DNA from: Giardia intestinalis
Taxonomy: Eukaryota
Strand: one strand, 5' to 3'
DNA length: 64,000 nucleotides
NCBI GenBank assembly: GCA_000002435.2
Contig: CM018791.1
Shown: positions 1 through 64,000 of the stretch, piece by piece
Position numbering within the stretch: the stretch's first letter is position 1
Layout of the letters: every line of letters starts with the position of its first letter
Position numbers and translations under genes: made by a program
The notes under the pieces: model-generated
What the model was told of the DNA's origin: nothing
Databases searched by the model: none
The model's input: the letters and a program-made list of their open reading frames with translations, nothing else

Positions 1-1522
1 TAACGCATCTTTCGCTGTTACAAAATCTAGTCTCAAGAAGAGCCCAACTAAGGACATTGTATCTGACCCTGTTCTGCAAGTGAGTGGTCGGGTTAACGAT
101 GATAGCTACATATCTAGAAGCCTTCTAACAGGCATAGATACCAATTATTCTCGCCTACCACATGGAAGCAGTTCTCTCTCTTCCTCTGCAAGAGGGTCTA
201 CCGATAAATCATTTTCTGTTGAGGCTCTTCAAGAGAACGTTATGTTAATTGCAAAAACCTACGTTTCGCTAGTGACAGTGATTTCCTTCGCTAAGACTAG
301 TGGCAGAGAGCTTATCAATGACTTGTATGTGAAGGTACCGCTGTCTACCATTGCCCTCTGGATCTTTCACAATAAGGCAGTATCCGGAGACTCTGTTCTT
401 GCTTGCTTTATCATATTATTCATATACATTTGTGGTAGAGATCCACCTGATGATAATGCGCTTTTCCTTGCTTGCCAGCGCCCCCCACTTCACCTGAAAA
501 AGGATACACTCACAGGCGACCCCTCCTTCAAGGTGATGCTGCCCGGACCATCGCCCACTGTAGATTCTAAGCCGAGGCATGGCAAGTGGACAGACATGTT
601 TGAACTGTCCGAGGTTAAAGCGTTTATCACTGAATTATGTAAGCGATACAAGACGCTGAGGTACTTCTTCCGAACGAACGTTTCCAAGCTTTTGTCTGTC
701 CTTTTCGAGGCGTTGTATAAGCATGCAGAGCTTTCGGGGAAGTTGGACAGCTATGTCATCGACGGCCTTTCCGCTCTCAGCTCTCGTATGACTATATGCT
801 GCAGCTTTCTAGATTGCACGGACCGTACACATCTCGAAACGCTCATTTTATCCACTCCGCCGCACGTAGGTTGGGAGGAGCTTTTGCGTTTAGCTGAGAA
901 GCTGTCAAAGCTACGGGTCTCGTCTGCAGAAGCATATTTCAAACAACTAGAGGACTCAGGAGATTACTTCAATTTTAGTGAGGAGGCAAGAGTCATCCGG
1001 AACAAGCTTATGTCCGGATCCATCTACCGGGCAGATAACCCAATTAGTCTTTCTAAGCTCTACTTTGAGTACTACCTCCTCCCTGGTATGGTAGTAAAAA
1101 GGATGCTTATAGATCAGCTCTCCTGTGTAGGCACGATCATTACTCAACCCTCCGTCGAGTTTGTCAACTCCTCTTCTCTCCTGTTAGACAAGAGCTTTCC
1201 AACGTACGTACTACCTAACAAGCGGTCTCTTATCAACGAGATGTTAGGCAGGGTCGCGAAGCTACCGTTTAACAATCCCCTCTACATCCTCTCTATTCTC
1301 ACAGGTCTGGAACTCACGTTCCAGCTCTCAGGCGAGCTTTATGCCTACGCCAATTTACAGATAACTGAGGCGAGACACACACAGACAACCGACAAAGCGT
1401 TCCCGCAAGTACCCCCTCGTGATGCCATACTTTCATCCATTCCTATAGAAGCCAGTGATTACACCTTAGCTCAGGAGACCTACGCATTTATCCTCAGCTT
1501 TGGCTCTCAAACCAGTGACTAG
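1..1522 (+). CDS. hypothetical protein, 5'-truncated by the window edge (the frame stays open from position 2)
   Basis: Long ORF. The track begins it at a GTG at position 80, but the same frame has no stop back to the window start, so the gene probably begins upstream. I recognise no domain. Confidence 0.5.
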   Translation, partial: NASFAVTKSSLKKSPTKDIVSDPVLQVSGRVNDDSYISRSLLTGIDTNYSRLPHGSSSLSSSARGSTDKSFSVEALQENVMLIAKTYVSLVTVISFAKTSGRELINDLYVKVPLSTIALWIFHNKAVSGDSVLACFIILFIYICGRDPPDDNALFLACQRPPLHLKKDTLTGDPSFKVMLPGPSPTVDSKPRHGKWTDMFELSEVKAFITELCKRYKTLRYFFRTNVSKLLSVLFEALYKHAELSGKLDSYVIDGLSALSSRMTICCSFLDCTDRTHLETLILSTPPHVGWEELLRLAEKLSKLRVSSAEAYFKQLEDSGDYFNFSEEARVIRNKLMSGSIYRADNPISLSKLYFEYYLLPGMVVKRMLIDQLSCVGTIITQPSVEFVNSSSLLLDKSFPTYVLPNKRSLINEMLGRVAKLPFNNPLYILSILTGLELTFQLSGELYAYANLQITEARHTQTTDKAFPQVPPRDAILSSIPIEASDYTLAQETYAFILSFGSQTSD

Positions 1523-1742
1523 TAAGGCTAGTCCAATCGGGATTTTAGGATTTAGAACTTTTCATCGAAACCAGATTGCAGTATCACGCAGCCTTAGAAA
1601 ATAAAGTATTAATATAAGTATTAGCAAAATCCTGAAAAGAAGTTCAAAATGGTTCCCGTCTGCCCGAAGTCCTGGAGTGTCACTTGTTGACGATTCCTCC
1701 GTCTCTTTGGCCGAGTCGGACGGTCTCCCCGGACGGGCATGT

Positions 1743-3587
1743 CTACATAAACCCCCGAAAAAGCTGTGATATGTCCATACCTATACCACCTCCACCAGTG
1801 GTACAGTGGACCTTGAACTGGACATTGCCTGACCGGCCGCCCATGCCGCCCATCCTCGAGAACATATTGAAGATCTGGGAGACGTCCATCCCGGCCATGC
1901 TGCCCATATCCATACTCATGCCACCGCCAGCACTTCCAGCAGCAGGGTTCCCACCGGCCTCATAGATCTGCCGCTTCTGGGGGTTCTTGAGCACTTCGTC
2001 AGCCTCTTGGAGCTTTCTGAACTTCAGTTGAGCAAAGCGCTTCTTGACGGGATCTCTGTGTCGATCAGGGTGCCACTTGAGACAAGCCTTTTTGTAAGCA
2101 CTAGCATATTCCTGAGATGACGGGTCAACCGACTTACCCACCCCAAGCATTTTATAGTAATCGGGTCGCGCATACTTTTCTGCGCCACTCTGACAAGACT
2201 TTGCGAGTTCTTGGCAGCCCTTGGTGTCTGCCTCGTTTATTGAAACAGCTATACCACACTCGCGGATGCACTCCAGATACATGCTCTGGTCCTTGTAGAT
2301 ATTCGCTGCACGCACATGTGCCTTGTAATACGTGGGATCGAGAAGGGACGCAGCCCTCAAGTAGGAGAGAGCGCTTCCATTGTCGCCTAGCTTGTTGAGC
2401 GTCATCCCCAAGTTGCTAGTGATGATAGCAGCGTTTGCTCGCAATGCAAGAAAGAGAAGGGCAAGAGGACCCTTGATGGTGTCTGCCTCCAAGAGAGCAG
2501 GCTGAACAATGCCTGCTAGCCCAGCACTGAAGGCGTCAAATGCGGCCTTGTGCTGATTGTTTTTGAAAGAATTAGAACCTTGTTCTTTTTTAGTCAAGAA
2601 CTGTGCGTAGCCCGCTGAGAGCTTCGACAGACCATAGTTAGTTCCAGAGTTCTGATCGATCTGAGCAGCCTGATTCAAAGCGGCGCTCACCTGTTCTGGA
2701 GACGCGTTGGAAAGTAGCAAAAGCGCCACAGTGAATATTGCATACTCAGTCGATTGCTTCGCTTTGATCGCTGTTAGCTCCTTTTTCGCAATTCCCAAGT
2801 AGTCTGGGAGGGGCTTAGCATTACCCTTGTCATCCATCTCCTGACCAGGATACGGGTCCATGCCGACTCGGATGCCGACCAAGCAAAAATCTCGGAGGCA
2901 GATGAGAAGGAGATAGTAATAGACTGTCAATAAGGGATCGCTCCGAAAGCCCAGCATAACTGTAGTGCTAAACTTGTAGTCACTAGACAACTGGTTATAC
3001 ATAGCTGTCACATGCTCGCGTATCACGTAGATGGCCTCTGTGATCTCACAGTTGGCCAGGTCCGCCTCGTCTTCCTTGGCCTCGTCTTTGTGGCGCTCTT
3101 CGGTGCTATACGTCAGCGTCTTCTTCCGCGACACGTTGGCAGCCATCTCAATCCATTCGCGTGCAAGAGAAATGGCCGCAGCGTTGAGATGGTCCTCAAA
3201 CCTGGCGTTATCGCTGCAGGCTAGGGCCTGACACTTCTGGGCATCGTCGAGAAGGTTGTGATGCTTCGTGCTGCTCTCTGCATTGTAGACCTCCTGGGCA
3301 TAGCGAACAGCGTCGTCGCCCTGACCAAGCTTAATAAGTGCCTCTACGTGTCTGGCCTTCCCTTTAATGTATCCAGGATCTAGTTGTACAGAGCGCGTCG
3401 TGTCCTCCAGAGCCTTCTGCCAAAGCTGTAGCTTCATGTAACAAGCAGCCCTGTTGGAGTAGTAGATAGCCGAGGGGACCAGGTTTATCGCGTTGGTGTA
3501 AAGGGATATCGCGTTCTGGTACTGTCCACTTGCATACGCCGTGTTGGCCTTCGCCTTGAACTCTTCTGCCTTCGCTTCCTTCGACAT
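1743..3587 (-). CDS. TPR-repeat plus J-domain co-chaperone (DNAJC7/TPR2-like)
   Basis: The N-terminus carries TPR-like repeats (AEEFKAKANTAYASGQYQNAISLYTNAI...SNRAACYMKLQLWQKALEDTTRSVQLDP). The C-terminal half carries a J domain (DYYKMLGV...KKACLKWHPDRH...EADEVLKNPQKRQIYE) followed by a Gly/Met-rich tail. An ATG start at 3587 is confirmed on the minus strand. Confidence 0.8.
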   Translation of the reverse strand: MSKEAKAEEFKAKANTAYASGQYQNAISLYTNAINLVPSAIYYSNRAACYMKLQLWQKALEDTTRSVQLDPGYIKGKARHVEALIKLGQGDDAVRYAQEVYNAESSTKHHNLLDDAQKCQALACSDNARFEDHLNAAAISLAREWIEMAANVSRKKTLTYSTEERHKDEAKEDEADLANCEITEAIYVIREHVTAMYNQLSSDYKFSTTVMLGFRSDPLLTVYYYLLLICLRDFCLVGIRVGMDPYPGQEMDDKGNAKPLPDYLGIAKKELTAIKAKQSTEYAIFTVALLLLSNASPEQVSAALNQAAQIDQNSGTNYGLSKLSAGYAQFLTKKEQGSNSFKNNQHKAAFDAFSAGLAGIVQPALLEADTIKGPLALLFLALRANAAIITSNLGMTLNKLGDNGSALSYLRAASLLDPTYYKAHVRAANIYKDQSMYLECIRECGIAVSINEADTKGCQELAKSCQSGAEKYARPDYYKMLGVGKSVDPSSQEYASAYKKACLKWHPDRHRDPVKKRFAQLKFRKLQEADEVLKNPQKRQIYEAGGNPAAGSAGGGMSMDMGSMAGMDVSQIFNMFSRMGGMGGRSGNVQFKVHCTTGGGGIGMDISQLFRGFM

Positions 3588-3741
3588 TTCACTTTTCTAT
3601 TTCTCATCTATCGCAATAAATTTGAATCAATTATTAAAATCAATTTCCATTGTAATTACTAATTGCAATTCAAATATGGATGACCAACCGACTTCCATTC
3701 CATCTTACACTTTTTTATGATTTCTGGTTTTTCATTTCTGC

Positions 3742-5751
3742 ATGTCTATGCCGCCTGGCATTGCTGACCTGGATGAAAGCGTAGACGCGCCGCTTAGCCA
3801 CGCTACGGATCAGGATGCTGCATCTGGTATCAAGCTGGACGATAGGGCTGAAGAAGAGCAGCTTAGTCGGTCAGATCCACCCACAATGGAGCCTGCCCCC
3901 CCGGCGGGTTCTGGTAGTAGAACAGGTACACCTGTTGATGCGGCTGTCTATGATAAGATGACTGTACGATCGGCTCAGCCTTCTTTCGAGGAGGTTTCGG
4001 TGAATAAGAACACTTTGGTTAACCTGCTCCGAGCTCTTTCATATTCTTACAAATCTGCTGAGTCGCTCCGCCTAATAACTGGTCTTGTTGTGGAAGGCTT
4101 CCATCTTCAAGGGATACGACAGCTGAAGTCGAGCTCTTCAAAAGCTATTAGCCCCGAGATGCTTAAAGCGGTGTACGCAGATATAGGTGAGATGTCTATA
4201 TTACGACCCCCGCCACTGGTGGCAGAGCTCACTGCCTCTCGGAGGGAGGGGAAGCTATTAGACACACTCTATGAGCATATCCTGACAAGCTACCTTGAGC
4301 TGCTTCAGCAAATAAGTTGCTTCAAGAATGCACGCGAAGATATCCTGTTAACCCTTGGGAAGTCCGCAGATATAAATCTAGAAACTCCAATAGAAGAGAT
4401 TGCAGACGAAATTATAAAATTAAAAGGCCTTCCAGACTACAGCGATGGCAAATTCATTCTCGTGGGACCTTCTGCAGTTAGTGCACTGGATATTGTCAGG
4501 AAAAGCGATAACCTAACTGACGCGCAGCATGAAAATGAGATGCTCCGCGCGACCATTGATTCATTGAGGAAGGAATTGTCGGAGTCTGCTAACGCTGCGA
4601 CCCTAATGCGAAGGGAGACTGCAAATGGCACGATGGAGGCAGAAAAACTTAAGGTAGAGTTAGAGAAGCTTCGGGCGCAGAACCAGCGCCTAAAGCATGT
4701 GGCAGACGACGCAAAGGCAGAGACAGCGGCAACACGCACAAGCAACGCAGCACTGCGCCAGCAGCTCGAGGCTTTGAAGACAACAAGTACTACTGTTGCT
4801 GGGGAACCTTCTAAATCGAATCAAAGCACAGCAAAGCCCCGTAGTAAGTCAGCACGCGATGCTAATGACCTCCTTACGACTGCTGACCTGAGCCACACTG
4901 GAACAGGATATACAGGACCACCATCTCATGCAGCAGCTCGGCAACACAGGCCTTCGCGACCAGCAAGTGCGACACAGCAGCGTATCCTTTCTGGAAAGGT
5001 CGCTCCGGCGCGTGTAGAAATAAATAACTCAAGCTACTACGCCATACACGGGCAGAACGGAGAGGTGAACAACACTGGAATACCCACAACAACGGCACGT
5101 GTCGTGAAGAGAAGTGTGGCTGTCACAGACAATTGCCTAGTGTGCATCGGTCCGCGGCACTCTTCTCCGTCAGCTAGGTCAAAAAGCCCACAGAGATACA
5201 TACAAGACATGAAAGCTACTAGTCCTGAAGTTCGCAAACTTGCTTCGGTCCCTGGTAACACTCGCATCGGCAAAAATAATCAGTTGTGCAGCTCGTACTA
5301 CGAGTCGCAGAGGGCAGTGACACCTAATAAGAAGTCAACCCAGGCTGGTCCCGTGTCCAAAACTACACCAAGGAGACCAACTAGTTCACGGCCACAGGTC
5401 TCATCAGCAAGAACGCCTGTAGCTAAGACACCGTCACGTGATCAGCACTATTCTCAGACGACCCATAGCAAGGGCGCTACGAAAATGTATACATCCGTTA
5501 TGCCCTTGGACGGCACCAGAACTCCCCGCAGCAAAACACCGGTAGATGACCTGTACAACCAAATAGACCGTCTCTCTGTTGAGCTGGCAGCAGAAAAGGA
5601 AAAAAGACATGTTCTTCTGGACGAAAATAGAAACCTGAAAAGCACTCTAACATCAATGGAGCGTCAAACTAGGCAGCAAATGAACAACATTGAATCCAAG
5701 TATCGTGCTATTCTGGAGCACACTATAAAGAAGCTGACAAATCGTGCATAG
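3742..5751 (+). CDS. hypothetical coiled-coil protein with a Ser/Thr/Pro-rich central region
   Basis: 669-aa ORF with an ATG start. It contains heptad-like segments (LRAQNQRLKHVADDAKAETAA...; C-terminal LSVELAAEKEKRHVLLDENRNLKSTL) and a low-complexity S/T/P/R-rich middle. AGTAAAT lies 28 bp after the stop. Confidence 0.55.
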   Translation: MSMPPGIADLDESVDAPLSHATDQDAASGIKLDDRAEEEQLSRSDPPTMEPAPPAGSGSRTGTPVDAAVYDKMTVRSAQPSFEEVSVNKNTLVNLLRALSYSYKSAESLRLITGLVVEGFHLQGIRQLKSSSSKAISPEMLKAVYADIGEMSILRPPPLVAELTASRREGKLLDTLYEHILTSYLELLQQISCFKNAREDILLTLGKSADINLETPIEEIADEIIKLKGLPDYSDGKFILVGPSAVSALDIVRKSDNLTDAQHENEMLRATIDSLRKELSESANAATLMRRETANGTMEAEKLKVELEKLRAQNQRLKHVADDAKAETAATRTSNAALRQQLEALKTTSTTVAGEPSKSNQSTAKPRSKSARDANDLLTTADLSHTGTGYTGPPSHAAARQHRPSRPASATQQRILSGKVAPARVEINNSSYYAIHGQNGEVNNTGIPTTTARVVKRSVAVTDNCLVCIGPRHSSPSARSKSPQRYIQDMKATSPEVRKLASVPGNTRIGKNNQLCSSYYESQRAVTPNKKSTQAGPVSKTTPRRPTSSRPQVSSARTPVAKTPSRDQHYSQTTHSKGATKMYTSVMPLDGTRTPRSKTPVDDLYNQIDRLSVELAAEKEKRHVLLDENRNLKSTLTSMERQTRQQMNNIESKYRAILEHTIKKLTNRA

Positions 5752-5778
5752 GGCGTTCAAATTTCCCCTGTCAGCCGA

Positions 5779-5785
5779 AGTAAAT
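5779..5785 (+). promoter_or_regulatory. putative poly(A) signal AGTAAAT (AGTRAAY class)
   Basis: Heptamer 28 nt downstream of the stop of the 3742..5751 gene. The same heptamer class recurs after several other genes in this window. Confidence 0.4.
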
Positions 5786-5811
5786 GGTTCTTACAATTTA
5801 AATAGAATTTC

Positions 5812-7491
5812 ATGTCTGCTATCCACGCCCTGAACCAGAAGGCTGAGCATCTCCGCCGCGGGGAGGCGCTTGATATGAACATTGACGCCGCAGAGAAGCT
5901 AACAAAGCTTATTCGCACTAATTTTGGGCCCGCAGGAACGTATAAGATGCTTGTCTCTGGAGCCGGGGACATTAAGATAACCAAGGATGGAGCTGTCCTC
6001 TTGAGCGAGCTTCCAATTAACCACCCCATCGCTGCGTTCATAGCTACGGCGGCAACAGCCCAGGATGACATTGTTGGCGATGGCACGACAACAATGGTTC
6101 TCCTCGTCGGGGAGCTTCTCCGTCAAGCTGCCAGATGGTTAGCAGAAGATGTGCACCCACGTGTGCTGGTGGATGGCTTTGAACTGGCGAAAGCAAGGGT
6201 AATTAGCTTCTTGGACAGTTACAAACAGCCCCTGCCCACTGAGGAACGTGCTCGCTATGACACTCTCCGCTCAATTGCTCATACCTCTCTCGTGACTAAG
6301 GTGCATGCGGACCTGGCAAATCTCCTCTCGGATATTGTCACTGAGGCTGTTCTGATCGTTGAGAAGGCTGCAGAATCCAAGGAGCAGTCCTTTATCGACC
6401 TACACATGGTTGAGCTCATGCTAATGCCTAGCCGCCTAGATGTGGACACCACTTTGATCAAGGGACTTGTCATGGATCACGGTAGCCGCCAATCTGAGCT
6501 CACCTGTGCAACCATGAGGAGCTGCTTTATTCTGACGCTTAACGTGTCTCTTGAGTATGAGAAGGCAGAGGCAAACACGGGATTTTTCTACAAGAACGCC
6601 GAGGAGATGCAAGAGCTAGCCAAGAAGGAAAGAGACTATGTAGACAACAAGTGCCGTAAGATCATCCAGTTGAAGGAGCAAGCGTTTGCTTCATATAGGG
6701 AAACTCATGGGGCCGATGCAGAGTGCAATTTTGTGGTCCTCAACCAAAAAGGCATAGATGGCGTCTCCTTGGACATGCTTGCTGCAAATGGAATATTTGC
6801 CCTTCGCAGAGTGAAGCGTCGCAATATGGAGCGGATTACGCTCTGCTGCGGTGGTTCTGCAGTCTGCGCCCTGGATGAGTTGAAGGTTTCTGACCTTGGT
6901 TGGGCCGATAAAATCCATGAGGAGATGCTTGGTGAGGAAAAGTATACATTTATCGAAGACATTCTTGATCCCAAATCGTGTACAATACTGATTCGAGGAC
7001 CAACAAGGCATACTCTCGAGCAGATCAAGGATGCCGTGCGTGATGGCCTTCGTGCAGTCAAGAACGCTATAACAGATAAGCACTATGTCGCCGGCGCCGC
7101 TGCTTTCGAAGTGGCTGCCGCTGCAGACCTGGAGGCCTATGCAAAGACTGTCACTGGGAAAACCAAGCTTGGGATCCAAGCCTTCGCAGATGCAATCTGT
7201 GCCATTCCTAAGACACTTGCAAAGAGCGCTGGGCTCGATCCCCAAGAGTGCTGCATTGCTGTAAGTGAGGCAGCCACAGGGTCATCAATCAATTATGGGA
7301 TCTGCCTCAAGACTGGAAAACCGTGTGACGCTGTGGCCAGCGGGATTCTGGACAATGTTTGTGTGAAGCATCAGCTCTACCACTCTTCAACAGTCATAAC
7401 GACCCAACTCCTTTTGACCGATGAGATTCTAAAAGCAGGGCGCAGCCTGAAAACAGACAATGCAGTAGATGACGCTGTGCCAGACGAGTAA
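5812..7491 (+). CDS. CCT6: T-complex protein 1 (CCT/TRiC) subunit zeta
   Basis: Strong TCP-1 family signatures (NFGPAGTYKMLVSGAGDIKITKDGAVLL, ATAQDDIVGDGTTTMVLLVGELL, NVSLEYEKAEANTGFFYKNAEE, LRRVKRRNMERITL, IQAFADAICAIPKTLA). It aligns along its length with CCT zeta as I remember it. ATG at 5812 is preceded by an A/T-rich tract. Confidence 0.88.
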   Translation: MSAIHALNQKAEHLRRGEALDMNIDAAEKLTKLIRTNFGPAGTYKMLVSGAGDIKITKDGAVLLSELPINHPIAAFIATAATAQDDIVGDGTTTMVLLVGELLRQAARWLAEDVHPRVLVDGFELAKARVISFLDSYKQPLPTEERARYDTLRSIAHTSLVTKVHADLANLLSDIVTEAVLIVEKAAESKEQSFIDLHMVELMLMPSRLDVDTTLIKGLVMDHGSRQSELTCATMRSCFILTLNVSLEYEKAEANTGFFYKNAEEMQELAKKERDYVDNKCRKIIQLKEQAFASYRETHGADAECNFVVLNQKGIDGVSLDMLAANGIFALRRVKRRNMERITLCCGGSAVCALDELKVSDLGWADKIHEEMLGEEKYTFIEDILDPKSCTILIRGPTRHTLEQIKDAVRDGLRAVKNAITDKHYVAGAAAFEVAAAADLEAYAKTVTGKTKLGIQAFADAICAIPKTLAKSAGLDPQECCIAVSEAATGSSINYGICLKTGKPCDAVASGILDNVCVKHQLYHSSTVITTQLLLTDEILKAGRSLKTDNAVDDAVPDE

Positions 7492-7493
7492 AT
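7487..7493 (+). promoter_or_regulatory. putative poly(A) signal AGTAAAT overlapping the CCT zeta stop codon
   Basis: In gacgAGTAAATcag the TAA stop (7489..7491) is embedded in the AGTRAAY heptamer. Confidence 0.45.
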
Positions 7494-7570
7494 CAGTTCC
7501 CAGATACCACGTTCTGAGCAATGTAACACAGTGTAGCACGGTACAAAAAAGTCTGGTGCCTTTGCAGGGG

Positions 7571-9190
7571 ATGAGTACAGAGACCACGCCTCCTACATCT
7601 TGGGGGGATTCGCCAGTGAGTCTCTTGAGCATAATACCCTCTTATAACGATCAATCTACAGCTGGTGAGCAGAATCCCTCCTCATACACTCAAGTTGAAA
7701 CCTTTTCGTCTACTGACGTGGGCGTGGGAACGCGGCGGTTAAAGTCCCGAGACGTTCAGGTCAAGATAGTCGAACCCACGCTCTCTTTAGGAAAGACCAA
7801 GGAGTCTCCGGAGAATAGGGAAGAGACAGATTTTGATAAAGATGCTGTTCTGCTCCTGCTGAACAAACTGTATAATCTTCTTGTTTCAACTGCGAATGAG
7901 CGAGCTATGATAACGAACTTCCTGGTTAGCAAACGTTATGAACGAGGGATCGAGGTGTGTGGGAACACCTATAGTTTGGAGGCCCTTTCAAAAACGTTGC
8001 TGAATAGGGAAGCTAGCATATACTGTCACTATTGCTATGGAAAGCTATTTCTGTTTGGCGAGAAGCTCAACATCCTCTCCTCTTTCTGGTCCACGGGCCC
8101 TTCAACAGCGGGGGCTCTAGCCACCTTTACAGCCTCTGACATCATTCCCTTTAATTCTACCGACTATGTCACAGCCGTTGTCCCACATCCCTCGCTTTCA
8201 AACAAGCTTGCAGTAGGAACCATCAAGGGCACTGTCTCGATCCTGACACTAAACTTCACAGAGCGCACCATCAGCGTTATATCTGCAATAAATAAGGATA
8301 TCTCCCATACTGGGCGCATCGTCTTCATTCAATGGTTTAATATGAACCAACTACTTGGCATCATAACTGCCGGCACTGATGGTAGAATACTTGTCTGGGA
8401 AGTGGCGCGCAGCGACCCCAATGAGAGCGGCTTCCTGCGCCTCTGCTCAGGGGTGGGCTTCCTGATCCGGCCCAAGAACGTGACAACGGGCAGCAGCCTC
8501 AGCAAATCACAAATTTACAAAAGCATCTCCTCTGTGCAGTTGCTTCAAGGCTTAAGTACGCCTAAGTCCCTTGGTTTCATTGTTGCATTTGATGGTGGGG
8601 TAGTACAGGAGGTCTCGTTCTTTCTGAAGCCAGCGACGGCCCCGAAGTTCTACGAGGATCTGCTAGACACACACAAGACTGGCCTAAAGACCCTTCGGCA
8701 GTATAGTCTCATGCCAGGGACACGCTCTGTGCAGGGCCTTCCGCAGACCCTCCTGAAATCAGTGACCAACAAGGCGCAGCTTATCTACCTCAGCACATGC
8801 CGATTGATACTTCAAGGCAATGGGTCTCTTATTATGTCAGAGCTGCAATCTAATACAGCGATCCAGAAGCTTATCTTTAAATCAGAGCATCCCCTAACAG
8901 ATTTCATTGTGTTTGACAAGACAATCATAGCAATAGATATACATGGTAGCGTGTCTGTGTTTTCCTTTTTAGCCGACGATGTCGTAGTGCTTCCTGTAGC
9001 TCATGCAAAGTACTCAATCTCTGCCCAGGACTGGGCCATCACGCTCTGCAGCTACCAGATGGAGCGTTCTGCGATCATCTTAGCTAAGTGCAGAAAGGAG
9101 GCTCGTGTACTAGAAGTCCCGTTGATCAATTCTATACTCACCGACGAGCGCTACATGGCTCGATTGTACATGCATACCTTCTCTCCATAA
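7571..9190 (+). CDS. hypothetical protein (possible beta-propeller/WD-like)
   Basis: The track ORF starts at 7469, overlapping the CCT 3' end. The first ATG that clears the CCT gene and has an A-rich context (acaaaaaag...gggATG) is at 7571. Weak WD-like strings (GRILVWEV, DGGVVQEV). No confident family assignment. Confidence 0.5.
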   Translation: MSTETTPPTSWGDSPVSLLSIIPSYNDQSTAGEQNPSSYTQVETFSSTDVGVGTRRLKSRDVQVKIVEPTLSLGKTKESPENREETDFDKDAVLLLLNKLYNLLVSTANERAMITNFLVSKRYERGIEVCGNTYSLEALSKTLLNREASIYCHYCYGKLFLFGEKLNILSSFWSTGPSTAGALATFTASDIIPFNSTDYVTAVVPHPSLSNKLAVGTIKGTVSILTLNFTERTISVISAINKDISHTGRIVFIQWFNMNQLLGIITAGTDGRILVWEVARSDPNESGFLRLCSGVGFLIRPKNVTTGSSLSKSQIYKSISSVQLLQGLSTPKSLGFIVAFDGGVVQEVSFFLKPATAPKFYEDLLDTHKTGLKTLRQYSLMPGTRSVQGLPQTLLKSVTNKAQLIYLSTCRLILQGNGSLIMSELQSNTAIQKLIFKSEHPLTDFIVFDKTIIAIDIHGSVSVFSFLADDVVVLPVAHAKYSISAQDWAITLCSYQMERSAIILAKCRKEARVLEVPLINSILTDERYMARLYMHTFSP

Positions 9191-9261
9191 AAGATAGTAA
9201 GCTGTGCAGCTCGTAAAGCAAGCTGCTCCTCCTGGATTCTGCTCCATATTCATATAGATAT

Positions 9262-12200
9262 CTATTCTTGTGTCAGCTTCACACACATTGCACGTAGCTT
9301 ACTAACTTCCAGCTCCCGTGCCGCAAGCAGCCTGTTACGCTTTTCAAGCTCAAGCTTTAATGTTTCTATCTTGTATTCATAAGACTTGGCTTTGTTCTCC
9401 AAGAATGCGAGCTTGTCCCTGATATCTTTATTTTCTTTTGTCAATAGCAAAAGCTTCTTATTGAGCGTCTCATTCTGGTTGTATGCTCGCCCAAGCTGAG
9501 CATCCTTGGTTGCTGCATCGATGTGGAGCTTCGAAACAGTCTCTTTCATCTCGTTGTTTTCGCTGACCAGCGACGCCGTTTTCCCTAGCGCATCTCCTTT
9601 AATGGCCATCAGATTATCGAGGTCTGTCTTCAGTCGTAGGTTTTCGTTAATCAAATTAACCACGTTATCACCCCTGTAATTGTCCTTCACCTCTTCTATG
9701 AATTTCATCATGCGATCGTTTTGGAATATCAGCTCCTGTATCCGCAACTGCTTATCTTCCACGTCCTGTGTCTGGTTCGTGTACTTGGCAGAAAGGTGAT
9801 CAAATTCCTGCTGAAGCTTTCGCAGAGCGTCTCCGTCAGTTCCCTTGTCCAGCCGGAGATTTTCGTTCTCCTTTCGAAGATAGTCTAGTTCGCCGCTAAG
9901 GACTTCAGATGACTTAATGAGCTTTGCGTTCTCTGCCTCCAGACTGTCCTGCCTAAGTTTGCTTGTCTCGTAGTTCAACTTCAGCTCGGCGATGGTGCTC
10001 TGCGTCTTCAAATAGGTATTATGAAGGTCGATCCTCTGGTTTTCTGTGTCCTCCAACATCTTTTTCTGATCAGTGTACAGAAGCTCATGATAGGATATCT
10101 TTTCCTTGGCAATGGCCACTTGATTTATTAGATGCTCCTTTTCCGTCGTTATAGCAGCGTTTTCCTTACGGACAGAGGAAAGCTCCTCCTTAAGCTCTGC
10201 AATTTGCTGCCTAAGTTCTGATTTGTCGCTCTCAAGTTGCTGCACCCGATCGTTGAGAGCAGCAACCGTTACAATCCTCTGCTGGTTGTCTAAAGAGTTG
10301 ACCGTGACGTCATGGAACATATCTGCTTTTTCTTTCATTTCCTGCCGTAAATTGCTCAGTTCCTGCTTGTACAGCTCCAGCTGCTGCTCCAGATTGTTAA
10401 TTCTGGCTTCTTTATAGTTAAAATCGGCGGATATCGCCTCGAACTCCTCTTTCATCCTGTTATACTCGACCTTAAACTCTTTGAGCTCGCCTTCTCGCGT
10501 CTTCAAGGTGCCTTTTAATGTTTTGCCGATTTCTTGCATTTTCTCCAACTTTGCAGCAGTTTCCTTTAACTCTGTCGTGACTCGCAGCTTGTCTTCTCGA
10601 AGCCTTCGGACCCGTTCTCTCAGACGAATCAGTGCACCAAGCTTGTCCTCTGTGGTCATCAAGCTAACCTCAAGACGGTAGATAAACTTTTCGCGCTCAA
10701 TAACCAGTGCTTGGTTGATAGAGGTAAGTTTCGAAACGCGCTTTTCAAGCTTCTCAACAGCATCTGACCTATCGCGCACCTGCAGCCCTCGTTCAGCCAG
10801 CTGCTCGTTGAGAGTGTTAATCATATCGCGCATTTTTTCTACTTGTCCTTCCCGTGTGTACGTGTCAAGCTGATCCTTAAATTCACGGGCTTTTTCGACA
10901 GACTTGTTTATGCGTTGCTCTTTCTGGGCCAATTCGTCGTGTAGTGTTCTTATTTTTTCTTCAAGAAGCAGCTTCTCCGCTTTGACTGAGCTAAGTTCTT
11001 TGTCTAGCTCCTTGATCTTGTCCTGCAAACCTATGCTTTGTGTTTCCAAGGCTGTCTTTTCAGCAACCACCTTTTGCAAGTCAAAGTCTAGCATGCCGTG
11101 CATACCAAGGATCTTCTCGGCCTCTTCGCTGACCACACGAAGCTTTTCTGTCAATGCTTGATTTTCCTGGTTGAGCGTTTCCGTTGTTTCCTCATACCCC
11201 TGGATGAGAGTTTGAGCTGTCTGCATTTCTTGCAGAGTGGCAGCTCTCTCTTCATATATGTCTCTATAGATTACCTCTTTTAGATGGTTGAATCCTGCGC
11301 GCCACGCATCTGTGGAGTAAAGCAGGTCGAAAGAAAGATTAACGAAGTAGCTATCCTGCTGAAAGATTTTATAGATTTTGCTCAGTTCTGGGTTGCCACG
11401 AAGGTCCTCGAGAACCGGGTTTTTGTGCCCAAGGACCTTAGCCTGAGATGAGGTCATACTGGGCATCTTCATTTCTTCAGGCTTGGCCAGAACTATCGGC
11501 ACAGATGAGTTTGGTGAGTGCTCAGCCAACGCAACAGGCAGCCCGGGGAACTGAAGGCTAAGAGGGTCATCCGTGACCGTTTGGTTGAGCTCCATCATGG
11601 CTGACCTTTGAGGTGAGCCCTGCCGGCTTTCTCGTCTACTGACACTGTTACTTATGGAGGGAACCAGGCTGAAACGCGGAGCCGTCTGCTTGACCTGCGT
11701 TTGATAGCGAAGAAGCTCTGCAAGTGCAAGAACGTGTTCCGGGGTACCTGTGTTTGCTTGAACTCCAAAATCGGCAACCTTACGGCCATCGCCTACTCTA
11801 TACTCTCCGTCTTCACAGCTGGAATAGCTACCAGTGCTGAGTAAATCCTCATCCAACGTATTATCACGCTTACGTATAATGCTTTCCACAGTACTATAGC
11901 CTCCTGCGGGAATAACGCCCTTAGAGCTAGTGAGTTTTTCTTTATATTTAGACTGACACTCTTCCGTGTTTCTTGTGAGCGCTCTTTGGGGGCGCGGACT
12001 AAATTCTTGATCTGTGTACTCACTGTACTCGTAAGTATCACTAGAATCGTACTGGGAAGTAGTGTCATAAGCCCTTCTACGAGACTGCTCTAGGTATTGC
12101 AGATTTTCCTGTGGAGGGGGGCATGAACGTGTGGAGACTGGACGCGAGAGGCTCTGCCTCTTAGTGCGTTTTCTACTGCGTTTTGCCGGAACAGAAGTAA

Positions 12201-12504
12201 AAGACCCTATTTGCAATTTGCTCACGTCCCGGGAGCTTGCGGTTTGTGATCTCTTACGAGACTCGGTGCGATGCGCTTCGTTTGTGGAAGATGGCCGTAT
12301 ATTCTTCACAGCATCCCCTCCTACAGAATGGCTTCTATGGACATCACCCTTACTCGCGTGCTGGCGGGCCTGGAGATTTGCACGCATCCGGGCGAGGACA
12401 TCTAGATTCATGGTATTCATCTCGGTAGTGAAGGCAGCTCTTCTCTGTCCAGCGAAAGAGGAAGGCGGAGCATTGCTGGGCTTGACGTGCCTATTAGCCT
12501 TCAT
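9262..12504 (-). CDS. large coiled-coil protein (1080 aa) with a disordered S/R-rich N-terminal region
   Basis: A confirmed minus-strand ATG at 12504. About 330 aa of low-complexity N-terminus are followed by about 750 aa of near-continuous heptad-rich sequence (LQEMQTAQTLIQGYEETTETLNQENQALTEKLRVVSEEAEK... through ...LELEKRNRLLAARELEVSKLRAMCVKL). Confidence 0.6.
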   Translation of the reverse strand: MKANRHVKPSNAPPSSFAGQRRAAFTTEMNTMNLDVLARMRANLQARQHASKGDVHRSHSVGGDAVKNIRPSSTNEAHRTESRKRSQTASSRDVSKLQIGSFTSVPAKRSRKRTKRQSLSRPVSTRSCPPPQENLQYLEQSRRRAYDTTSQYDSSDTYEYSEYTDQEFSPRPQRALTRNTEECQSKYKEKLTSSKGVIPAGGYSTVESIIRKRDNTLDEDLLSTGSYSSCEDGEYRVGDGRKVADFGVQANTGTPEHVLALAELLRYQTQVKQTAPRFSLVPSISNSVSRRESRQGSPQRSAMMELNQTVTDDPLSLQFPGLPVALAEHSPNSSVPIVLAKPEEMKMPSMTSSQAKVLGHKNPVLEDLRGNPELSKIYKIFQQDSYFVNLSFDLLYSTDAWRAGFNHLKEVIYRDIYEERAATLQEMQTAQTLIQGYEETTETLNQENQALTEKLRVVSEEAEKILGMHGMLDFDLQKVVAEKTALETQSIGLQDKIKELDKELSSVKAEKLLLEEKIRTLHDELAQKEQRINKSVEKAREFKDQLDTYTREGQVEKMRDMINTLNEQLAERGLQVRDRSDAVEKLEKRVSKLTSINQALVIEREKFIYRLEVSLMTTEDKLGALIRLRERVRRLREDKLRVTTELKETAAKLEKMQEIGKTLKGTLKTREGELKEFKVEYNRMKEEFEAISADFNYKEARINNLEQQLELYKQELSNLRQEMKEKADMFHDVTVNSLDNQQRIVTVAALNDRVQQLESDKSELRQQIAELKEELSSVRKENAAITTEKEHLINQVAIAKEKISYHELLYTDQKKMLEDTENQRIDLHNTYLKTQSTIAELKLNYETSKLRQDSLEAENAKLIKSSEVLSGELDYLRKENENLRLDKGTDGDALRKLQQEFDHLSAKYTNQTQDVEDKQLRIQELIFQNDRMMKFIEEVKDNYRGDNVVNLINENLRLKTDLDNLMAIKGDALGKTASLVSENNEMKETVSKLHIDAATKDAQLGRAYNQNETLNKKLLLLTKENKDIRDKLAFLENKAKSYEYKIETLKLELEKRNRLLAARELEVSKLRAMCVKLTQE

Positions 12505-12542
12505 GCCTAAGACTTAAAAAATCTGGATTTCTATCAAGCATA

Positions 12543-14564
12543 ATGTTTGCTATTATCGACAAACTCAACCAGCAGCAGCCGGAGACGATACTCTACTCGA
12601 AGCTTTACCTTGAGTCGCCGTACTCTTGCCTGTATGTTTACCAGAATTTATCCTCGTTGGCACAGGACTTTGTGCGAAACGTTCTTTGCTACACTATTTC
12701 GGCAGACGGCCCCATCACTGCGGCTGCGCGATATCCTGCATTTCCTTTTAACCCGCTCTCCATTGTTACCGAAGAAAGCCGCCCACGCCTAGCCATCGCT
12801 GTCAGACAGCTTGCAGATCTTCAAATTATCTCTGTGGAGAAAGATAAGACGCATTATGATCTTGTCTTCTTTCATAATCTCTTTTCTGCGCTGAATAATC
12901 TGCCTTTCGTGTCAATGGGTGGATACACTTCAGAATGCATAAAGCAGCATACTATAAACCCCTTTACCTCACGGAAAAGTACCAAGATGAATGCGAAACT
13001 AATGAAAGAATTTGTTAATTACTGCGAAGAGTATCCTGCATCGCGATTTAGAAAGCTCTTAGACTCTTTGATGGAGATATCGTCTCGGAAAGGCGACAAA
13101 AGAATAGATGAGAAGGAGGAGAAGAAGCTATTGCGGTTTAAAACGATATTCTCCCTTCTTTCCTTGATAGATCAACGGTCAAGCACAAAGGTAGAGTCCC
13201 AATCATCTCTCACGGAAAATGGGTGCCAATTCATGCTCGGAAGCGATCACGATCAGCTTTCTATTATTATCTACCAGCTCCTACTGTGCTTCGCTCATGC
13301 AGGCGTGTCAACCTCTTCCAGGTTTAAGGACTTTTATTTGGCGACAGAAAGATACACCAAGCAGAAGGATCAAGAGAGCAAGTGGATCTGTTCAGACTTT
13401 AACGACATTAACAAGCCAAGCTATGTAACGCACGTGGTGGGCTTGATCATGAATCTCTGCTGCCTCGATATGCTACATCTCCACGACATTGAGACGTCTC
13501 TATTTAGGTACTACTGTCCCTTCTTCTATTGGATGCACTCGTTTGGATTGATTCTCTTGAACCACATAAAGCCAGGGGCCTACTCTCTGGCCATTTCTCC
13601 CATTCTACTTAACCTTAACGAAAAGTACGTAAGTCACAAAGACCTTAGCGGGGCATTCTACAATGCACCAGCAGAGTACTATCGTAAAACAATTCTAGGC
13701 CAGTCCACAACTCGTAAGAACGACAGCCACGAAGACGGTGACGCAGACCAGATAGACTATTCTACAGAGGACCTTTCACTGCTGCAGAACTACACCATCA
13801 CTGAGTCCACCGGTCGCATATTTGTCTATAAAACTGCAGACGAAAACAGGAATGAGAAGAACAAGAACATAATGTGCCTCTTGTGCAACAAACCCAAGTA
13901 CACCTTCCCTCATGTCGACGTGTATGAACTCGATCCACAAAACGCCAAAGCAAACCTAGCATCTGCCACCGCATCGTTTCTACAGAAGACTGCGCGCTTG
14001 ATTATTGCGCGAGACAAGCTCCCACGTGGAGAACTTGTCGTCCCTCCGACACTTGTTAATCAACTAGAGTTCCTCCAGCAGAACGTGAATAATGCAGAGG
14101 TTCTCAAGGCATCTCCTCACGTTAAGGTGTATCAATTCCAGTACATGTCAAATGGAACCATTAAGAAGAAGTTCAGTGTGTCTGGTGAAGCAATCGCAGA
14201 GTTCTCGTATGCAATAGAGAAGTGCTCCTCTGTTGCTTACTATAAAGCAGTCACTATTGCAGAGGAGCTTGGCTGTCTGATTTGGAAGCATGATTTGGCA
14301 TTTTCAGCCATGCGTTCTCGATGCAACACACTTATGACAAGCAGCTACTATCGTTCCCCCACAGTTAAGTTTCTCTCGCTTCAAGGAGACGTCCAGCGCA
14401 CCATCCTGACTTTGTGGCACAAGATAGCGTCGTTTTATCCCACAGATGATAATGACAACATTCAGGGGCTTTGGCTCCTCATTCACGCTGGTTTCCAGGA
14501 GACGTTCGAACAGGAGTTCGATGCCGAAATGATGAAGATATCTAACGAGTGGGTGCCCACATAG
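12543..14564 (+). CDS. possible TFIIH subunit p52/Tfb2-like protein; otherwise hypothetical
   Basis: ATG at 12543, 38 bp from the divergent ATG at 12504. The N-terminal stretch LYLESPYSCLYVYQNLSSLAQDFVRNVL aligns with the conserved N-terminal region of human GTF2H4 as I recall it ([27 protein letters not shown]), with identities at C, L, V, L, S, L, A, V, L and conservative pairs. The remainder is not recognisable. Confidence 0.5.
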   Translation: MFAIIDKLNQQQPETILYSKLYLESPYSCLYVYQNLSSLAQDFVRNVLCYTISADGPITAAARYPAFPFNPLSIVTEESRPRLAIAVRQLADLQIISVEKDKTHYDLVFFHNLFSALNNLPFVSMGGYTSECIKQHTINPFTSRKSTKMNAKLMKEFVNYCEEYPASRFRKLLDSLMEISSRKGDKRIDEKEEKKLLRFKTIFSLLSLIDQRSSTKVESQSSLTENGCQFMLGSDHDQLSIIIYQLLLCFAHAGVSTSSRFKDFYLATERYTKQKDQESKWICSDFNDINKPSYVTHVVGLIMNLCCLDMLHLHDIETSLFRYYCPFFYWMHSFGLILLNHIKPGAYSLAISPILLNLNEKYVSHKDLSGAFYNAPAEYYRKTILGQSTTRKNDSHEDGDADQIDYSTEDLSLLQNYTITESTGRIFVYKTADENRNEKNKNIMCLLCNKPKYTFPHVDVYELDPQNAKANLASATASFLQKTARLIIARDKLPRGELVVPPTLVNQLEFLQQNVNNAEVLKASPHVKVYQFQYMSNGTIKKKFSVSGEAIAEFSYAIEKCSSVAYYKAVTIAEELGCLIWKHDLAFSAMRSRCNTLMTSSYYRSPTVKFLSLQGDVQRTILTLWHKIASFYPTDDNDNIQGLWLLIHAGFQETFEQEFDAEMMKISNEWVPT

Positions 14565-15090
14565 TGTCTGTCTGCTTCTCTTGTCTTCCTAAAGGCTTTC
14601 TGCGAAGACGCAAGTTGTACTCAAGAAGTAGGATCATGCTAGCTGCAGCGAGCCCCAATGTTATGACAGGAGACGTGTAATCAGCTGAATAGTCAAAGGA
14701 GAGGTACCGCACCATTCTAGCTGAGCCTTTGCTACTCTCATTCCGTGCCGGTGTTATGTGTACTAGTGGAACATTCATCCTGTTTGGAAGAGACCGGCGC
14801 AGAATGACGTGATATATAGATGTGGGAGCATTCAGATCCAGCTCTTGATACCTTGATACAGACAGATTTAACAGCCGAGGACCAGAGAGGTGTTGATCTT
14901 CACAATAGATTGCTACGCTCCTGTCAGTTGAATGCATGCGCAATGCACCTATGATGATAAAGAATAAGATACCCCCCAATACTAGTCCTACAGGCACGCT
15001 CAGCTGCACAGGCTTGCACTTCTGCAGTCTACTTTCCCTCCATGTACCTTCGCAGTGTTCACCTTCATTTGAGAGGGGAGACACACCCAT
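14542..15090 (-). CDS. small hypothetical membrane protein (two predicted hydrophobic helices)
   Basis: 182-aa ORF with ATG at 15090. It fills what would otherwise be a 530-bp convergent gap, long for this genome. Hydrophobic segments are LVLGGILFFIIIGAL and VITLGLAAASMILLL. It overlaps the 3' end of the 12543..14564 gene by 23 bp and sits 6 bp downstream of the kinesin stop. No homology support. Confidence 0.3.
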   Translation of the reverse strand: MGVSPLSNEGEHCEGTWRESRLQKCKPVQLSVPVGLVLGGILFFIIIGALRMHSTDRSVAIYCEDQHLSGPRLLNLSVSRYQELDLNAPTSIYHVILRRSLPNRMNVPLVHITPARNESSKGSARMVRYLSFDYSADYTSPVITLGLAAASMILLLEYNLRLRRKPLGRQEKQTDTMWAPTR

Positions 15091-15096
15091 ATAGAT

Positions 15097-18036
15097 TTAC
15101 TTTGAGGAGTAGCGACCCTTCCGACATATTAGCGAAGGGTTAGCGAACCTAGAGGAGCCCACTGTTAGTACTGGCTTCATCTCACCTGGTAATAAAACAG
15201 ATAGGCCGTGTATTTCTGGTAAGGACAGCTCAGGTCCGTCATTGCTGTATGGCATTGTCTTAAAGTACTGAAAACCTTGTGCAATAGTGTACTGGCCGTT
15301 ACAGTCTATGAAGCCGAGGCCCGAGTCACACTCTTCGTGCTTTTGCTTAGTGAAGAGTTCTCCATTGGCTAAAATCGTTCCCTTTCTGGTGACAGAATAT
15401 AACGATACCCTATTCCCAGCAACAGACGGATTCTCACCCAGGCCATCCAATATGTTGTTTTGTGCCTCTATCTTTCCTCGGAGTATGTTAATCATGTCAT
15501 CCTTATACTTAATAATCCTATTAACGCTTGTACGGGTATTCGTCAACTGGTCCAGTAGATAAGTGTTGTTGGTCTTTAGTTCAGCTATCTCAGCGGATGC
15601 TAACTTGTTACTCAGTTCTAGTTCCGTGACCTTCTCGGCCATGTGCAAAAGGTCTGCTGCTTGTAGCTTGACAGTCTTGTCAAGATATTTGTACTGCTTC
15701 AGGATTTTTGCATTATTGCAAAGAGCAGAGATCCTCTCCTCCATGGTTGCTGCCTGGAGCTCTGCCTCTACTATGGTGAAGGCATTAGATGCCAGAGCCT
15801 TCACTAGCTTCTGCACCTGAGTCTGCTTGTTAATGAGCTCGTTTCTAAGAAGCTGATAGTAGCGAATTTTATCTTCATTGGAAACGTTATCTTTTGAAAG
15901 AATGTTTTTGAGGTTGTGCGAAGTGACTTGGACCGAGCCTGACTCCCCCAGACTGATGCTGTCCTCATCTTGAGAGAAGATTGTTTCGTCAAACATTACT
16001 GAGTTATGCTGCCCTAGCTTAGTTTTTGCCGACTTCATCGCTGATTTTATATTGCCAGAGTCCACCTCCACCCCACCTACATCTCCAACTTGATAGGGGA
16101 GAGACAAGCGAGGGCTAGAGACCACTATGGAAGGTGTAGGCTGGACCATGCTCAAGGCTGCCTCTGCGATGCTAGCATTTGCCGTCTCTACTGCCTCCCC
16201 CAGCGCCTTGCACTTCTCTTCCGAAACTTGGAGCTTGCGCAAGATGTCTGCCTTCTCTATATTTAGGCTCTCCAAAGAAATGGCGAGCGAATCATACTGT
16301 GCCCTGAGCTCGTTATACTTTTGCTCTCCAAAGTCTAGCTCTGCTTTTGTGTCGGAAATCACCCCCTTAAGGTGATCTATTTCCGCAGCTTGCTCTTTCA
16401 GCTCAGAGCGAAGGGAGTTTCTTTCCTCTCGCACAACATACATCTGATTGATGGCTTGAAGGCTTTCACCGAGGGTTTTGACATACTTTTGATTTGTTTC
16501 TATAACTATGTTACGTAACTCATCCAAGCTCGTCATAGTAAGTATTATTCTGTTGAGCTCATTAGCATGTGTAATCTCTACGGCTGCCTTAGCTTCATAA
16601 GATGAAAACCCTCCCCTATCTCCAGCACTATCCTCTTTTGCGGGTGTCTCATCATTTGTCAAGGGTAAGGTAGTCGTCCTAGACACGAGCATGCCTGCAA
16701 CAGATGGGGCTCCATCTCCAACTACACTCTTCTCTAATATGCTGCGCTCCATAATGCTTTCCGTGACCATATGGGAGGCCTCAACCATGTTGGCGATTAC
16801 ACTGTTGAGTCTTGCAATCTCTGCGTTGGCTTTTTCAAGCATGGCCTTGAGCTGCTTCAGTCCGAACTCCTGATTCATTGCTATTTTGTTCTTAACGTTC
16901 TTGGCCCGTTCTCCGAAGCGTAGAGTGGACAGAGTTTCTATTTCGTTGTACTTTGAGGGGCTGCAGCATATTATAAGCGATGTCGATGAGGTGCCGCCAA
17001 GAGAGTCCTGCAGTATCCTAGTTAGCTTAGAATCTCTATAAGGAACGTGTTTAGACCTACCCTCTGAAAGAGCACTGATCACATTCCCCAGAGTAGACAG
17101 ACTCAGATTAATTAGACGTGCCTCATCCAAGCGTATCCCTTCAGCACCAGTCTTCGACGCCTTTTCGCTTCCTGCAAGATCAATAAGATACAGCTGTGAC
17201 CTTCGCTTAGCCCCAGAGAGCCTGTCCTCGGTTTCCAAGAAAATATTTAGCACCGAGTGAGAGCGTGATGACGTGTCGTTCATGTTTGTTGCGGCTGTGA
17301 CGCGATTAGCATTGCCCTTCTTCAGATATTGCAACAACTCTGTCGCAGAATCGACCCGATACGCGGTGAGATTTTCCACATACACGCCTTTTTCCTTGCT
17401 TTCCCTAATTTGGAGATTGGATGGGCCTACTGGGAGATTCGCATTAACGTTTCCACCATAGCTTATGGAAGATGGAAGCACAAAGCTTGGCTGGGTAAAC
17501 GGTGTTGCCGGAGATTGCGGGCCTGGCTCCTCGGCGAGCAGATCGCGAATCCGTTCCATATATATCTCGAAAAAGCTACACTTGACAACGTGTGTGAAGA
17601 TCTCTTGCTGCGATTCAGCAGACAACTGGTCAAATAGGTAGTTGAAAACCCGAGGCATCAGCCCCTTATCAGTAAACGAATCTATACTTGGACCTGTCAT
17701 TGTGTAAGATTTACCTGCGCCTGTCTGACCATAGCAAAAAATAGTTCCATTACACCCGGCAAGAAATTGAGTCAACACGTGACGGGCAGAGACGTCGAAG
17801 ACCGTCTCTTGTGTTGTGTCGCACTGGAAAACCCTATTGAACATAAAGGTCTTGGTGGAGTCCAGTCCCGTGAAGTTCACTTGCTGGTCTCCTTGGAATT
17901 CTACACAGGGGTTTGAAATAGGCTCGAATTTCTCATTGAAGGGACGGAATCTGCAAAAAACCTTGACACTTTCTATGTTACCGGGTTTGTTCGGGGTCTT
18001 GGTGTCTTTGGTCAAGTGACCAGGGGTCGCAGCCAT
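15097..18036 (-). CDS. kinesin-like motor protein with an N-terminal motor domain and a coiled-coil tail
   Basis: Motor motifs are present: FCRFRPFN, P-loop GQTGAGKSYTM, switch I SSRSHSV, switch II LIDLAGSEK. A long heptad-rich tail follows. The track start is a TTG at 18066. I trimmed to the ATG at 18036 (MAATPGH...), which has A/T-rich sequence just upstream. Confidence 0.85.
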   Translation of the reverse strand: MAATPGHLTKDTKTPNKPGNIESVKVFCRFRPFNEKFEPISNPCVEFQGDQQVNFTGLDSTKTFMFNRVFQCDTTQETVFDVSARHVLTQFLAGCNGTIFCYGQTGAGKSYTMTGPSIDSFTDKGLMPRVFNYLFDQLSAESQQEIFTHVVKCSFFEIYMERIRDLLAEEPGPQSPATPFTQPSFVLPSSISYGGNVNANLPVGPSNLQIRESKEKGVYVENLTAYRVDSATELLQYLKKGNANRVTAATNMNDTSSRSHSVLNIFLETEDRLSGAKRRSQLYLIDLAGSEKASKTGAEGIRLDEARLINLSLSTLGNVISALSEGRSKHVPYRDSKLTRILQDSLGGTSSTSLIICCSPSKYNEIETLSTLRFGERAKNVKNKIAMNQEFGLKQLKAMLEKANAEIARLNSVIANMVEASHMVTESIMERSILEKSVVGDGAPSVAGMLVSRTTTLPLTNDETPAKEDSAGDRGGFSSYEAKAAVEITHANELNRIILTMTSLDELRNIVIETNQKYVKTLGESLQAINQMYVVREERNSLRSELKEQAAEIDHLKGVISDTKAELDFGEQKYNELRAQYDSLAISLESLNIEKADILRKLQVSEEKCKALGEAVETANASIAEAALSMVQPTPSIVVSSPRLSLPYQVGDVGGVEVDSGNIKSAMKSAKTKLGQHNSVMFDETIFSQDEDSISLGESGSVQVTSHNLKNILSKDNVSNEDKIRYYQLLRNELINKQTQVQKLVKALASNAFTIVEAELQAATMEERISALCNNAKILKQYKYLDKTVKLQAADLLHMAEKVTELELSNKLASAEIAELKTNNTYLLDQLTNTRTSVNRIIKYKDDMINILRGKIEAQNNILDGLGENPSVAGNRVSLYSVTRKGTILANGELFTKQKHEECDSGLGFIDCNGQYTIAQGFQYFKTMPYSNDGPELSLPEIHGLSVLLPGEMKPVLTVGSSRFANPSLICRKGRYSSK

Positions 18037-18174
18037 AGAATTTTGAGTTTTAATTTTGAAATCCAATTAAGATTGCTGTTCAACGGTTAGAAAGAAGGCT
18101 CAAAAGCGCCGTAGACCGCCCGGAGAAAACTGTAGGAAAAATTGTAGGACACTCACAGCTATGCTACGACACAA

Positions 18175-21100
18175 CTATGACATAGAATCCCTTATCTCTA
18201 TCAACGCTTTGAGGCTCCCACTTGGCTCCACAAGACTCTGCGCGACTGCATGGGCAATGTCGTCCACAATGGCTGGGCTTCCACGGGGCTCTTTCCCAAT
18301 CTCCTCTTTCTCTCCTTTCACTGTATAATTAAAATAGTACGTAAATAATTTAACAATGCAATCTGCCAGGCATGCGAACAAATCATAAACAAATGTATGA
18401 AGAAGAGTCTCCCCGCCAGTGCTGTCAAGAAGTAAGATCCTTTGATACTGATGGACAGTATAGTTGGAGAAGTGTCGGATAACTGTGCCTACAGCCGAAG
18501 AGCTTTTGTGCTTGCAAAGAGGGAGCTTGATGAGTATGTAGACCAGAAAGAAAAGCCTTAATAGAGTGTCGTGCCAATCACCCTCATCGTGCTCAATAGG
18601 CAACTCCAGGCAACTGAGGGCGGTGGAGATAAATAGAGCATCAGCATCTCTCTGCTTAGGCACCCCGATTGCATCAATTTCAAGAAACAGAAGATTATAT
18701 AAATCTGTAACTACTGCCATGGGAACCTGGATGGATTGAAGAATGGCTTCCACCTGATCCTTGCCTGCAATACTTTGCACAAGGGCCTTCCACTCGTCAG
18801 TTGTAAAGAGTAGTTGCAACGCCTTCTCAACAGCAACAACACACATGACCTGCTTAAAAACCGTTAGAGATAGAGTAAGAGTATCTAAGACATCTTCGTA
18901 GACGATGATCATCGCTGAGGGCTTATTGTGTGCATAGCATGCTGTGAGCTGAAATGCCAAAAGGTTTGGTACTATGCCTTCAGGAAGCATGAGCTTGCTC
19001 GCAATAATCTGACGCACACAGTAAAGGACGTGCACGATGGTCTTTGTAGTTATACTGCTGTCGTCTGATGAGGAGGGGAAGAGGCCTCTAAAGTAATACC
19101 TACCGAGGATTATGTGGCAGTATGGTAGTATTGTATGCACAAAGCGTTTATGGATGTGCAGACGTCTCTCCTCCACCTTGGCAGAAATGTACACACCCAC
19201 TAGCGGTCGTTCATGGTCTGTCGTGGAAGACGGTGACTTCAATGTAGAGACTGACAATGATGCCAGAGAGATTTTGGAGTCTGAATCTGTATCCTCTGAT
19301 ACAATGGAGGAGCAAACGCTAGAAGCAATATCGTCTGTGCTGAAGGTACCAAAGAACTTCCCTGTGGCATAGAAAAGTGCATCTGCGATCAATGGATGCA
19401 GTGAGGGCTGAGAGCAATCTGCTTTTAGGGTAGCGAGCATTGCAGTAGCGTCGTCAGTAGATTGGATGACCATAAGGGGAAGCGCACCCAAAAGGGTATA
19501 TTGACACACAGCTAGGAAGTGAGTCAGGTCTGGTGCCGCCATTCTAACTGTTACTAAAAGGCGAAGAACATAGGATGTTGGGGTGGAGTAAGCGATAGGC
19601 ACCCCGTCTTCTGTCGCCTTGTTGTGAAGGTGAGGAAGCAAGATCCTTATAAGTACAGCTCGAATATTCTCTTTACCTTTTTCACTGAACTGGGTGAAGC
19701 CCCGCGCCACAAGTGCCAAGAGGTATAAGTGCTTGGCAATAGACCGGGTAGTTGTGGAGGCCATGCTCATGTCATCATTCAGGTGGGCACAAATATAGGC
19801 TAACTCACTCGTCTCTTTTAAATATCCCGCTTGCACCAGCAACCTACTTGAGCTAACACAGGTTCTAGCGTATGCTTTACATAGTATGTGAAGGCTCTGT
19901 GCACCACTATGCGCAGACCCCCTATAGAATAGATCCCATCTAGCATACTGCGTAAGACACGAAACCACATGCTCAATAACGTGTACATCTGCTGCGTCGA
20001 TCATAAAGCAGAGTAGTGACATGATGCTGCTGTACTGATCAAGCAGATTTCCCGCTGTCATATGTACACCGGAACCACTCAGCTCTTTACCCTTCTCTGC
20101 ACCAAAGAGACAATGGATATGTATCCTTGCTCCCAGAGCGATGACACGGAAAGCGTATGTTTGGAAAAGTTTTCTATGCTCATCGCTTGCAATGTATGCT
20201 TCAATCCATGCTGCAGCAGACTCTGTCAGTACTGTACACTGGAGAATGTTTGGAAGAATGTCTGTAAGCATGCGTGTAATAGATAGGAGCATATTTGCAG
20301 CAGAATCTGCAGAGCAAGTAGTGGTATCAAGGCCGCGTCTAGTTTGCCGCACAAACCTTGCCTTGGGTCGCAAAACCTCAGAGCGGTTAGGCTTGCCATA
20401 AAGCGGTACGGCTTTGCATTTGACCTTCGGCTCTAGCTCAATAGGAACGTCTGTGTTGTTCCTGTTTATTAAATTGCAGGGGCACTGATCTTTCTGAGAA
20501 ACACAGAGAGGCACTACATCATCTCGGTTATCACCTAGCTCATCTGCCAGGATGATAGACAATCCGCAGAAATTAAAAAAGATAAGTGCCAGTGTAGTAT
20601 CTGAAAAGTGAGAAAATAGAATAGCATCGGCTGAAGCGCTTGCTTGATCGTGACAATTGGCAGTGCACTTGGGAAAGTTGAAGAGAAACCCGTGCAGGCG
20701 TCTCAGCACTTCTCGTTGGAGGTCTCGTAAAATTACTCTGTGCTGATCTCCTAGACTGAGCACAGCGCGGAAGAAGGAACTAAGTCTATTCTCATTTTGA
20801 CTTGTAATGCAAATCAGAAGGCCTGCAGACCTGTTAATACTATTATTACCGTGTTTCCACACTGTCCCGATGGGTGGGAGGGTCGCGCGCATGGCTGGCA
20901 GAAGTATGGAGGTTATCCCCACGGCCACTGTGCTATCTCTAGTGAAGATCACTATGCTCATTATCACGGTCATGATGGTGTTAAGCTGCACGGCCAGAGA
21001 TGCTACGGATACTTGTGACTCTACGTAGTAGCGGTCAACCAAGAGCACAAACAATTGAACGACAGACTTTATCAAGGCAAGCGATCCTGTTGTTCTGAGC

Positions 21101-23205
21101 AGATCCTTCAGCTTTGGCAGGAGGCCTAGCTTAACGATATAGTCCGGAAGAAACCGGCCGTTCTGAATGGGTTCTGCAAGAGATGTTAAGGATGCATCGA
21201 GAAGAGAAACAGACGGGCTTACGCTGCTAATCGTCCCGATGTAGATGTCCAGCAAGCAAGAGTCAATGTCCTGTAAGAGGCCTGTTGAAGTATCTAATGA
21301 TACGGAAGCGTCCGCGTGATTATTCTTAGCCAATTGTAATGCACCGGAGAGACGACTAAGCAAAGATATAATGTGAATTTGCAACTGAACATTCTTGGAG
21401 ATAATGGAGAAGAAAGACAAGAAGAAACTAAGCAGCTGGGAGCTGCACTGTTTGGCCTGCGTAGAAGAGTCATCACGCAAGGCAAGAAGAAATATAAATC
21501 CTAGCATGTCGAGCATCAGACGAATAAACGTTGTAATTGCTTGATTAGATAATTGAGCGCTACATTGTCTGTCACAGAAAGAAACAATTATTGGAGGCAG
21601 GTCTCTCCATAACACAGAGGCACCACTAGATAACAGTGCCAATTCGAACATATACTGATATGAAAGAGCGGTAAGGCCAGCCAGAGAATCCTTCATGGAA
21701 GTCTTCTGATTGGTAATGATTGCCAGCTGTTGCAGGAGTGTCTGGAGGACCACTTTTGGATGGACCGTGTGAGAGTTTTGAAAACTATTAGATGATATTA
21801 GTGTGAGAAGCTTTGTTAGCACAAGTAAAACAGGTGGGGGTTTGAAAGTAGCTTTTGGCAAAACGACAGTTCGATAAAGGAGTAGGGGCTTATATAACTC
21901 ATCTTTAACACTCACTGTTACGTCCACTGCGTGCTCTAAGATGCTCTGGATCAGCTGCTCTGCGGAAGACCTGCTTATGGTGGAATTCTTGGTACCAGCG
22001 GTGAATGGATTGAAAAGAACCTCCAGCAGAAGCATAGCCGCCTGATCATCTTCCAAGAGTAAGGAGAATATTGACGTGGCATCCGTGCACACAATTGAAG
22101 GAGTGTTTTTGTTGCCAAGAATATCTAGCAAAAGGTGAAGCTGACGATTCAGTAAGTCACAGCTGATATCTGCGATGAAGTAACGCTCATATAAAACGTC
22201 CAAAGAACGGGTTCCCAGGATTACCTGACAGGCACTGGAATAAAACATTTGAAGAGACTTAACGGCAATCTCCAATAGGGCTGACTGTTCGTCAGGGGGG
22301 CAGACAGCATTCTCAGTGTCACCAAAGATGAGCACAAGGGAATCGGTGTACTGAAGTAGCAGAGACTCGGCCTCCCTTGTCGTAAAGGTTGGTAAGAGTG
22401 GCTGATTCGCCGCAGCCTCCTGTTGCCTGAGCTGTACGTATAGCTCCATAGAAACAGAAAGATGTAAAAGATCTATAGATACAATTTTGGCTTGCAACGA
22501 TATGTTAAGTCCATCAAACACATCCTTTTCGTCCTGCTGGTGAGGATCAAGAAGGGGTTTCCACTGTGTTTGTGATAATGTTGAAGGACGATGCTGGACT
22601 ATCTCTTTCCGCAAAGATATAAGGTCTTGGAAAATCACCGTGAGTTGACTAGCAATCAAGGTCTGACTCCATTGTGAAGACACGAGCATGTCACGTACAG
22701 AGTCGATAGCATCTTCTAAGCGTTGAGCGAGAGCCTTTGGACCGCAGACCTTATTCTCTTCGGAAGTGAACCTGAAGGTAGGGGTGTCGTATTCTGTCTC
22801 GCTAAGGACAGCAATTGATACGTCGGAAGTCTGAAACCAGGCTGGTCGATAGCTTATATGTAAAGACGAGTCTTGAAGGGATACCTCAACGCGAGGTGGA
22901 GGTTGCTGTAACGCTTGAGTGCACGGTTGAAGAATTTGTGCATTCAATAGAAGGGTGCTGATGGGATCATTATCTACGTTAGCAGGTGCATGAAGTATAT
23001 ATGGCAGTGTCTGTGCAAATCTTTTCAAGCTTCCAAGGGACTGTGCAACTTGCTTGCAGCCAGCCGATACGGCTCCAGTTGGAGAGCGAGCAACGCACTC
23101 TGGAATAGGCACACTGCAGAGGGCGGGCAGGCGCAACATAGAGATTCGAGCAGGAGCCCGCAGAATAGTATCCCTACCATACACTACATTTTTAAGTATT
23201 AGCAT
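18175..23205 (-). CDS. very large hypothetical protein (about 1676 aa), likely an alpha-helical repeat architecture
   Basis: Uninterrupted ORF. The track start is a GTG at 23211 and the ATG is at 23205 (MLILKNVVYG...). I recognise no catalytic motifs. The leucine-rich, helix-prone composition is typical of HEAT/ARM-like scaffolds. Confidence 0.55.
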   Translation of the reverse strand: MLILKNVVYGRDTILRAPARISMLRLPALCSVPIPECVARSPTGAVSAGCKQVAQSLGSLKRFAQTLPYILHAPANVDNDPISTLLLNAQILQPCTQALQQPPPRVEVSLQDSSLHISYRPAWFQTSDVSIAVLSETEYDTPTFRFTSEENKVCGPKALAQRLEDAIDSVRDMLVSSQWSQTLIASQLTVIFQDLISLRKEIVQHRPSTLSQTQWKPLLDPHQQDEKDVFDGLNISLQAKIVSIDLLHLSVSMELYVQLRQQEAAANQPLLPTFTTREAESLLLQYTDSLVLIFGDTENAVCPPDEQSALLEIAVKSLQMFYSSACQVILGTRSLDVLYERYFIADISCDLLNRQLHLLLDILGNKNTPSIVCTDATSIFSLLLEDDQAAMLLLEVLFNPFTAGTKNSTISRSSAEQLIQSILEHAVDVTVSVKDELYKPLLLYRTVVLPKATFKPPPVLLVLTKLLTLISSNSFQNSHTVHPKVVLQTLLQQLAIITNQKTSMKDSLAGLTALSYQYMFELALLSSGASVLWRDLPPIIVSFCDRQCSAQLSNQAITTFIRLMLDMLGFIFLLALRDDSSTQAKQCSSQLLSFFLSFFSIISKNVQLQIHIISLLSRLSGALQLAKNNHADASVSLDTSTGLLQDIDSCLLDIYIGTISSVSPSVSLLDASLTSLAEPIQNGRFLPDYIVKLGLLPKLKDLLRTTGSLALIKSVVQLFVLLVDRYYVESQVSVASLAVQLNTIMTVIMSIVIFTRDSTVAVGITSILLPAMRATLPPIGTVWKHGNNSINRSAGLLICITSQNENRLSSFFRAVLSLGDQHRVILRDLQREVLRRLHGFLFNFPKCTANCHDQASASADAILFSHFSDTTLALIFFNFCGLSIILADELGDNRDDVVPLCVSQKDQCPCNLINRNNTDVPIELEPKVKCKAVPLYGKPNRSEVLRPKARFVRQTRRGLDTTTCSADSAANMLLSITRMLTDILPNILQCTVLTESAAAWIEAYIASDEHRKLFQTYAFRVIALGARIHIHCLFGAEKGKELSGSGVHMTAGNLLDQYSSIMSLLCFMIDAADVHVIEHVVSCLTQYARWDLFYRGSAHSGAQSLHILCKAYARTCVSSSRLLVQAGYLKETSELAYICAHLNDDMSMASTTTRSIAKHLYLLALVARGFTQFSEKGKENIRAVLIRILLPHLHNKATEDGVPIAYSTPTSYVLRLLVTVRMAAPDLTHFLAVCQYTLLGALPLMVIQSTDDATAMLATLKADCSQPSLHPLIADALFYATGKFFGTFSTDDIASSVCSSIVSEDTDSDSKISLASLSVSTLKSPSSTTDHERPLVGVYISAKVEERRLHIHKRFVHTILPYCHIILGRYYFRGLFPSSSDDSSITTKTIVHVLYCVRQIIASKLMLPEGIVPNLLAFQLTACYAHNKPSAMIIVYEDVLDTLTLSLTVFKQVMCVVAVEKALQLLFTTDEWKALVQSIAGKDQVEAILQSIQVPMAVVTDLYNLLFLEIDAIGVPKQRDADALFISTALSCLELPIEHDEGDWHDTLLRLFFLVYILIKLPLCKHKSSSAVGTVIRHFSNYTVHQYQRILLLDSTGGETLLHTFVYDLFACLADCIVKLFTYYFNYTVKGEKEEIGKEPRGSPAIVDDIAHAVAQSLVEPSGSLKALIEIRDSMS

Positions 23206-23216
23206 TTTCACATTGG

Positions 23217-24905
23217 ATGGTCCTCTGGCTACTCCTCCTCGCGCTTACTACATCTGCATACCTCCCCAGCAGGATGCTCGTCCTGTACGACGGCCCGGAG
23301 ATCGCGTCTAAAGACCTCCAGCTCATCCTGACGGGTGCTCGGATTGCTTCTCGTTCGATGCGAATGGATGACCCTAAATTTAAACTTCCGAAGCTTGTAC
23401 TTGATGGAGTCCCCCAGTACTCTCATATAGCCATCATTGGTCGGGGGAACCATCTGACTGCAGAAAATTATAATGAGCTGCTTAAATATGTGGAGGGAAC
23501 ACTCGATCCATACAGCTCCAAGTTGACGGAGGACGAGAGAATGATTCTTCCGACGTCTAGCAGCGATAGATGGACCACAGCGATGAAGTATCCTACAGAG
23601 TATGTCTATAAAGGCATCTTTGAGCCGCTGCCAGGAGCATCTATTGCAATATTCACCGACGCACATGCTTGCCAGAGGCTTCTCAACCTACTTAAAAACC
23701 TGGGTATGAAGGCCATTAGGAGCACCTCTTCTGAAATGGGGGCCCTCAAGCTCAGCACGGCTTTGAAGGAGAAGCTGTCTCGTGGGGAACAATCTGGGTG
23801 TGACATTATAGGTGACGTCAGCTATAAGCCTCTAAAACAGCCTTTGTCAGATATACTCTCATTTACCCCCAACTTCCTTTCAGATGTACAGAAGGCACAT
23901 GAAATATTCACATTTGAGAGCTCCTCCCGTGAGCTGACCGCAGGACTGGTCTGGCAAGGCCTTGAGAACAATGCCCGGGTGATTGCGATAGGCTTTCTCG
24001 GTGCCTTGGCTGACACGACCATGATGATGAGCAATGCTTCTTCAGAGCAATACTTTAAGGAGTGGAATGCTAAAGAGGGAACAAACCGCAGCATATATGA
24101 ATACAGCACCCTTCCCGAAGGCTCTATCCAGGCATTCTATCAGCTAAGTCGCTGGTTTGGGTTTGCAAAGTGCATGTTACGCGTTTCTGTTCTAGATGCG
24201 CGGCCAGTTCAAGACCCATCAGGATGTGACAACACTGTTCCGGCTCAGCACGGGGAAGCTCATGGAAACACAGCTGTGGTTGAAGGAAACCTTGTCCACT
24301 ACATTGTCAAGATAGAGGAGCTAGTTAATAATACGCTTTGGAGACCTTATGTCCCCAAAAAGACTGCGGTACGTCTGGACGAACTAGTGACAAACAACGC
24401 CCGTCGCCATCCAGAAGACTATGGCCTGTTTCCGTCTGAAACACGGCAAATCAAAAAGCAAATATCAGCGCTGTCTAGCGGCCTGTATAGCAGGTGTCTT
24501 CAATCCGCCCGCAAGGACTTGATCAATCAGACACAGGACATTACCGTGACGGACGCTCTTTCCTCCATATACACAGACATACAACTGCATGAGTCCATCA
24601 TGGGTACTTTAATATCTATGAATTTAGCCCTGCTGGACGAGAAGAAAGGTCTCTTTGATTTGGTGATCGTTCCAGATCTGGTTAGGTCCTACCACATGAG
24701 ATTAGATTACAATGTTCCTGGATATAATAGAATCAAGCTCATCCACCACCTGCACGTGAACATGGACCGCACAGATGCTTTCTATAAACACTATGCCGAT
24801 TGGCCTCTGTTTGTGGGGCTGGGGTGTGTACTTCTATTGGCCGTGTACGCAGGAATACTGCTTCTCACACACAAGGAAACGCGTACGGAAGAAAAGGAAG
24901 AGTAA
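23217..24905 (+). CDS. OST48/WBP1-like type I membrane protein (candidate oligosaccharyltransferase 48-kDa subunit)
   Basis: It has an N-terminal signal peptide (MVLWLLLLALTTSAYLPS) and a single C-terminal TM (LFVGLGCVLLLAVYAGILLL) followed by a short K/E-rich tail (THKETRTEEKEE). RMLVLYDG matches yeast Wbp1 RTLVLYDQ. LSRWFGFAKCMLRV matches human LSRWVFKEEGVLRV. RLDYNVPGYN matches human VDYNRLGY and yeast DYRKIGL. The KE-rich end matches human ...HMKEKEKSD. All comparisons are from memory of those sequences. Confidence 0.6.
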   Translation: MVLWLLLLALTTSAYLPSRMLVLYDGPEIASKDLQLILTGARIASRSMRMDDPKFKLPKLVLDGVPQYSHIAIIGRGNHLTAENYNELLKYVEGTLDPYSSKLTEDERMILPTSSSDRWTTAMKYPTEYVYKGIFEPLPGASIAIFTDAHACQRLLNLLKNLGMKAIRSTSSEMGALKLSTALKEKLSRGEQSGCDIIGDVSYKPLKQPLSDILSFTPNFLSDVQKAHEIFTFESSSRELTAGLVWQGLENNARVIAIGFLGALADTTMMMSNASSEQYFKEWNAKEGTNRSIYEYSTLPEGSIQAFYQLSRWFGFAKCMLRVSVLDARPVQDPSGCDNTVPAQHGEAHGNTAVVEGNLVHYIVKIEELVNNTLWRPYVPKKTAVRLDELVTNNARRHPEDYGLFPSETRQIKKQISALSSGLYSRCLQSARKDLINQTQDITVTDALSSIYTDIQLHESIMGTLISMNLALLDEKKGLFDLVIVPDLVRSYHMRLDYNVPGYNRIKLIHHLHVNMDRTDAFYKHYADWPLFVGLGCVLLLAVYAGILLLTHKETRTEEKEE

Positions 24906-24908
24906 AAT

Positions 24909-27287
24909 CTATCGTTTGACATTTCTCCGGAAGCTCAGTTTGGTAGTCTGCGACTCCGCCTTGGGGATCTCTTTAGAGACCTGGGAGACGACCTCAAGTG
25001 GTGTACCAATTGCTAGCCATCTGTTGAGTTTGATCATGCGCTCACTAACTTCTGTACAGCAAATGGCAGTGGCTTTGTTGGCTATTATAATGCTGTGGTT
25101 GTACACTAAGAAATTACTCGTGGTGCCTGTACATGAGGACTTGCCAGAAGGATTCACAATAGCTCCAGAGAAGAGTGTGCGAAAGCCGCTGCTGGTACGT
25201 TGAGCAACTGTCATGTGACTCGTCAGTGCAAGGCATAGTTTGATAATGTCCCCGGTCTCCGCAGCCAGGGACGTGTCGGACATAAGGTCTGGAAGCTGCA
25301 CGTATGAGCGTAGAAACTCAAATAGGGTATCTTTATGGAGCTTGAGGATCTTGTCCAAGACATCCTCCAGTTGACGAGCAACCTGATTAGCCTGGTGGTA
25401 GCTCTGGGAAGCCATACCTGTCTTTGGCAGTGGACCCACTAGAGCATATAGGAGAGAAAGGTGATCTGACCCCTGACAAAGAAGTGGCGCGCTGCTGGCA
25501 CCTAGCAAATCATCCCAGCCAACCTCAAGGCCTGCAGCAATCAGACAGGCCTCTCTCTGAACACCGTAATAGTATGCAACCATTAAGAAGAGCGCAGTCC
25601 TGGGAGAAACAGGTAACAGCGTGGCAGCAAGACCAGCTACCGAAATGCACAGTGTTGGTTTATGTGTAACTGAAGATGACCTGGCCGTCGTCAAGAGGTA
25701 AGTATAGTACAGTATCTGCTTAGTTAATGAGAGCTTAGCAGAGTCTACTAGATCAAGTAGATCGGTAGTCTCGAGACAGAATGAAAACGATGGAAAAGAC
25801 TCCTTGAATCGCTGCGAAAACGACTGCAGCATCAGATATATGTGATCTATGGGCTCGAACTGGAGCGATGAATGTGGATTGATAAGCATCTCGTTCTCAG
25901 CGACATACTTTGGATAGAGGAAGATGCATGTGCCGTGCTGAGTGCGCCCAACACGCCCTCTCCGCTGCATGTGCGATGACATGGTGATGGGTACAACCAC
26001 CAATACGCTTGTGCTGTGCTCAGGAAGATACACCATCCGCTTTTGAAGGCCCGAGTCAATCACATACCTGATTCCAGGGATTGTCACGGAGGTTTCTGCT
26101 ACATTGGTGGCCAAGATGATCCTTCGCCTGCCAGTAATTGGGCTGAAAGGATACATAGCTTGCTGAGCAGGGATTTTGGAGTGGAATGGGATGACTACCC
26201 ATGGCCTCCCACCCTGCTTTCCAGCCCCTAACACTGACAGTCGCTCCCATAGAAGGGCAAGGCAAACTGCTATGTCATCTGCACCGGAAAGAAACACCAA
26301 GATTCCATCATCCAGGGAGGTATTAGTGGTATGCAAGGTGACAATCTCGTCAACAATCTGCAAAATGTAGTCCTCTCTGCATGGTTGGAAGGATACGTCT
26401 GTTGAATACTGTGGATTGTCTAGTGAGATGGATGTAGAGGCAGTGTATCGACGAACATATTGCAGCAGCTGGACCTCATCCAAGGTTGCAGACATCAAGA
26501 TCACATGTACCCTAGGGTTGTACCTGATCACACGAAGCACTATAGCTAGAAGTAGAATCTGGTTACTGGAGCGCTCGTGGATTTCGTCCAGAATAAGATA
26601 TGATACGTTTAGCAAACATGGGTCATCCAAGAGGTATTGCAGGGTGACACCATCCGTCTGGTAGATCAGCTTGGTCTCAGGCGTAACCGTTGATTGAAAT
26701 CGGACCGCGTATGCAACAGCCTGACGAAGATTGCCCGGTAAAGCTTGCTGCTGGTATCCTGCAAGACTGATAGCAGCCACTCTGCGTGGCTCAGAGACGA
26801 TGATCCTTCCTTGTGGCTCGGTACTAAGCAAGGCAGCTGGAATACAGGTTGACTTACCAGAGCCAGTCGCCCCCTTAACAAGAACCACTTGGTTGGAAGC
26901 CAGCGCTTTTTGCAATGACGCGAAGTAGGTCCAATCCTTACCCAGCTGTGGGCCGCAGGAAAGACTTTTAACGGCCCGCACAGAGGAGGAGAGCGTACTA
27001 TTCTTACAAAGGTCTGCCAAGAGTTGCATGTTCTTGCTATAATATCGCTGTACTTTCTCTCCAAGTGCTGAAGCGTGTTGGTCAACTACGGAGCGCGAGT
27101 GTATTGACCTTTTGAGGAGCACTGATCCTGGGTCACGTATCACTTGAAGGTCGAGGTTGTGCAGTGAAAGAGACGTGTGCTCTTCCTCAAAAAGCTCATG
27201 GTCACGAATGAACTGAACGCACGGCCTCATGAGTCTGTTAAATAAAACAGGATTTGGTGAGACATGGCTCGTCCACATACCGCTCAT
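24909..27287 (-). CDS. DEAH-box ATP-dependent RNA helicase
   Basis: Motifs present: motif I GATGSGKST; motif II LILDEIHERS; motif III SATL; FLSGADDI; ATNVAETSVTIPGIRYVIDSG; motif VI QRRGRVGRTQHG. ATG at 27287. Its first 8 codons overlap, on the opposite strand, the start of the 27264 ORF. Confidence 0.85.
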   Translation of the reverse strand: MSGMWTSHVSPNPVLFNRLMRPCVQFIRDHELFEEEHTSLSLHNLDLQVIRDPGSVLLKRSIHSRSVVDQHASALGEKVQRYYSKNMQLLADLCKNSTLSSSVRAVKSLSCGPQLGKDWTYFASLQKALASNQVVLVKGATGSGKSTCIPAALLSTEPQGRIIVSEPRRVAAISLAGYQQQALPGNLRQAVAYAVRFQSTVTPETKLIYQTDGVTLQYLLDDPCLLNVSYLILDEIHERSSNQILLLAIVLRVIRYNPRVHVILMSATLDEVQLLQYVRRYTASTSISLDNPQYSTDVSFQPCREDYILQIVDEIVTLHTTNTSLDDGILVFLSGADDIAVCLALLWERLSVLGAGKQGGRPWVVIPFHSKIPAQQAMYPFSPITGRRRIILATNVAETSVTIPGIRYVIDSGLQKRMVYLPEHSTSVLVVVPITMSSHMQRRGRVGRTQHGTCIFLYPKYVAENEMLINPHSSLQFEPIDHIYLMLQSFSQRFKESFPSFSFCLETTDLLDLVDSAKLSLTKQILYYTYLLTTARSSSVTHKPTLCISVAGLAATLLPVSPRTALFLMVAYYYGVQREACLIAAGLEVGWDDLLGASSAPLLCQGSDHLSLLYALVGPLPKTGMASQSYHQANQVARQLEDVLDKILKLHKDTLFEFLRSYVQLPDLMSDTSLAAETGDIIKLCLALTSHMTVAQRTSSGFRTLFSGAIVNPSGKSSCTGTTSNFLVYNHSIIIANKATAICCTEVSERMIKLNRWLAIGTPLEVVSQVSKEIPKAESQTTKLSFRRNVKR

Positions 27288-29009
27288 CCATATGTCACAG
27301 AGCTGTGCAATGGGTCGTATATGTTGCTAGAGTCGCCCCAGCTCATAATAGGTAGAAATAGTGACAAAAGTAAGCCCTGGGAATTGGCCGACAATAGGCT
27401 TCTCTTGCCCTACCAGGAGCTGAGCCGGGCACATATCGGATTATCATATGATGGTCACAATCTCGAAATAACCAACCTTGGGCGCAACAGAATTGTCATT
27501 TTACTCCAAACTTGCGACAGCAATGGTGGCAACGGTGATAGTGAGGAAGCATGTCCCAGAAAACAGCTGATAATGGAGCCCAAAAACTCTCTGGAAAGGG
27601 TGTGCTCTCCCTGCATTCTTTCTATTCATCCACACTCGTTCAAAGATCACTATGGAACATACTATTATGGATGCCCTCTTTTTCCTCCTCTATGCATCGT
27701 TCCAATAGGTGGTATGGTCGCTCGTGCATTTCAGATGTTAGAAGAGATTGATACTTTGCTGTCCTCTTCGACTTTGCAATCCAATCAATCTACTTATCTA
27801 AATATTATTTTCAATCGGTACAGCCACTCAAAGTTGGTGCTAGCGGAATTTGTCGATTGCACGAATCCGCAGATTCTTGGGCCGTTGCTGGACGGAGCCA
27901 AGAAGTTGGTTGACTTAGAGCCATATTATACTACCCTCATCGATATAACTACTTGTCTCCACGAAGCAAGAAGTGTACACGGCCTTGAGCTCCCAATAGA
28001 CCTAGATATCTATAAGTTCGAGAAGCCACCATGCTTTCCAGAGCACCAGCATGCATATGAAAAGGTGTGCCCGCAAGAGTGTCACACACCCATAGAGTCT
28101 ATAGATCATGAGCAGCTCACCGAATTTACAGACTTCTTTTTAACAGATGTAACAATTCTTTCCATAAATGCCAATCTGCAAAGTCTATTTGAGACTACCC
28201 TACAATACACTACCCTACAAGCTCCCCCCAGTATTGATGTTCTTGAGTGGGCGATCACTGGCTTGACACCTGTCCTAGAAGATGGCCGGCTTTGCTGTCA
28301 CCCGGACATAGGTCGGTTAAAGTCCTATTACAGCAGACACAAGTACCTTCTAATAGTGTACGAAGGAACCGAATCTTCAACTTGGGTAGACGCCATTCTA
28401 GAACCTGAAGCAGAAAAGAATGTATTGTTTGCTCTGATAAGGAGCTCACTAGGCACGGAAAAGCCGGTCTATATTATGTCTAAGAAGCAGTTCTCTGGGT
28501 TTCTCTACTATCAGAATTCTGGGGATATATCATATTTCCCCTTTCCACCCTCACGGGCCTACAGATCCTCCTCTAGCACACCTCCCACTTTGGTAGCAGC
28601 AGCGACAGAATCTACAACTAAGGCGATTAGCTCCGATGCTGAAGCAAGTAAGGAGCCGTGTCTCCGGCAATCAACCTCTCCGAGCATTCCACAATGTGCA
28701 AAGGAAAATGAAGAAGTAATTGATATTTCTGACAGCGAAAGCTCACAGCCCAGCTCTGAGGCTAGGGAAGCAACACGTCCATCTGCATCACAACAACCAC
28801 CCCAGCTTCTGGACTTGCCGAATTTTAGTGAGCGCAGGGTAATAAAGGTGGATCTCCCCGTAATGAGGATTATCAACGGGTACGGCGTTGTGGATTGCGA
28901 CGACATTTCGATGTCTGTCTGGCGTGCGCTTGTAGATGCCCTTAATAGCGACGGTCCAGGACCGTGCCTTGCTCTCCGGTTGCATGAGGATGACGCTGGG
29001 CAGGCGTAG
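27264..29009 (+). CDS. hypothetical protein with a possible N-terminal FHA-like domain and a Ser-rich acidic C-terminal tail
   Basis: The ATG at 27264 overlaps the helicase 5' end by 24 bp. The next in-frame ATG is 27321 (MLLESPQ...). IIGRNSDKSKPWELADNRLLLPYQELSRAHIGLSYDGHNLEITNLGRNRIVIL resembles FHA core elements (GR...SRxH...N-L-G-x-N). The C-terminus is S/T/E-rich (SDSESSQPSSEAREATRPS). Confidence 0.5.
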   Translation: MARPHTAHPYVTELCNGSYMLLESPQLIIGRNSDKSKPWELADNRLLLPYQELSRAHIGLSYDGHNLEITNLGRNRIVILLQTCDSNGGNGDSEEACPRKQLIMEPKNSLERVCSPCILSIHPHSFKDHYGTYYYGCPLFPPLCIVPIGGMVARAFQMLEEIDTLLSSSTLQSNQSTYLNIIFNRYSHSKLVLAEFVDCTNPQILGPLLDGAKKLVDLEPYYTTLIDITTCLHEARSVHGLELPIDLDIYKFEKPPCFPEHQHAYEKVCPQECHTPIESIDHEQLTEFTDFFLTDVTILSINANLQSLFETTLQYTTLQAPPSIDVLEWAITGLTPVLEDGRLCCHPDIGRLKSYYSRHKYLLIVYEGTESSTWVDAILEPEAEKNVLFALIRSSLGTEKPVYIMSKKQFSGFLYYQNSGDISYFPFPPSRAYRSSSSTPPTLVAAATESTTKAISSDAEASKEPCLRQSTSPSIPQCAKENEEVIDISDSESSQPSSEAREATRPSASQQPPQLLDLPNFSERRVIKVDLPVMRIINGYGVVDCDDISMSVWRALVDALNSDGPGPCLALRLHEDDAGQA

Positions 29010-29055
29010 TAGATCGGATAAACAAAAGTGTATTATTAGTTAGAGATGTCCAGGA

Positions 29056-29069
29056 GCGCAGATTTAGGC
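29056..29069 (+). promoter_or_regulatory. histone promoter motif GCGCAGATTTAGGC
   Basis: 41 to 54 bp upstream of the H2A ATG. The same 14-mer, with one R position, lies at the equivalent distance upstream of both H4 genes in this window. Confidence 0.6.
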
Positions 29070-29109
29070 ATAATTTCAGTTTAAATTGTCTGCGCAGATA
29101 AAGAAAGCC

Positions 29110-29484
29110 ATGAGCACCAAGCCCGTCAAGGACAACAGCAAGATGAAGAGCAGGTCCGCGCGCGCGGGGATCTCGTTCCCGATCGGGCGCATCCACCGTC
29201 ACCTGCGCGAGGGTCGCTACGCAGAGCGCATCTCGTCCGACGCGCCCGTCTACCTCGCGGCCGTCCTCGAGAACGTCGTCGCAGAGGTCTTCCGGGAGGC
29301 GTGCAACCACCGCGACAAGAAGAGCCAGAAGCGCATCGTCCCCAACCACATCCTGACTGCCCTCCGCAAGGACAAGGAGCTCGCGACCATCTTCGCCAAC
29401 GTCACAATCCGCGAGGGAGGCGTCGCCCGCTCCGCGAAGGAGGGAAGAGAGGGCAAGGGCTCCCATCGGTCGCAGGATCTTTGA
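29110..29484 (+). CDS. H2A: histone H2A
   Basis: Histone-fold sequence SRSARAGISFPIGRIHRHLREGRYAERISSDAPVYLAAVLENVVAEVFREACN...KRIVPNHILTALRKDKELATIFANVTIREGGV. The track ORF starts at a TTG at 29086 and the ATG is at 29110. Confidence 0.9.
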   Translation: MSTKPVKDNSKMKSRSARAGISFPIGRIHRHLREGRYAERISSDAPVYLAAVLENVVAEVFREACNHRDKKSQKRIVPNHILTALRKDKELATIFANVTIREGGVARSAKEGREGKGSHRSQDL

Positions 29485-29734
29485 GTGTCTGTCTGTGAGT
29501 GTCTGTGAACTTATGATGTCTTTTTGTTGGTTGTGGCGCCGTAAGAGTGAGTTCTCGTTCTGACTGACTGGTATCTCGCTTGTAACAGCCGGCCCTCGGC
29601 TCAGCTCATTCCCCGTTCTATTTCAACACTCTCCATAGCATTTTGGATTGTAGCATTTCTAGGACAAAGTTCTAGGATAGCCGACATTCTATGTAAACGC
29701 CGACGTTGAGATTACAAGGGAAAGTATAAAGCCC

Positions 29735-29741
29735 ATTTACT
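29735..29741 (-). promoter_or_regulatory. putative poly(A) signal AGTAAAT for eIF5B
   Basis: On the minus strand, AGTAAAT begins 7 nt downstream of the eIF5B TGA stop (29748..29750). Confidence 0.4.
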
Positions 29742-29747
29742 TTTGCC

Positions 29748-32528
29748 TCATGCGGGGTCAATATTTAGTAGAGTCTTGATTGTTTTTACGCACACCCAAT
29801 CCTCTTTTGTAAGGTCGTCGCGGTAATACTTCTTTAAGATATCAATACTTTTTCTATTCATAGCAGTGTACAGAGTCGGTGTGTCCTCCTTGCTGAATGT
29901 CCGCCCATAGGCGGTGGAGGAGTCAGCGGTCTCGATTCTGATGGCAACTTCGGTGCCTGCCTTTGCCATAGGATGGCTCTTATTATCTTTCTGAATGCTT
30001 TCCACCTTTCCTAGAAGCTTTCCTGTTGGGAAGCAGATTGGCTGCTGTGGATGAAGAGACCCTTTATCGATTCGCACCCCAATAATGAGAGGATCTTTGT
30101 GATGAAAGCAGTCTAGGATGGTCATTATGCATGGAAAGACGGTCTCCGATTTGAGCGCCTCCCGTCTCTCAAGCTTGTACTGCTTCAAGTGTTCGACAAA
30201 CATGTCATAGAGATGATAAATGATGTCCGCCCTGAAAATCTTCACCTTGTTAATCTTTGCATAGTCCTCTGTCGCTTTGTCTACTTCAATATCAAAGGCC
30301 AAGATGCAAGCATACTCTGGATTTGTACGCTCAAGCTGGAGGGCCGCCTCTTGAATAGTGTTCTTGGAGATCGGGCCTATAGCACACCCTGCGAGCGGCA
30401 CCTTTGTCTTTTCCGAACTTAGGTACGTGATGAGTGCTTCCATAGACCCCAAGGATGATGCGTTAAGATAGATGCCCACGTTAGAAAACTTGAATTGCTT
30501 TGCCATGTCATGTATATCTGCCATAACGCACTCCTTAAGGTCCTCAAGGTTATCTCCAGGATCCTCTCGCAGTACAGTGCTCCCAGGAATGGCAGTTTCA
30601 AGATCTGTCGCATAAATCTTGAATCCAATCGAAGCGCGCAGCTTATCATTACGCTTGTAATTGGCGGTTCCCTTTTCGCGGATCTCACGAGCTTCTTGGG
30701 GAGTAAGAAGCTCTCTAATCTTGGTAACAATGGGTCCATTTAGCCCAGCCAAAACGATCGTGTCGCCTCTGTGCAACTCTCCGTTGACAAGGATGCAATC
30801 GATTGTGTACCCAAAGCCATCCTCTTTTCTGAGCTCCAGGACTGTGCACTGCATCTTCTCTTCTCCGCTATCACTGTAATGTACAGCAATCTTATCTTCC
30901 ATTAATAGCTGAGTGAATCCAACAAGGACGGCGAGTAGGTCAGGGACCCCTTCCTCGGTGAATGCGCTCGTGGGGACAACGGGTATAACCCTCTTGAGGT
31001 CAGCGATATTCCACCAGAGATCCACGTCAAGTTCGAGCTCAGCAAACTGGTTTCTAACGTCCAGATACTTCTTTTCAAAGTCGTCCAACGTTGCTTTGTC
31101 CTGCTTGCACGGGTTGTCCTTTACCACCCCCGCACTTGTCATCTCAGGACCACTGCCCATGGTTCCCTCTAGCGCACGCTTGGAAGAGCGTCCCTGGACA
31201 GACTTCCAATTGTATAACCTGTCAATCTTGTTCAGCGCAACGATGAACGGGCAATTCCGCGCTCTAAGCAGATTAATGCTCTCTATTGTTTGTCGCTCTA
31301 GCCCATGCATGAGGTCGACCACGAGGATGGCGATATCTGCAAGGCTGCTGCCACGGCTCCTCAGATTGGCAAACGACTCGTGCCCAGGCGTGTCGACAAT
31401 CAAAAGGCCTGGTATTTTGTACTTCACTTTCATGGGGAACTCCTTTGTCCGCTCACTGAGATACTCGTAAGAGAAGAATGTGCTGCCGATCTGCTGTGTT
31501 ATACCACCGACTTCTTTTCCTTGTATGTTCGTAGATCTGATTTTATCGAGCAGAGATGTCTTTCCTGTGTCGACGTGTCCCAGAATCGCGCAGATCGGGC
31601 TTCTGAGATTCTCCTGGATCTTATCGGCACGCATCTTAGCATGGTAATCTAGCTCCTGCTGCCGGCTAAGCTCCGCCAACTTCTGCGTATGCGTCACTTT
31701 GGCCTTTGCTTTTGAAGAAGCTGTATGCTTACTATTGTCTATTTCAAAACTGGAGTCACTGTCCGCATCATCCTCCCACGAGCGTTTGGCAGCCTTGGAG
31801 ACTTCCTCTGCAGCCTGCTGCACACTTTCCTGCTCCTTTGCTCTTTGTTCCGCTCGAATCTGCTCCTGCTTTAACTTCCGCTCCTCTTCTTCCTGGCGAG
31901 ACTCTGCTATTCGGGCACGCAGCATGTCCATCGCCTCTCTGCGCTCCTCCTCGCTCATGGAGTTAAAGTCTATTCCCAACAAACCTGGCCCACCGGCGGC
32001 AGAGTGCTGGCCTCTATTTTCCCCCCTTCGCTTACCCCTACCAGGGTCAAGACCTTGTTGCTTCTCTGGCTCCATGCGAGCCCTGGGATGGCCCTCTTTC
32101 TGCGTGCCTTCTACTGTTTTTGAAACTTCTGAAGGCTCCTCTAAGACCTCTTCTGAAGGCTCTTCGCTATGAGCATCCAAGTCCATGCATGCATCGAAGT
32201 CCTCATGGTGTCGCTTCCCCTTGCCTTTGACGGGCTCCTTCTTTTGGGTATGGCCTGTCTTTGCTTCTGTGGCAGCAGTAGCTGCAGCTGCGGCTGCAGC
32301 GGCCTCTGCTTCTGCCTTTTCTCTGGCCTCCTTACGGGCCAGGAGCGCCTTTTTAGATATTGTAGGCCCCTTTGGAACGACCACTGGGAGTTCCAGAGGA
32401 CCCGTCTGTCGCTCACGCTGACTAGCCGCCTTACTGGCCTCTTCACGCTTCTGCTGCTGCTCTTGCTCCTTACGAGTCATCCCGCGCTTCCCTGCGTTTG
32501 CATTGAACTGTTGATTTCGTGGAGGCAT
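29748..32528 (-). CDS. EIF5B: translation initiation factor eIF5B (IF2-type GTPase)
   Basis: The N-terminus is a long K/E/A-rich low-complexity region that includes a poly-Ala run. The G domain follows (PICAILGHVDTGKTSLLDKIRSTNIQGKEVGGITQQIGSTFF; LLIVDTPGHESF; ALNKIDR) together with domain II-IV-like sequence. ATG at 32528 is confirmed. Confidence 0.9.
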   Translation of the reverse strand: MPPRNQQFNANAGKRGMTRKEQEQQQKREEASKAASQRERQTGPLELPVVVPKGPTISKKALLARKEAREKAEAEAAAAAAAATAATEAKTGHTQKKEPVKGKGKRHHEDFDACMDLDAHSEEPSEEVLEEPSEVSKTVEGTQKEGHPRARMEPEKQQGLDPGRGKRRGENRGQHSAAGGPGLLGIDFNSMSEEERREAMDMLRARIAESRQEEEERKLKQEQIRAEQRAKEQESVQQAAEEVSKAAKRSWEDDADSDSSFEIDNSKHTASSKAKAKVTHTQKLAELSRQQELDYHAKMRADKIQENLRSPICAILGHVDTGKTSLLDKIRSTNIQGKEVGGITQQIGSTFFSYEYLSERTKEFPMKVKYKIPGLLIVDTPGHESFANLRSRGSSLADIAILVVDLMHGLERQTIESINLLRARNCPFIVALNKIDRLYNWKSVQGRSSKRALEGTMGSGPEMTSAGVVKDNPCKQDKATLDDFEKKYLDVRNQFAELELDVDLWWNIADLKRVIPVVPTSAFTEEGVPDLLAVLVGFTQLLMEDKIAVHYSDSGEEKMQCTVLELRKEDGFGYTIDCILVNGELHRGDTIVLAGLNGPIVTKIRELLTPQEAREIREKGTANYKRNDKLRASIGFKIYATDLETAIPGSTVLREDPGDNLEDLKECVMADIHDMAKQFKFSNVGIYLNASSLGSMEALITYLSSEKTKVPLAGCAIGPISKNTIQEAALQLERTNPEYACILAFDIEVDKATEDYAKINKVKIFRADIIYHLYDMFVEHLKQYKLERREALKSETVFPCIMTILDCFHHKDPLIIGVRIDKGSLHPQQPICFPTGKLLGKVESIQKDNKSHPMAKAGTEVAIRIETADSSTAYGRTFSKEDTPTLYTAMNRKSIDILKKYYRDDLTKEDWVCVKTIKTLLNIDPA

Positions 32529-32644
32529 GGTAATTATTTCAAATATGTTAGAAATTTATCCTTGAAGTTTTCTGTTTTCAGAAGGTTCTGGCATAAGACG
32601 AATTTTCACCGATTTACTCCGTTTCACTGGAAAGGGAAATAAAA

Positions 32645-35600
32645 ATGCCTGCCCCCGATCTTCGGGCTCAATGGATCATTGAAGTGGTATCCATGTACCT
32701 GCAGTATTCCCAGGTTGATATTGAATGCCTGATAGTCGACGGAGGGCAGTACTCTCCCCTGCTCCACAGCTTTTTCGATTGTACCTTGAACCATCCTGCA
32801 CTCTATTTCTATACACATACAGAAACAGGACAGCTCATAATAGCCTCAGATCCTCCCCAAGCGACAGCAAAGTATCTTCTCTACATGGTTCACAGACCCC
32901 TCGGGGATGACCAGGGCTTCTCACCCATTCAAGAGCCCGAGGGGCCCGATGGGCCATATGCCGACCTTACCGATGAGGTTCGGTGTGAAATATCCCAACG
33001 CCTTGATATTTCTTTGATTTCTGGCAATGTCCTGAGCTCTCTTGCAACTTCTCTCCAGAATCAGTATTCCCCGCTGGTATCTGCGGGAGACCCCGAAATA
33101 ATGTTTCAGTCGCGTAAGCTGGCTGTTGCTGCTAGCGCCGCGGATGCACAGCTTTGCTCCAAGTATGTTATTGAGGTCCCCAACTTGGACATTAGCGACC
33201 CGCGGGTTGCTGCTCAAGACGCAGCGATCGTTTCAACGGTTCAGCGGCTCTTTGAAGAGTGGGTTCAAGTCCTGCAAGCAGCAATGGAAGAGTATGACCG
33301 GCTAAATCCTGCTGGCGACCTTCCGATGGCAGAGTTGGAGAGCTGGCGGAAAAAGTCGGCTCTTCTCTCTAATCTTTACGAAGACTTGTGCTCACCACAG
33401 TTCAAAAAGCTCTTTGCTGTTCTGGAGTATTCGCATGCCACTGTATTCAGCGGCTTCAGTCTTTTGCGCCAAGATGTTGCACGCGCCTGTCTGGAGGCCA
33501 AGGACAATGCCAGATTTCTTAGCACACTAGAGCGTCACTTCAAGATGATCAGCAGGTCGCCTCTTCCAGCACTTTCAGAAACTATTACTAGTCTTTACGC
33601 AGCCTTGCGCATGGTCTGGACTATATCGCGCTACTATAATACGGAGGACAGACTCCTTCCGCTGATGCATCGTATTGCAAAGCACATTACGGCTAGAGTT
33701 CGCTCGTCGATCAACATCAAAGAGCTATTCTCCAGTAGCTCTCGGAACGCGGCCATACTTAGTGGATTGGCTGGCCAGAATTTCTACGGCCAAGGTGCCA
33801 TCGAGGCCCTTGCCACCAACGCCAGCGAGGCCCTCGGCAGCAGTACTTTTATGGATGCTGGGAGACGGTCCTTAACGAAAGTATCTAGCTCCCAGATCAT
33901 TCCAACAACTTCTACAAGCGATAATTACACTCCCATTGATATACTTCATGCAGCTGGGCAGGTTCTTACCAAGTGGAAGGCCCAGTACAATGAAACTAAG
34001 CAGAAGATAGAGGAATCAACAACAGACACAAAGCGCTGGGAGCTCGACAAGCGCGTCCTCTTCGGGGAGACAGATTTTCATTTGGCCCGCGTGGAGACGC
34101 TGATTGGTTGCGTCCAGTCCGTCATGGAATTTTCGCAAATTATCTCCCCTGACGTGCAGCGCGTCATAGGGGATCAATCTGGATTACGTGAAGTCAGGAA
34201 AGCTATTTCCGAGCTTCCGAGTGAGCTTATTGCGTTTGATCAGAAGATTTGGTCTCCGTCTCACACTACGGAATTTGAAGCGCTCCTCAGTAACTTTAAA
34301 GCAAAAGTATCCCAAACGGAAGTTAAGGCTTTCTCATATATTGACAGGTCGTTCAAACGCCTGCGTGATGTGTCCAGCGGTCTCGAACTGGTTAGCCGTC
34401 TGAGCCTCAAAACTGCTTCCGACACCTCTGAAGCACGGGGGACAGCAGCTACAACGATATTATCCAACCATATGAGCGGAAAGATCGAGGAGACCCTTCG
34501 CCAATATTGCGAGGAGCTCCAGCGATCAATAAAGGAATTTGAGCTCAAAAAGGATCAGCCACCGATTGGGATAGATCTACCTCCACTTGCCGCTAGCGTG
34601 GTCTGGGCCCGATCTCTCTTTGTCGCTGTTAAAGAACCGTATAGAATCATGCGTCAATTGGGAGACGACGTGCTAAAGGCTTCTCAGGCTGCCGCTGAAG
34701 CTACTGCTCTTTTCAACGAGCTTGCGAGCAACCTCAGGACGTTCGAGCAGAAGCGTTTTCAAGCATGGCGTGTTGATGCAGATGCCATTATCCTGAAGAG
34801 TCTTCGCTCTCCTCTCCTGGGTGAAAAACGAATCTTATCTGTGTCAGATCTCAGAAAAGCTAGCCTAGATCCCGATGGAACATTCCTTCCAAAGCTAGTG
34901 ATACCGAATCTGATGGCAACATGTGCTATGCAAGGGACCGGTCAGCTGACGACAGCTGTTCCGGCAAACTCTAAAGACAAAGTGCGGCGCTCTACAATTA
35001 GACAGAGTATACCAGATAGTCTTCCACAGCACGCAGCATATGCTGATATGACGGGAGCCACGTACCTGAGCCCCACAGTCACCTCATTGATCCTCAAGGA
35101 ATACGGTCTCGAGATGTGCGTGAATTTTCCACCTGAGCTCAATGCACTTATAGACGAGGTATCTGCGCTGGATCGTCTTGGCTTCCGTGTTGGGGAGACC
35201 GCACTCAATGTCTGTCTTCAAAAGGCCAAGTACGAGACCCACGCAGAGGGTCTGAAGATGCTTATTTCTAGTTTAAATAGTGCACTCCAGGACTTCCTTC
35301 CGTTGGTTGCGGGTTCCACTCCCGCTATGGTGTCAGATATAAAGCGCAAAGCCAACTCCATGGAGCTAATAAGAAAGTCAGTATCTAAGGCAGCCGTTGT
35401 TATTCGCCCTGGCTTTGGTCCTCTGAACTGGAACTCACTTTCTGTGGACGACTACCTAGAGCGGGCGCTCTCTGCCTGCTCTGAACTTTCACAAAGCTGC
35501 CAGCAGATTCTTAAGACAATCATGCTAATGGAGCAGTGCATAAAGGGTATCACAAATACCCGACTCATCCCAACCCAGGCCGCTCTTCTTCTTGCAGGGG

Positions 35601-38600
35601 CGTCTACCAATGCTCCCGCCCCAATTACTGAGTCTGGCGCCGGTGGGGCCTCCACTCAGTTGGTTCCACCCGGATCTAACTCATCTGCCGCCGGCGAGCA
35701 TAAGCCAACCATTGCGGAGATAATGGCGCGTGCAACACAGCTGAAGAAGAAGCAGCAATTAGAAGGGAAGCGGCCAGACTCACCAACAACACTCTTCTTG
35801 GCCGCCCTAAAATCTTTGGAGGCGCGCGGAAAGATGGGAACTGAAGAGGAGTACGAGTCTATCCCAACCATGAGCCTCCCTGAGTTTAGCTCTCGTCTCG
35901 AAGAGTTTCGTGCCAAATCTCTAATGGGGAGTCTCGAGAAGTATTATTCTCTGGGTCCGCTGCTTGTTAAGATTGAAGAATTGTCCTTCGGCACCTCTAC
36001 AGGAAAGTGTCCTGGGTTGCGCACGTACTATGAGTATTGGACAAATCGTGTCTATAACGCTCTGGTTGTCATGATAGGAACAGCTCTAAAGGACTTCTCT
36101 ATCTTGCTTCGTGGGGTTAACACTCAATCTGAGCGTGATTCGGCAAAAAGAAATAGCAAGTATCTCAGAGATAGATACACACCCCTTTTTCAACTCAATC
36201 TCAGTCTCTCGTCGCCAGAGATTATCGTTACACCTTCTCTCTCGTCAATTCTCAACACGCTCAATAACCAGGTTGAGCAACTGGTTAAGGTAGCGTGCCC
36301 GTTCGTCATCTGGATCCCTGGCAGTATTGCGATGCATGAGCCGGAGCCGGCGACGTCTGCCACAGGGGCTGAGATATTATCTACTGATGAGAACGCCACA
36401 TCTATTCGCCGCAACGAGCTCTATGGATTTAAACGGAAGACGACTAAGCAGGGCGATGGACAGGATGTCGTCGACGCTTCGTCTACAGAGGAGGTTGTCG
36501 TGCGCTCCTACAGCCCAAGAGTCTCTCAACACTCAACCATTACAATGTTGGCCACCCAACTGAAGTCAAAGATCCAGTCTTCCATCCTAGACATTCAGGA
36601 GTATATCCGCGCATGGTCCCATTATGAGCAGATTTGGAAATCAAATCGTCTGCCCATTGTCGGCAGGTTTGCTGCTCTTTCGCCCAATGCCAGCACCTTC
36701 GACTATGTGCTGAGCTTCTTCACAGCAACAATGGATGTTTTGAAAGATGCTCATAAAGAAAAGATGGCCATATACACCGATATACAGGCAGACACAGTGG
36801 AAGCAGAGGCTCTCACTAGCGCCAATGACATGTCCAGGCCTTCACGACCATCTACGACAAATCGACCCGGAAGTGCTGCTAGCGCAAGCGGTAAGAGCAC
36901 TACCAAAGATACAGCGGATGGAGATCCTCACGATAGCGAGTCGCACACGTCTATCCTTCCCACAAAGAGGCACATGTACCTTTCGAGCAACTACATTTAC
37001 ACTATGTTTAATTTAACTGCAGCCAACGACAACTTGATTGACGCCATACCGATTAATAACAGCATATCGATCCATCCTCCCATTAAGGTTCTTTTTAACA
37101 TAGCGGTTTTGCATGCAAACAGCCTTGTCAAGTCTATCATTCACGAGTGCCAGTTGTGGCGCGAGGCGATATGCAGAGCCATCATTGAAAAGGCCCGCCC
37201 AATGCTGCTGGATAGCTACAACGAGATAGATGAGGAGTTCAGAAATTGCGTGGCACAGGCACGGGACTTAGAGTCCCTCAAGATTGTTCTTTCCACCCTT
37301 CGCCGCGTTGCAAACAGGACCATGTCCATGGAGCTAACCTGGCTCGAGCTAGAGAGTCTCTTTGCCTTGCTTCAGGCGTATAATGCAGAGGTGCGGATCA
37401 AGTTCGATAAGTCCCTTCTGTCTGGATCTCCAAATCGCGGCAGTCGTGTAGGCAGTCCGACGCGTGGCAGCAACACTAGTCCACAGCTAACAGCTGAGCA
37501 GCTTGAGCAGCGTAAGCGTGACGCGGCTCTTTACTCTGCCCTTCAACCATTTGTTCTGGAGTTTGAGAACGATGATCTGGGACCAATCTTAGACCAAACC
37601 GACCTAGGCTGGTCCGGCTCGTCTCTCAGAGAACTTATTAATCTATCGGATACAGACCCGCGACTATGCAATGCAGAAATAGGGGTTGCTTTGACCTCTG
37701 GCGCAGGTGGTGCAGGCACATCCCTCACTTCATCGCTGGAGAATCTGACAATATTTACCTCTACAGAAGAGGGTGCAGCCGCCATGGCAACCGCCGCTAA
37801 AAGCAAGAAGGCCATGAAGACAACGAATGTTCGCGTCTTTGAGCAGGAAATTCAGGCTGCATACGCCATTCGCTCGCGCTGGGCGTCTTTGCTTTCCATC
37901 GTGAAGGAGGTAGATAGACTTCTAGTTGAGATAAAGCGAAAGCAGGCAGAGGAAACAACCAAGCTTGCCCGTGTATTTGAGAAGGAAATGCACGCGTTCG
38001 TGAAAGAGTTTAACGAAGAGGGGCCGTATCACTATTTGTCTGTTTACTTTGAAGAGGTGGCTCAGCTGGAGCAGGAAGGGAAGAAGCACACTAAGACGCT
38101 GACGGATATTCTTGAGGACGTGTTCGAGTTGTACAAGGCAAGCAAGGAGAAGTTTGGCGCTATCGTTGTCAAGAGAGACACTACTATTTTGGCCCAGCGG
38201 CTCTTCAACCTAGATCCAATCAACTCTATGAGTCTGACACCTATTGAAAAGGAGCTCGATGCAGAGGGGGCAATCCTAGCGATCTATGATCAGGTTAGGC
38301 AAACTTTCAAAGAGTGGGATCGGCTCTACTTTTCGTCTCTTGATCCCTCCATGCTCGAGACAGGATGTGATGGGATGCGCACCACGCTACGAAGACTTCC
38401 AGCCGAGTACAGGTCCCACACTATGTATGAGACCCTAGATACTATTCTGCGGAACTACAAAGACTCAATACCGCTATTACAGGACCTCAGGAATGATGCC
38501 TTGCGTGCCCGCCACTGGTTGCAGGTCGAACAGCTTACAGGCCAGACGCTCTTTAGTAATGCAGAGCAAGCCCAGAACCTAACCCTCGGACAGCTCACGT

Positions 38601-41600
38601 CCTTGGATCTTTCGCGGTACACCCAGCAGATTAACGAGATCGTTGTTGGCGCGCGGAAGGAGCTCTCTATTGAAAAGGGCCTCGCAGACATCGCGGAGGT
38701 CTGGACAAAAACCCGAATGCCTGTCAAACGCTATGAGAATGCAAAGGGCCAAGACAGAGGCTTTATCCTCAAAGCGCTCGATGACATCTTACTTATAATA
38801 GAAGATAACTCCCTCAACCTCCAGTCCATGTCTGCATCGAAATATGTAGCACACTTCTCCAACGACGTACGCCTCTGGGAGAAGCGCCTCTCCATCATCT
38901 CGGATGTTCTTGAGGCATGGATAATATGCCAGCGACAGTGGCTTTATCTTGAAGGGATTTTCAGTGGATCTGAGGACCTGAAGGTGCAGCTCCCAGAAGA
39001 AGCCAATCGGTTTGAGCGAATAGATAACTCATACCTTAAGCTCATGTCTGAAATAGGCAAAACCAATACCTCGGTTCTTGACGCTGCGCAGGCCAATGGA
39101 CGATTGGCCCTTCTCAAGTCTCTCATAGCACAGATGGAGACGTGCCAGAAGGCTCTGACAGATTATCTGAACTCAAAGCGCTCTCTCTTCACTCGGTTCT
39201 ACTTTATTTCAGACGACGAGCTCCTCTTCCTACTCGGCAACAGCTCCGACCCGGCGCAGGTGCAGACGCATCTACGGAAGATGTTCGAGGGCGTCCAGAC
39301 CTTCCAATTCCAGCGCGGAGGCACCAACACAGTCATTGCGGTGAACTCTCCAGAGGGTGAGTATCTGCCACTCAATCAAGCTGTTAGAATAGATTCGGCG
39401 ACCATGCCTATTGAGACCTGGATGACGGCCATCGACAACGAGATCAAGAACAGCATGAAACTGCACATCAAGACGGGGATCTTTGACTTTGGAAATAATT
39501 ACAATTGCCAGACCCGAGTAGAGTGGGTCAAAAAGCACTATGGTCAGGTATCTCTTGTAGCCAGCATGATCTGGTGGGTGTTTGATGCTGAGTCTGCCTT
39601 CAAGGATTTGGAGGCGGGTGAAAACATGGGTGCAATGAAGGCCACCGCGTCCAGGTATTCCCAACAGATAGAGAATCTTGTTCTAGAGATACGCAAAAAC
39701 CTCTCTAAGCACGACAGACTTAAGATCAACACGCTGATCATCGAAGATATGCACAATCGGGACCTCCTTGATAGATTTGTCAGAGATAGCATAATAAGCG
39801 CAAGCAGCTTTGACTGGGAAAGCCAGCTACGCTTCTACTGGGACAGAATCCAGGACACTATTCTTGTGAAGCAGAGTTCAAATAGCCCGATCATCTACTC
39901 GTACGAATATCTCGGGTTGACCACTCGCCTTGTTTTGACGCCGCTCACCGACCGATGCATCATCACCATAAACACGGCGCTCTCAAACTTCCTTGGCGGG
40001 GCGCCCGCTGGCCCGGCCGGCACAGGAAAGACGGAGTCGGTCAAGGACTTAGCCAAGCAACTAGGAATATTCTGTCTGATTTTGAATTGCTCGGAAGGCA
40101 TGGACTATAAGTCATTTGGTAGCATACTCTCTGGTATCTCTGAGTCGGGGGTGTGGCTTTGCTGCGATGAATTCAATCGCATTGATGCCCCGGTCCTCTC
40201 GGTTATCAGTGGACAGATTAAGATCATCCAGGTCGGGCTGATGGCCATGGCAAAGGCGATGAATAGCGGAGAAACCAGTGGTCCAAACGTCGGCAGAATC
40301 CATCTAGAAGGGCGAGAGATCGACCTGAAGCCTACATCGTCCATATTCATCACCATGAACCCAGGGTATGCAGGCCGTACAGAGCTGCCGGATAACCTAA
40401 AGGCACTCTTCAGGCCGATCATCATGACAAAGCCAGACAATGCTATTATCGCAGAAGTTATGTTTCTTGCTGAAGGCTTTCTCCAGAGTCGTGTTTTGAG
40501 CAAAAAGATGACTGTGCTATATCAGCTTGCCAGTGAGCAATTATCGAAGCAATACCACTATGATTTTGGCCTGCGTGCGCTGAAGTCTGTTCTGGTGAAT
40601 GCAGGAAAACTAAAGCGGTCTGACCCTGATGCTAATGAAGAGCTTCTGCTAATGAGAGCTCTGCGTGATATGAATCTACCGAAGTTCGTCTTCGAAGACG
40701 TTCCTCTTTTCATGGGTCTTATTAACGATCTCTGCCCAAACATCAAGCTCGAGGCAGGAGAGACGTCTGGCTCAGAGAGTGGTAAGAGCTCTCTCACCCA
40801 GATTTACACCCCTGAGCAAGAGCAAGCGCTTCTTGAGCGAGGACCTGCGACAATACGAGAGGCTGCCTACTTGAGCCTCAAAGAAAGTGGCTACGAGCTT
40901 CTTCCCAACCAGCTCTTAAAGGTTGAGCAGACATATGAAACAATGCAGGCTCGGCACTCGGTGATGATTGTAGGTCCCTCACAAGGTGGTAAGTCGGTTA
41001 TTTTGAATACCTTTGCAGCTGCAAATACAAAGCTCGGATGCAAGACAGTCTTCACCACGATCAATCCTAAGGCAATTCCCGTTTCTGAGGTCTATGGTGT
41101 CCTCAATCCAGACACCAGAGAGTGGATTGACGGTTTACTAAGCAAGATTTTCCGGAATATCAACGATCCTAGTTTCTACCTCACAAATCCCATGATTGCA
41201 AACGCTGTAGCCACAAATCCTAGTTCTATCCTCGTGCCAATTCTCTTCGATGGTGATGTTGACGCTATATGGATAGAGTCGATGAACTCCGTCATGGACG
41301 ACTCCAAGCTCTTGACACTGCCCAACTCTGAACGTATAAGGCTCCAGGACTGGTGTAAGCTCCTTTTCGAGGTCTCCGATCTCCAGTATGCCTCGCCAGC
41401 CACTGTGTCTCGGTGCGGAATGGTGTGGGTCGATACAAAGAATCTAGGCTACGAGCCGCGCTTTAAACGCTGGATTCGTGAACGCTTTGATAACTCATTG
41501 AGTCGCCGAAGCCTTGACGACACAGGCTCTCAACCTAACAGGGCAAAAGATTCTGTGCCAGATGTCGATACAAGCTCTCAGGAGGAGGCCAAGCAGCTTA

Positions 41601-44600
41601 TAATGAGCTTGTATGAGAAGTATATTCCTCCACTTATTGACTACGTCCTCAACGGCGTGAAGCTGAACTCGAGCACTGGACAGATAGAGGTGGTCTCCCC
41701 ATTGCGCCTTATTTATGCCACATCTGATATTAGCATGGTATCGCAATTTTGCAACATCTTCGATGACATAGTCAAGAAGGCTGAGCAATGCAAGCACGAC
41801 GAAATTCTTTACTCAAAGTCAGCAGCAGAGGAGGAAGACCCGTTGGTCAACAAGCCTGGTGATAAAGGCGATTCTTCTCAGCCTTTCCGCTTTGCAGATC
41901 TTAATGATCCAATGACTCTTGAGGCTCTGTTCATCTTTACCCTTGTTTGGTCTATTGGTGGCCTTATACATGACCAGGACCGGACAAATTTCGACCTGTA
42001 CCTCCGCGAGCTCTCTGGGCTACCGCTTAAGTCTGGAATCAGCGTTGCAGAGACCGTCTCATCATCCCACCTCCCGGGCGGAATGATAACAGCGAGTGGT
42101 GGGTCTACCCTCGGGGCACAACAGACGTCAACCCTTTATGATTTCTACTTTGACTTGAAACGCAACTACTGGTGTCCGTGGAGCCAGTTTGTTAAGCCTT
42201 ACACCCCGCCGAGCGACGGGAGGTTCAGTTCTATCATTGTCGCCACGCTTGACACCGTTAGAAATTCATGGCTTCTCGACACCATGATGAGAAATGATCG
42301 CAACGTGCTTTTCATTGGTGAGTCAGGTAACGCTAAGACGACGATTGCGAAATCCTTCCTCAACTCTCTTTCTCCCGATCACTACATCACCCTAGGACTC
42401 AACTTTAGCTCCCGGACGATGTCTATCGACATTCAGGTCGCCCTTGAGGACAACCTTGACAGGCGGTCGAAAGACACGCTAGGCCCACCCGGAGGCCGCA
42501 AAATGATTCTCTTCACAGATGAGCTGTCTATGCCCGTGGTGGATACCTATGGGACTATGCAGTCTATCGCTGCCCTGAAGCTGCTTGTAGAGAAGAAGGG
42601 TCTTTTTGACAGAAATCCCAAGTCTCTGATGTGGAGGAAGATCTTGGATGTCTATATTCTTGGCTGCCTGAAGCCAGTGGGTGGATCGAGCAATAAGCTT
42701 GACCCGCGCTTTGTGTCCAACTTCTCGGTCCTCAACATATCTACACCTATTGAAGACAGTCTGAATCATATATATAATTCTATTCTCGTTACCCACATGA
42801 AGGATTGCAATTACCAATTCGATAGCTCAGGAGACCCAGAGAACAATCTCAGGCACATAACCACCATCTCAAAGAAAATCACAGCGGCAACTCTCAGTGT
42901 ATACAACACAATTCTTCATACTCTGAGTCCAACGCCCTCGCGCTTTCACTACTTATTTAACCTGCGCGATCTGAGCAGGGTTTACGAAGGCCTCTGTATG
43001 GCTCTCCCGGAAAAGTTTCCTACCTTTGCATCCCTGGTCAAGCTGTGGAAGAATGAGTTCATGCGTGTATTTGCCGATCGACTGATCTGTCCAGAGGACC
43101 ATGCTGTGGTGTCTCAGCAACTTACAACGAAGATAGCCGAGTTCTTTGGAGATGTAGAGGGCATTGAAAGCGTTGCAAAGGAGCCCTTAATTTACGGCGA
43201 CTTCCGCGAGTTGCCTCTGCTGCTAGACAACTACGAGGCAGTCAAGATGGGCGTTGACCCGGAGAACAAATGCTTCAGGATGTATGAAGAGCTGATTGAA
43301 GGAAATCCGATTCAGCGTGATGCAGACCCTGCTGTACCAGATGAGGCAGACCAGGGTGCTACTGTGGTGGATAATATAGAGGAACGAGAAGAAGGGGACG
43401 GCGAGGAAGACCTCAATGAGGATGGCACGGTCAATTTGAATAGCATGGCCACTTCAGTCGTCGATACAGCTCCCAAAAAGGAGGCTAGTGCAGAGGATGA
43501 CCCATACCGCCTTGTGCGTCAGCTCGGCCAAATGGGTTTAGAAGCATACAATCGTTTTATGCGGCCTCCCCTTGTGGGCATCGTGCTCTTTGACGACGCC
43601 CTCTCTCACTTGGTTAAGCTACACCGCATGCTGCGTACTCCTCGGGGCTCAATGCTTCTTGTTGGTTATGGAGGATCTGGAAGACGCTCCCTCACTAAGC
43701 TTGCTGCGTTCATGTGTGGCTACGGGATATTTGAGATTACACTAAGCCGCTCCTATGGTGAAAATGAATTTAAAGAGGATCTCAAAGAGATATATCGTCG
43801 CTTAGCGCCTCCGAAGAATAAGGACCAACAGATTGTCTTCTTGTTCACCGATCAGCATGTTGCAGAGGAGAGCTTTTTAGAGTACATCAACTCAATTCTA
43901 ACGACAGGCTCAGTTCCAGCGTTGTTCTCGGATGATGAGCGCGATGCATTCATAAACCAAGTGCGGGCAGACGCCCTAAGCAACGGGTGCCCCGACACGC
44001 GTGACTCGTTATGGTCATATTTCGTCAACTCTTGCCGTGACCGTCTCCACGTCGTTCTTTCCATGAACCCTGTTGGAAACACGCTACGTGTGCGCTGTAG
44101 GAACTTCCCTGGCCTCGTGAGTTCCTGCGTCATAGACTGGTTCAGCGCGTGGAACGACGATGCGCTCCGATCGGTTGCTCGCTATGCTCTTGAACTGTCA
44201 GATCATCAGAAGCTGGAAATAGTAGAGAACAGCGTCTTTGTGTCTGGGAACGATCCTCAAGGAGAGGACATTCTAAACAACAAGGAGAGACTCGCTGACC
44301 TGAAAAAGAAACTGCTGAATAACATAATAGAAACATGCATCATGTTCCACAACCACACAGTCAACCTTTCAGAGACCTATTGGGCCCGTATACGTCGCCG
44401 TAATTTCGTAACACCTCGGAACTTTGTTGACTTTCTTACGAGTTATTTGTCGCTGCTACAAAAGCTGCGACAGGACTGTGATGGTGACATCAATCGGTTT
44501 TCACAGGGTCTGCAGAAACTATCCCAGGCTGAGTCTGAGGTTACTGAACTCCAGACAACGTTAAACGAACAGTCTGTTATTCTGGAAGAGAAGACAAAGG

Positions 44601-47600
44601 CGTGCAATGAAATGGTCGCTGCTATTGAGAAGCAGTCTGTGGAGACAGCTAAGCTCCAGAAGGAAGCGGCTGAGACAGAAAAGGAACTGAAGATTCAAGA
44701 GCAGGAAATCACTGTCGAGAAGGGAGAGGCAGAGGAGCAGCTGGCAGCCGCAATACCTGCACTAGAGGCTGCTGAGGAAGCACTCAATAACTTGGATCCG
44801 TTAGCAATTGCAGAAATCAGGGCTTTCACCAACCCACCCAACGCAGTCCGTCAGATCTCGGAGTGTGTTGTTGTTTTCATGAAGCAGGACACAGACCCCA
44901 ACTGGCAGAAAGCCAAGAGCCTTATGAGCGGTAATTTTATCTCTGACCTCAAAACCTTCGACAAATCTCTTTTGCGTGACAAGACAGTGAAGTATGTAGA
45001 GACCAAGTACCTCAGCAAGAAGGACTTTGGGCGCGAGGTTATCGAAAAGGTGTCAAAGGCAGGCCTCTGCCTCTATGACTGGGTTACAGCCATGGTCAAG
45101 TACTACGCTGTAGCGAAAGATGTGGAACCTAAGAAGAAGCGGGTTGCTAAGCTTGAGGAGCAACTTGAACAGAGCTCCAAGGACCTAGCCCAGCTTCAAA
45201 GCAAGATCTTATCATTAGAGGAAGACTCCAAACGCCTACGCGATCAGTTGCAGGCTGCACAAAATGAGCAACAGGAGTTGGCAGATAGCGCTGCCCTTAT
45301 GGCCAAGCGACTCGATGCTGCTAAGCGGCTCATTGCTGGGCTGGGCACTGAGAAGGTACGATGGGGCCAAGCTGCAGACAAACTCCGGGAAAACCGGAGA
45401 AAACTCGTGGGCGACTGCCTTGTTGCAGCAGCCAATTTGTCCTACTCTGGTAGCTTCACCTACGAATATCGATTGAAACTTGTCTATGAACACTGGTGTT
45501 TAGAAGTTGTTGATAAGCACATTCCATCGTCCATCGAAGTAACAGAGACATATGAGATCGATCAGGAGACTCAGCAGCAGACTAAGAAACGTTTGGTCAA
45601 CCGGTCCTACAAGCCAGAGCTCTTACTGACTACAGATGTGGAGATCCTGAAGTGGAATAGTGACGGTCTTCCAAGCGATGACCTATCTGTACAAAATGGT
45701 GTGCTAATAACGCGAACACCAAAGTGGCCGTACGTTGTCGACCCACAGCTTCAGGTTAACAGGTGGATAAAGGAAAAGGAGAAGGGGTCGAAGCTCATTG
45801 TTCGGTCTGTTAATGACGACGACGTTGTAAAGCAACTGGAGCTAGCAATTACCTATGGGTCTCCTTTCCTTCTGGAGAACTGTGCAGAGCAGCTGGATCC
45901 GATTCTAACCCCAATTCTTGAGAAGGACATACGCGACTCTTCTGGTCGGAAGTACATCATTCTGGGCGACAAGGAGGTTGACTATGACATGAACTTCAGG
46001 CTATTCATGACGACAAAGCTTCCCAACCCGTCTCTCTCTCCCGACATGTTCGGTCTAGTCACGGTGGTGAATCACCTTGTCACCGAGTCCGGTCTCGAGA
46101 GTCAGCTTCTGAACGCAGTTGTTCGCCGAGAGAGGCCAGACCTGGAATCAAAGCGAATGAACCTTGTTAAGAACATGTCACAGGCCAACTCCTTGCTGAA
46201 GTCTCTTGAGGAAACGCTTCTCAGAGAGCTTTCTTCGGCAACAGGCGTTATAGTTGACAACACAAGCCTCATCCAAACCTTGGAGGAGACAAAGAGCAAA
46301 GCAACAGAGCTTCAGGCTAACTTGGAGGTTATGACTGTCACTGCAGAGGAGATCAACGTAGCACGCAACCAGTACTCTGCGGCTGCCTTGCGCGGAACAT
46401 GCTGCTTCTTCGTTATGTATGGTTTGGGTACGATCAGCGCCATGTACCAGTACTCTCTTCAGGCATTCAACGATATTTTCTCAAAATCCTTGGCAGAAGC
46501 CCAGACAGACCCGGTAGTGGAGGTGCGGTTAAACTACATTATTGACAAGCTCACTGAAAATGTCTATTCCTATGTCACTACCTCTCTTTTTGAACGGCAC
46601 AAGCTCATGTTCAGCTTCCAATTGTGTACGAGCATCATTACCACTGAGTATCCTCCAGATACTATTCCAAGTGCGGAGCTCTCGTTCTTCATTAAGGGGG
46701 ACATAAGTTTGGATCAGTGTACCGTTGTGTGCAATCACCAATGGATAAGTGCAAGTGGCTGGAAAGACCTGGTGAAGCTTCAGAGTATCTTCAGCTCCCT
46801 GCAGATCGACCAAAGCCGTGAGGAGACATTCATAGGAACAGTGAAGGCAAGGAGAAACGACATCTTAGATAATGAACTAAGCAAGAAGTACCCTACCAAG
46901 ACCTGTGATATCTTCAAGGATCTGCTAGAGAACATCAACAAAACCAATGCGAATGAGTGGAAGGCATACTGGGAGGACGACAGACCGGAGCTTCTGCCGC
47001 TCCCAGGAGTTTATAGTGACAACCCTTTCATAACAGATCTGCAGAAGCTATGTATTCTTCGCTGCCTGAGACCAGATCGTGTGTATATTGCGGTGCAGCT
47101 CTTTGTTGCCAGCGTCCTCGGTGAGAAGTTCGTGAGCCCACCAATCACTATCTATGAGAACATCTATGCACAATCCAGTAGGTCAACACCCATGTTATTT
47201 ATCTTGTCGCCTGGATCAGATCCCATCATCGAGATAACTAAGCTGGCACAAAAGCAAGACTTTTACGGATCCCGCTTTAAGTTTGTGGCGCTCGGACAGG
47301 GCCAGAGCCCTGTGGCAGAGGCATATCTTAAGCAAGCCATCTCCCGGGGCCACTGGGTACTTTTGATGAATTGTCACCTGCTTCCCAAATGGCTCAAAAC
47401 CCTTGAGAAGATTCTGGAAGGACCCATGAATGCAGAGCAGGTCATTCAGATGCAGAATCAGATATTTGAGGCAGCGAAGCTGGAGTCCGAGAACACTGGA
47501 CAACCGATTCCTCAGGAGCTAATAGACAATCAAGTTGTCAATCAAATTAACAAGCAGGTTAACCCCGATTTTCGCATCTTCCTCACCACGGAGCCTACAA

Positions 47601-49297
47601 CCGACTTTCCTCTGTCGATTGTGAGCAACAGCATCAAGGTGACAACGGAGCCTCCGTCGTCTCTCAAACTAAATATGGTCCAAACGTTTTCCAAGATAAC
47701 AGATGACCAGATAATGGAGTGCCCGTCGCCGTACTTTAAGCCTCTGGTGTACACCCTTGCTTTCTTCCACGCAACCATCCAGGAACGACAGAAGTTTGGA
47801 AAGTTGGGATGGAATGTCAATTATGATTTCAACGCCAGCGACTTCACCATATCGTTTGAGATTCTTAAGACGTTTCTAACAAAGACATACCTTGCCGGCA
47901 AGGACATCCCGTGGGGAAGCCTTAAGTATTTAATCGGGCTCTGCATGTACGGTGGGCGTGTTTCAGACAACTATGATAGGAGGGTTCTGTCTGTATACAT
48001 GGACGAGTATCTAGGAGACTTCCTATTTGATACCCACAATCCCTTTAGCTTCTACTACAAAAAGGCAGTTGCGCAGGGTGACACGGACTTTGATTACGCG
48101 CCTCCCCCAATAGTATTGATTGAAAACAGTGGTAACCAGGTAGTCGTCCTTACGGAAATGATAACTAAGCTGGTCAAGTACAGCATCCGCAAATATGGTG
48201 CCGCTGGCCTTCCAGGGTGGACCCCGCAGATGTCTGCTACTAACGAAGTACACGTCACAGAATACATAAATAATGTTCTCAAGGAAACGACATCTCTTAA
48301 GGACTGCTACGAGACGTTCTATATTAATCGCATCCCGCTTTTAACGTCACCACAGGTTTTCGGACTACACAGCAACGCAGAAATCTCGTATCTAGAGACA
48401 TCTGCACGAGAGATGTGCGTCTGCCTGGCTGAGCTGCAACCACGGAGCGCCTCGGGAGAGTCTGGCTCCAGAGAAGACTATTTAAAGAGCCTTTGCGAGT
48501 CCCTCGAAAACCGCATCCCTGGTCCATTTGATATGAGCCAAGCACGAAAGAAGTTCAAGGTCCTCACGCCCACGGACATCGTACTCCTCCAGGAGATGGA
48601 GCGCTTCAATATGCTTGTTGTGACCATTGCTAACAGCATCAGCGAACTTCTAAAAGCGTTGGCAGGTGAAATAGGTATGAGTGAGCAGCTGGATAACATA
48701 GCGAACTCATTCTTTATCGGTCAGATACCTCAAGGATGGTTAAGGTTTGCACCCCAAACGCTAAAGATGCTTAGCAACTGGATCCAGCATCTGATGCGAC
48801 GCGCAGACCAGTACAAGCTGTGGTACACCCAAGGAGAACCTGCAGTCATGTGGTTGAGTGGTCTGCACATTCCCGAGTCATATTTAACTGCACTGGTGCA
48901 GATCACAAGTCGTATCAAGAAATGGCCTCTTGATAAAAGCTCGCTCTTCACCACTGTAACTAAGCTTACTAGTCTGGATGAGCCTCCGGAGAAGCTGGAG
49001 TTTGGGTGCTATGTTAGTGGATTGTTCTTGGAGGGCGCCACATGGGATACAGCGAGAGATTGTCTAGCGTTCAGCAACAAAAAGGAGCTGATAACTCAGC
49101 TTCCGTTTGTGCAAATAGTTCCAGCTGAGGCCTCGCGGATCAAACTGCGTGGTCAGTTTAAGGCCCCTGTTTATGTCACCACTGCCAGAACGAATGCAGC
49201 AGGCAAAGGCCTTGTGTTCAGTGCCGATCTTTCATCAACCGAGCACGAGTCTCTCTGGGTTCTTCAAGGAACAGCTGTTATATTGAACGATAATTAG
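32645..49297 (+). CDS. dynein heavy chain (5550 aa, single uninterrupted ORF)
   Basis: Four AAA P-loops at the expected spacing: AAA1 GPAGTGKTE (about 40011..40035), AAA2 GPSQGGKS (about 40972), AAA3 GESGNAKTT (about 42318), AAA4 GYGGSGRRS (about 43664). A coiled-coil stalk region lies around 44400..45400 and a C-terminal domain follows. The N-terminal tail is about 2450 aa before AAA1. ATG at 32645 follows gggaaataaaa. Confidence 0.9.
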   Translation: MPAPDLRAQWIIEVVSMYLQYSQVDIECLIVDGGQYSPLLHSFFDCTLNHPALYFYTHTETGQLIIASDPPQATAKYLLYMVHRPLGDDQGFSPIQEPEGPDGPYADLTDEVRCEISQRLDISLISGNVLSSLATSLQNQYSPLVSAGDPEIMFQSRKLAVAASAADAQLCSKYVIEVPNLDISDPRVAAQDAAIVSTVQRLFEEWVQVLQAAMEEYDRLNPAGDLPMAELESWRKKSALLSNLYEDLCSPQFKKLFAVLEYSHATVFSGFSLLRQDVARACLEAKDNARFLSTLERHFKMISRSPLPALSETITSLYAALRMVWTISRYYNTEDRLLPLMHRIAKHITARVRSSINIKELFSSSSRNAAILSGLAGQNFYGQGAIEALATNASEALGSSTFMDAGRRSLTKVSSSQIIPTTSTSDNYTPIDILHAAGQVLTKWKAQYNETKQKIEESTTDTKRWELDKRVLFGETDFHLARVETLIGCVQSVMEFSQIISPDVQRVIGDQSGLREVRKAISELPSELIAFDQKIWSPSHTTEFEALLSNFKAKVSQTEVKAFSYIDRSFKRLRDVSSGLELVSRLSLKTASDTSEARGTAATTILSNHMSGKIEETLRQYCEELQRSIKEFELKKDQPPIGIDLPPLAASVVWARSLFVAVKEPYRIMRQLGDDVLKASQAAAEATALFNELASNLRTFEQKRFQAWRVDADAIILKSLRSPLLGEKRILSVSDLRKASLDPDGTFLPKLVIPNLMATCAMQGTGQLTTAVPANSKDKVRRSTIRQSIPDSLPQHAAYADMTGATYLSPTVTSLILKEYGLEMCVNFPPELNALIDEVSALDRLGFRVGETALNVCLQKAKYETHAEGLKMLISSLNSALQDFLPLVAGSTPAMVSDIKRKANSMELIRKSVSKAAVVIRPGFGPLNWNSLSVDDYLERALSACSELSQSCQQILKTIMLMEQCIKGITNTRLIPTQAALLLAGASTNAPAPITESGAGGASTQLVPPGSNSSAAGEHKPTIAEIMARATQLKKKQQLEGKRPDSPTTLFLAALKSLEARGKMGTEEEYESIPTMSLPEFSSRLEEFRAKSLMGSLEKYYSLGPLLVKIEELSFGTSTGKCPGLRTYYEYWTNRVYNALVVMIGTALKDFSILLRGVNTQSERDSAKRNSKYLRDRYTPLFQLNLSLSSPEIIVTPSLSSILNTLNNQVEQLVKVACPFVIWIPGSIAMHEPEPATSATGAEILSTDENATSIRRNELYGFKRKTTKQGDGQDVVDASSTEEVVVRSYSPRVSQHSTITMLATQLKSKIQSSILDIQEYIRAWSHYEQIWKSNRLPIVGRFAALSPNASTFDYVLSFFTATMDVLKDAHKEKMAIYTDIQADTVEAEALTSANDMSRPSRPSTTNRPGSAASASGKSTTKDTADGDPHDSESHTSILPTKRHMYLSSNYIYTMFNLTAANDNLIDAIPINNSISIHPPIKVLFNIAVLHANSLVKSIIHECQLWREAICRAIIEKARPMLLDSYNEIDEEFRNCVAQARDLESLKIVLSTLRRVANRTMSMELTWLELESLFALLQAYNAEVRIKFDKSLLSGSPNRGSRVGSPTRGSNTSPQLTAEQLEQRKRDAALYSALQPFVLEFENDDLGPILDQTDLGWSGSSLRELINLSDTDPRLCNAEIGVALTSGAGGAGTSLTSSLENLTIFTSTEEGAAAMATAAKSKKAMKTTNVRVFEQEIQAAYAIRSRWASLLSIVKEVDRLLVEIKRKQAEETTKLARVFEKEMHAFVKEFNEEGPYHYLSVYFEEVAQLEQEGKKHTKTLTDILEDVFELYKASKEKFGAIVVKRDTTILAQRLFNLDPINSMSLTPIEKELDAEGAILAIYDQVRQTFKEWDRLYFSSLDPSMLETGCDGMRTTLRRLPAEYRSHTMYETLDTILRNYKDSIPLLQDLRNDALRARHWLQVEQLTGQTLFSNAEQAQNLTLGQLTSLDLSRYTQQINEIVVGARKELSIEKGLADIAEVWTKTRMPVKRYENAKGQDRGFILKALDDILLIIEDNSLNLQSMSASKYVAHFSNDVRLWEKRLSIISDVLEAWIICQRQWLYLEGIFSGSEDLKVQLPEEANRFERIDNSYLKLMSEIGKTNTSVLDAAQANGRLALLKSLIAQMETCQKALTDYLNSKRSLFTRFYFISDDELLFLLGNSSDPAQVQTHLRKMFEGVQTFQFQRGGTNTVIAVNSPEGEYLPLNQAVRIDSATMPIETWMTAIDNEIKNSMKLHIKTGIFDFGNNYNCQTRVEWVKKHYGQVSLVASMIWWVFDAESAFKDLEAGENMGAMKATASRYSQQIENLVLEIRKNLSKHDRLKINTLIIEDMHNRDLLDRFVRDSIISASSFDWESQLRFYWDRIQDTILVKQSSNSPIIYSYEYLGLTTRLVLTPLTDRCIITINTALSNFLGGAPAGPAGTGKTESVKDLAKQLGIFCLILNCSEGMDYKSFGSILSGISESGVWLCCDEFNRIDAPVLSVISGQIKIIQVGLMAMAKAMNSGETSGPNVGRIHLEGREIDLKPTSSIFITMNPGYAGRTELPDNLKALFRPIIMTKPDNAIIAEVMFLAEGFLQSRVLSKKMTVLYQLASEQLSKQYHYDFGLRALKSVLVNAGKLKRSDPDANEELLLMRALRDMNLPKFVFEDVPLFMGLINDLCPNIKLEAGETSGSESGKSSLTQIYTPEQEQALLERGPATIREAAYLSLKESGYELLPNQLLKVEQTYETMQARHSVMIVGPSQGGKSVILNTFAAANTKLGCKTVFTTINPKAIPVSEVYGVLNPDTREWIDGLLSKIFRNINDPSFYLTNPMIANAVATNPSSILVPILFDGDVDAIWIESMNSVMDDSKLLTLPNSERIRLQDWCKLLFEVSDLQYASPATVSRCGMVWVDTKNLGYEPRFKRWIRERFDNSLSRRSLDDTGSQPNRAKDSVPDVDTSSQEEAKQLIMSLYEKYIPPLIDYVLNGVKLNSSTGQIEVVSPLRLIYATSDISMVSQFCNIFDDIVKKAEQCKHDEILYSKSAAEEEDPLVNKPGDKGDSSQPFRFADLNDPMTLEALFIFTLVWSIGGLIHDQDRTNFDLYLRELSGLPLKSGISVAETVSSSHLPGGMITASGGSTLGAQQTSTLYDFYFDLKRNYWCPWSQFVKPYTPPSDGRFSSIIVATLDTVRNSWLLDTMMRNDRNVLFIGESGNAKTTIAKSFLNSLSPDHYITLGLNFSSRTMSIDIQVALEDNLDRRSKDTLGPPGGRKMILFTDELSMPVVDTYGTMQSIAALKLLVEKKGLFDRNPKSLMWRKILDVYILGCLKPVGGSSNKLDPRFVSNFSVLNISTPIEDSLNHIYNSILVTHMKDCNYQFDSSGDPENNLRHITTISKKITAATLSVYNTILHTLSPTPSRFHYLFNLRDLSRVYEGLCMALPEKFPTFASLVKLWKNEFMRVFADRLICPEDHAVVSQQLTTKIAEFFGDVEGIESVAKEPLIYGDFRELPLLLDNYEAVKMGVDPENKCFRMYEELIEGNPIQRDADPAVPDEADQGATVVDNIEEREEGDGEEDLNEDGTVNLNSMATSVVDTAPKKEASAEDDPYRLVRQLGQMGLEAYNRFMRPPLVGIVLFDDALSHLVKLHRMLRTPRGSMLLVGYGGSGRRSLTKLAAFMCGYGIFEITLSRSYGENEFKEDLKEIYRRLAPPKNKDQQIVFLFTDQHVAEESFLEYINSILTTGSVPALFSDDERDAFINQVRADALSNGCPDTRDSLWSYFVNSCRDRLHVVLSMNPVGNTLRVRCRNFPGLVSSCVIDWFSAWNDDALRSVARYALELSDHQKLEIVENSVFVSGNDPQGEDILNNKERLADLKKKLLNNIIETCIMFHNHTVNLSETYWARIRRRNFVTPRNFVDFLTSYLSLLQKLRQDCDGDINRFSQGLQKLSQAESEVTELQTTLNEQSVILEEKTKACNEMVAAIEKQSVETAKLQKEAAETEKELKIQEQEITVEKGEAEEQLAAAIPALEAAEEALNNLDPLAIAEIRAFTNPPNAVRQISECVVVFMKQDTDPNWQKAKSLMSGNFISDLKTFDKSLLRDKTVKYVETKYLSKKDFGREVIEKVSKAGLCLYDWVTAMVKYYAVAKDVEPKKKRVAKLEEQLEQSSKDLAQLQSKILSLEEDSKRLRDQLQAAQNEQQELADSAALMAKRLDAAKRLIAGLGTEKVRWGQAADKLRENRRKLVGDCLVAAANLSYSGSFTYEYRLKLVYEHWCLEVVDKHIPSSIEVTETYEIDQETQQQTKKRLVNRSYKPELLLTTDVEILKWNSDGLPSDDLSVQNGVLITRTPKWPYVVDPQLQVNRWIKEKEKGSKLIVRSVNDDDVVKQLELAITYGSPFLLENCAEQLDPILTPILEKDIRDSSGRKYIILGDKEVDYDMNFRLFMTTKLPNPSLSPDMFGLVTVVNHLVTESGLESQLLNAVVRRERPDLESKRMNLVKNMSQANSLLKSLEETLLRELSSATGVIVDNTSLIQTLEETKSKATELQANLEVMTVTAEEINVARNQYSAAALRGTCCFFVMYGLGTISAMYQYSLQAFNDIFSKSLAEAQTDPVVEVRLNYIIDKLTENVYSYVTTSLFERHKLMFSFQLCTSIITTEYPPDTIPSAELSFFIKGDISLDQCTVVCNHQWISASGWKDLVKLQSIFSSLQIDQSREETFIGTVKARRNDILDNELSKKYPTKTCDIFKDLLENINKTNANEWKAYWEDDRPELLPLPGVYSDNPFITDLQKLCILRCLRPDRVYIAVQLFVASVLGEKFVSPPITIYENIYAQSSRSTPMLFILSPGSDPIIEITKLAQKQDFYGSRFKFVALGQGQSPVAEAYLKQAISRGHWVLLMNCHLLPKWLKTLEKILEGPMNAEQVIQMQNQIFEAAKLESENTGQPIPQELIDNQVVNQINKQVNPDFRIFLTTEPTTDFPLSIVSNSIKVTTEPPSSLKLNMVQTFSKITDDQIMECPSPYFKPLVYTLAFFHATIQERQKFGKLGWNVNYDFNASDFTISFEILKTFLTKTYLAGKDIPWGSLKYLIGLCMYGGRVSDNYDRRVLSVYMDEYLGDFLFDTHNPFSFYYKKAVAQGDTDFDYAPPPIVLIENSGNQVVVLTEMITKLVKYSIRKYGAAGLPGWTPQMSATNEVHVTEYINNVLKETTSLKDCYETFYINRIPLLTSPQVFGLHSNAEISYLETSAREMCVCLAELQPRSASGESGSREDYLKSLCESLENRIPGPFDMSQARKKFKVLTPTDIVLLQEMERFNMLVVTIANSISELLKALAGEIGMSEQLDNIANSFFIGQIPQGWLRFAPQTLKMLSNWIQHLMRRADQYKLWYTQGEPAVMWLSGLHIPESYLTALVQITSRIKKWPLDKSSLFTTVTKLTSLDEPPEKLEFGCYVSGLFLEGATWDTARDCLAFSNKKELITQLPFVQIVPAEASRIKLRGQFKAPVYVTTARTNAAGKGLVFSADLSSTEHESLWVLQGTAVILNDN

Positions 49298-51285
49298 TTT
49301 ATCAACCATCCGTTCGACTCTAAAGTAAATGCTTTATCTACACTTAAAAGAACATCGTTACGCAGCATTGAGAGGGCATCTTCTGCAGTGCGCGACTCGC
49401 TGAGTAGTTTTTTCAGAGTTGTCTGCTGGGTAGATGATGTGTGCAATCCTAGAGACTGCACCAAAGTCTCTATAGGCTCAAGAGATGCACTGTTGAGGGC
49501 AAGGATAACTAGGCACAAAGTAGCATATCCATCGCGAATGATCGCCTGCCTTCCCATGTGCGTGTCGGTGTACGTGGCTGCAATCTGCTGAAAGACATTT
49601 CGAAGATTGTCAAGGCTAATATACGTTGCTGTCGAAGTCAGAAAGATGTCAATGGAAGAATAAAGCATCTCGCTTACAGTTAGTAAGACGATTAGCAAGA
49701 CATTATAGCTGTGATATTGGTGTAGCGCTCGACCAAACAAGGTGAGGATGCCGGGGGCCTTTGCTGGATCACAGCCGTATTCTCTATAACAGAAACCTGC
49801 TGTCTCTCTCATCCAACTGAGGGACAAGAAACCCATCTTATTGATTACAAAGAATATCATCATTGTAGTTGTCTCTGGGTTAGAGGTCAGCCGTGTTCGC
49901 AGAAGGTCTACAGCCTCCATCAGAAACTTTGTCTTTGTCTCATAGTCGAATGAAAATCTATCTATGCACTGAGTTACCGCTAGAACCACTACCTGAGGAT
50001 TTAACATGTTAGTCTCCATCAATGCCAGCGCCAGACGGCAGCCTGCATGTGCAACTGTGTTATCGCTGCCGTTTGCAAGGTTGGAAATAATGGGCGTGAT
50101 AGTAGGTCTCAACTTAGGAAGATAAACAGAGAGGTCTGGAGAACTTTGCAGGACGTCGGCTAGCCTGTTAAAGCCTATCATGAGAGAACGCTTCCCTCCT
50201 GGCGATGCAACGAGATGAAAAATCCTTGGGAAGACATCCTCCAGGAGCTCAGGCGTGTGAAGACATCTGTTAAGAATGACCGTCATGCTGCATTCTATTA
50301 GCATACCTGCCCGGATATTGCTGTAATGCTCATCCGGCGAGTTATCAGGCCCCTCTGTAACTTGCATTCTGGGAGCACGCAGGTATCTCCAGATTACCTT
50401 CTGAAAAGTGGCAATTGCCTCGGATGGGAGACGAGAAATCTGGGAGCCTAGAAGCTTTATCACTGCAAGCTGAAGGAATGGATTAAGCACTCCATGATAG
50501 AAATCGAACGACCGTGGCCAGGAACCTTCTGTAATGTTGTCCCATACATTTAGAAGCTTCATCAGGTATGTGTCAGTAACAAGCTGGGAGTAGTAATCAG
50601 TGGACAATAAGCGTGTTGCGAAGAAAACGGAGCCCTGTATAAGTTTCCATGAAAGACTCCCGGACTCAATAAGATCCATATCGTCCTCAATAGCGTGTAT
50701 GGCCTTAGCAAACGAGACCCTCAAAAATTGACTTTTGTAGTCAGTGAGGGATCCTAAGAATACATAGCAGGGGACAATTGTCTGAGGGCCGCCTTTTCTA
50801 AGTAAAGACAGTGCTTCGGGAACAACAGCTTCAATCAAGGATTCTGTTCGTGGCATACTCCTAGCGAGATATCCGAGCATTATTCGTGCTCCGTCACTAG
50901 AGCCAGACGTGCTCAGTTCCCTGCAGACTGAGTTAAGGAGAAAGTGTTCCCATATAACTAGCGGCGGGTCTGCATACTCGAGTGCTAAAATCCCCACCAC
51001 CTTGTCCTGGATGGCGGGCCGTGCTAACAGTGAAGCAGCCATGGGTATAACTTCCTGAATACGCGAGGGGTTATTTATCAAACCCCCGTCGATATTGTCT
51101 GAAATCGTGTCTGCCAAGATAAGTTTGAGCAAAGCAGCACGCATTCTACGGCAAGCCTTCTCACTTGCTAGGTATCCAGCGCGCACAATGCGCATTGATG
51201 GTGCAACCTCTCTTTCCACAGCCAGGCATCGGTCATCCTTTGACTCTAGATTTCGCACCTGCGAGGTAAAGCGTTCATATAACAT
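49294..51285 (-). CDS. hypothetical alpha-helical (ARM/HEAT-like) protein
   Basis: The ORF overlaps the dynein stop by 4 bp, convergently. The track start is a GTG at 51390. The ATG at 51285 (MLYERFTSQ...) is preceded on its strand by agaaaataaaATG. No recognisable motifs. Confidence 0.5.
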   Translation of the reverse strand: MLYERFTSQVRNLESKDDRCLAVEREVAPSMRIVRAGYLASEKACRRMRAALLKLILADTISDNIDGGLINNPSRIQEVIPMAASLLARPAIQDKVVGILALEYADPPLVIWEHFLLNSVCRELSTSGSSDGARIMLGYLARSMPRTESLIEAVVPEALSLLRKGGPQTIVPCYVFLGSLTDYKSQFLRVSFAKAIHAIEDDMDLIESGSLSWKLIQGSVFFATRLLSTDYYSQLVTDTYLMKLLNVWDNITEGSWPRSFDFYHGVLNPFLQLAVIKLLGSQISRLPSEAIATFQKVIWRYLRAPRMQVTEGPDNSPDEHYSNIRAGMLIECSMTVILNRCLHTPELLEDVFPRIFHLVASPGGKRSLMIGFNRLADVLQSSPDLSVYLPKLRPTITPIISNLANGSDNTVAHAGCRLALALMETNMLNPQVVVLAVTQCIDRFSFDYETKTKFLMEAVDLLRTRLTSNPETTTMMIFFVINKMGFLSLSWMRETAGFCYREYGCDPAKAPGILTLFGRALHQYHSYNVLLIVLLTVSEMLYSSIDIFLTSTATYISLDNLRNVFQQIAATYTDTHMGRQAIIRDGYATLCLVILALNSASLEPIETLVQSLGLHTSSTQQTTLKKLLSESRTAEDALSMLRNDVLLSVDKAFTLESNGWLIN
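49325..49331 (+). promoter_or_regulatory. putative poly(A) signal AGTAAAT for the dynein gene
   Basis: 28 nt downstream of the TAG stop at 49295..49297. Confidence 0.4.
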
Positions 51286-51368
51286 TTTATTTTCTGATAG
51301 ACCATTCCCTGCAGGGACGGCGGTCCGTAAGGAGGCAGGGAAAGTTTTAGACTTCCTAAAAAACAAAA

Positions 51369-53327
51369 ATGCAATTTGCTGCCTTGCCACGTCGCTACAA
51401 ATATGAGACTATCTTGGGTGATGTGAAGGCATCCAGGACCAGCAAATGCAGCGATACGTCTAGTAGCAGAGTGGTGGCAGTCAGATTTGTTCAGGAAGAA
51501 TTTTACATTTCGGAGGATTCGAAGGCAAAAACGTCAGCTGACTACCCGGAAGGTGACCGAGTGAAGATTGATCGGAGCAAAGGCGTGTATATAGAGCAGA
51601 TCTCTTTTCTCCTTGGGCTTAAGAACCAGTATTTGCTTTCATACGACAAGCTGACTTCCGGGATTGCAACGGGGCGTTTTTATCTCCCCATGACATTTGT
51701 TCGCGGAGGATCCCTTAGAGATTGGATGGTCGAGCGTAAAGAATCCAAAACCCCTCTGACCCCGGTAGAGCTGTGGAGACTACTGTCTCCGGTAATTTCT
51801 GCTCTTGCCTACCTTCACGGTAGTTACAAAACAGAGAAGTATACCACTGCTGCTGGCACCCAAAAACCAATCCGCCAACTTTATCACGGCGGCGTACACC
51901 CTGGAAACATTTTGCTTACGGAAGGAGGCTCTACGCTTCTTACTGATCCATGCATCTGCCGCACGGCAACCATGAGCACTTTTATTCTGGATTTGGAAAA
52001 TGCTCAGAAGCAACGGGACAAGTTCAAGTCCATTCAAGGGTACCTGTCATACCTCGCTCCAGAGGTGTTGCAGACCTACAAGCATCTTCCTGCCTCCGAT
52101 ATATGGTCTCTGGGCATTATCGCCCTAGAGATGTTCTCATCTAGAAAGCCTAAAGTACCCCCATATGGGCCAGATGCAGTAGACTACTTTTCCACTTGGA
52201 CCCCGCCGGATACCTCGTCTTTTCCCAGTGAGGTAGCGTATTTTTTAGAATCTACTTTGGCTATTAGACCGGAAGACAGGATTACAGCCGGAGATTTACT
52301 TCAACTGCCGTTTATTCAAAGGATAATGCAAGAGAAGATAGCCGGACGAAGTGTAACTGTAACCATAGCAGCCTGTGGCGATGGTGTCAATGGAGGCCTG
52401 TCTGGTGAGCAAAAGCAGCCAGTGACTACTTCACTTCCGGCATTGACTGCAGAAGACTTCAAAAGAATGTTTCCAGGGGAAAAGGTGCCCAGCTGCATCC
52501 TTAAAAGGGAAAGAGATCTACAAGCTCAAATACAGAATGGTGACAGTAATCTTCTCGATTCAACTACGTCCGGAGCTAAGAAAAAATCTAGTTCCAAAGC
52601 ACGTGGATTGAAAATCCCGGGAAATTATAAAGATACACATGACGGCCTTATCAATGCAATAAAGGACAACAATCTGAATGCCGTCAAAGCTCTTGTAAGG
52701 CACGCTAAGAGCTATGATAAAAATGGACTAACTGCAATGGCCCATGCTGCCATCCTAGGTCGCTCAGAAGTTGTCGAACTTCTTCTTCCCCATGAGGGAG
52801 GAATGCGGCTGAAGTGTGACAGAGATGTGGCAAACCTTCTCTATTCATCGCCGACATCAATGATGCTTGCCGCATCCGAAGGCAATGACGCAGTGATTAG
52901 GGTGCTACAAGACTGCGAGGCTCGTGCATCAACTGCGAATCATTGTAGAACAGCCCTTATGGCTGCTGCTGCGTGCGGTTATCCGTCGATTGTCTCCCTG
53001 TTGGTCAAGGACGAGGCACGGATGACGACAGATAATGGTACAACTGCTCTGATGCTTAGTGCAAGGGGAGGGCGGCTAGAATGTGTGAGTATTTTGGTAC
53101 AACAGGAGCACGGATTGGTTGACAGGTGGGGCAACTCCGCTCTAGTTTTAGCCGCAGTTAATGGTCATATGTCTTGTGTAGATGTCTTGGCTGAATACGA
53201 AGGTGAAGAATATGCGCGGCGTGCCATAAGTCTTGCCCCAGAAGCTAACAGGGAGGAGCTCACTGCTAAGCTTCTAACGTACATTAGTGCACCTCCTCCC
53301 GCAAAGAACTCTCTAGTTATAGTTTAG
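51369..53327 (+). CDS. NEK-like protein kinase-fold protein with degenerate catalytic motifs (predicted pseudokinase) and C-terminal ankyrin repeats
   Basis: Kinase-fold elements are present (YLAPEVLQ, DIWSLGIIALEMFS). HRDLKPEN is replaced by HGGVHPGN, DFG by DPC, and VAIK by VVAVRF. The C-terminus has four or more ankyrin repeats (GLTAMAHAAILGRSEVVELLL, RTALMAAAACGYPSIVSLLV, GTTALMLSARGGRLECVSILV, GNSALVLAAVNGHMSCVDVLA). ATG at 51369 follows aaaaaacaaaa. Confidence 0.75.
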   Translation: MQFAALPRRYKYETILGDVKASRTSKCSDTSSSRVVAVRFVQEEFYISEDSKAKTSADYPEGDRVKIDRSKGVYIEQISFLLGLKNQYLLSYDKLTSGIATGRFYLPMTFVRGGSLRDWMVERKESKTPLTPVELWRLLSPVISALAYLHGSYKTEKYTTAAGTQKPIRQLYHGGVHPGNILLTEGGSTLLTDPCICRTATMSTFILDLENAQKQRDKFKSIQGYLSYLAPEVLQTYKHLPASDIWSLGIIALEMFSSRKPKVPPYGPDAVDYFSTWTPPDTSSFPSEVAYFLESTLAIRPEDRITAGDLLQLPFIQRIMQEKIAGRSVTVTIAACGDGVNGGLSGEQKQPVTTSLPALTAEDFKRMFPGEKVPSCILKRERDLQAQIQNGDSNLLDSTTSGAKKKSSSKARGLKIPGNYKDTHDGLINAIKDNNLNAVKALVRHAKSYDKNGLTAMAHAAILGRSEVVELLLPHEGGMRLKCDRDVANLLYSSPTSMMLAASEGNDAVIRVLQDCEARASTANHCRTALMAAAACGYPSIVSLLVKDEARMTTDNGTTALMLSARGGRLECVSILVQQEHGLVDRWGNSALVLAAVNGHMSCVDVLAEYEGEEYARRAISLAPEANREELTAKLLTYISAPPPAKNSLVIV

Positions 53328-53350
53328 CTGTAGATTATCTACTGAATTGT

Positions 53351-54496
53351 ATGTCAGCTAAAGAATTTATGATTACATGGTCTATAGACTCTATCTATGT
53401 GGTGCTACTCCTAAGAACACTGATACCGTATACATGTTTGTTTCTGAGTAGCCTAATCCCCCCGCACATACCAGTCTACGATAAGCGGATGGGTGTTATT
53501 CGCGTCTTTCTATCGTGGGATGTCGAATGGTTTCTAAGGATAGCGGGCGGCGGCTATAGCACGGAAGCTCGTCTTGCATTCTTCCCTGCCTTGCCCTTCT
53601 TGCTTCGTGAGATTGGCATCAAGGGTGTCCTCGCATTGAACGGAGTGCTACGGATCATAAATGCAGTACTCCAGATTAAGTTATGCTGGCACCTGAATCG
53701 ATTGGCTGGAGAAGCTTTCACACCGCAAACTATAAGGAAGCTCCACTTCCTCCTCATTTTTTCACCAATAGCTGTGTTTGAAACAGTTCCATACACAGAA
53801 ACCCTGTTTGGATGTCTGAGCGTAATGTTTCTTTTAGTGTACAGCTCCATGACTCTTTACAATAAAAAGGTACAGGTACTTGGTTATGTTGCGCTTGTAC
53901 TGATAGGCATGCTGATGGGACTGGTTAGAAATACAGCCGTATTTCATGCAGGATACTTTATGTTTGGTGTAATTTTCTTGTCCAGGCCCATAGGAGAGCT
54001 TATCCTTAGTGGGTATTATTTTCTATCCGTTCTTCTTCCGCTGAAAAGAAGATTGGAGCAGTATTATGAAATGTGTATACCCTTGAAGAATGTCTCTAAA
54101 ATCTACTCGAATATTCAGAATAAGTACTGGGGTGTTGGTCTCTTTAACTACTGGAAAATCACAAATCTTCCACGGTTTTTGCTTGTCCTTCCATCAACAT
54201 TTCTGTGTCTGAGTTATATGTTTACAGAAAGCAAGAAATGGATACATAGCGTCTGCCGAGAACGCAATGTATTCCCGAGGCTTACATCCTTTAAGTTTGC
54301 GGTTGCTACTCATGCTTTCGTATTGACAAGTATAGTAGTTTTTTTGGCCAATGTGGAAATCCTACCGCGAATTCTGCTTTCTTCGTGCCCTAGCATCCTA
54401 GCTCATGTTCCCTTTAACCGTAGCACTATCTATATGGTTGTTCTCGTTTCCACGCTCGGGGCGGGGCTCTTCGGGGCGTTCCTTCCCTGGACGTAG
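53351..54496 (+). CDS. PIGV: GPI mannosyltransferase 2 (PIG-V/Gpi18 family), multi-pass membrane protein
   Basis: LSWDVEWFLRIAGGGYSTEARLAFFPALPFL matches the PIG-V signature region (human ...[30 protein letters not shown]...). The extreme C-terminus GAFLPWT matches the human PIG-V C-terminus (...NFLPWT). There are multiple hydrophobic helices. The start could be 53351 or the ATG at 53369. Confidence 0.75.
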   Translation: MSAKEFMITWSIDSIYVVLLLRTLIPYTCLFLSSLIPPHIPVYDKRMGVIRVFLSWDVEWFLRIAGGGYSTEARLAFFPALPFLLREIGIKGVLALNGVLRIINAVLQIKLCWHLNRLAGEAFTPQTIRKLHFLLIFSPIAVFETVPYTETLFGCLSVMFLLVYSSMTLYNKKVQVLGYVALVLIGMLMGLVRNTAVFHAGYFMFGVIFLSRPIGELILSGYYFLSVLLPLKRRLEQYYEMCIPLKNVSKIYSNIQNKYWGVGLFNYWKITNLPRFLLVLPSTFLCLSYMFTESKKWIHSVCRERNVFPRLTSFKFAVATHAFVLTSIVVFLANVEILPRILLSSCPSILAHVPFNRSTIYMVVLVSTLGAGLFGAFLPWT

Positions 54497-54497
54497 G

Positions 54498-54511
54498 GCG
54501 CAGATTTGGGC
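54498..54511 (+). promoter_or_regulatory. histone promoter motif GCGCAGATTTGGGC (H4 copy 1)
   Basis: 34 to 47 bp upstream of the H4 ATG at 54545. It directly follows the PIG-V-like stop codon. Confidence 0.6.
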
Positions 54512-54544
54512 TAAAAAAGAAGACGCGGGAAGGGGCAAATAAAA

Positions 54545-54844
54545 ATGTCTGGCAAGGGTAAGGGTAAGGGCTACGGCAAGTCGAAGCGCCACTCGAAGGA
54601 GAAGGACACGCTCGGGGGCATCACGAAGCCCGCCATCCGCCGTCTGGCGCGCCGTGGAGGTGTGAAGCGCATCTCCTCGACGATCTACCAGCAGACCCGC
54701 GAGGTCCTCAAGGCGTTCCTCGAGGTCGTTCTCCGCGACTCCCTCACATACACAGAACACGGCCAGCGCAAGACGGTCACGTCCCAGGACGTCGTCTACG
54801 CTCTCAAGCGCCAGGGCCGCACACTCTATGGATTCGGGATCTAA
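54545..54844 (+). CDS. H4: histone H4 (copy 1)
   Basis: [20 protein letters not shown]...[30 protein letters not shown] gives unambiguous H4 core sequence, divergent in the N-terminal tail. ATG is at 54545 after caaataaaa. Confidence 0.92.
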
Positions 54845-57487
54845 TTATAGTAAACAGTCTGTCTCCCCGTAGCTTCTGTAGTCGCACCCGCTGGGGTCAA
54901 GGACGTCTCCTTCGAGTGGGCAGAGGATCCTGATGGCGGGTGTGTGTCCCCGGCTCGCCGCATACATCAAAGCGCAGCGCCCTGCTGCATCAATTGCTCC
55001 GTGCTCCAGAGGGGCAAGCACATGCACAGATGCCATCTGGCCACAGAGGACGGCCTCGATCAGCGCTGTCCGGCCACGGTTGTTCCGGAGCCCTGCTTCA
55101 ACGGTGACGAGCTGGCAGACCGCAGCCGTGGCGCCCACGACCGCGGCGCACATGAGGGCTGTCCACCCCTCTACCGTTTGAGCGCGGGCCTCGTAAAGAA
55201 GGAGCGCCTCAACACCCTCCACGTAGTTTGAGGCGGCGGCCACCATCAGGGCCGTCTCGCCGCGCTTGTTCTGCAGCCGCGCTTCAGTCCTGAGAAGACT
55301 GAGAGCATCTGTAGCCCAGAACCGCGCCGCATAGATCAGGGCAGTGTCTCCATCGAAGTCCTGCCTGCCGTGCTGGAAGGGGAGAAGCCTATCGATGCAG
55401 CCAACGCGGTTGTTTGCCGCCGCAGCCATTAGAGCAGTGCGCCCCCGACTGTCTGCGATGTCCGCCTCTGCCCCCACGAGGAGGTTGAGGAGCTGATGCA
55501 TACCGCGTTGCGCCGCCAGGAAAAGAGCTGTGCAGCCTTGGGCGTCGCGGCCTCCGGCGTCTGTTCGCATCCGCTGGAGAACCATGGCCTCGTCGCACGA
55601 GAAGATTGCGTGCTGTAGAGGGCTGCGGCGGAGAGTGTTGTGGACCAGCTCAGACCGCAGCTTCTGACGGATACACGGATGTGTCGCAAGCATCGATAGA
55701 GCGGTGCGCGCCACAGGGTCCGGCTGGAGCATGCCAGCCAAGACTCCGTGCAGCTCGTCCGAGTACGACAGACCAAGAAAGTGGCCTCGGAGATGTGCCT
55801 GGGCGTCATCCAGTGTCGAGCAAGCAATGATATCTCCGCGGCAGAGGTGGCAAATTGTTTGTGCCAGCTCCCAAAGGTCTGCCCGGGAGCCTCCAACCCA
55901 TGACTGGGCGCTGCCAGGACGAAGTTCAGGTGCAGTGAAGGGATCCAGACCCTTGTCCAAAGCCAAGTGTCCGCAGCGAGATGGCTGCGTAAGCTTCTTG
56001 GCGAAGCGCAGAGCAGACCCTGTGTCAAGAAGGCGCAGATCCCCTTCCTGGGTCAAATAAAGCGCCCACGGGCGGATAGCATGGTGACAGAGGGGGCCGT
56101 CAGAGCGCGTCTGGAGCATGCAGAGCACATCGACAACGGCAATAAGTAGGCTCCAGACCTTCTGCTCACAGAGACCTCCCCTGTCCAGAGTTCCTACGAC
56201 GTCGCTGAGACGGTGAAGGGAAGCGGCCTCCACGGCCTCATAGGCGTAGGTGTTTAAGGAGCTGATCTTTCCAAAGGACAAGGGCACAATATATGGATGC
56301 GATATTGAAGCTAATTCTGCAAAATATTCAGTTATAGCATTCTGCAACACAGAGTCATCTCCGATACGATATACTTTGCAGAAAACACGGATACCTGTGC
56401 TACGATTTTTGAGAACAAAACCTTCACACATTCCGTTGAATCCACAGTGCGCTATGGGTAGGTAGTCTGGGAGATCCAAGAGTATGCTTTCTAGAGAGTT
56501 TTCAATTAGAGAAGATAATCCATCAGAACGGCCTGTCAGAGGCTTCTGCAACCAGGAAGGTAAAACAAGAGGCTGCGGTACATCGAGAGGAGGCTCTAAA
56601 AGAGATCCAATGGGTATAGAACGAAGAAGGGTGCGACTAGCAAAGGGAACTTTGGATAGAAGGTCACAAACTTTGGGATGCAAGAGAAGTTTGGTAGGAG
56701 TTGGCCTATCGGAGGGTCTGTATGCTAGGAGCTGTGCCACTAACGGCCGCAAAGTTAGGGGAACCTTCTCCACCAAAGTCGATGCACGCTTTGGTAAGGC
56801 GCTAGGACCAAGAGTTGAAAGAATGGCCGGAAGCACCTGTGATCTATCGTCTCCAAATGGATAGCTGCCATTACAGATTCTGTATAACAGACATCCGAGA
56901 GACCACATAACCGACTGTGTACTTCCTGGCCCCCCATGAAGAACTTCAGGACTTGAGCAGGGCCCGACAACAAGCGAGGATACACAGATGTTATCCCTAG
57001 GAGGTTCCAGGGCTACTCGAGGGTGTAAGAGAACCCGAAAAAGGTCAATCTCTTTATCGTATGAAAAATGCGCAGGGTCCAGCTCCTCGACCGGCAGGGT
57101 GTCGAAGAGAGCTGCAGGACAGAGAAACTCCTTATCAAGCTCACTATAGAGAGCAGCAACAGAAGCTATAAGTCTCCAACAAAGCCTCACACGCATGGAA
57201 ATGGACTGGTCTTTGGTGTCAGCAATTGGAGAATAGGGGAGTAGAAGCCGAAGCTGTATGACCTCTGGAACAGACTCTTCATTAATTGCATAATTCATTA
57301 CAAGCGGATGGATGGGCTTAGAGATGTATAATGTGAGCCGCTGTCTCCATGCGTCAATAGATCCTTGTGGTAAGCTCTGGAAGTGAATATTATGGATATC
57401 TTGCCCACAGAGGTCTGTATTCTTGCTAACAGTAAAGGTGACGCGCTGCATAGTATAAAGGTTGGGACAGTGAGAGTCTTCTGGCAT
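54845..57487 (-). CDS. kinase-like protein with degenerate catalytic motifs and C-terminal ankyrin repeats (NEK-like pseudokinase), possibly two tandem kinase-like regions
   Basis: The track start is a TTG at 57559. The first ATG is 57487 (MPEDSH...), with A-rich sequence just upstream. Residues around 370 to 630 have kinase-fold elements with degenerate catalytic motifs: GIRVFCKVYRI; HHAIRPWALYL in place of HRDLKPEN; LLDTGSA in place of DFG; FTAPELRP; ADLWELAQ. Residues around 150 to 300 carry a second C-lobe-like stretch (SPEVLHGG...SVMWSLGCLLYRICNGSYPF). The C-terminal 300 aa are ankyrin repeats, and the 3' 963 bp lie inside the inverted repeat. Confidence 0.75.
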   Translation of the reverse strand: MPEDSHCPNLYTMQRVTFTVSKNTDLCGQDIHNIHFQSLPQGSIDAWRQRLTLYISKPIHPLVMNYAINEESVPEVIQLRLLLPYSPIADTKDQSISMRVRLCWRLIASVAALYSELDKEFLCPAALFDTLPVEELDPAHFSYDKEIDLFRVLLHPRVALEPPRDNICVSSLVVGPCSSPEVLHGGPGSTQSVMWSLGCLLYRICNGSYPFGDDRSQVLPAILSTLGPSALPKRASTLVEKVPLTLRPLVAQLLAYRPSDRPTPTKLLLHPKVCDLLSKVPFASRTLLRSIPIGSLLEPPLDVPQPLVLPSWLQKPLTGRSDGLSSLIENSLESILLDLPDYLPIAHCGFNGMCEGFVLKNRSTGIRVFCKVYRIGDDSVLQNAITEYFAELASISHPYIVPLSFGKISSLNTYAYEAVEAASLHRLSDVVGTLDRGGLCEQKVWSLLIAVVDVLCMLQTRSDGPLCHHAIRPWALYLTQEGDLRLLDTGSALRFAKKLTQPSRCGHLALDKGLDPFTAPELRPGSAQSWVGGSRADLWELAQTICHLCRGDIIACSTLDDAQAHLRGHFLGLSYSDELHGVLAGMLQPDPVARTALSMLATHPCIRQKLRSELVHNTLRRSPLQHAIFSCDEAMVLQRMRTDAGGRDAQGCTALFLAAQRGMHQLLNLLVGAEADIADSRGRTALMAAAANNRVGCIDRLLPFQHGRQDFDGDTALIYAARFWATDALSLLRTEARLQNKRGETALMVAAASNYVEGVEALLLYEARAQTVEGWTALMCAAVVGATAAVCQLVTVEAGLRNNRGRTALIEAVLCGQMASVHVLAPLEHGAIDAAGRCALMYAASRGHTPAIRILCPLEGDVLDPSGCDYRSYGETDCLL
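54849..54855 (+). promoter_or_regulatory. putative poly(A) signal AGTAAAC for H4 copy 1
   Basis: In TAAttatAGTAAACag the heptamer starts 5 nt after the H4 stop. It lies within the last codons of the convergent kinase gene on the opposite strand. Confidence 0.5.
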
Positions 57488-57789
57488 AAGGGGATTTTTG
57501 GCTCTTTCTACGCCATATGAGCATAATGTGTCCCTCACCAAGACACTAGTTAATTGCAACCGAGAGTCACCTTGTAAGATTCAGCAGCCCCTGGGGCAGT
57601 CAGGCTTTTCAAGAAAACGTTCCCTTGGGCTTTGATGGACCATGGCTAAGTCAGAGCAAAAGCGTAAGATAATAGCGTGTTTATCTCTCCAGCGGAAAGA
57701 CGCGTTGCACCATTGACGCCCAGGCACATCTCCGAGGCCACTTTCTTGGTCTGTCGTACTCGGACGAGCTGCACGGAGTCTTGGCTGGC

Positions 57790-58677
57790 ATGCTCCAGCC
57801 GGACCCTGTGGCGCGCACCGCTCTATCGATGCTTGCGACACATCCGTGTATCCGTCAGAAGCTGCGGTCTGAGCTGGTCCACAACACTCTCCGCCGCAGC
57901 CCTCTACAGCACGCAATCTTCTCGTGCGACGAGGCCATGGTTCTCCAGCGGATGCGAACAGACGCCGGAGGCCGCGACGCCCAAGGCTGCACAGCTCTTT
58001 TCCTGGCGGCGCAACGCGGTATGCATCAGCTCCTCAACCTCCTCGTGGGGGCAGAGGCGGACATCGCAGACAGTCGGGGGCGCACTGCTCTAATGGCTGC
58101 GGCGGCAAACAACCGCGTTGGCTGCATCGATAGGCTTCTCCCCTTCCAGCACGGCAGGCAGGACTTCGATGGAGACACTGCCCTGATCTATGCGGCGCGG
58201 TTCTGGGCTACAGATGCTCTCAGTCTTCTCAGGACTGAAGCGCGGCTGCAGAACAAGCGCGGCGAGACGGCCCTGATGGTGGCCGCCGCCTCAAACTACG
58301 TGGAGGGTGTTGAGGCGCTCCTTCTTTACGAGGCCCGCGCTCAAACGGTAGAGGGGTGGACAGCCCTCATGTGCGCCGCGGTCGTGGGCGCCACGGCTGC
58401 GGTCTGCCAGCTCGTCACCGTTGAAGCAGGGCTCCGGAACAACCGTGGCCGGACAGCGCTGATCGAGGCCGTCCTCTGTGGCCAGATGGCATCTGTGCAT
58501 GTGCTTGCCCCTCTGGAGCACGGAGCAATTGATGCAGCAGGGCGCTGCGCTTTGATGTATGCGGCGAGCCGGGGACACACACCCGCCATCAGGATCCTCT
58601 GCCCACTCGAAGGAGACGTCCTTGACCCCAGCGGGTGCGACTACAGAAGCTACGGGGAGACAGACTGTTTACTATAA
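57790..58677 (+). pseudogene. duplicated 3' fragment of the kinase/ankyrin gene, forming a free-standing 296-aa ankyrin-repeat ORF (possibly expressed; status unknown)
   Basis: The translation is identical to the C-terminal 296 aa of the 54845..57487 protein (MLQPDPVARTALSMLATHPCIRQKL...GETDCLL). The kinase-like N-terminal two-thirds are absent. The repeat boundary lies 76 bp upstream of this ATG, and the track ORF begins at a TTG at 57781. Confidence 0.55.
58667..58673 (-). promoter_or_regulatory. putative poly(A) signal AGTAAAC for H4 copy 2
   Basis: Mirror image of 54849..54855 within the repeat. Confidence 0.5.
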
Positions 58678-58977
58678 TTAGATCCCGAATCCATAGAGTG
58701 TGCGGCCCTGGCGCTTGAGAGCGTAGACGACGTCCTGGGACGTGACCGTCTTGCGCTGGCCGTGTTCTGTGTATGTGAGGGAGTCGCGGAGAACGACCTC
58801 GAGGAACGCCTTGAGGACCTCGCGGGTCTGCTGGTAGATCGTCGAGGAGATGCGCTTCACACCTCCACGGCGCGCCAGACGGCGGATGGCGGGCTTCGTG
58901 ATGCCCCCGAGCGTGTCCTTCTCCTTCGAGTGGCGCTTCGACTTGCCGTAGCCCTTACCCTTACCCTTGCCAGACAT
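58678..58977 (-). CDS. H4: histone H4 (copy 2, identical protein to copy 1)
   Basis: 99-aa translation identical to 54545..54844. It lies in the right repeat arm in inverted orientation. Confidence 0.92.
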
Positions 58978-59010
58978 TTTTATTTGCCCCTTCCCGCGTC
59001 TTCTTTTTTA

Positions 59011-59024
59011 GCCCAAATCTGCGC
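59011..59024 (-). promoter_or_regulatory. histone promoter motif (GCGCAGATTTGGGC on the minus strand) for H4 copy 2
   Basis: Mirror image of 54498..54511 within the repeat arm. Confidence 0.6.
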
Positions 59025-59150
59025 CCTACGTCCAGGGAAGGAACGCCCCGAAGAGCCCCGCCCCGAGCGTGGAAACAAAGACACCACTGAGTAAAACCTT
59101 GCTTTGTCAGTTTTGACTCTCAATAGCAAGAATTTGCAGGCTAAAATTAA

Positions 59151-59423
59151 ATGACCATAACGGCTCCGATTCAGCTTCTTTTTGAGGCAATTGATATGTG
59201 TGTGTCCGTAGAAACCAGGACAGGTAGCATATATGAAGGAAAGCTTGTGTCTGTAGAACCAACGCTTTCGGTTACTATTTCGAACTGCACAATAACACAC
59301 CCTACGGGTCAAAAGGAAACAGCACAAACGGTTATGCTGAGAGGATCTGAAGTTCGGTTTGTGTCTGTTCCTAATGCCCTCGTAGACTCTCCGGTATTGA
59401 AGCAGGGAAATCGCAAAATTTAA
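59151..59423 (+). CDS. SNRPD3: Sm protein, best match SmD3
   Basis: Sm1/Sm2 fold. PIQLLFEAIDMCVSVETRTGSIYEGKLVSVEPTLSVTISNCTITH...VMLRGSEVRFVSVPNALVDSPVLK parallels human SmD3 ([48 protein letters not shown]...[22 protein letters not shown]). ATG at 59151 follows gctaaaattaa. Confidence 0.8.
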   Translation: MTITAPIQLLFEAIDMCVSVETRTGSIYEGKLVSVEPTLSVTISNCTITHPTGQKETAQTVMLRGSEVRFVSVPNALVDSPVLKQGNRKI

Positions 59424-59437
59424 AAAACGCTTCAGGT

Positions 59438-60658
59438 ATGAACAAGCTGATTGCCGTCGAGGCATGTCGGTGCTTGGCGGTAATACAGGACACTATAGAC
59501 GTGCTTGAGCGGGTAATGTGTGTCAATCCAACTCTCTTTACTTTAGGCTTAGACTTTGATGGTTTGCTGGGCAAGGAGTTGTCGACTGCTATGCGGAAAT
59601 ATCAACAAACTCGCACTACACTGGAATCATTGCGCACAGAGTTGGCTTCTGTGAAGGCAGCAGGCTTCAAAGCACGACTTAAGTCTATTCAGCGGAAGAT
59701 AGAAGGCGCCACGGATATGTTTCAGAAGGCTGTGAAGCAGCTAATAGTTTTGTTAGCGGGTGAGCTGGATTTCATTCCCAAGTTGGAGCAGGCGGGGGTT
59801 CAGCCTGTGTTGCTGCAGCCTCAGGCGGCTGTGCTTGGAGGAGCTGCAGGACGCTCCACTGCTACTGCCTCTGTAGCAGGGGACCACGCTCAAGTCCTCT
59901 CTCAGAGTCAAACGGGCACACTTGTCCCCAATCAAGCAGCCCAAAACTATGCCAGTATCAATGATCTAATTGCTATTCTCAAGTCCCTGCATCACGTTGT
60001 CTCCATTGACATGATGACGAGTGCTGACCAAGAGAAGCAGAAGAAGACCATGCTTGCGGCTTTGGCGGCCTCTGAGCGCACAAATTTGGCACATCTTCAA
60101 TCTCTCCGCCGGGAGCTGGATATCACGATGGGGCAATGTCAGTCGGCTGAAGAGAGGGTTGCTCTGCACTTGGCTACCATAAACGAGTTACTAACTACTA
60201 ACGCTGTCAATGCAGACAACGAAACAACCAGGTTGATAGAGGAGTCTTCGGGATTGGAGACACAGAGCCAGGAGTCGTACTCAAAACGAATTGGTGATAT
60301 AATGCCAAAGATACTTGAGCTCCAGCGGAAAGTTGCAGACTTATGTAAGAAGCATAGAGATAATGTAGTAGACATTCAGCGAAACAAGCGCCGCTCTGAG
60401 TTTCAGATTCGCAACTGGTTAAAGAACTATGATGAACGGTGTATCGACTGTGACAACCTCATCTATAAACTCCGGTACGAGATCAACATAAGCGAAGATC
60501 GAATTGGAGTCCTCCAGGGTGTCATCAATGCATACAACGCATACCTAACTAAGCGCACAAGCCAGTACGAAGAGAAGGAGGAGGTACTACGGCAGTTCAT
60601 GCTCAGCTGGGAACTTCCTCCAGTTGTCTACGAAACACAACATAAGGAATTCGGATAG
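59438..60658 (+). CDS. hypothetical coiled-coil protein
   Basis: 406-aa ORF with ATG at 59438, 14 bp after the SmD3 stop. Heptad-rich segments run throughout (LESLRTELASVKAAGFKARLKSIQRKIEGATDMFQKAVKQL; RIGDIMPKILELQRKVADLCKKHRDN). Confidence 0.55.
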   Translation: MNKLIAVEACRCLAVIQDTIDVLERVMCVNPTLFTLGLDFDGLLGKELSTAMRKYQQTRTTLESLRTELASVKAAGFKARLKSIQRKIEGATDMFQKAVKQLIVLLAGELDFIPKLEQAGVQPVLLQPQAAVLGGAAGRSTATASVAGDHAQVLSQSQTGTLVPNQAAQNYASINDLIAILKSLHHVVSIDMMTSADQEKQKKTMLAALAASERTNLAHLQSLRRELDITMGQCQSAEERVALHLATINELLTTNAVNADNETTRLIEESSGLETQSQESYSKRIGDIMPKILELQRKVADLCKKHRDNVVDIQRNKRRSEFQIRNWLKNYDERCIDCDNLIYKLRYEINISEDRIGVLQGVINAYNAYLTKRTSQYEEKEEVLRQFMLSWELPPVVYETQHKEFG

Positions 60659-60675
60659 ATAGATTGCTTTATTTT

Positions 60676-60682
60676 ATTTACT
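60676..60682 (-). promoter_or_regulatory. putative poly(A) signal AGTAAAT for PheRS alpha
   Basis: On the minus strand, 12 to 18 nt downstream of the TGA stop at 60694..60696. Confidence 0.4.
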
Positions 60683-60693
60683 TTAAAGGAGTC

Positions 60694-62319
60694 TCAGAGG
60701 GAGGCGTGTGCGGGAGTAAATACGCGGTACTCTCGGATGAGCTCTAGGCTTGTGCTTGGGCCTATTAAGTCGCGTATGTTAGAAATCTCATGAACGATCA
60801 TGGTTGGCCTCTCTAGGCTAAGGCCCCAAGCCAGGACTTGCACATCTTCGGGGAGGCCAAGGGGCAGGAGCACTTCCGGCCGGAAGAGTCCAGAGTTACC
60901 CACCTCTACCCAGCGTTTTAGCTGGGGGTGAAATGCAAAAATTTCCATGGACGGTGCCGTGTAGGGGTTGTAGGTTGCCTTAAACTTGAGCTGAGTCATC
61001 CCAAGGCGAGCAAAGAAGGCACGGAGAGTCGCGATAAGGTTTCCAAGGGTCAGATTCCGGTCAATAACCATTCCTTCCACCTGGTTAAACTCACAAAGGT
61101 GGGTGGCATCAAGTGTCTCGTTGCGATAAACCCTGTCAATAGAGAAGAAGCGGCGTGGTCTAAACTCGCCCGTTTTCTGATAATGCTGACCTATTTCATA
61201 AAGCACACGGGCTGAGACGGCAGTAGTGTGCGTGCGGAGAACGTTCCTAAGAGCCTCTGATACCTTCCAGACATATCTGTATCCCTTGGAGCGCATAGCC
61301 TCTCCTCCGCTTTCGTGTGCCGTCCTGATCCGCTCTACAAGCTCAGCATCGAGAGAGTCTCTCCTGGTTTGAGAGTACTGTCCGCCTACAAAGAACGTGT
61401 CTTGTGAGTCTCTAGCAGGGTGGCTTTGTGGCTGAAAGAGAGCGTCAAAGTTCCAGAAGCTAGATTCAACCAGCTTTGGTGTCTTCATCTGCTCAAAACC
61501 CATTCCAACAAACGCCTCGACGAATAGTCTTCGCATTTCCATCAGCGGGTGGAAGGCACCTGCATGAGGCACCGAGCCAAGAGACTCGAAATTCAGGGGC
61601 TTAATACTAAAGCCAAATGACGGTGTTCCCGCTTTGGCTGCAGCTTCGGTCGAAGGATTGTTTAAAAAGTGCTGCCTTACCATTTCAATGGTCAAGTCCG
61701 GGCTAAGCTTCTTCATACCCGCTTCGTATTTCTCTCCTTTTGAGATGACAAAGTGCTTGAGCTCTGCAGTGGTGACGAGCTTCCGTTGCTTCAGTTGCTT
61801 GAAGAGGTCATCGTCAATCTTCTCTTGAACGAGGTCAGTTGTCCCAGGGATGACAAGACCATATAGCAGGGCCTGCGTGTCATCAGAGATGTCTGCCAAA
61901 GGAAGACATAGTTCGTAGCCGGGATCGGGGTCCTTCTTACCACTGCTAATTATCCGTATCCATTTAGCACGCATGCAGCCAGCCACTCCGACCATAAAGT
62001 CTCCCTCACTGAAGTATTTAGAGAGCTCACTTTTCTTGACAAGGCCTCCTTGACCTTGCGGGTGAGAAGTGGCAAGATCATTCAGCTTTGACGCAAGACG
62101 ATACTCGTAAGATCCTCCTTGGAGAGTGGCCACTCCGTCTTTGGTCAAGACGATACAGGTCGTCTTTATGAGCTCCGTCTTCAGCACCTCATTAGCCTCC
62201 AGTGACTTCATCCAGGAGATCAGCTCTCCGTGCGGCACACTAAGAGCCTCTGCGGCAGCCTTACACGTTATGCTTTTCCGGTCTCGAAGAAGCTCATAGA
62301 GCGAGCAGGCAGTGGCCAT
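60694..62319 (-). CDS. FARSA: phenylalanine--tRNA ligase alpha subunit (cytosolic type)
   Basis: Class II aaRS core with the hallmark FQPQSHPARDSQDTFF, followed by FRPEVLLPLGLPEDVQVLAWGLSLERPTMI. The N-terminus resembles a winged-helix region. A confirmed ATG at 62319. Confidence 0.88.
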   Translation of the reverse strand: MATACSLYELLRDRKSITCKAAAEALSVPHGELISWMKSLEANEVLKTELIKTTCIVLTKDGVATLQGGSYEYRLASKLNDLATSHPQGQGGLVKKSELSKYFSEGDFMVGVAGCMRAKWIRIISSGKKDPDPGYELCLPLADISDDTQALLYGLVIPGTTDLVQEKIDDDLFKQLKQRKLVTTAELKHFVISKGEKYEAGMKKLSPDLTIEMVRQHFLNNPSTEAAAKAGTPSFGFSIKPLNFESLGSVPHAGAFHPLMEMRRLFVEAFVGMGFEQMKTPKLVESSFWNFDALFQPQSHPARDSQDTFFVGGQYSQTRRDSLDAELVERIRTAHESGGEAMRSKGYRYVWKVSEALRNVLRTHTTAVSARVLYEIGQHYQKTGEFRPRRFFSIDRVYRNETLDATHLCEFNQVEGMVIDRNLTLGNLIATLRAFFARLGMTQLKFKATYNPYTAPSMEIFAFHPQLKRWVEVGNSGLFRPEVLLPLGLPEDVQVLAWGLSLERPTMIVHEISNIRDLIGPSTSLELIREYRVFTPAHASL

Positions 62320-62321
62320 TT

Positions 62322-62990
62322 TTATTTGATTTTCGAGACCCTAGATCCATGAGAGCTTGAGGCCTTAAAGTGCACCCTCAGGGACACAACACCTTCTGGC
62401 GAAGAAGTACCAAGCTGGTTCTTGCTAACATAATGCCTTTGCTCTATGTACCCCGAAGGGCTTCTTGCCCGAGAGCCAGTTCGGAAACCGAGAGCTGACT
62501 TACTCGGTTGTGGAGAGTTTACCTGTAGAGGAATAATGGTACGCTGGGGATCGCGAAGGGCCTTGCCACTCGTTGGGCGCAACTGAGGATTGTTGTAGTT
62601 ACTTCTACCCACTTTAGGCGTACTTCCAGAGTACATGCTAGGTAGGCGAGAGACAGAGTCGGCCGCAAGACTGTATATTCTGCTATCGTCGACAGACAGG
62701 TTGAACTGCGAAGCAAGCCTTATTAGGAACCGTTCATATTCCGCCGGGTTTTCGCGTACCCACGTCTCTAGCCTATGGCAGTAGGAGTCCGTAATGCGGT
62801 GGAAGGAGTCAAGACATGAAAGGATCTCTTGTTGTTGCAGAGACGCCAGTTCGTGCATCTGCGCCCTATCTGCGGGACCAAGAAACCGAGAAGAATAGCG
62901 AACGGGCCCGTCTGAATATTGACCATTTACGTACGTTAAGGAGTAAGAATCTGATGGAGACTGGACATACTTTGGAATCGTTAAGGGCAT
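62322..62990 (-). CDS. hypothetical protein (Ser-rich C-terminal half)
   Basis: 222-aa ORF with ATG at 62990. Its TAA stop lies 2 nt upstream of the PheRS ATG, in a different frame. No recognisable domain. Confidence 0.45.
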   Translation of the reverse strand: MPLTIPKYVQSPSDSYSLTYVNGQYSDGPVRYSSRFLGPADRAQMHELASLQQQEILSCLDSFHRITDSYCHRLETWVRENPAEYERFLIRLASQFNLSVDDSRIYSLAADSVSRLPSMYSGSTPKVGRSNYNNPQLRPTSGKALRDPQRTIIPLQVNSPQPSKSALGFRTGSRARSPSGYIEQRHYVSKNQLGTSSPEGVVSLRVHFKASSSHGSRVSKIK

Positions 62991-63048
62991 GCTTTACTTT
63001 TTAGATCCAACCAGACGTTATGTGGTAGACCGCTTGTACAAAGAAGTT

Positions 63049-63534
63049 CTATTGCTTAGATGACTTGGTAGGTGCAAACTCTGGATGGGGCGGCTTCCAA
63101 ATCTTGACCCAGAGTTCCTTAAATTTGTCACGCCAAATCCCTGCGAGACTATCGAACGTGGGCAGCTGGATAGCATTTCTGTTCTTTGTTATTAACCGAT
63201 ATATCTGAGTAGATCCATTACCCAGTGCAATCCAGAGCAGAGCTGCCAGCTTTAGGATCTCATATAAAGGCAGCCATTGGAGCAGAGGATCAACTAGATA
63301 TTCTAGAATACTAAATATAGATAAAATAACCCAATAGGAAAGGTTCCCTGCGAGAGTGCGAACCATGGAGTCAGGGAGAACAACCTGGTCCAGATAAAAA
63401 TCGGTGCAGACGATGGTACGGACGGGTGGCACGGTGTTCTGGAGCACAGTGTGTAAACGGTATGCTGGGAAAAGATAGCAGCAGATTACTCTTACTAGGC
63501 TGCAGAGAGGGGCCCGTACATTGCCAACGTACAT
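63049..63534 (-). CDS. HVA22/TB2/DP1 (REEP/Yop1) family membrane protein
   Basis: CYLFPAYRLHTVLQ and LEYLVDPLLQWLPLYEILKLAALLWIALGNGSTQIYRLI match the TB2/DP1 core (…LYPAYSSYKAVK… and …[38 protein letters not shown]… in REEP5/Yop1, from memory). ATG at 63534. Confidence 0.7.
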   Translation of the reverse strand: MYVGNVRAPLCSLVRVICCYLFPAYRLHTVLQNTVPPVRTIVCTDFYLDQVVLPDSMVRTLAGNLSYWVILSIFSILEYLVDPLLQWLPLYEILKLAALLWIALGNGSTQIYRLITKNRNAIQLPTFDSLAGIWRDKFKELWVKIWKPPHPEFAPTKSSKQ

Positions 63535-63552
63535 GCAGTTTTTTTACCAAAG

Positions 63553-63885
63553 ATGACAGACCAAATTCTTGCTGCAACCGTCATTCAGGCAGCTTTTCGG
63601 GGACATCGCTGCCGAAATGACATCATGGGTCTTTGGAATGATTGGTTGGATCAGGTGCGGGCCATCGAAAAGGACGCTGCTCTTTGTTTTGGACATCACC
63701 TGCCTTTGCTTGCTAACCGTCAGCCAGACCAGTCTAGATCGGGATCCCTAGAATTTGCCTCAAACAGCTGCAAGATTTACTCATATGGAGAGTCCCCCTA
63801 TGCTTGTTCTGTGCATAGGCCCGACAAAATCCCTCCTAACTCTATCATTGGCCCTTCGCTTTCTTTACCAGCTACGCAGAAGTAG
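63553..63885 (+). CDS. small hypothetical protein with an IQ-like motif
   Basis: 110-aa ORF. ATG at 63553 is 18 bp from the divergent ATG at 63534. IQAAFRGHRCR resembles an IQ calmodulin-binding motif. Weak support. Confidence 0.3.
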   Translation: MTDQILAATVIQAAFRGHRCRNDIMGLWNDWLDQVRAIEKDAALCFGHHLPLLANRQPDQSRSGSLEFASNSCKIYSYGESPYACSVHRPDKIPPNSIIGPSLSLPATQK

Positions 63886-64000
63886 GAGACATTAGCTAAT
63901 CCATTAGAATGGAGCTCTAGTGAGACCCTTGAAAACTTGAGTCCGAAGATTTTGAATTTGGAATCAAGAGTTAAGAGTTTGCCTTCTGCCGAGTGCTTAT

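Follow-up and report, generated by a model that had tools for sequence, protein, structure and literature searches.

The stretch of Giardia intestinalis DNA analysed here (64 kb in length, hereafter the window) contains an ATG-to-TAA open reading frame at positions 23217..24905 (+) that, in the ORF listing of the window, comprises 562 codons plus the TAA stop and codes for a protein of 562 aa. Its translation is identical to XP_001704720.1 (GL50803_6617, UniProt A8BUM7) of G. intestinalis WB C6, confirming the origin of the window from Giardia that the initial annotation had inferred; this protein is currently annotated as "hypothetical" and is "uncharacterized" in every source compared. On the basis of the ORF listing, this exact identity and hhalign comparisons, we regard it as a complete coding sequence for a homologue of OST48/Wbp1, a subunit of the multi-subunit oligosaccharyltransferase (OST) of yeast and humans. 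Reading of the flanking sequences revealed an AT-rich stretch, TTTTTAAGTATTAGCATTTTCACATTGG (23186..23216, +), directly 5' of the ATG, which is a likely short promoter/initiator of the Giardia type, common to the divergent upstream gene. Overlapping the TAA stop there is an AGTAAA motif (24901..24906, +) that resembles the Giardia polyadenylation signal, and that presumably acts as such. Comparison of assemblages A, B, and E gave dN/dS values of 0.050-0.061, indicative of strong purifying selection, and GL50803_6617 is a real, functional gene; the synteny around it is kept in P15.

The initial annotation had ascribed the full OST48 architecture to this ORF, and this was borne out by hydropathy, by the sequence and by published SignalP, TargetP and TMHMM predictions: GL50803_6617 shows type I topology, in which a signal peptide and a large luminal region are followed by one C-terminal transmembrane (TM) helix and a few tail residues rich in K and E. 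In the alignments, the hydrophobic N-terminus (MVLWLLLLALTTSA) matches the position of the signal peptide in canonical OST48 proteins; the signal peptide region (residues 1 to approximately 19; 23217..23273, +) has the hydrophobic core LWLLLLALTTSA and is probably cleaved after TSA14. In a published table, the protein is SignalP-positive and has TargetP "secretory" (S) scores, and the TMHMM call agrees with these (PMC3044749). The luminal part starts with an alpha/beta domain equivalent to OST48_N (residues 20 to approximately 300; 23274..24116, +), with a GATase1/GIFT-like fold and the blocks LVLYDG, YSHIAII, PGASIAIFTD, and ENNARVIAIGF. Inside it, alignment and pLDDT delimit a fornicate-specific insertion (insertion 1, residues 95-137; 23499..23627, +) that is not present in canonical OST48, has the highest pN among the luminal segments, and is mostly of low confidence in the structural model (pLDDT <50 at residues 114-137). 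A second insertion (insertion 2, approximately residues 273-300, SSEQYFKEWNAKEGTNRS...; 24033..24116, +) is, in the alignments, present in the G. intestinalis assemblages only, being missing or shorter in Giardia muris, P0005, P0126, Spironucleus, and Dysnectes.

The second luminal domain, a beta-sandwich equivalent to OST48_MD (residues 301-528; 24117..24800, +), was assigned by domain-only hhalign and by the Pfam matches of orthologues, and contains the blocks LSRWFGFAKCMLRV, VHYIVKIEELVNNTLWRPY, TDIQLHE, and VPDLVRSYHMRLDYNVPGYNRI. It harbors insertion 3 (residues 379-451; 24351..24569, +), a helical segment of approximately 72 aa recognized in the alignments, in the hhalign comparison, where the canonical template is left unaligned, and in the model, which places helices at residues 387-394, 399-402, 406-421, and 423-438. 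Dysnectes and Spironucleus carry a short version of this insertion, and Giardia species the longest; its residues Y424 and C427 are nearly invariant. Residues 452-528 constitute the most constrained segment (pN = 0.005, A-E). The single TM segment in the Kyte-Doolittle profile, WPLFVGLGCVLLLAVYAGILLLT (approximately residues 529-551; 24801..24869, +), reaches a 19-residue maximum of 2.64 at 531-532, no other segment exceeding 1.6, and coincides with a helix at 529-551 in the model. Its small-residue face, L-A-x-Y-A-(G/S/A), is conserved, L541 being invariant and A542 and A545 conserved at >=90%. The cytosolic tail consists of 11 residues, HKETRTEEKEE (residues 552-562; 24870..24902, +), and is K/E-rich like that of the human protein (...KEKEKSD); the yeast tail ends in ...KKTN. 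The canonical di-lysine signal for ER retrieval (C-terminal KKXX/KXKXX) was sought in this tail and was not found, since the final residues are ...EEKEE, which place a Lys only at -3, and in this GL50803_6617 differs from human OST48 and yeast Wbp1. With 562 aa versus 456 in human (PDB 8b6l_N) and 430 in yeast (PDB 6c26_B), the protein is 106 and 132 aa longer owing to the three insertions, close to the excess of 110 to 130 aa estimated initially.

In direct sequence searches, the 562-aa protein had no match at E <= 10 in Pfam, NCBIfam, or PDB sequences, and GL50803_6617 itself gave no direct significant match to Pfam OST48_N (PF03345) or OST48_MD (PF23358). The initial annotation had named the lack of a family profile hit first among its grounds for abandoning the OST48 idea; on these scans alone, this idea would have been wrongly dropped. 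Besides sequences from Giardia, the first homologue search retrieved only a single relative, of 36% identity, and single-pair BLASTP against human DDOST gave E = 2e-4, and E = 0.033 for another segment in collinear order. Identity to canonical OST48 is 17-21%. Using an HMM built from canonical OST48 only, GL50803_6617 scored 9.6-10.9 bits and ranked first among 300 ORFs of the window; we take these approximately 10 bits as the reason why published surveys overlooked the gene, and not as evidence of family membership.

An alignment of the fornicate family (A2) was matched with one of canonical OST48 sequences (A3), drawn from human, yeast (Wbp1), and metazoans, the human and yeast reference sequences of which were verified against PDB. 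hhalign aligned A2 and A3 end to end (columns 1-532 of 535 versus 1-434 of 436, 413 aligned) with 99.1% probability and E = 1.1e-18, and a Giardia-only alignment versus canonical OST48 still gave 96.6% and E = 6.5e-10. A family HMM run against 5.8 billion (5.8e9) sequences matched OST48 proteins carrying the two Pfam domains (E = 9.2e-11 and 6.5e-9); this search and the A2 versus A3 comparison both revealed full-length collinearity with the human and yeast proteins. The short motifs that had been noticed initially in common with human OST48 and yeast Wbp1 turned out to be real and collinear in the alignment, those in common with canonical OST48 being LVLxD, YxHxxI, NNARV, LSxWxFxxxxxLRV, IExLxxxxWxP, D(I/V)QL, and PDxxxx(F/Y)xxxxDYNxxGY. 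Trimmed, shuffled, and reversed controls showed that the score is not driven by the hydrophobic ends of the protein (signal peptide and TM helix): with both removed, the luminal part alone scored 92 (E = 1.1e-11) across both domains (24-361 versus 28-306), whereas 20 column-shuffled templates scored <=22.8 and the reversed template 17.4. Real profile-profile scores (92-145) stood well above those of shuffled (<=23, n=20) and reversed (approximately 17) templates, so the resemblance to OST48 is more than chance. Taken alone, the middle domain scored 64.8 (E = 6.2e-10, 96.6%; best shuffled 19.9) and the N-terminal domain 35.8 (E = 2.2e-4, 45% probability; best shuffled 26.3), OST48 homology of the latter by itself appearing modestly supported; cross-domain controls failed to match.

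To the Giardia profile, the orthologues of G. muris (P0127), Spironucleus, and the free-living Dysnectes (P0129) had E values of 1e-124, 1e-30, and 1.6e-25, respectively. On Pfam OST48_MD, the Dysnectes protein scored 47.5 bits, exceeding the cutoff of 27.9, G. muris 27.5 bits against the same cutoff, and P0005 had E = 0.002; on OST48_N, the orthologues gave E = 0.08-0.28 only. UniRef automatically names G. muris GMRT_11437 (A0A4Z1SVU0) and S. salmonicida SS50377_20677 (V6M0F6) as the OST 48 kDa subunit, an independent naming in favor of the orthologue; they belong to the same family. The G. intestinalis protein bears this name in no source, and it differs from these two in having insertion 2 in addition and insertion 3 in its longest form. 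That Giardia species, Spironucleus, and Dysnectes have the family in common points to vertical inheritance from a fornicate ancestor. Chance or compositional similarity of a lineage-specific orphan ORF, due to hydrophobic ends and a few short motifs, might be invoked from the lack of direct Pfam, NCBIfam, or PDB sequence matches and the modest pairwise BLASTP value, but it is refuted by the full-length and luminal profile-profile scores, compared with which shuffled and reversed templates stay at background level, by the database-wide HMM matches to canonical OST48, by the Dysnectes orthologue above the Pfam gathering threshold, and by the first rank of GL50803_6617 among the window ORFs, and we give it practically no credence.

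The AF2 model of GL50803_6617 (pLDDT 81.2, pTM 0.79) has the OST48/Wbp1 fold, with a GATase1-like N-terminal domain and a beta-sandwich middle domain. In a Foldseek search of PDB, the six best matches were OST48/Wbp1 chains without exception (E from 3e-17 to 7e-15) and the seventh had E = 1.5e-4, so the structural comparison proposed at the outset also pointed to OST48. The fold match and the evidence from sequence are not independent, because the MSA behind the model included canonical OST48 sequences; an AF2 model from a 6-sequence, Giardia-dominated, family-only alignment had pLDDT 39 and was discarded without being used for the fold search. The GATase1/GIFT-like N-terminal domain would also suit another member of that family (IFT52/GldG-like or ThuA-like), the resemblance to OST48 then reflecting a common fold only. 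However, matches to the IFT52/GIFT and GATase1 families cover approximately 190 residues, in the N-terminal domain only, and only Wbp1/OST48 align over approximately 350, middle domain included. It is the OST48-specific middle domain that gives the strongest sequence signal (E = 6e-10, and Pfam OST48_MD matches in orthologues), and the combination of signal peptide, C-terminal TM helix, and K/E tail matches OST48, not the cytosolic IFT52. These families were rejected as the true home of GL50803_6617, an assignment we judge highly improbable; IFT52 GIFT and GATase1-like/ThuA-like domains, without the OST48 middle domain, signal peptide, and TM helix, would be kin at the level of the fold only. 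Profile-profile comparison, intermediate sequences, and structure support the initial annotation, which had rightly kept two alternatives, an OST48 orthologue or a protein with the fold retained for another role; as judged from sequence, homology of GL50803_6617 to OST48/Wbp1 over its full length is solid, if highly divergent.

Published inventories bear out the premise that Giardia has been described as STT3-only (PMC2064103; PMC4973528 Table 1), and likewise Spironucleus. Giardia, the textbook case of a minimal N-glycosylation pathway, consisting of Alg7/13/14 and STT3 and transferring GlcNAc2, has been placed beside kinetoplastids among the organisms with a single-subunit OST (PMC2064103; PMC4973528). 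The same surveys did not detect Ost1, Ost2/DAD1, or Swp1 in Giardia (PMC2064103; PMC4973528); they also missed GL50803_6617. Among the large ORFs of the 64-kb window no other OST subunit was found (neither Ost2/DAD1 nor Swp1/ribophorin II). We found no paper on OST48/Wbp1 in Giardia or other diplomonads, most subscription journals being outside our coverage, so that this absence is not proof. The initial description of the protein as previously unappreciated thus stands for G. intestinalis, whose protein is unnamed and without a paper that we could find, but not for the G. muris and Spironucleus orthologues, and novelty is limited by the automatic OST48 names that these bear in UniProt.

GL50803_6617 has the same topology and collinear conserved blocks as human OST48/DDOST (PDB 6S7O_G, 6S7T_G, 8B6L_N) and yeast Wbp1 (6C26_B, 6EZN_G). 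Apart from its low identity and the lack of a direct Pfam match, it differs from them in that the partners Swp1/ribophorin II and Ost2/DAD1 are undetected in Giardia; yeast Wbp1 joins Ost2 and Swp1 first, and then STT3 (PMC9701220). A further difference concerns the donor glycan. Tyr383 of yeast Wbp1 stacks on the terminal glucose of the donor, in the Glc3 pocket (PMC9701220). Canonical OST48 proteins have Y or F at the corresponding column without exception, whereas in the fornicate family it is F in G. intestinalis and S/N/A/R/G/K/Q/D in other members, so the Tyr is not conserved. We regarded the Glc3-pocket aromatic as a functional feature of OSTs with glucosylated donors, not as defining for the OST48 family. 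The donor in Giardia is GlcNAc2-PP-Dol (PMC2064103), and the apparent loss of conservation of the glucose-stacking Tyr fits this GlcNAc2-only donor.

GL50803_6617 is expressed: five unique peptides, with a Mascot score of 350, were recovered by proteomics from a membrane fraction (PMC3044749). This fraction was mitosome-enriched, also contained BiP, PDIs, and Sec61, and was demonstrably contaminated by ER proteins; STT3 was looked for among the proteins reported for it and is not listed (PMC3044749).

We consider it reasonably probable that the non-catalytic OST subunit OST48 (DDOST)/Wbp1 has its Giardia orthologue in GL50803_6617, which most likely is still located beside STT3 as a scaffold. 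It would be a type I ER membrane protein with a cleaved signal peptide, a luminal GATase1/GIFT-like domain, a beta-sandwich domain, a TM helix, and an 11-residue tail. In the ER membrane, where it most likely adjoins STT3, its TM helix and membrane-proximal middle domain would form a structural scaffold stabilizing STT3, possibly via a still-undetected DAD1/Ost2-like partner. The role shown for yeast Wbp1, forming the pocket that receives the donor's terminal Glc3, has probably been lost: the Giardia donor is no more than GlcNAc2-PP-dolichol, and the lineage does not conserve the Tyr that stacks on glucose. After descending vertically from the fornicate ancestor, the family would have diverged fast and gained the three insertions, and this fast divergence would have hidden it from BLAST and HMM surveys.

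Alternatively, GL50803_6617 might be a true OST48 homologue that was repurposed, the OST being functionally STT3-only and the protein performing another luminal job in the ER or secretory pathway, possibly as a chaperone, in a lectin-like capacity, or as part of a different membrane complex, through both domains and the helical insertion. In favor of this reading, surveys detected Ost1, Ost2, and Swp1 neither in Giardia nor in Spironucleus (PMC2064103; PMC4973528), but such partners may have escaped through divergence or small size, exactly like GL50803_6617. It also gains from the extreme divergence from canonical OST48, the three insertions, including the helical one within the middle domain, the non-conserved glucose-binding Tyr, and the tail without a di-lysine signal; however, the strongest constraint falls on the membrane-proximal half of the middle domain and on the TM helix with its conserved small-residue face, the parts expected to pack against other OST subunits. 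Recovery from a mitosome-enriched fraction points in the same direction as repurposing, but is offset by the ER contamination of that fraction. To our knowledge, no OST48 has a primary role independent of STT3. Taking both sides together, we regard repurposing as unlikely. Tentative, and less likely than not, is a broader proposal: GL50803_6617 may bind STT3 directly in the absence of Ost2 and Swp1, constituting a new minimal two-subunit eukaryotic OST, or, if unbound, may provide an OST48-fold function independent of STT3.

For the orthologue with a scaffold role, the most plausible model by analogy would be the four-subunit OST (STT3-OST1-OST2-WBP1) predicted in Trichomonas vaginalis and Entamoeba histolytica (PMC2064103). 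Trichomonas, a fellow metamonad, and Entamoeba have truncated, non-glucosylated donors, yet they kept WBP1. Their WBP1, OST1, and OST2 are easily detected by sequence, whereas in Giardia only STT3 was, OST1 and OST2 being unfound, and their donor is Man5GlcNAc2 instead of GlcNAc2. Kinetoplastids (Trypanosoma, Leishmania) have a single-subunit STT3 OST, the class to which Giardia was also assigned; given the constrained OST48 homologue, Giardia and other fornicates may fall outside this class.

A conserved and expressed OST48/Wbp1 homologue implies that the OST inventory is incomplete for Giardia and other fornicates, and other subunits that are small or evolve fast, DAD1/Ost2 above all, may have escaped notice as well. 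A practical outcome is the re-annotation of GL50803_6617 and of its orthologues in assemblages B and E. Reconstructions of OST evolution need a second look, together with the reported correlation, proposed to reflect co-evolution, between the presence of WBP1/OST2 and how long the A-branch of the donor is (PMC9701220). Fornicates retain OST48 under strong purifying selection despite a lipid-linked donor free of mannose and glucose, and offer a natural experiment on the role of OST48 without a Glc3 to recognize, the function of the non-catalytic subunits being a long-standing question. If direct binding to STT3 without Ost2 and Swp1 were true, the ancestral role of OST48 would not be recognition of the donor glycan, which would contradict that co-evolution proposal (PMC9701220).

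The ORF at 23217-24905 (+ strand) of the window runs from ATG to TAA and codes for a 562-aa protein, GL50803_6617. Over its whole length the translation matches XP_001704720.1, KAE8303340.1 and UniProt A8BUM7 of Giardia intestinalis WB clone C6 without a difference, which bears out the initial inference of Giardia as the origin of the window; all sources label the protein "hypothetical" or "uncharacterized". The initial annotation ascribed to this protein the architecture of OST48 (human DDOST, yeast Wbp1), a non-catalytic subunit of the oligosaccharyltransferase (OST), and this was borne out: it has a hydrophobic N-terminus (MVLWLLLLALTTSA), a single strong hydropathy peak (WPLFVGLGCVLLLAVYAGILLLT, approximately residues 529-551) and a tail of 11 residues (HKETRTEEKEE), with Lys at -3 only and no KKXX/KXKXX signal. 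A published proteomics table lists it as SignalP-positive, TargetP "secretory" and containing one TM helix (PMC3044749). The excess length claimed over the animal and fungal proteins was measured as 106 aa relative to human OST48 and 132 aa relative to yeast Wbp1, using reference sequences identical to PDB 8b6l_N (human, 456/456) and 6c26_B (yeast, 430/430).

BLASTP of GL50803_6617 against human DDOST gave a weak pair (244-405 vs 242-388, E = 2e-4) and a second, collinear segment (472-506 vs 367-402, E = 0.033); the link to OST48 becomes clear once relatives of the protein are added. Homologue searches retrieved orthologues from assemblages E and B and other Giardia at 83-93% identity, together with one relative at 36-40%. 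An exhaustive HMM search seeded with the alignment of these homologues yielded, besides several fragments, the proteins P0126 (579 aa, E = 1.5e-147), P0127 from Giardia muris (GMRT_11437; 524 aa, E = 1e-124), P0128 from Spironucleus salmonicida (447 aa, E = 1e-30) and P0129 from the free-living fornicate Dysnectes brevis (462 aa, E = 1.6e-25). The Dysnectes protein matched the Pfam OST48 middle domain at 47.5 bits (E = 2.3e-12), above the gathering threshold of 27.9, the G. muris protein lay at that threshold (27.5 bits), and P0126 and P0005 gave sub-threshold matches to the same model. P0005 (565 aa; gene 7001-8698 of locus L001, Logan SRR14944320) shares 36-40% identity with the G. intestinalis protein. 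P0126 is similarly distant, so that the two are roughly as remote from G. intestinalis as the G. muris protein, and their gene neighbours (TTL, Bystin) are unlike those in the window. Both probably derive from Giardia-like diplomonads, themselves unsequenced, that are represented in public read sets.

Profile-profile alignments, whose E-values refer to single comparisons, matched the ten-sequence family to 13 canonical OST48 sequences at full length (99.1%, E = 1.1e-18, score 144.7), with signal peptide and cytosolic tail both included in the alignment (columns 1-532/535 vs 1-434/436). The Giardia-only alignment also matched canonical OST48 (96.6%, E = 6.5e-10, score 79.9). After removal of the signal peptide and TM/tail from both sides the match persisted (97.4%, E = 1.1e-11, score 92; controls 22.8 for the best of 20 shuffles and 17.4 reversed), as it did for the middle domain alone (96.6%, E = 6.2e-10, score 64.8; best control 19.9); the N-terminal domain alone gave a modest signal (45%, E = 2.2e-4, score 35.8; best control 26.3), and cross-domain controls stood at 0.2-0.3% (E = 0.23-0.37, scores 14.0-14.7). 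Searching 5.8 billion proteins with the fornicate-family HMM retrieved two canonical OST48 proteins bearing both Pfam domains (E = 9.2e-11 and 6.5e-9). These trimmed, shuffled and reversed controls, domain-alone comparisons and database-wide matches exclude chance similarity, and the data also exclude membership of another GATase1/GIFT family. The short motifs initially said to be shared with human OST48 and yeast Wbp1 are present, and all conserved blocks line up in a joint MAFFT alignment (canonical/Giardia): TLVLLDN/MLVLYDG, YxHLIIF/YSHIAIIG, LQARNNARVVFSGS/WQGLENNARVIAIGF, LSxWVFKExGVLRV/LSRWFGFAKCMLRV, IExLxxGKWxPF/IEELVNNTLWRPY, DVQLEF/TDIQLHE and LPDVYGVFQFKVDYNRxGY/VPDLVRSYHMRLDYNVPGY. 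The OST48/Wbp1 interpretation of 23217-24905 was upheld as homology, and GL50803_6617 is almost certainly an OST48 homologue.

AlphaFold gave an unusable model from a shallow Giardia alignment (pLDDT 39), and a model with pLDDT 81.2 and pTM 0.79 from a 36-sequence alignment comprising the fornicate family, two bridging sequences and canonical OST48. With the latter as Foldseek query, the top six PDB matches were all OST48/Wbp1 chains (E = 3e-17 to 7e-15, target TM 0.59-0.62), and the best match after them had E = 1.5e-4. The structural match is consistent with the sequence evidence, yet not independent of it, since canonical OST48 was part of the alignment.

GL50803_6617 is a working gene. In codon alignments with L002 (assemblage B) and L003 (assemblage E), dN/dS was 0.050, 0.054 and 0.061; the most constrained stretch (residues 452-528, pN = 0.005 for A-E) is the half of the middle domain next to the membrane, with the PD...DYN..GY block. 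The L-A-x-Y-A-(G/S/A) face of the TM helix is maintained in Giardia species and Spironucleus, and this small-residue face suggests helix-helix packing. The protein is expressed: five unique peptides (Mascot score 350) were reported in a membrane fraction with BiP, PDIs and Sec61, the last shown by the authors to be ER contamination of this fraction (PMC3044749).

P15 has the same order of genes, with a large unknown ORF followed by the OST48 homologue and then the DEAD-box helicase. In the window, the first of these (18175-23211, - strand, 1678 aa, no Pfam match) lies divergently to the OST48 homologue; the orthologue in P15 has an annotated length of 1653 aa, which would put the start of this ORF some 80 bp away from the 23217 ATG and leave the two genes with a very short, AT-rich intergenic region in common. 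Within 24903-24911, the stop of the OST48 homologue (24903-24905, + strand) lies 3 nt from the stop of a DEAD/DEAH-type helicase ORF that converges on it (24909-27287, - strand), with an AGTAAA motif overlapping the former, so the 3' ends of both transcripts must overlap. The window (about 48% GC) is extremely tightly packed, with a TCP-1 subunit, kinesin, eIF5B, kinase-ankyrin proteins and PheRS also among the flanking genes, as well as a complete dynein heavy chain in an uninterrupted 5550-aa ORF (32645-49297, + strand; DHC_N1, DHC_N2, AAA modules 1-6, MT stalk and Dynein_C). A 381-aa ORF (53351-54496, + strand) matches Pfam Mannosyl_trans2 (PIG-V/Gpi18-type GPI mannosyltransferase II, E = 1.5e-18), which adds a further glycoconjugate-pathway enzyme to an organism that reportedly lacks every ALG mannosyltransferase. 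A perfect inverted duplication (54439-55808 and 57714-59083; 1370-nt arms, 100% complementary, 1905 nt apart) coincides with the window's two GC-rich blocks. Through it, the C-terminal portion of the kinase-ankyrin ORF (54845-57559, - strand), made up of ankyrin repeats, is present again as a separate 298-aa ORF (57781-58677, + strand; 297/298 residues identical); the duplication may be recent, or may reflect gene conversion or an artefact of assembly. Another six large ORFs, of 222-1080 aa, lack any Pfam match at E <= 0.001 (9262-12504, 49294-51390 and 62322-62990 on the - strand; 27264-29009, 80-1522 and 59438-60658 on the + strand) and, judging from the outcome for GL50803_6617, may likewise be strongly diverged members of known families.

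The extra length of GL50803_6617 sits at four sites: an insertion in the N-terminal domain (residues 95-137, low-confidence in the model), one specific to G. intestinalis (approximately 273-300), a loop longer than in canonical OST48 (approximately 331-350) and a helical insertion of about 72 aa inside the middle domain (379-451), which reaches its greatest length in Giardia and is short in both Dysnectes and Spironucleus. In yeast, the terminal glucoses of the donor sit in a Wbp1 and Ost2 pocket, where Wbp1 Tyr383 stacks on the terminal glucose, and the presence of WBP1/OST2 has been proposed to correlate with A-branch length (Ramírez et al., PMC9701220). The Tyr383 column is invariantly Y/F in canonical OST48 and holds F, S, N, A, R, G, K, Q or D in the fornicate family, an absence of constraint that fits the GlcNAc2-PP-dolichol donor of Giardia (PMC2064103).

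GL50803_6617 has the topology of a type I membrane protein, most likely resident in the ER, and is best read as an OST48/Wbp1 orthologue inherited vertically within Fornicata; it most likely serves as a scaffold, a structural partner of the catalytic subunit STT3 rather than a reader of the donor glycan. That it works as an STT3-associated subunit seems to us somewhat probable, the contact with STT3 being one that we infer. The main rival, a repurposed OST48 homologue beside a Giardia OST that is functionally STT3-only, appears unlikely, though it draws on the insertions, the unconserved Tyr383 equivalent, the tail devoid of a di-lysine signal and the failure of published surveys to detect Ost1, Ost2 and Swp1 in Giardia; these subunits, however, may be masked by the same divergence that hid GL50803_6617.

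The STT3-only description of the diplomonad OST, given in the initial annotation, matches the literature: G. lamblia was said to lack genes for non-catalytic OST subunits (PMC2064103), and a 2016 survey listed Stt3 only, without Wbp1, for both Giardia and Spironucleus (PMC4973528, Table 1). No report of OST48/Wbp1 in diplomonads was found in the full-text literature searched, and the sole paper found naming GL50803_6617 enters it as a hypothetical protein. The orthologue was accordingly unappreciated, as proposed, for G. intestinalis and in that literature, but not for G. muris, whose UniRef name is "Oligosaccharyl transferase 48 kDa subunit", nor for Spironucleus, also OST48-named, presumably through automatic annotation; the family assignment was implicit in databases for these two relatives and missing for G. 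intestinalis. GL50803_6617 is a missed orthologue, not a new kind of system. It corrects a widely repeated OST inventory, and its presence in Giardia bears on the ancestral role of OST48.

Follow-up and report, generated by a model that had tools for sequence, protein, structure and literature searches.

Why are the two arms of a perfect inverted duplication in the genome of Giardia intestinalis identical? Three answers were offered by a first-pass annotation of the window, which is the whole analysed stretch of 64 kb: a very recent duplication, ongoing gene conversion between the arms, or an assembly artefact. The geometry given there was reproduced in full. The reverse complement of 57714-59076 matches positions 54446-55808 exactly, at every one of 1363 bp (0 mismatches, no indels); paired arm coordinates add up to 113522, and a spacer of 1905 bp separates the arms. 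The whole palindrome, two H4 copies included, measures 4.63 kb from end to end. Identity ends sharply at the arm limits, where the first outward base and 20 of the 20 first inward bases are unpaired. The left flank ends with GTTCTC at the arm limit and the right flank starts with AAAGAC. The spacer reads TCCAGTGTCGAG from 55809 onward and ATGGTGCAACGC as reverse complement from 57713 downward. A repeat search recovered the same arm pair as 1370 nt, a few chance matches padding the ends. No other direct or inverted repeat of at least 60 bp was found across the 64-kb window, and chance is therefore excluded for the arm pair.

The locus corresponds to the H4 gene pair of Giardia intestinalis (Table 1), and the genome is most likely WB-like and of assemblage A1, with the locus on chromosome 5. 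Each arm holds, as originally annotated, a complete H4 gene with promoter motif and poly(A) signal, together with the 3' end of a kinase gene, which encodes ankyrin repeats; the kinase part is present at a length of 964 bp (54845-55808, stop included), not 963 bp. The two H4 coding sequences of 300 bp are identical and convergent, tail to tail, and they are the only H4 copies in the window. The H4 protein is the same in the DH, GS, P15 and Giardia muris assemblies. Both arms contain the published histone promoter motif (him) GGGCGCAGATTTGG, and the left motif shares the last base of the PIG-V stop codon. The him motif and a 50-bp minimal promoter were defined previously (PMC1872034). Exactly 99 bp lie between the arm start and the H4 ATG. 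Elsewhere in the window, at 29054-29484, an H2A gene carries a him-like motif; its location fits the published chromosome 5 position of 0.6 Mb.

Table 1. Features of the H4 palindrome and its neighbourhood in window coordinates.
Feature	Position	Strand	Size	Remarks
PIG-V-like mannosyltransferase gene	53351..54496	+		PF04188; last 51 bp (16 codons and stop) inside left arm
Left arm	54446..55808			Contains PIG-V 3' end, promoter and coding sequence of H4, and kinase 3' end; mirrored exactly by 57714-59076
him histone promoter motif, left H4	54496..54509	+		GRGCGCAGATTNGG; exact match
Histone H4, left copy	54545..54844	+	99 aa	Histone-fold family matches
Kinase-like and ankyrin-repeat gene	54845..57487	-	880 aa	Giardia NEK / Protein 21.1 type; last 964 bp in left arm
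AGTAAAC poly(A) signal, left H4	54849..54855	+		Begins 5 bp past stop; agrees with Table 1 of PMC1872034
Unique spacer	55809..57713		1905 bp	5' 1679 bp of kinase CDS and 226 bp upstream
Right arm	57714..59076		1363 bp	LSM-side junction confirmed in Logan contig L008 and in DH, GS and P15 assemblies
Duplicate of kinase 3' end	57714..58677	+		Ankyrin repeats; open 298-aa ORF 57781-58677
AGTAAAC poly(A) signal, right H4	58667..58673	-		Mirror copy
Histone H4, right copy	58678..58977	-	99 aa	Positional orthologue of G. muris H4 by synteny
him histone promoter motif, right H4	59013..59026	-		Exact match
PIG-V C-terminal relic, non-genic	59026..59076	-		VSTLGAGLFGAFLPWT and stop; outer end of right arm
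LSM/Sm-D3-like gene	59151..59423	+		Unique right flank, 74 bp from arm

Part of this arrangement is known. Yee et al. (2007; BMC Mol Biol 8:26, PMC1872034) described tail-to-tail H4 copies on chromosome 5, three within 8 kb, which are identical and share exactly 99 bp of sequence upstream and 124 bp downstream; an 8-kb PCR product spans the locus. The window agrees in the identical coding sequences, the tail-to-tail orientation, the him motif and the AGTAAAC 5 bp past the stop, and the published 99 bp correspond exactly to 54446-54544. It differs in copy number, with two copies within 4.63 kb instead of three within an 8-kb fragment, and in the downstream identity, which reaches 964 bp, into the kinase gene, instead of 124 bp. 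In the 2007 assembly, the third H4 copy was placed at the end of a contig and is possibly redundant; the 'third H4 copy' of the older literature merits re-examination. The palindrome as such, the passenger fragments of neighbouring genes, the concerted evolution across assemblages and the spacer orientation are absent from Yee et al. (2007). A literature search found no report of an H4 inverted repeat or inversion in Giardia, and the supplements of Pollo et al. (2020) on intra-isolate structural variants, based on nanopore reads, have no entry under the H4 gene IDs.

Comparison with other isolates and assemblies, the check suggested by the first-pass annotation, revealed the inverted duplication in DH, GS and P15. 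These three assemblies contain both flank-arm junctions, and Logan short-read contigs assembled from other runs (L007, L008, L028) match the junctions with 100% identity. Those contigs end at the final arm base, as expected for a true repeat branch point. Four Logan contigs span the spacer-arm junction, also at 100% identity. Independent data sets show the duplication in assemblages A1, A2, B and E, and it occurs in two further lineages as well. In A1, A2, B and E, a distance of 84-102 bp separates the outer boundary from the H4 ATG downstream of it; in the two further lineages, LSM-side contigs also break at this boundary and carry the relic of the PIG-V tail. The inner boundary is more variable: past the H4 stop, the arm continues for 45 bp in E, for 964 bp in A and apparently for at least 3.4 kb in B. 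Judged by this distribution, the H4 inverted duplication is old and predates the assemblage split.

Within a genome, the arms evolve together. A 429-bp core has 0, 0, 2 and 0 differences between left and right copy in the WB-like, DH, P15 and GS assemblies, respectively, values that may be inflated towards identity by assemblers and polishers that pool reads of near-identical repeats. Between assemblages, the same core has 15-25 base differences, including 10-11 synonymous changes in H4. For the full arm, 13 of 13 substitutions between the window and DH are found on both arms of each genome. Assemblages A and B differ in 227-231 of the 1363 arm bases (about 17%; about 23% over the wider locus). 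Read pooling could hide a few differences between arms, but not the 4-6% divergence expected without conversion. Of the three explanations offered initially, the contrast of 0-2 differences within and 15-25 between genomes thus supports the second: the data favour ongoing gene conversion as the process that keeps the arms identical. When the kinase of WB-like, P15 and GS was compared by GC3 along its length, no clear signature of GC-biased conversion emerged and no pattern followed repeat membership. GC3 rises towards the kinase 3' end to a similar extent in WB-like and GS, and P15 has a high GC content all along, with its kinase outside the repeat.

The arms also contain pieces of neighbouring genes. 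The PIG-V-like gene ends within the left arm, as annotated, and its protein ends with FLPWT. The terminal PWT is retained without change in 13 of 13 distant homologues, which identifies the copy beside the LSM gene as a relic. This relic is also present on the LSM side in assemblage B (L023) and the two further lineages (L016, L020). The kinase stop codon abuts the stop codon of the left H4. Kinase orthologues share 81% identity in P15 and 69% in assemblage B, and upstream of this gene, P15 remains homologous to the window exactly as far as 57713. In the window orientation, the kinase fragment of the right arm lacks the kinase 5' part. The LSM-side copy of P15 has just 13 codons of the kinase tail, followed by a different ankyrin gene. 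Exact-protein look-ups of the 880-aa kinase and the 298-aa fragment ORF found no record, and an Rfam scan of 53000-60000 gave no match. One contig (P0004 / L027) was discarded as chimeric, since it joins the 5' part of an assemblage-B kinase to foreign, GC-rich sequence.

The left arm had been proposed as the ancestral context. This holds for the flanking gene pieces: the invariant PWT (13/13) and the 13-codon kinase relic of P15 indicate the left context as their source. It is not supported for the histone gene, as the right H4 is the copy syntenic with G. muris. The shared gene order comprises PheRS, a 402/406-aa gene, H4, a 644/663-aa gene and dynein. The G. muris PIG-V gene is located about 109 kb from H4 and has no adjoining H4. 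The argument that the left arm is ancestral because it completes the kinase depends on orientation: the right arm completes the kinase in DH. Since the gene pieces come from the left context, yet the right H4 holds the G. muris-syntenic position, the arms appear to be a mosaic from transfers in both directions.

The best explanation, which we consider likely, is an old H4 palindrome whose arms are homogenised by gene conversion, which dragged in passengers and whose crossovers invert the spacer. Repeated homologous recombination from arm to arm would keep the two H4 arms identical. Conversion or repair tracts leaving the H4 homology may drag neighbouring pieces of the left context into the right copy: the 51 bp that encode the PIG-V C-terminus and, for assemblage A, also the 964 bp of the kinase ankyrin end. 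These pieces would be passengers in the right copy and not functional units. Crossover resolution of the same recombination would invert the 1905-bp spacer, a flip that should normally be silent, either arm providing the kinase with an identical 3' third. We infer the recombination mechanism, its direction and its timing from sequence comparison. The likely outcome is two identical, independently promoted H4 genes, consistent with the two-copy dosage of other Giardia core histone genes.

Zero mismatches along 1363 bp would also be expected from a lineage-specific duplication too young to diverge. This is very unlikely: the same duplication, with nearly the same outer boundary and the PIG-V relic, occurs not only in DH, GS and P15 but also in further lineages, with differences from the window of up to about 23%, and each of the 13 substitutions that arose after the A1/A2 split is found on both arms. 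The occurrence in A1, A2, B, E and two further lineages refutes the 'very recent duplication' of the first reading. Its third option, an assembly artefact, has some background, as perfect palindromes are a known artefact of long-read assembly and an older assembly gave three H4 copies, not two. A false inverted duplication or a chimeric join is nevertheless highly improbable. The join between each unique flank and the arm recurs in independent read sets and in assemblies of different technologies, contigs stop exactly at the inner boundary like at a true branch point, and a published PCR product crosses the locus. The same junctions in independent data sets and assemblies refute the artefact.

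Purifying selection alone, without conversion, might hold the copies identical, given an H4 protein that is extremely conserved and identical even in G. muris. It can hardly account for an identity that covers synonymous H4 sites, the non-genic PIG-V relic and the kinase fragment, nor for lineage-specific substitutions common to both arms, and we give it almost no weight. Long inverted arms around a short unique core resemble a foldback-type mobile element with terminal inverted repeats of 1.36 kb. The arms, however, consist of host gene pieces, no transposase domain was found, the spacer contains the kinase 5' part only and the two flank sequences show no target-site duplication. The structure is single-copy in the window and has a syntenic position in all assemblages. 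The transposon reading was rejected on these grounds; its probability is practically negligible.

The possibility of a spacer inversion was predicted in the first-pass annotation and is supported by a single comparison, the window against the DH contig. In the DH assembly (assemblage A2), both flanks are collinear with the window and the arm-spacer-arm unit is reversed. The inner junctions, read base by base, are swapped; the spacer has the same length and 22 mismatches. DH is a single contig at this locus. All four local junctions are alike in both isomers, so that a read or mate pair must span 1363 bp to reveal the orientation of the spacer. The 298-aa fragment ORF is uninformative on orientation because it lies entirely within the arm. 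A PIG-V look-up for more arm-spanning contigs of assemblage A yielded none, only Logan short-read contigs, which stop at the inner boundary or at scattered points within H4. On the preferred reading, the orientation difference between window and DH would be biological. Inversion is coding-neutral because either identical arm completes the kinase. In DH, the kinase-joined arm has a 17-bp tandem duplication GCCGCGCTTGTTCTGCA that frameshifts the kinase, and the other arm is intact.

The duplication may be real and gene-converted and the spacer may still never invert, if the spacer of DH or of the window was misoriented during assembly. This is a real possibility, although we lean against it. It agrees with the identical local junctions, by which short reads cannot orient the spacer, with short-read contigs that break at arm ends and with the lack of a second independent arm-spanning contig of assemblage A. 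On the other side, the recombination that homogenises the arms should also yield crossovers, and DH is a single contig with both flanks collinear. The preferred reading, an old, gene-converting palindrome with an invertible spacer, could be extended to a palindrome that flips appreciably often in clonal Giardia cultures, with isomers coexisting among the four chromosome copies of the two nuclei. This extension is rather doubtful. If true, frequent flipping would be a natural, PCR-readable reporter of mitotic homologous recombination. With arms that are transiently different, a situation of which the 17-bp duplication of DH is an example, flip or conversion would toggle the kinase between intact and truncated, an inversion-based on/off switch.

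Recombination and sex in Giardia are still debated. The locus would be clean, sequence-level evidence of active and sustained intrachromosomal homologous recombination in this organism: the assemblages diverge, yet base identity is retained by two H4 copies and 1 kb of passenger sequence. It bears on recombination and gene conversion in Giardia and on the very low heterozygosity seen in assemblage A, all of them open topics. Its 4.6 kb and flippable spacer make the palindrome easy to assay. For annotation, the kinase fragment in the arm not joined to the kinase should not be treated as an independent gene. Short-read assemblies always break at the palindrome or orient the spacer arbitrarily.

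The structure belongs to a known kind, the gene-converting palindrome. The palindromes of primate sex chromosomes (P1-P8 of the Y chromosome, and others on the X) have inverted, nearly 100% identical arms, a unique spacer and gene conversion; they were reportedly described as gene-converting by Rozen and co-workers in 2003 and in later work. As in these, the Giardia structure is older than the taxa sharing it, arm-to-arm divergence is far below the divergence between taxa, the spacer may be invertible by crossover (here from one assembly comparison) and the arms hold dosage-relevant genes. Unlike the primate palindromes of 9 kb to 1.5 Mb on a non-recombining sex chromosome, the arms have 1.4 kb and are located on an autosome-like chromosome of a tetraploid, binucleate protist, and no signal of GC-biased conversion was detected. 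The plastid inverted repeat has copy correction, flip-flop isomers and shifting boundaries. It shares with the H4 locus the homogenisation of copies by recombination and, probably, an intervening unique region in two orientations (here between assemblies). In both systems, the boundary shifts by lineage and captures or releases neighbouring fragments, comparable to the truncated ycf1 and rps19 pseudogenes. The H4 locus differs in being nuclear and much smaller, with the orientations seen in separate assemblies. A dedicated site-specific recombinase, as in the FLP/FRT system of the 2-micron plasmid, was not found in or beside the element; spacer, arms and neighbours encode H4, kinase/ankyrin, PIG-V and LSM proteins. 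The sister species G. muris also has two near-identical H4 copies. They are located in an 8.1-kb segment that is 99.8% identical and includes a truncated neighbour, the dynein 3' end. Unlike the local palindrome of the window, the G. muris duplication is interchromosomal and dispersed.

The two arms of the palindrome are exact reverse complements of 1363 bp each, with 0 mismatches and 0 indels, and are separated by 1905 bp, just as the first-pass annotation had described. Arm pairing ends abruptly on both sides of the palindrome. The region was compared with the full window by BLAST, and repeats were scanned for across all of it. The inverted pair is the sole repeat of at least 60 bp within 64 kb; the identity of the arms is therefore not a chance match. 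The annotated layout of the arms also held, apart from the kinase part, which measures 964 bp instead of 963 bp. Within the arm, H4 and the kinase 3′ end adjoin with zero intergenic gap. The kinase genes of the window are ankyrin-kinase genes of the 'Protein 21.1'/NEK type. GC content is about 0.55-0.65 over 54250-56250 versus 0.38-0.50 in the flanks, and the high-GC block extends about 450 bp beyond the arm into the spacer. High GC thus tracks H4 and the 3′ half of the kinase gene, not the repeat. No match to Rfam families was found across 53000-60000.

Features of the H4 palindrome and its surroundings (window coordinates)
Feature	Position	Strand	Content
Histone H2A gene region	29054-29484; CDS ~29113-29484	+	
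Second kinase-plus-ankyrin gene	51369-53327		652 aa, directly upstream of PIG-V
PIG-V-like mannosyltransferase gene	53351-54496		C-terminal coding end lies in left arm
Left arm (PIG-V side)	54446-55808		
Arm, outer part			99 bp upstream of H4; outer 51 bp = final 16 PIG-V codons and stop
Arm, inner 48 bp of the upstream 99 bp			H4 promoter with published histone motif GGGCGCAGATTTGG
Arm, H4 CDS	54545-54844 (left); 58678-58977 (right)	+ (left); - (right)	300 bp
Arm, AGTAAAC			Begins 5 bp past H4 stop
Arm, kinase part			964 bp, ankyrin-encoding 3′ end of the kinase-like gene
Kinase-like gene	54845-57487	- (opposite to left H4)	880 aa
Spacer	55809-57713		1679 bp, rest of kinase gene; 226 bp upstream of kinase gene
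Right arm (LSM side)	57714-59076		
PIG-V relic	59026-59076		Right-arm copy of the outer 51 bp
LSM gene	59151-59423	+	

An assembly artefact had been one of the options raised for the perfect identity. Independent contigs were retrieved by exact-protein look-up for H4. The window's gene content points to Giardia: besides the ankyrin-kinase genes, its H4 protein is identical to the H4 of Giardia assemblies, and its DNA is 99% identical to isolate DH. Logan short-read contigs of other runs match the window at 100% identity. Two enter the arm from the PIG-V flank (L007, L028) and one from the LSM side (L008); they cross the entire arm and end exactly at its last base, as expected for a true branch point. 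The passage from spacer into arm is unbroken in four further contigs at 100% identity. Both flank-H4 junctions were also found in the assemblies of DH (AHGT01000031), GS (AHHH01000033, ACGJ01001465) and P15 (ACVC01000114, ACVC01000422, ACVC01000235). The recurrence of the junctions in other runs and in these three assemblies rules out an artefact. PIG-V-flank contigs of related Logan runs (SRR106628xx, L029-L037) end scattered 88-418 bp into the arm, within H4 and not at the repeat boundary; possible causes are variants, or effects of coverage or GC. One contig (L027 2208-4411, Logan SRR17450158) joins an assemblage B kinase 5′ part to very GC-rich, non-Giardia-looking sequence and is probably a chimera from a mixed sample. 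A mobile element was also considered and ruled out, as target-site duplication and transposase are both lacking and the palindrome is a single-copy, syntenic structure.

A very recent duplication, the second option, does not agree with the distribution of the structure. The H4 duplication is common to assemblages A1, A2, B and E, and its outer boundary is similar in all of them, 84-102 bp ahead of the H4 ATG. In two more lineages (runs ERR33333xx and SRR17450158), the LSM-side contigs end at this point too. The H4 palindrome is real and ancient. Copies were compared within and between genomes on a 429-bp core present in all. Left and right copies differ at 0 bases in the window, DH and GS and at 2 in P15; read pooling by the assembler could mask a few such differences, but not the 4-6% divergence expected without conversion. 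Between genomes, the core differs by 15-25 bases, among them 10-11 synonymous H4 changes. Over the 1363 bp, 13 sites separate the window arms from those of DH, all 13 of which occur on both arms of each genome, and arms of A and B diverge at 227-231 sites. Apart from the outermost base and a single 17-bp indel, the two DH arms are the same. Identity within and divergence between genomes mean that the copies group by genome, not by position. This grouping shows concerted evolution, with arm-to-arm conversion that, judged from the sequence comparisons, appears recurrent and continuing. Ongoing gene conversion was the remaining option of the first-pass annotation, and the one that these counts bear out. 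Kinase GC3 in the window, GS and P15 carried no signature of GC-biased conversion; its 3′ rise is as strong in GS as in the window, and P15 is GC-rich along the whole length.

An inversion of the spacer between the arms had also been predicted, and the DH assembly matches such an isomer. Both DH flanks are collinear with the window, and 54446-59075 aligns to DH in reverse. Base-by-base reading shows the PIG-V-side arm of DH followed by the window's right spacer end in reverse complement, and the left spacer end, also in reverse complement, just before the LSM-side arm. Both inner junctions are thus swapped. The DH spacer has the same length, 1905 bp, with 22 mismatches. All local junctions are common to both isomers; the spacer can be oriented only by reads or mate pairs spanning 1363 bp. 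No second arm-spanning contig of assemblage A was found. The spacer is probably invertible. Given the identity of the arms, either isomer has a complete kinase and a flip would be coding-neutral. The DH arm joined to the kinase has a perfect 17-bp tandem duplication, GCCGCGCTTGTTCTGCA, at about 13700-13760 of AHGT01000031 (L002), equivalent to window 55258; the other DH arm is intact. The duplication is flanked by pre-existing 9-bp repeats and frameshifts the DH kinase, which is annotated as 776 aa and 133 aa. It looks like a slippage event and could represent either a genuine slippage allele or an error in sequencing.

The inner boundary, measured from the H4 stop, is 45 bp away in E, 964 bp away in A and apparently far more distant in B. 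The GS contigs of the PIG-V side (L004) and the LSM side (L006) have 4199 bp in common (9917-14114; 5 mismatches, 1 gap), a stretch that takes in the kinase in full and about 1.2 kb upstream of it. An assemblage B contig of 3759 bp is bounded by the outer edge. Assemblage B could have either much longer arms with two kinase genes, or short arms and a much larger spacer with both orientations in different assemblies. PIG-V-side contigs of B (L001, L004, 14500-20300) run on into VSP genes, not a second arm. In P15 (assemblage E), a flavohaemoprotein-like gene region (L011 1-8297), absent from the window, lies upstream of the kinase. Homology between P15 and the window stops exactly at 57713, which marks the spacer/right-arm junction as an A-lineage-specific rearrangement breakpoint.

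A C-terminal PWT is shared by 13 of 13 PIG-V homologues, at identities as low as 22%. The outer 51 bp of the left arm are thus genuine PIG-V coding sequence and their LSM-side copy is a relic. The same relic is present on the LSM side in assemblage B and two other lineages. The right copy of P15 retains just 45 bp of the kinase tail (13 codons, RDYRSYGEADCLL*), followed by a different ankyrin gene (L009 10346-10870), while its left copy is contiguous with the full kinase and contigs L010 and L011 abut. Both relics indicate copying from left to right, with the kinase 3′ end and the PIG-V tail as passengers. For the H4 gene itself, synteny points the other way. In the sister species G. muris, H4 is flanked on one side by the orthologue of a 406-aa gene (68% identity) and PheRS, and on the other by the orthologue of a 633/663-aa gene (36% identity, E = 4e-132) and dynein, which is the position of the right copy in the window. 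PIG-V lies about 109 kb from H4 in G. muris, and no H4 adjoins it. The view of the left arm as ancestral thus holds for the flanking PIG-V and kinase pieces, but not for H4. In the simplest reading, H4 was originally at the right site, a copy would then have arisen beside PIG-V and the kinase, and later left-to-right tracts would have overwritten the right copy and its edges. The syntenic G. muris interval lacks the block formed by the 652-aa gene, PIG-V, left H4 and the 880-aa kinase. A segmental duplication of 8.1 kb between two chromosomes, with 99.8% identity, was seen in G. muris (L003 5932-14052 and L005 5932-14052; CM016925, CM016926). It carries PheRS, a 402-aa gene, H4, a 644-aa gene and a truncated dynein heavy-chain 3′ end. 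The sister species therefore also keeps two near-identical H4 copies, but in a different, interchromosomal arrangement.

Sex-chromosome palindromes and the plastid inverted repeat are well-known structures of this type, and the duplication of H4 has already been published. In the searchable literature, the full palindrome extent, the neighbour-gene relics, the cross-assemblage concerted evolution and the orientation difference between assemblies appear to be undescribed. The H4 genes of isolate WB were reported as identical copies in tail-to-tail arrangement at around 0.6 Mb of chromosome 5; their upstream sequence is identical over 99 bp, and they have the histone promoter motif him and AGTAAAC 5 bp past the stop (Yee et al. 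2007, PMC1872034). Three copies were counted in an 8-kb fragment, the third at a contig end, versus two within 4.63 kb in the window. The fragment was backed by a matching PCR product (data not shown), and the identical 3′ sequence was given as only 124 bp (PMC1872034). The third copy may be assembly redundancy. The H2A gene of the window is preceded by a him-like motif, GAGCGCAGATTTAG, with 1 mismatch to the consensus. It fits the published H2a-ii, placed at the same position at about 0.6 Mb of chromosome 5 (PMC1872034), and links the window to that region.

What the first reader, a model, noticed from the sequence alone, without database searches (positions are those of the whole stretch)
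57714..58677. Gene-fragment birth: a free-standing ankyrin-repeat ORF created by the duplication
The right repeat arm contains an intact 296-aa ORF (ATG at 57790) identical to the ankyrin-repeat C-terminus of the adjacent kinase gene, detached from the kinase-like regions. Diplomonad genomes are rich in stand-alone ankyrin-repeat proteins and NEK kinase/ankyrin fusions, and this locus looks like a snapshot of how such domain shuffling happens. Whether it is expressed is unknown: only 76 bp of repeat sequence precede the ATG, then unique sequence, and the local A-richness is weak (ggagtcttggctggcATG). It ends stop-to-stop against H4 copy 2, exactly as the full-length gene ends against H4 copy 1.
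Basis: partly seen in the sequence, partly recalled or inferred. Interest (0 to 1): 0.5.

Follow-up and report, generated by a model that had tools for sequence, protein, structure and literature searches.

The report
Truncated kinase copy beside duplicated histone H4
The free-standing ankyrin ORF is real, but it is most likely a promoterless leftover of a second kinase gene copy, carried in an old inverted duplication of the Giardia histone H4 gene and kept letter-perfect by gene conversion, not a newly born gene.

Summary
The window is Giardia intestinalis WB. Two perfectly identical inverted arms (54446-55808 and 57714-59076, 1363 nt) flank a 1905-nt spacer. Each arm carries the H4 promoter (99 nt), H4 (300 nt) and the last 964 nt of the dead, dual-kinase Nek GL50803_115786. 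The right arm gives a 295-aa ORF (not 296) from ATG 57790.

The "birth snapshot" reading is weak.
- Both H4 flanks occur in assemblages A, B and E, so the duplication is old.
- WB and DHA2 share the inner breakpoint and differ at 13 arm sites. At all 13, both arms of a genome carry the same base, which indicates concerted evolution. ORF intactness therefore says nothing about function.
- In one assemblage B isolate the repeat unit appears to hold the whole Nek. In P15 only 38 nt of Nek tail remain beside H4 copy 2. The fragment looks like a truncation remnant.
- The ATG has 0 A in positions -12..-1, the poorest start context of 21 long ORFs in the window.
- A poly(A)+ RNA-seq contig crosses the unique junction, so some RNA exists, but its strand is unknown.

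The DHA2 assembly has the spacer flipped. Verdict: an ordinary passenger fragment, with a modestly interesting palindrome history.

The parts
54446..55808 (.). Left arm of the inverted duplication (1363 nt, perfect copy). It holds the H4 5' flank, H4 and the last 964 nt of the Nek gene.
57714..59076 (.). Right arm, the exact reverse complement of the left arm.
55809..57713 (.). Unique 1905-nt spacer: Nek codons 1-560 plus 226 nt upstream of its ATG. It lies in the opposite orientation in the DHA2 assembly.
54845..57487 (-). Full-length Nek GL50803_115786 (880 aa; KAE8303350/XP_001704708.2). Catalytically dead, dual kinase-like domains, 7 TALM-type ankyrin repeats.
57790..58677 (+). The fragment ORF, 295 aa plus stop. 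It equals Nek residues 586-880: the tail of kinase domain 2, a linker and the ankyrin repeats.
57488..57713 (.). Nek upstream region ('U1'), which becomes the 5' flank of the fragment. It holds A/T-rich patches at 57545-57559, 57606-57617 and 57664-57675, and small out-of-frame uORFs (ATG 57635, 57642). Homology with P15 ends at its distal end, 57713.
57670..57675 (+). Two in-frame stop codons (taa tag) that close the fragment's reading frame upstream. 13 unique codons plus 25 repeat codons without a start follow before ATG 57790.
54545..54844 (+). Histone H4 copy 1 (99 aa).
58678..58977 (-). Histone H4 copy 2 (99 aa), identical to copy 1.
54446..54544 (+). 99-nt H4 5' flank inside the arm, with the him motif GGGCGCAGATTTGG at 54496-54509 (mirror copy at 59013-59026). 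Positions 54446-54496 are also the last 16 codons plus stop of the PIG-V gene.
54849..54855 (+). AGTAAAC poly(A) signal of H4 copy 1, lying inside the Nek coding tail. The mirror copy for H4 copy 2 is at 58667-58673 on the minus strand.

Best explanation
The locus is a small palindrome. An inverted duplication centred on histone H4 took along the 3' part of the convergent neighbour, the dead dual-kinase Nek GL50803_115786.

The 295-aa ORF is the surviving tail of the second Nek copy. It has lost its first 560 codons and its promoter. It is fused to the far end of the 226-nt upstream region of the intact copy.

The duplication is old: it predates the split of assemblages A, B and E. The fragment most likely arose by truncation of a once longer or complete second copy, not by a recent partial duplication.

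Recurrent arm-to-arm gene conversion with the intact gene keeps the fragment 100% identical and therefore open. The same recombination can also flip the spacer. No selection on the fragment itself is needed.

The ORF lacks the A-rich initiator that Giardia genes carry at the start codon. It is therefore probably not translated efficiently. RNA over the junction is most simply leaky, bidirectional or read-through transcription.

Shown: the anatomy, the independent support for the junction, concerted evolution, presence across assemblages and the poor start context.
Inferred: the truncation history, the lack of protein product and spacer flipping.
For: Anatomy:
- Perfect 1363-nt arms plus a 1905-nt spacer.
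- Each arm carries a complete H4 unit. It has the 99-nt flank including the 50-bp minimal promoter and him motif defined experimentally by Yee 2007, the CDS, and the AGTAAAC poly(A) signal 5 nt past the stop, which lies inside the Nek tail.

The junction is real:
- It is in four SRA-derived contigs.
- It is in DHA2 with the same inner breakpoint.

Concerted evolution:
- WB and DHA2 differ at 13 sites within the arm. At every one, both arms of a genome carry the same base.
- With independent evolution about 13 or more arm-to-arm differences would be expected in WB; 0 are seen. A Poisson estimate gives P about 2e-6 (my calculation).

The duplication is old:
- H4 with the PIG-V flank and H4 with the SmD3/12163 flank both occur in B (L022, L018, L033; L005, L009) and E (L011).
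- The outer boundary lies 84-100 nt upstream of H4 in all of them.

Truncation history:
- In B isolate SRR3177862, a 3759-nt de Bruijn contig spans 86 nt of H4 flank, H4, the whole Nek and 730 nt upstream without branching. It overlaps the SmD3-flank contig by exactly k-1 = 30 nt.
- In another B sample the same stretch continues into PIG-V. The GS and GS_B assemblies place the same 4.2 kb next to opposite flanks.
- In P15, H4 copy 2 retains only 38 nt of Nek tail. WB-P15 homology upstream of Nek stops exactly at 57713.

Poor start:
- 0 A and 4 A+T in positions -12..-1. This is the lowest of 21 first ATGs of long ORFs in the window, and matched by only 5% of internal ATGs.
- The nearest A/T-rich patch is 115-125 nt upstream.
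- Yee 2007 mapped histone TSSs 1-27 nt upstream of the ATG.

Duplications of one-gene size and inverted gene pairs are common in this assembly (Xu 2020).
Against: - The ORF is the first ATG after in-frame stops, and no other ATG lies between 57645 and 57790. Any plus-strand transcript starting in that interval would present it as the first AUG.
- A poly(A)+ RNA-seq assembly (SRR2642201) is continuous across the unique junction.
- Annotators called the ORF as a gene in DHA2 (298 aa). By accession arithmetic it is probably also called in WB: KAE8303351/352 lie between the Nek and SmD3.
- The assemblage B 'two complete copies' inference rests on graph topology of short-read contigs, not on a spanning read.
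- The P15 and GS contigs are old 454 assemblies.
- Arm identity in DHA2 could be partly an assembly consensus effect. The WB argument does not depend on it.
Confidence: 0.68

Rival explanations
1. Functional new gene. The fragment is expressed from cryptic or bidirectional promoter activity of the Nek upstream region. It makes a stand-alone TALM-ankyrin protein like Protein 21.1, for instance one that competes with the full-length Nek for ankyrin-mediated partners.
For: - The ORF is intact, with seven Pfam ankyrin hits.
- ATG 57790 is the first ATG downstream of 57645.
- RNA coverage crosses the junction in poly(A)+ RNA-seq.
- Giardia promoters are reported as bidirectional, and A+T-rich stretches act as cryptic promoters (Franzen 2013 citing Teodorovic 2007).
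- Manning 2011 proposes that Neks and 21.1 proteins form one family differing by the kinase domain.
Against: - There is no A-rich initiator at the ATG. The leader would be 115 nt or longer, against the 1-27 nt mapped for histone genes.
- Intactness is fully explained by gene conversion.
- The fragment is not conserved beside H4 copy 2 in P15.
- One arm carries a 17-nt frameshifting duplication in DHA2.
- RNA-seq assemblies of Giardia join many genes into contigs of 10 kb or more (L029), so junction coverage is not specific.
Confidence: 0.12
2. Recent partial duplication specific to assemblage A. A 1363-nt piece (H4 plus the Nek tail) was copied in inverted orientation a short time ago, and the arms are identical simply because they are young.
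For: 100% identity of the arms in WB. A compact structure is seen only in A1 and A2.
Against: - The same breakpoints occur in WB and DHA2, yet there are 13 lineage-specific differences shared by both arms. Homogenisation after the A1/A2 split is therefore required.
- Two H4 copies with the same two flanks occur in B and E.
- A Nek-tail remnant sits beside H4 copy 2 in P15.
Confidence: 0.1
3. Assembly artefact. The right arm is a mis-joined or duplicated contig end and there is no second copy.
For: - Yee 2007 themselves worried that one of three H4 copies at contig ends in the 2007 assembly was an artefact.
- Only two copies are in this window.
Against: - The unique junction 57713|57714 is present in four independent read sets and in DHA2.
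- Short-read contigs break exactly at the arm boundaries, as expected for a true repeat (L025, L026).
- Both outer flanks are linked to H4 in many samples.
Confidence: 0.02
4. RNA-level role. Read-through across both arms yields a 1.36-kb hairpin RNA that feeds the Giardia Dicer/Argonaute pathway and tunes H4 or Nek expression. On this reading the ORF is irrelevant.
For: - Perfect inverted arms only 1.9 kb apart.
- Pervasive read-through and overlapping convergent transcripts in Giardia: 81% of tail-to-tail pairs overlap (Franzen 2013).
- RNA is continuous from the spacer into the right arm.
Against: - No direct evidence exists.
- H4 has a consensus poly(A) signal 5 nt after its stop.
- H4 is constitutively and highly expressed, which argues against silencing.
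Confidence: 0.05

Closest known systems
Giardia Protein 21.1 / TALM-ankyrin proteins (Manning et al. 2011, PMC3218828)
   Same: An array of TALM-type ankyrin repeats (RTALMAAA, ETALMVAA, WTALMCAA, RCALMYAA) with no N-terminal kinase domain. It is derived from a Nek, as that paper proposes for the family.
   Different: It has no promoter or initiator of its own. It is 100% identical to a parent gene tail, is not conserved as an independent gene in P15, and has no demonstrated product.
Nek pseudogenes and fragmentary Nek gene models of Giardia WB (Manning 2011 reports 30 kinase pseudogenes; 'Kinase, NEK-frag' labels occur in the literature)
   Same: A truncated copy of a Nek family member produced by local duplication and loss.
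   Different: Those pseudogenes are mostly from the fast-turnover GL4 subfamily and carry disruptions. This one derives from a stable 1:1:1 'Nek-Unclassified' gene, and conversion keeps it undamaged.
Duplicated histone H4 genes of G. intestinalis (Yee et al. 2007, PMC1872034)
   Same: This is the same locus: tail-to-tail H4 copies, 99 bp of identical 5' flank, a him-containing 50-bp promoter, and gene duplication or conversion proposed as the cause.
   Different: That paper reported three copies and only 124 bp of identical 3' flank. It did not note that the repeat extends 964 nt into the neighbouring Nek and creates an ORF.
Inverted duplicated gene pairs in the WB long-read assembly (Xu et al. 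2020, PMC7000408: 19 VSP pairs, 12 of them convergent; 6.9% of the genome duplicated)
   Same: A short, usually one-gene, local inverted duplication with identical copies.
   Different: The cargo is a housekeeping histone gene, and the by-product is a partial copy of a non-VSP neighbour.
Large palindromes with arm-to-arm gene conversion and spacer inversion, such as the human Y-chromosome palindromes or plastid inverted repeats (from my own knowledge, not tested here)
   Same: The arms are more alike within a genome than orthologous arms are between lineages. The spacer is found in both orientations in different assemblies.
   Different: The scale is 1.4-kb arms. Spacer flipping is not yet proven with spanning reads.

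Membership tests
Protein 21.1 / stand-alone TALM-ankyrin protein gene | Array of TALM-type ankyrin repeats | tested here: met
   Pfam Ank_2/Ank/Ank_3/Ank_4/Ank_5 hits over residues ~65-295. TALM-like motifs are visible in the translation. The motif definition comes from Manning 2011.
Protein 21.1 / stand-alone TALM-ankyrin protein gene | No N-terminal kinase domain | tested here: met
   No Pkinase hit in the 295-aa ORF. Only the last ~20 residues of kinase domain 2 remain.
Protein 21.1 / stand-alone TALM-ankyrin protein gene | Independent transcription unit with a Giardia-type A-rich initiator at or near the start codon | tested here: not met
   0 A in -12..-1, the lowest of 21 long-ORF starts in the window. 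The nearest A/T-rich patch is 115 nt or more upstream.
Protein 21.1 / stand-alone TALM-ankyrin protein gene | Evidence of an mRNA and a protein product | tested here: inconclusive
   A poly(A)+ RNA-seq contig, L004 (SRR2642201), crosses the junction, but its strand is unknown. No proteomic data could be examined.
Protein 21.1 / stand-alone TALM-ankyrin protein gene | Conservation as a separate gene in other assemblages | tested here: not met
   P15 has only a 38-nt remnant beside H4 copy 2. Assemblage B appears to have a full Nek copy instead.
Nek protein kinase | Kinase or kinase-like domain | tested here: not met
   The fragment starts at residue 586 of 880. Both kinase-like domains lie upstream.
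Truncated paralogue in an inverted segmental duplication | Second copy identical to part of a neighbouring gene, in inverted orientation, lacking the parent's 5' part and promoter | tested here: met
Truncated paralogue in an inverted segmental duplication | Novel junction supported by independent sequence data | tested here: met
   L001-L004 come from four SRA runs. The DHA2 assembly has it too.
Palindrome maintained by arm-to-arm gene conversion | Arms identical within a genome while orthologous arms differ between lineages that share the breakpoints | tested here: met
   13 of 13 WB/DHA2 differences are shared by both arms. The inner breakpoints are identical.
Palindrome maintained by arm-to-arm gene conversion | Spacer found in both orientations (a product of crossover between the arms) | tested here: inconclusive
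   The DHA2 assembly has the spacer inverted relative to WB. The WB-type contig L001 links the fragment junction to the PIG-V flank. Neither rests on reads longer than the arm.

The most novel reading that the evidence does not exclude
The locus is a flip-flop palindrome in which gene conversion from a functional parent keeps a promoterless gene tail perpetually intact. That would give Giardia a long-lived, undamaged 'pre-gene'. Leaky plus-strand transcription from the bidirectional Nek promoter could already translate it into a stand-alone TALM-ankyrin protein. This would be a concrete, still-connected intermediate between the Nek and Protein 21.1 families.
Probability: 0.1. Interest if true: 0.55.

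Novelty: new member of a known kind. Interest (0 to 1): 0.27.

Why it matters
For evolutionary claims, an intact ORF inside a homogenised repeat cannot be read as evidence of function or of recent origin.

For Giardia workers the practical points are these:
- Reads, probes, tags, morpholinos or CRISPR guides aimed at the C-terminal third of Nek GL50803_115786, or at H4, hit two places.
- The orientation of the 1.9-kb spacer may differ between lines.
- Expression values for the Nek tail are confounded by multi-mapping.

The locus also gives a clean, small example of concerted evolution in an organism with very low allelic heterozygosity. It has a possible series of states: whole Nek duplicated in B, 964 nt in A, 38 nt in E. 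That series documents how a duplicate decays. If the fragment did prove to be translated, it would be a rare still-linked intermediate between Neks and Protein 21.1 proteins.

Tried and rejected
- The search for homologous proteins with the 295-aa ORF returned nothing at E<=1e-30, although the parent is in the database. Ankyrin words probably saturated the candidate list. It is uninformative.
- Exact look-ups of the 295-aa ORF, five shorter Met-start versions, the 298-aa TTG version, the DHA2 version and the GS 241-aa call were all 'not in the collection'. Some of these are called genes on indexed contigs, so absence there says nothing about annotation.
- The WB GenBank chromosome is not in the contig index. 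The WB annotation of the fragment could only be inferred from accession order.
- A paper search for '115786' gave only irrelevant hits. ORF numbers 12168-12173 are absent from the kinome supplement. SRA-prefix searches identified only SRR2642201 and SRR3177862.
- I tested whether P15's sequence beyond the Nek upstream region matches assemblage B's upstream region, which would support the deletion model. There was no detectable similarity. Even the 226-nt proximal region is unalignable between A/E and B, so the test is inconclusive.
- I considered that contig L001, which links the fragment junction through the arm to the PIG-V flank, proves a flipped isomer in a WB-type line. I rejected it as proof, because a k=31 graph walk through a 1363-nt exact repeat is arbitrary.

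Full report
**Identity of the window.** Exact-sequence look-ups place the region in Giardia intestinalis WB, assemblage A1. The genes, in order:
- Nek 652 aa (KAE8303347)
- GPI mannosyltransferase PIG-V (GL50803_12174)
- histone H4
- Nek 880 aa (KAE8303350 / XP_001704708.2)
- SmD3 (KAE8303353)
- GL50803_12163

Sequence matches in Additional file 1 of Manning et al. 2011 identify the 880-aa gene as GL50803_115786. [quoted passage not shown]

**Checking the observation.**
- The repeat finder reports one inverted pair in the whole window. Base-by-base comparison shows the perfect arms are 54446-55808 and 57714-59076 (1363 nt). The 7 further bases in the tool's arms contain 3 mismatches.
- Each arm holds 99 nt of H4 5' flank, the 300-nt H4 CDS and 964 nt of 3' flank. 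That flank is the third base of codon 560, codons 561-880 and the stop of the Nek, on the opposite strand.
- The 1905-nt spacer is Nek codons 1-560 plus 226 nt upstream of its ATG (57487).
- In the right arm the Nek frame is open from 57676 to 58677. It is preceded by taa tag at 57670-57675, and its first ATG is at 57790. This gives 295 aa, not 296, identical to Nek residues 586-880.
- 76 nt of repeat precede the ATG, and the ORF abuts H4 copy 2 stop-to-stop.
- Pfam finds only ankyrin families in the ORF. Its first ~20 residues are still the end of kinase domain 2 as delimited by Manning et al..

**Artefact?** No.
- The unique junction 57713|57714 occurs at 100% identity in contigs from four separate SRA runs (L001-L004).
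- It also occurs, with identical breakpoints, in the DHA2 (A2) GenBank assembly (L014).
- Other short-read contigs stop exactly at the inner arm boundary, as expected at a true repeat (L025, L026).
- Yee et al. 2007 described the tail-to-tail H4 genes and exactly 99 bp of identical 5' flank. They counted three copies at contig ends. This window holds two.

**What the duplicated unit is.** The arm carries a complete, experimentally defined H4 expression unit.
- The 50-bp minimal promoter with the him motif sits at 54496-54509 (consensus).
- The consensus poly(A) signal AGTAAAC lies 5 nt after the stop, already inside the Nek coding tail.
- The outer 51 nt of the arm are also the last 16 codons and stop of PIG-V.

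H4 is thus the only complete gene in the arm, and the Nek tail is its 3' flank. Convergent Giardia genes usually overlap at the transcript level (81% of tail-to-tail pairs; Franzen 2013).

**Age and homogenisation.**
- WB and DHA2 differ at 13 positions inside the arm: 1 synonymous in H4, and 6 synonymous plus 6 non-synonymous in the Nek tail. At all 13, both arms of a genome carry the same base.
- The two lineages share the inner breakpoint, so the structure predates their split. Independent evolution of the arms would then predict about 13 arm-to-arm differences in WB, and none is seen. This is concerted evolution by gene conversion.
- It follows that the intact frame of the fragment is maintained by the selected full-length copy. 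It carries no information about the fragment's own function.
- The duplication is older than assemblage A. H4 next to PIG-V and H4 next to SmD3/12163 both exist in assemblage B (L022, L018, L033; L005, L006, L009) and in E/P15 (L011). The outer repeat boundary lies 84-100 nt upstream of H4 in each.
- G. muris has one H4 between the 12163-like/PheRS block and a dynein gene.

**How much Nek is in the repeat elsewhere.**
- Assemblage B isolate SRR3177862: a 3759-nt contig (L034) runs unbranched from 86 nt upstream of H4, through H4 and the entire Nek, to 730 nt upstream of the Nek.
  - Its last 30 nt (k-1) are the first 30 nt of the SmD3-flank contig from the same run (L009).
  - In sample DRR668197 the same stretch continues into PIG-V (L033).
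- Two assemblies of isolate GS place the same 4.2 kb (99.86% identical) next to opposite flanks (L005 vs L022).
- The simplest reading is that in B the arms are about 3.7 kb and contain a complete Nek each. This rests on graph topology, not on spanning reads.
- In P15 the Nek contig ends 50 nt past its stop (L032). H4 copy 2 is followed by only 38 nt of Nek tail and then a different ankyrin gene.
- WB-P15 homology upstream of the Nek covers all 226 nt and stops exactly at 57713.
- Together these suggest a series: whole Nek duplicated in B, 964 nt left in A, 38 nt left in E. On this view the WB fragment is a truncation remnant, not a freshly copied piece. The direction of change cannot be proven here, because non-coding sequence of B is unalignable with A/E.

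**Spacer orientation.**
- In the DHA2 assembly the spacer is inverted. The full-length Nek ends against the SmD3-side H4 and the fragment lies next to the PIG-V-side H4.
- A WB-type contig (L001) likewise links the fragment junction through the arm to PIG-V.
- The arms are identical, so both isomers contain one full gene and one fragment with the same junction sequences. Crossover between the arms would interconvert them.
- Neither observation rests on reads longer than the arm, so flipping is plausible but unproven.
- In DHA2 one arm carries a 17-nt tandem duplication that shifts the frame. In that assembly it falls in the full-length copy, annotated as 776 aa plus 133 aa. If the spacer orientation there is arbitrary, the frameshift may in fact lie in the fragment.

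**Expression potential.**
- The 12 nt before ATG 57790 contain 0 A and 4 A+T. The other 20 long ORFs in the window have 1-10 A (mean of all 21 first ATGs about 4.9) and at least 6 A+T. Only 5% of 423 internal ATGs are as A-poor.
- The nearest A/T-rich patches on the plus strand are at 57664-57675 and 57606-57617, that is 115-184 nt upstream. Out-of-frame uORFs start at 57635 and 57642. No ATG lies between 57645 and 57790.
- Histone TSSs were mapped 1-27 nt from the ATG. Xu 2020 used the A-rich start motif as an annotation criterion.
- From my own knowledge, supported by the reference Yee 2007 cites (Li & Wang 2004), long leaders are translated poorly in Giardia.
- Against this, contig L004 derives from SRR2642201. 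Roy 2017 lists that run as an Ansell 2015 WB1B RNA-seq run. It used DNase-treated, oligo(dT)-selected RNA, with no strand labelling described. L004 is continuous over 56327-58863, across the unique junction.
- RNA therefore covers the junction. However, Giardia RNA-seq assemblies routinely fuse many genes (L029 from the sister run is 11 kb). Bidirectional and cryptic promoters and read-through are well documented. Minus-strand read-through from the highly expressed H4 copy 2 would give the same contig.

**Annotation status.**
- The DHA2 record calls the ORF as 298 aa. The accession order ESU37201-37204 fits this.
- In WB two entries (KAE8303351, 352) lie between the Nek and SmD3. One must be H4 copy 2, and the other is probably this ORF. 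This is an inference, not a look-up.
- The UniRef100 entry of the Nek has n=2 members. That would fit a contained fragment.

**Conclusion.** The best-supported explanation is a passenger. It is a promoterless remnant of a second Nek copy inside an old H4-centred palindrome, kept identical by gene conversion, with no evidence of an independent product.

The general ideas are already in the literature: Nek and Protein 21.1 relatedness (Manning 2011), duplicated identical H4 genes explained by duplication or conversion (Yee 2007), and frequent short inverted duplications (Xu 2020). What is added here:
- the exact anatomy;
- the demonstration of concerted evolution;
- the apparent B/A/E truncation series;
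- the possible spacer flip.

Noticed in passing
L014 (DHA2, AHGT01000031.1) 4993-9638 versus window 54446-59076: The 1905-nt spacer is in the opposite orientation in the A2 assembly. There the full-length Nek abuts the SmD3-side H4 and the fragment abuts the PIG-V-side H4. The WB-type contig L001 also joins the fragment junction to the PIG-V flank. This may be real flip-flop recombination or arbitrary repeat resolution.
   Followed up: partly
L014 ~8809-8825 (after the equivalent of window position 55258): One DHA2 arm carries a 17-nt tandem duplication (GCCGCGCTTGTTCTGCA). It shifts the frame of the ankyrin region and splits the annotated Nek into 776 aa plus 133 aa. It is absent from six WB-type contigs. 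Which copy truly carries it depends on the unresolved spacer orientation.
   Followed up: partly
window 54446-54496 and mirror 59026-59076: The last 16 codons and the stop of the PIG-V gene lie inside the repeat arm, so the right arm holds a 51-nt copy of the PIG-V 3' end. The H4 him motif starts at the last base of the PIG-V stop codon. This bears on which H4 copy is the original, but G. muris synteny points the other way.
   Followed up: partly
L034, L033, L009, L005, L022 (assemblage B): In assemblage B the repeat unit appears to be about 3.7 kb (H4, the whole Nek and 0.7 kb upstream). Two assemblies of isolate GS attach it to opposite flanks. Beyond it lie a VSP and another kinase that are not present at the WB locus.
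   Followed up: partly
L011 1-570 and L032 8298 (P15, assemblage E): Beside H4 copy 2, P15 keeps only 38 nt of Nek tail, followed by the 3' end of an unrelated ankyrin gene. Upstream of the P15 Nek, homology with WB stops exactly at the WB fragment junction (57713). A flavohemoprotein gene lies 2.7 kb further on.
   Followed up: partly
window 54545-54844 and 58678-58977: Yee et al. 2007 reported three H4 copies within 8 kb, one of them at a contig end, with only 124 bp of shared 3' flank. This 64-kb window holds two copies 3.8 kb apart sharing 964 nt of 3' flank. The third copy may have been contig-end redundancy.
   Followed up: no
L005 1118-3814 (GS, ACGJ01001465.1): The GS 2009 record annotates only a 241-aa ankyrin ORF (3089-3814) where an 898-codon Nek frame is open. 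The P15 orthologue is annotated 'Protein 21.1'. Annotation of this gene family around the H4 locus is inconsistent between genomes.
   Followed up: no
L021 and L023 (G. muris CM016925.1, CM016926.1): The G. muris H4 gene sits in a segment of at least 6 kb (ankyrin ORF, PheRS, 12163-like, H4, adaptin-like). That segment appears with the same gene order on two different chromosomes.
   Followed up: no
window 56327-58863 (L004) and L029: Logan contigs from poly(A)+ RNA-seq runs of WB1B (SRR2642201, SRR2642205) are continuous across promoters and intergenic spacers, for up to 11 kb in L029. This illustrates how pervasive transcript coverage is in Giardia, and why contig continuity is weak evidence for a gene.
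   Followed up: partly
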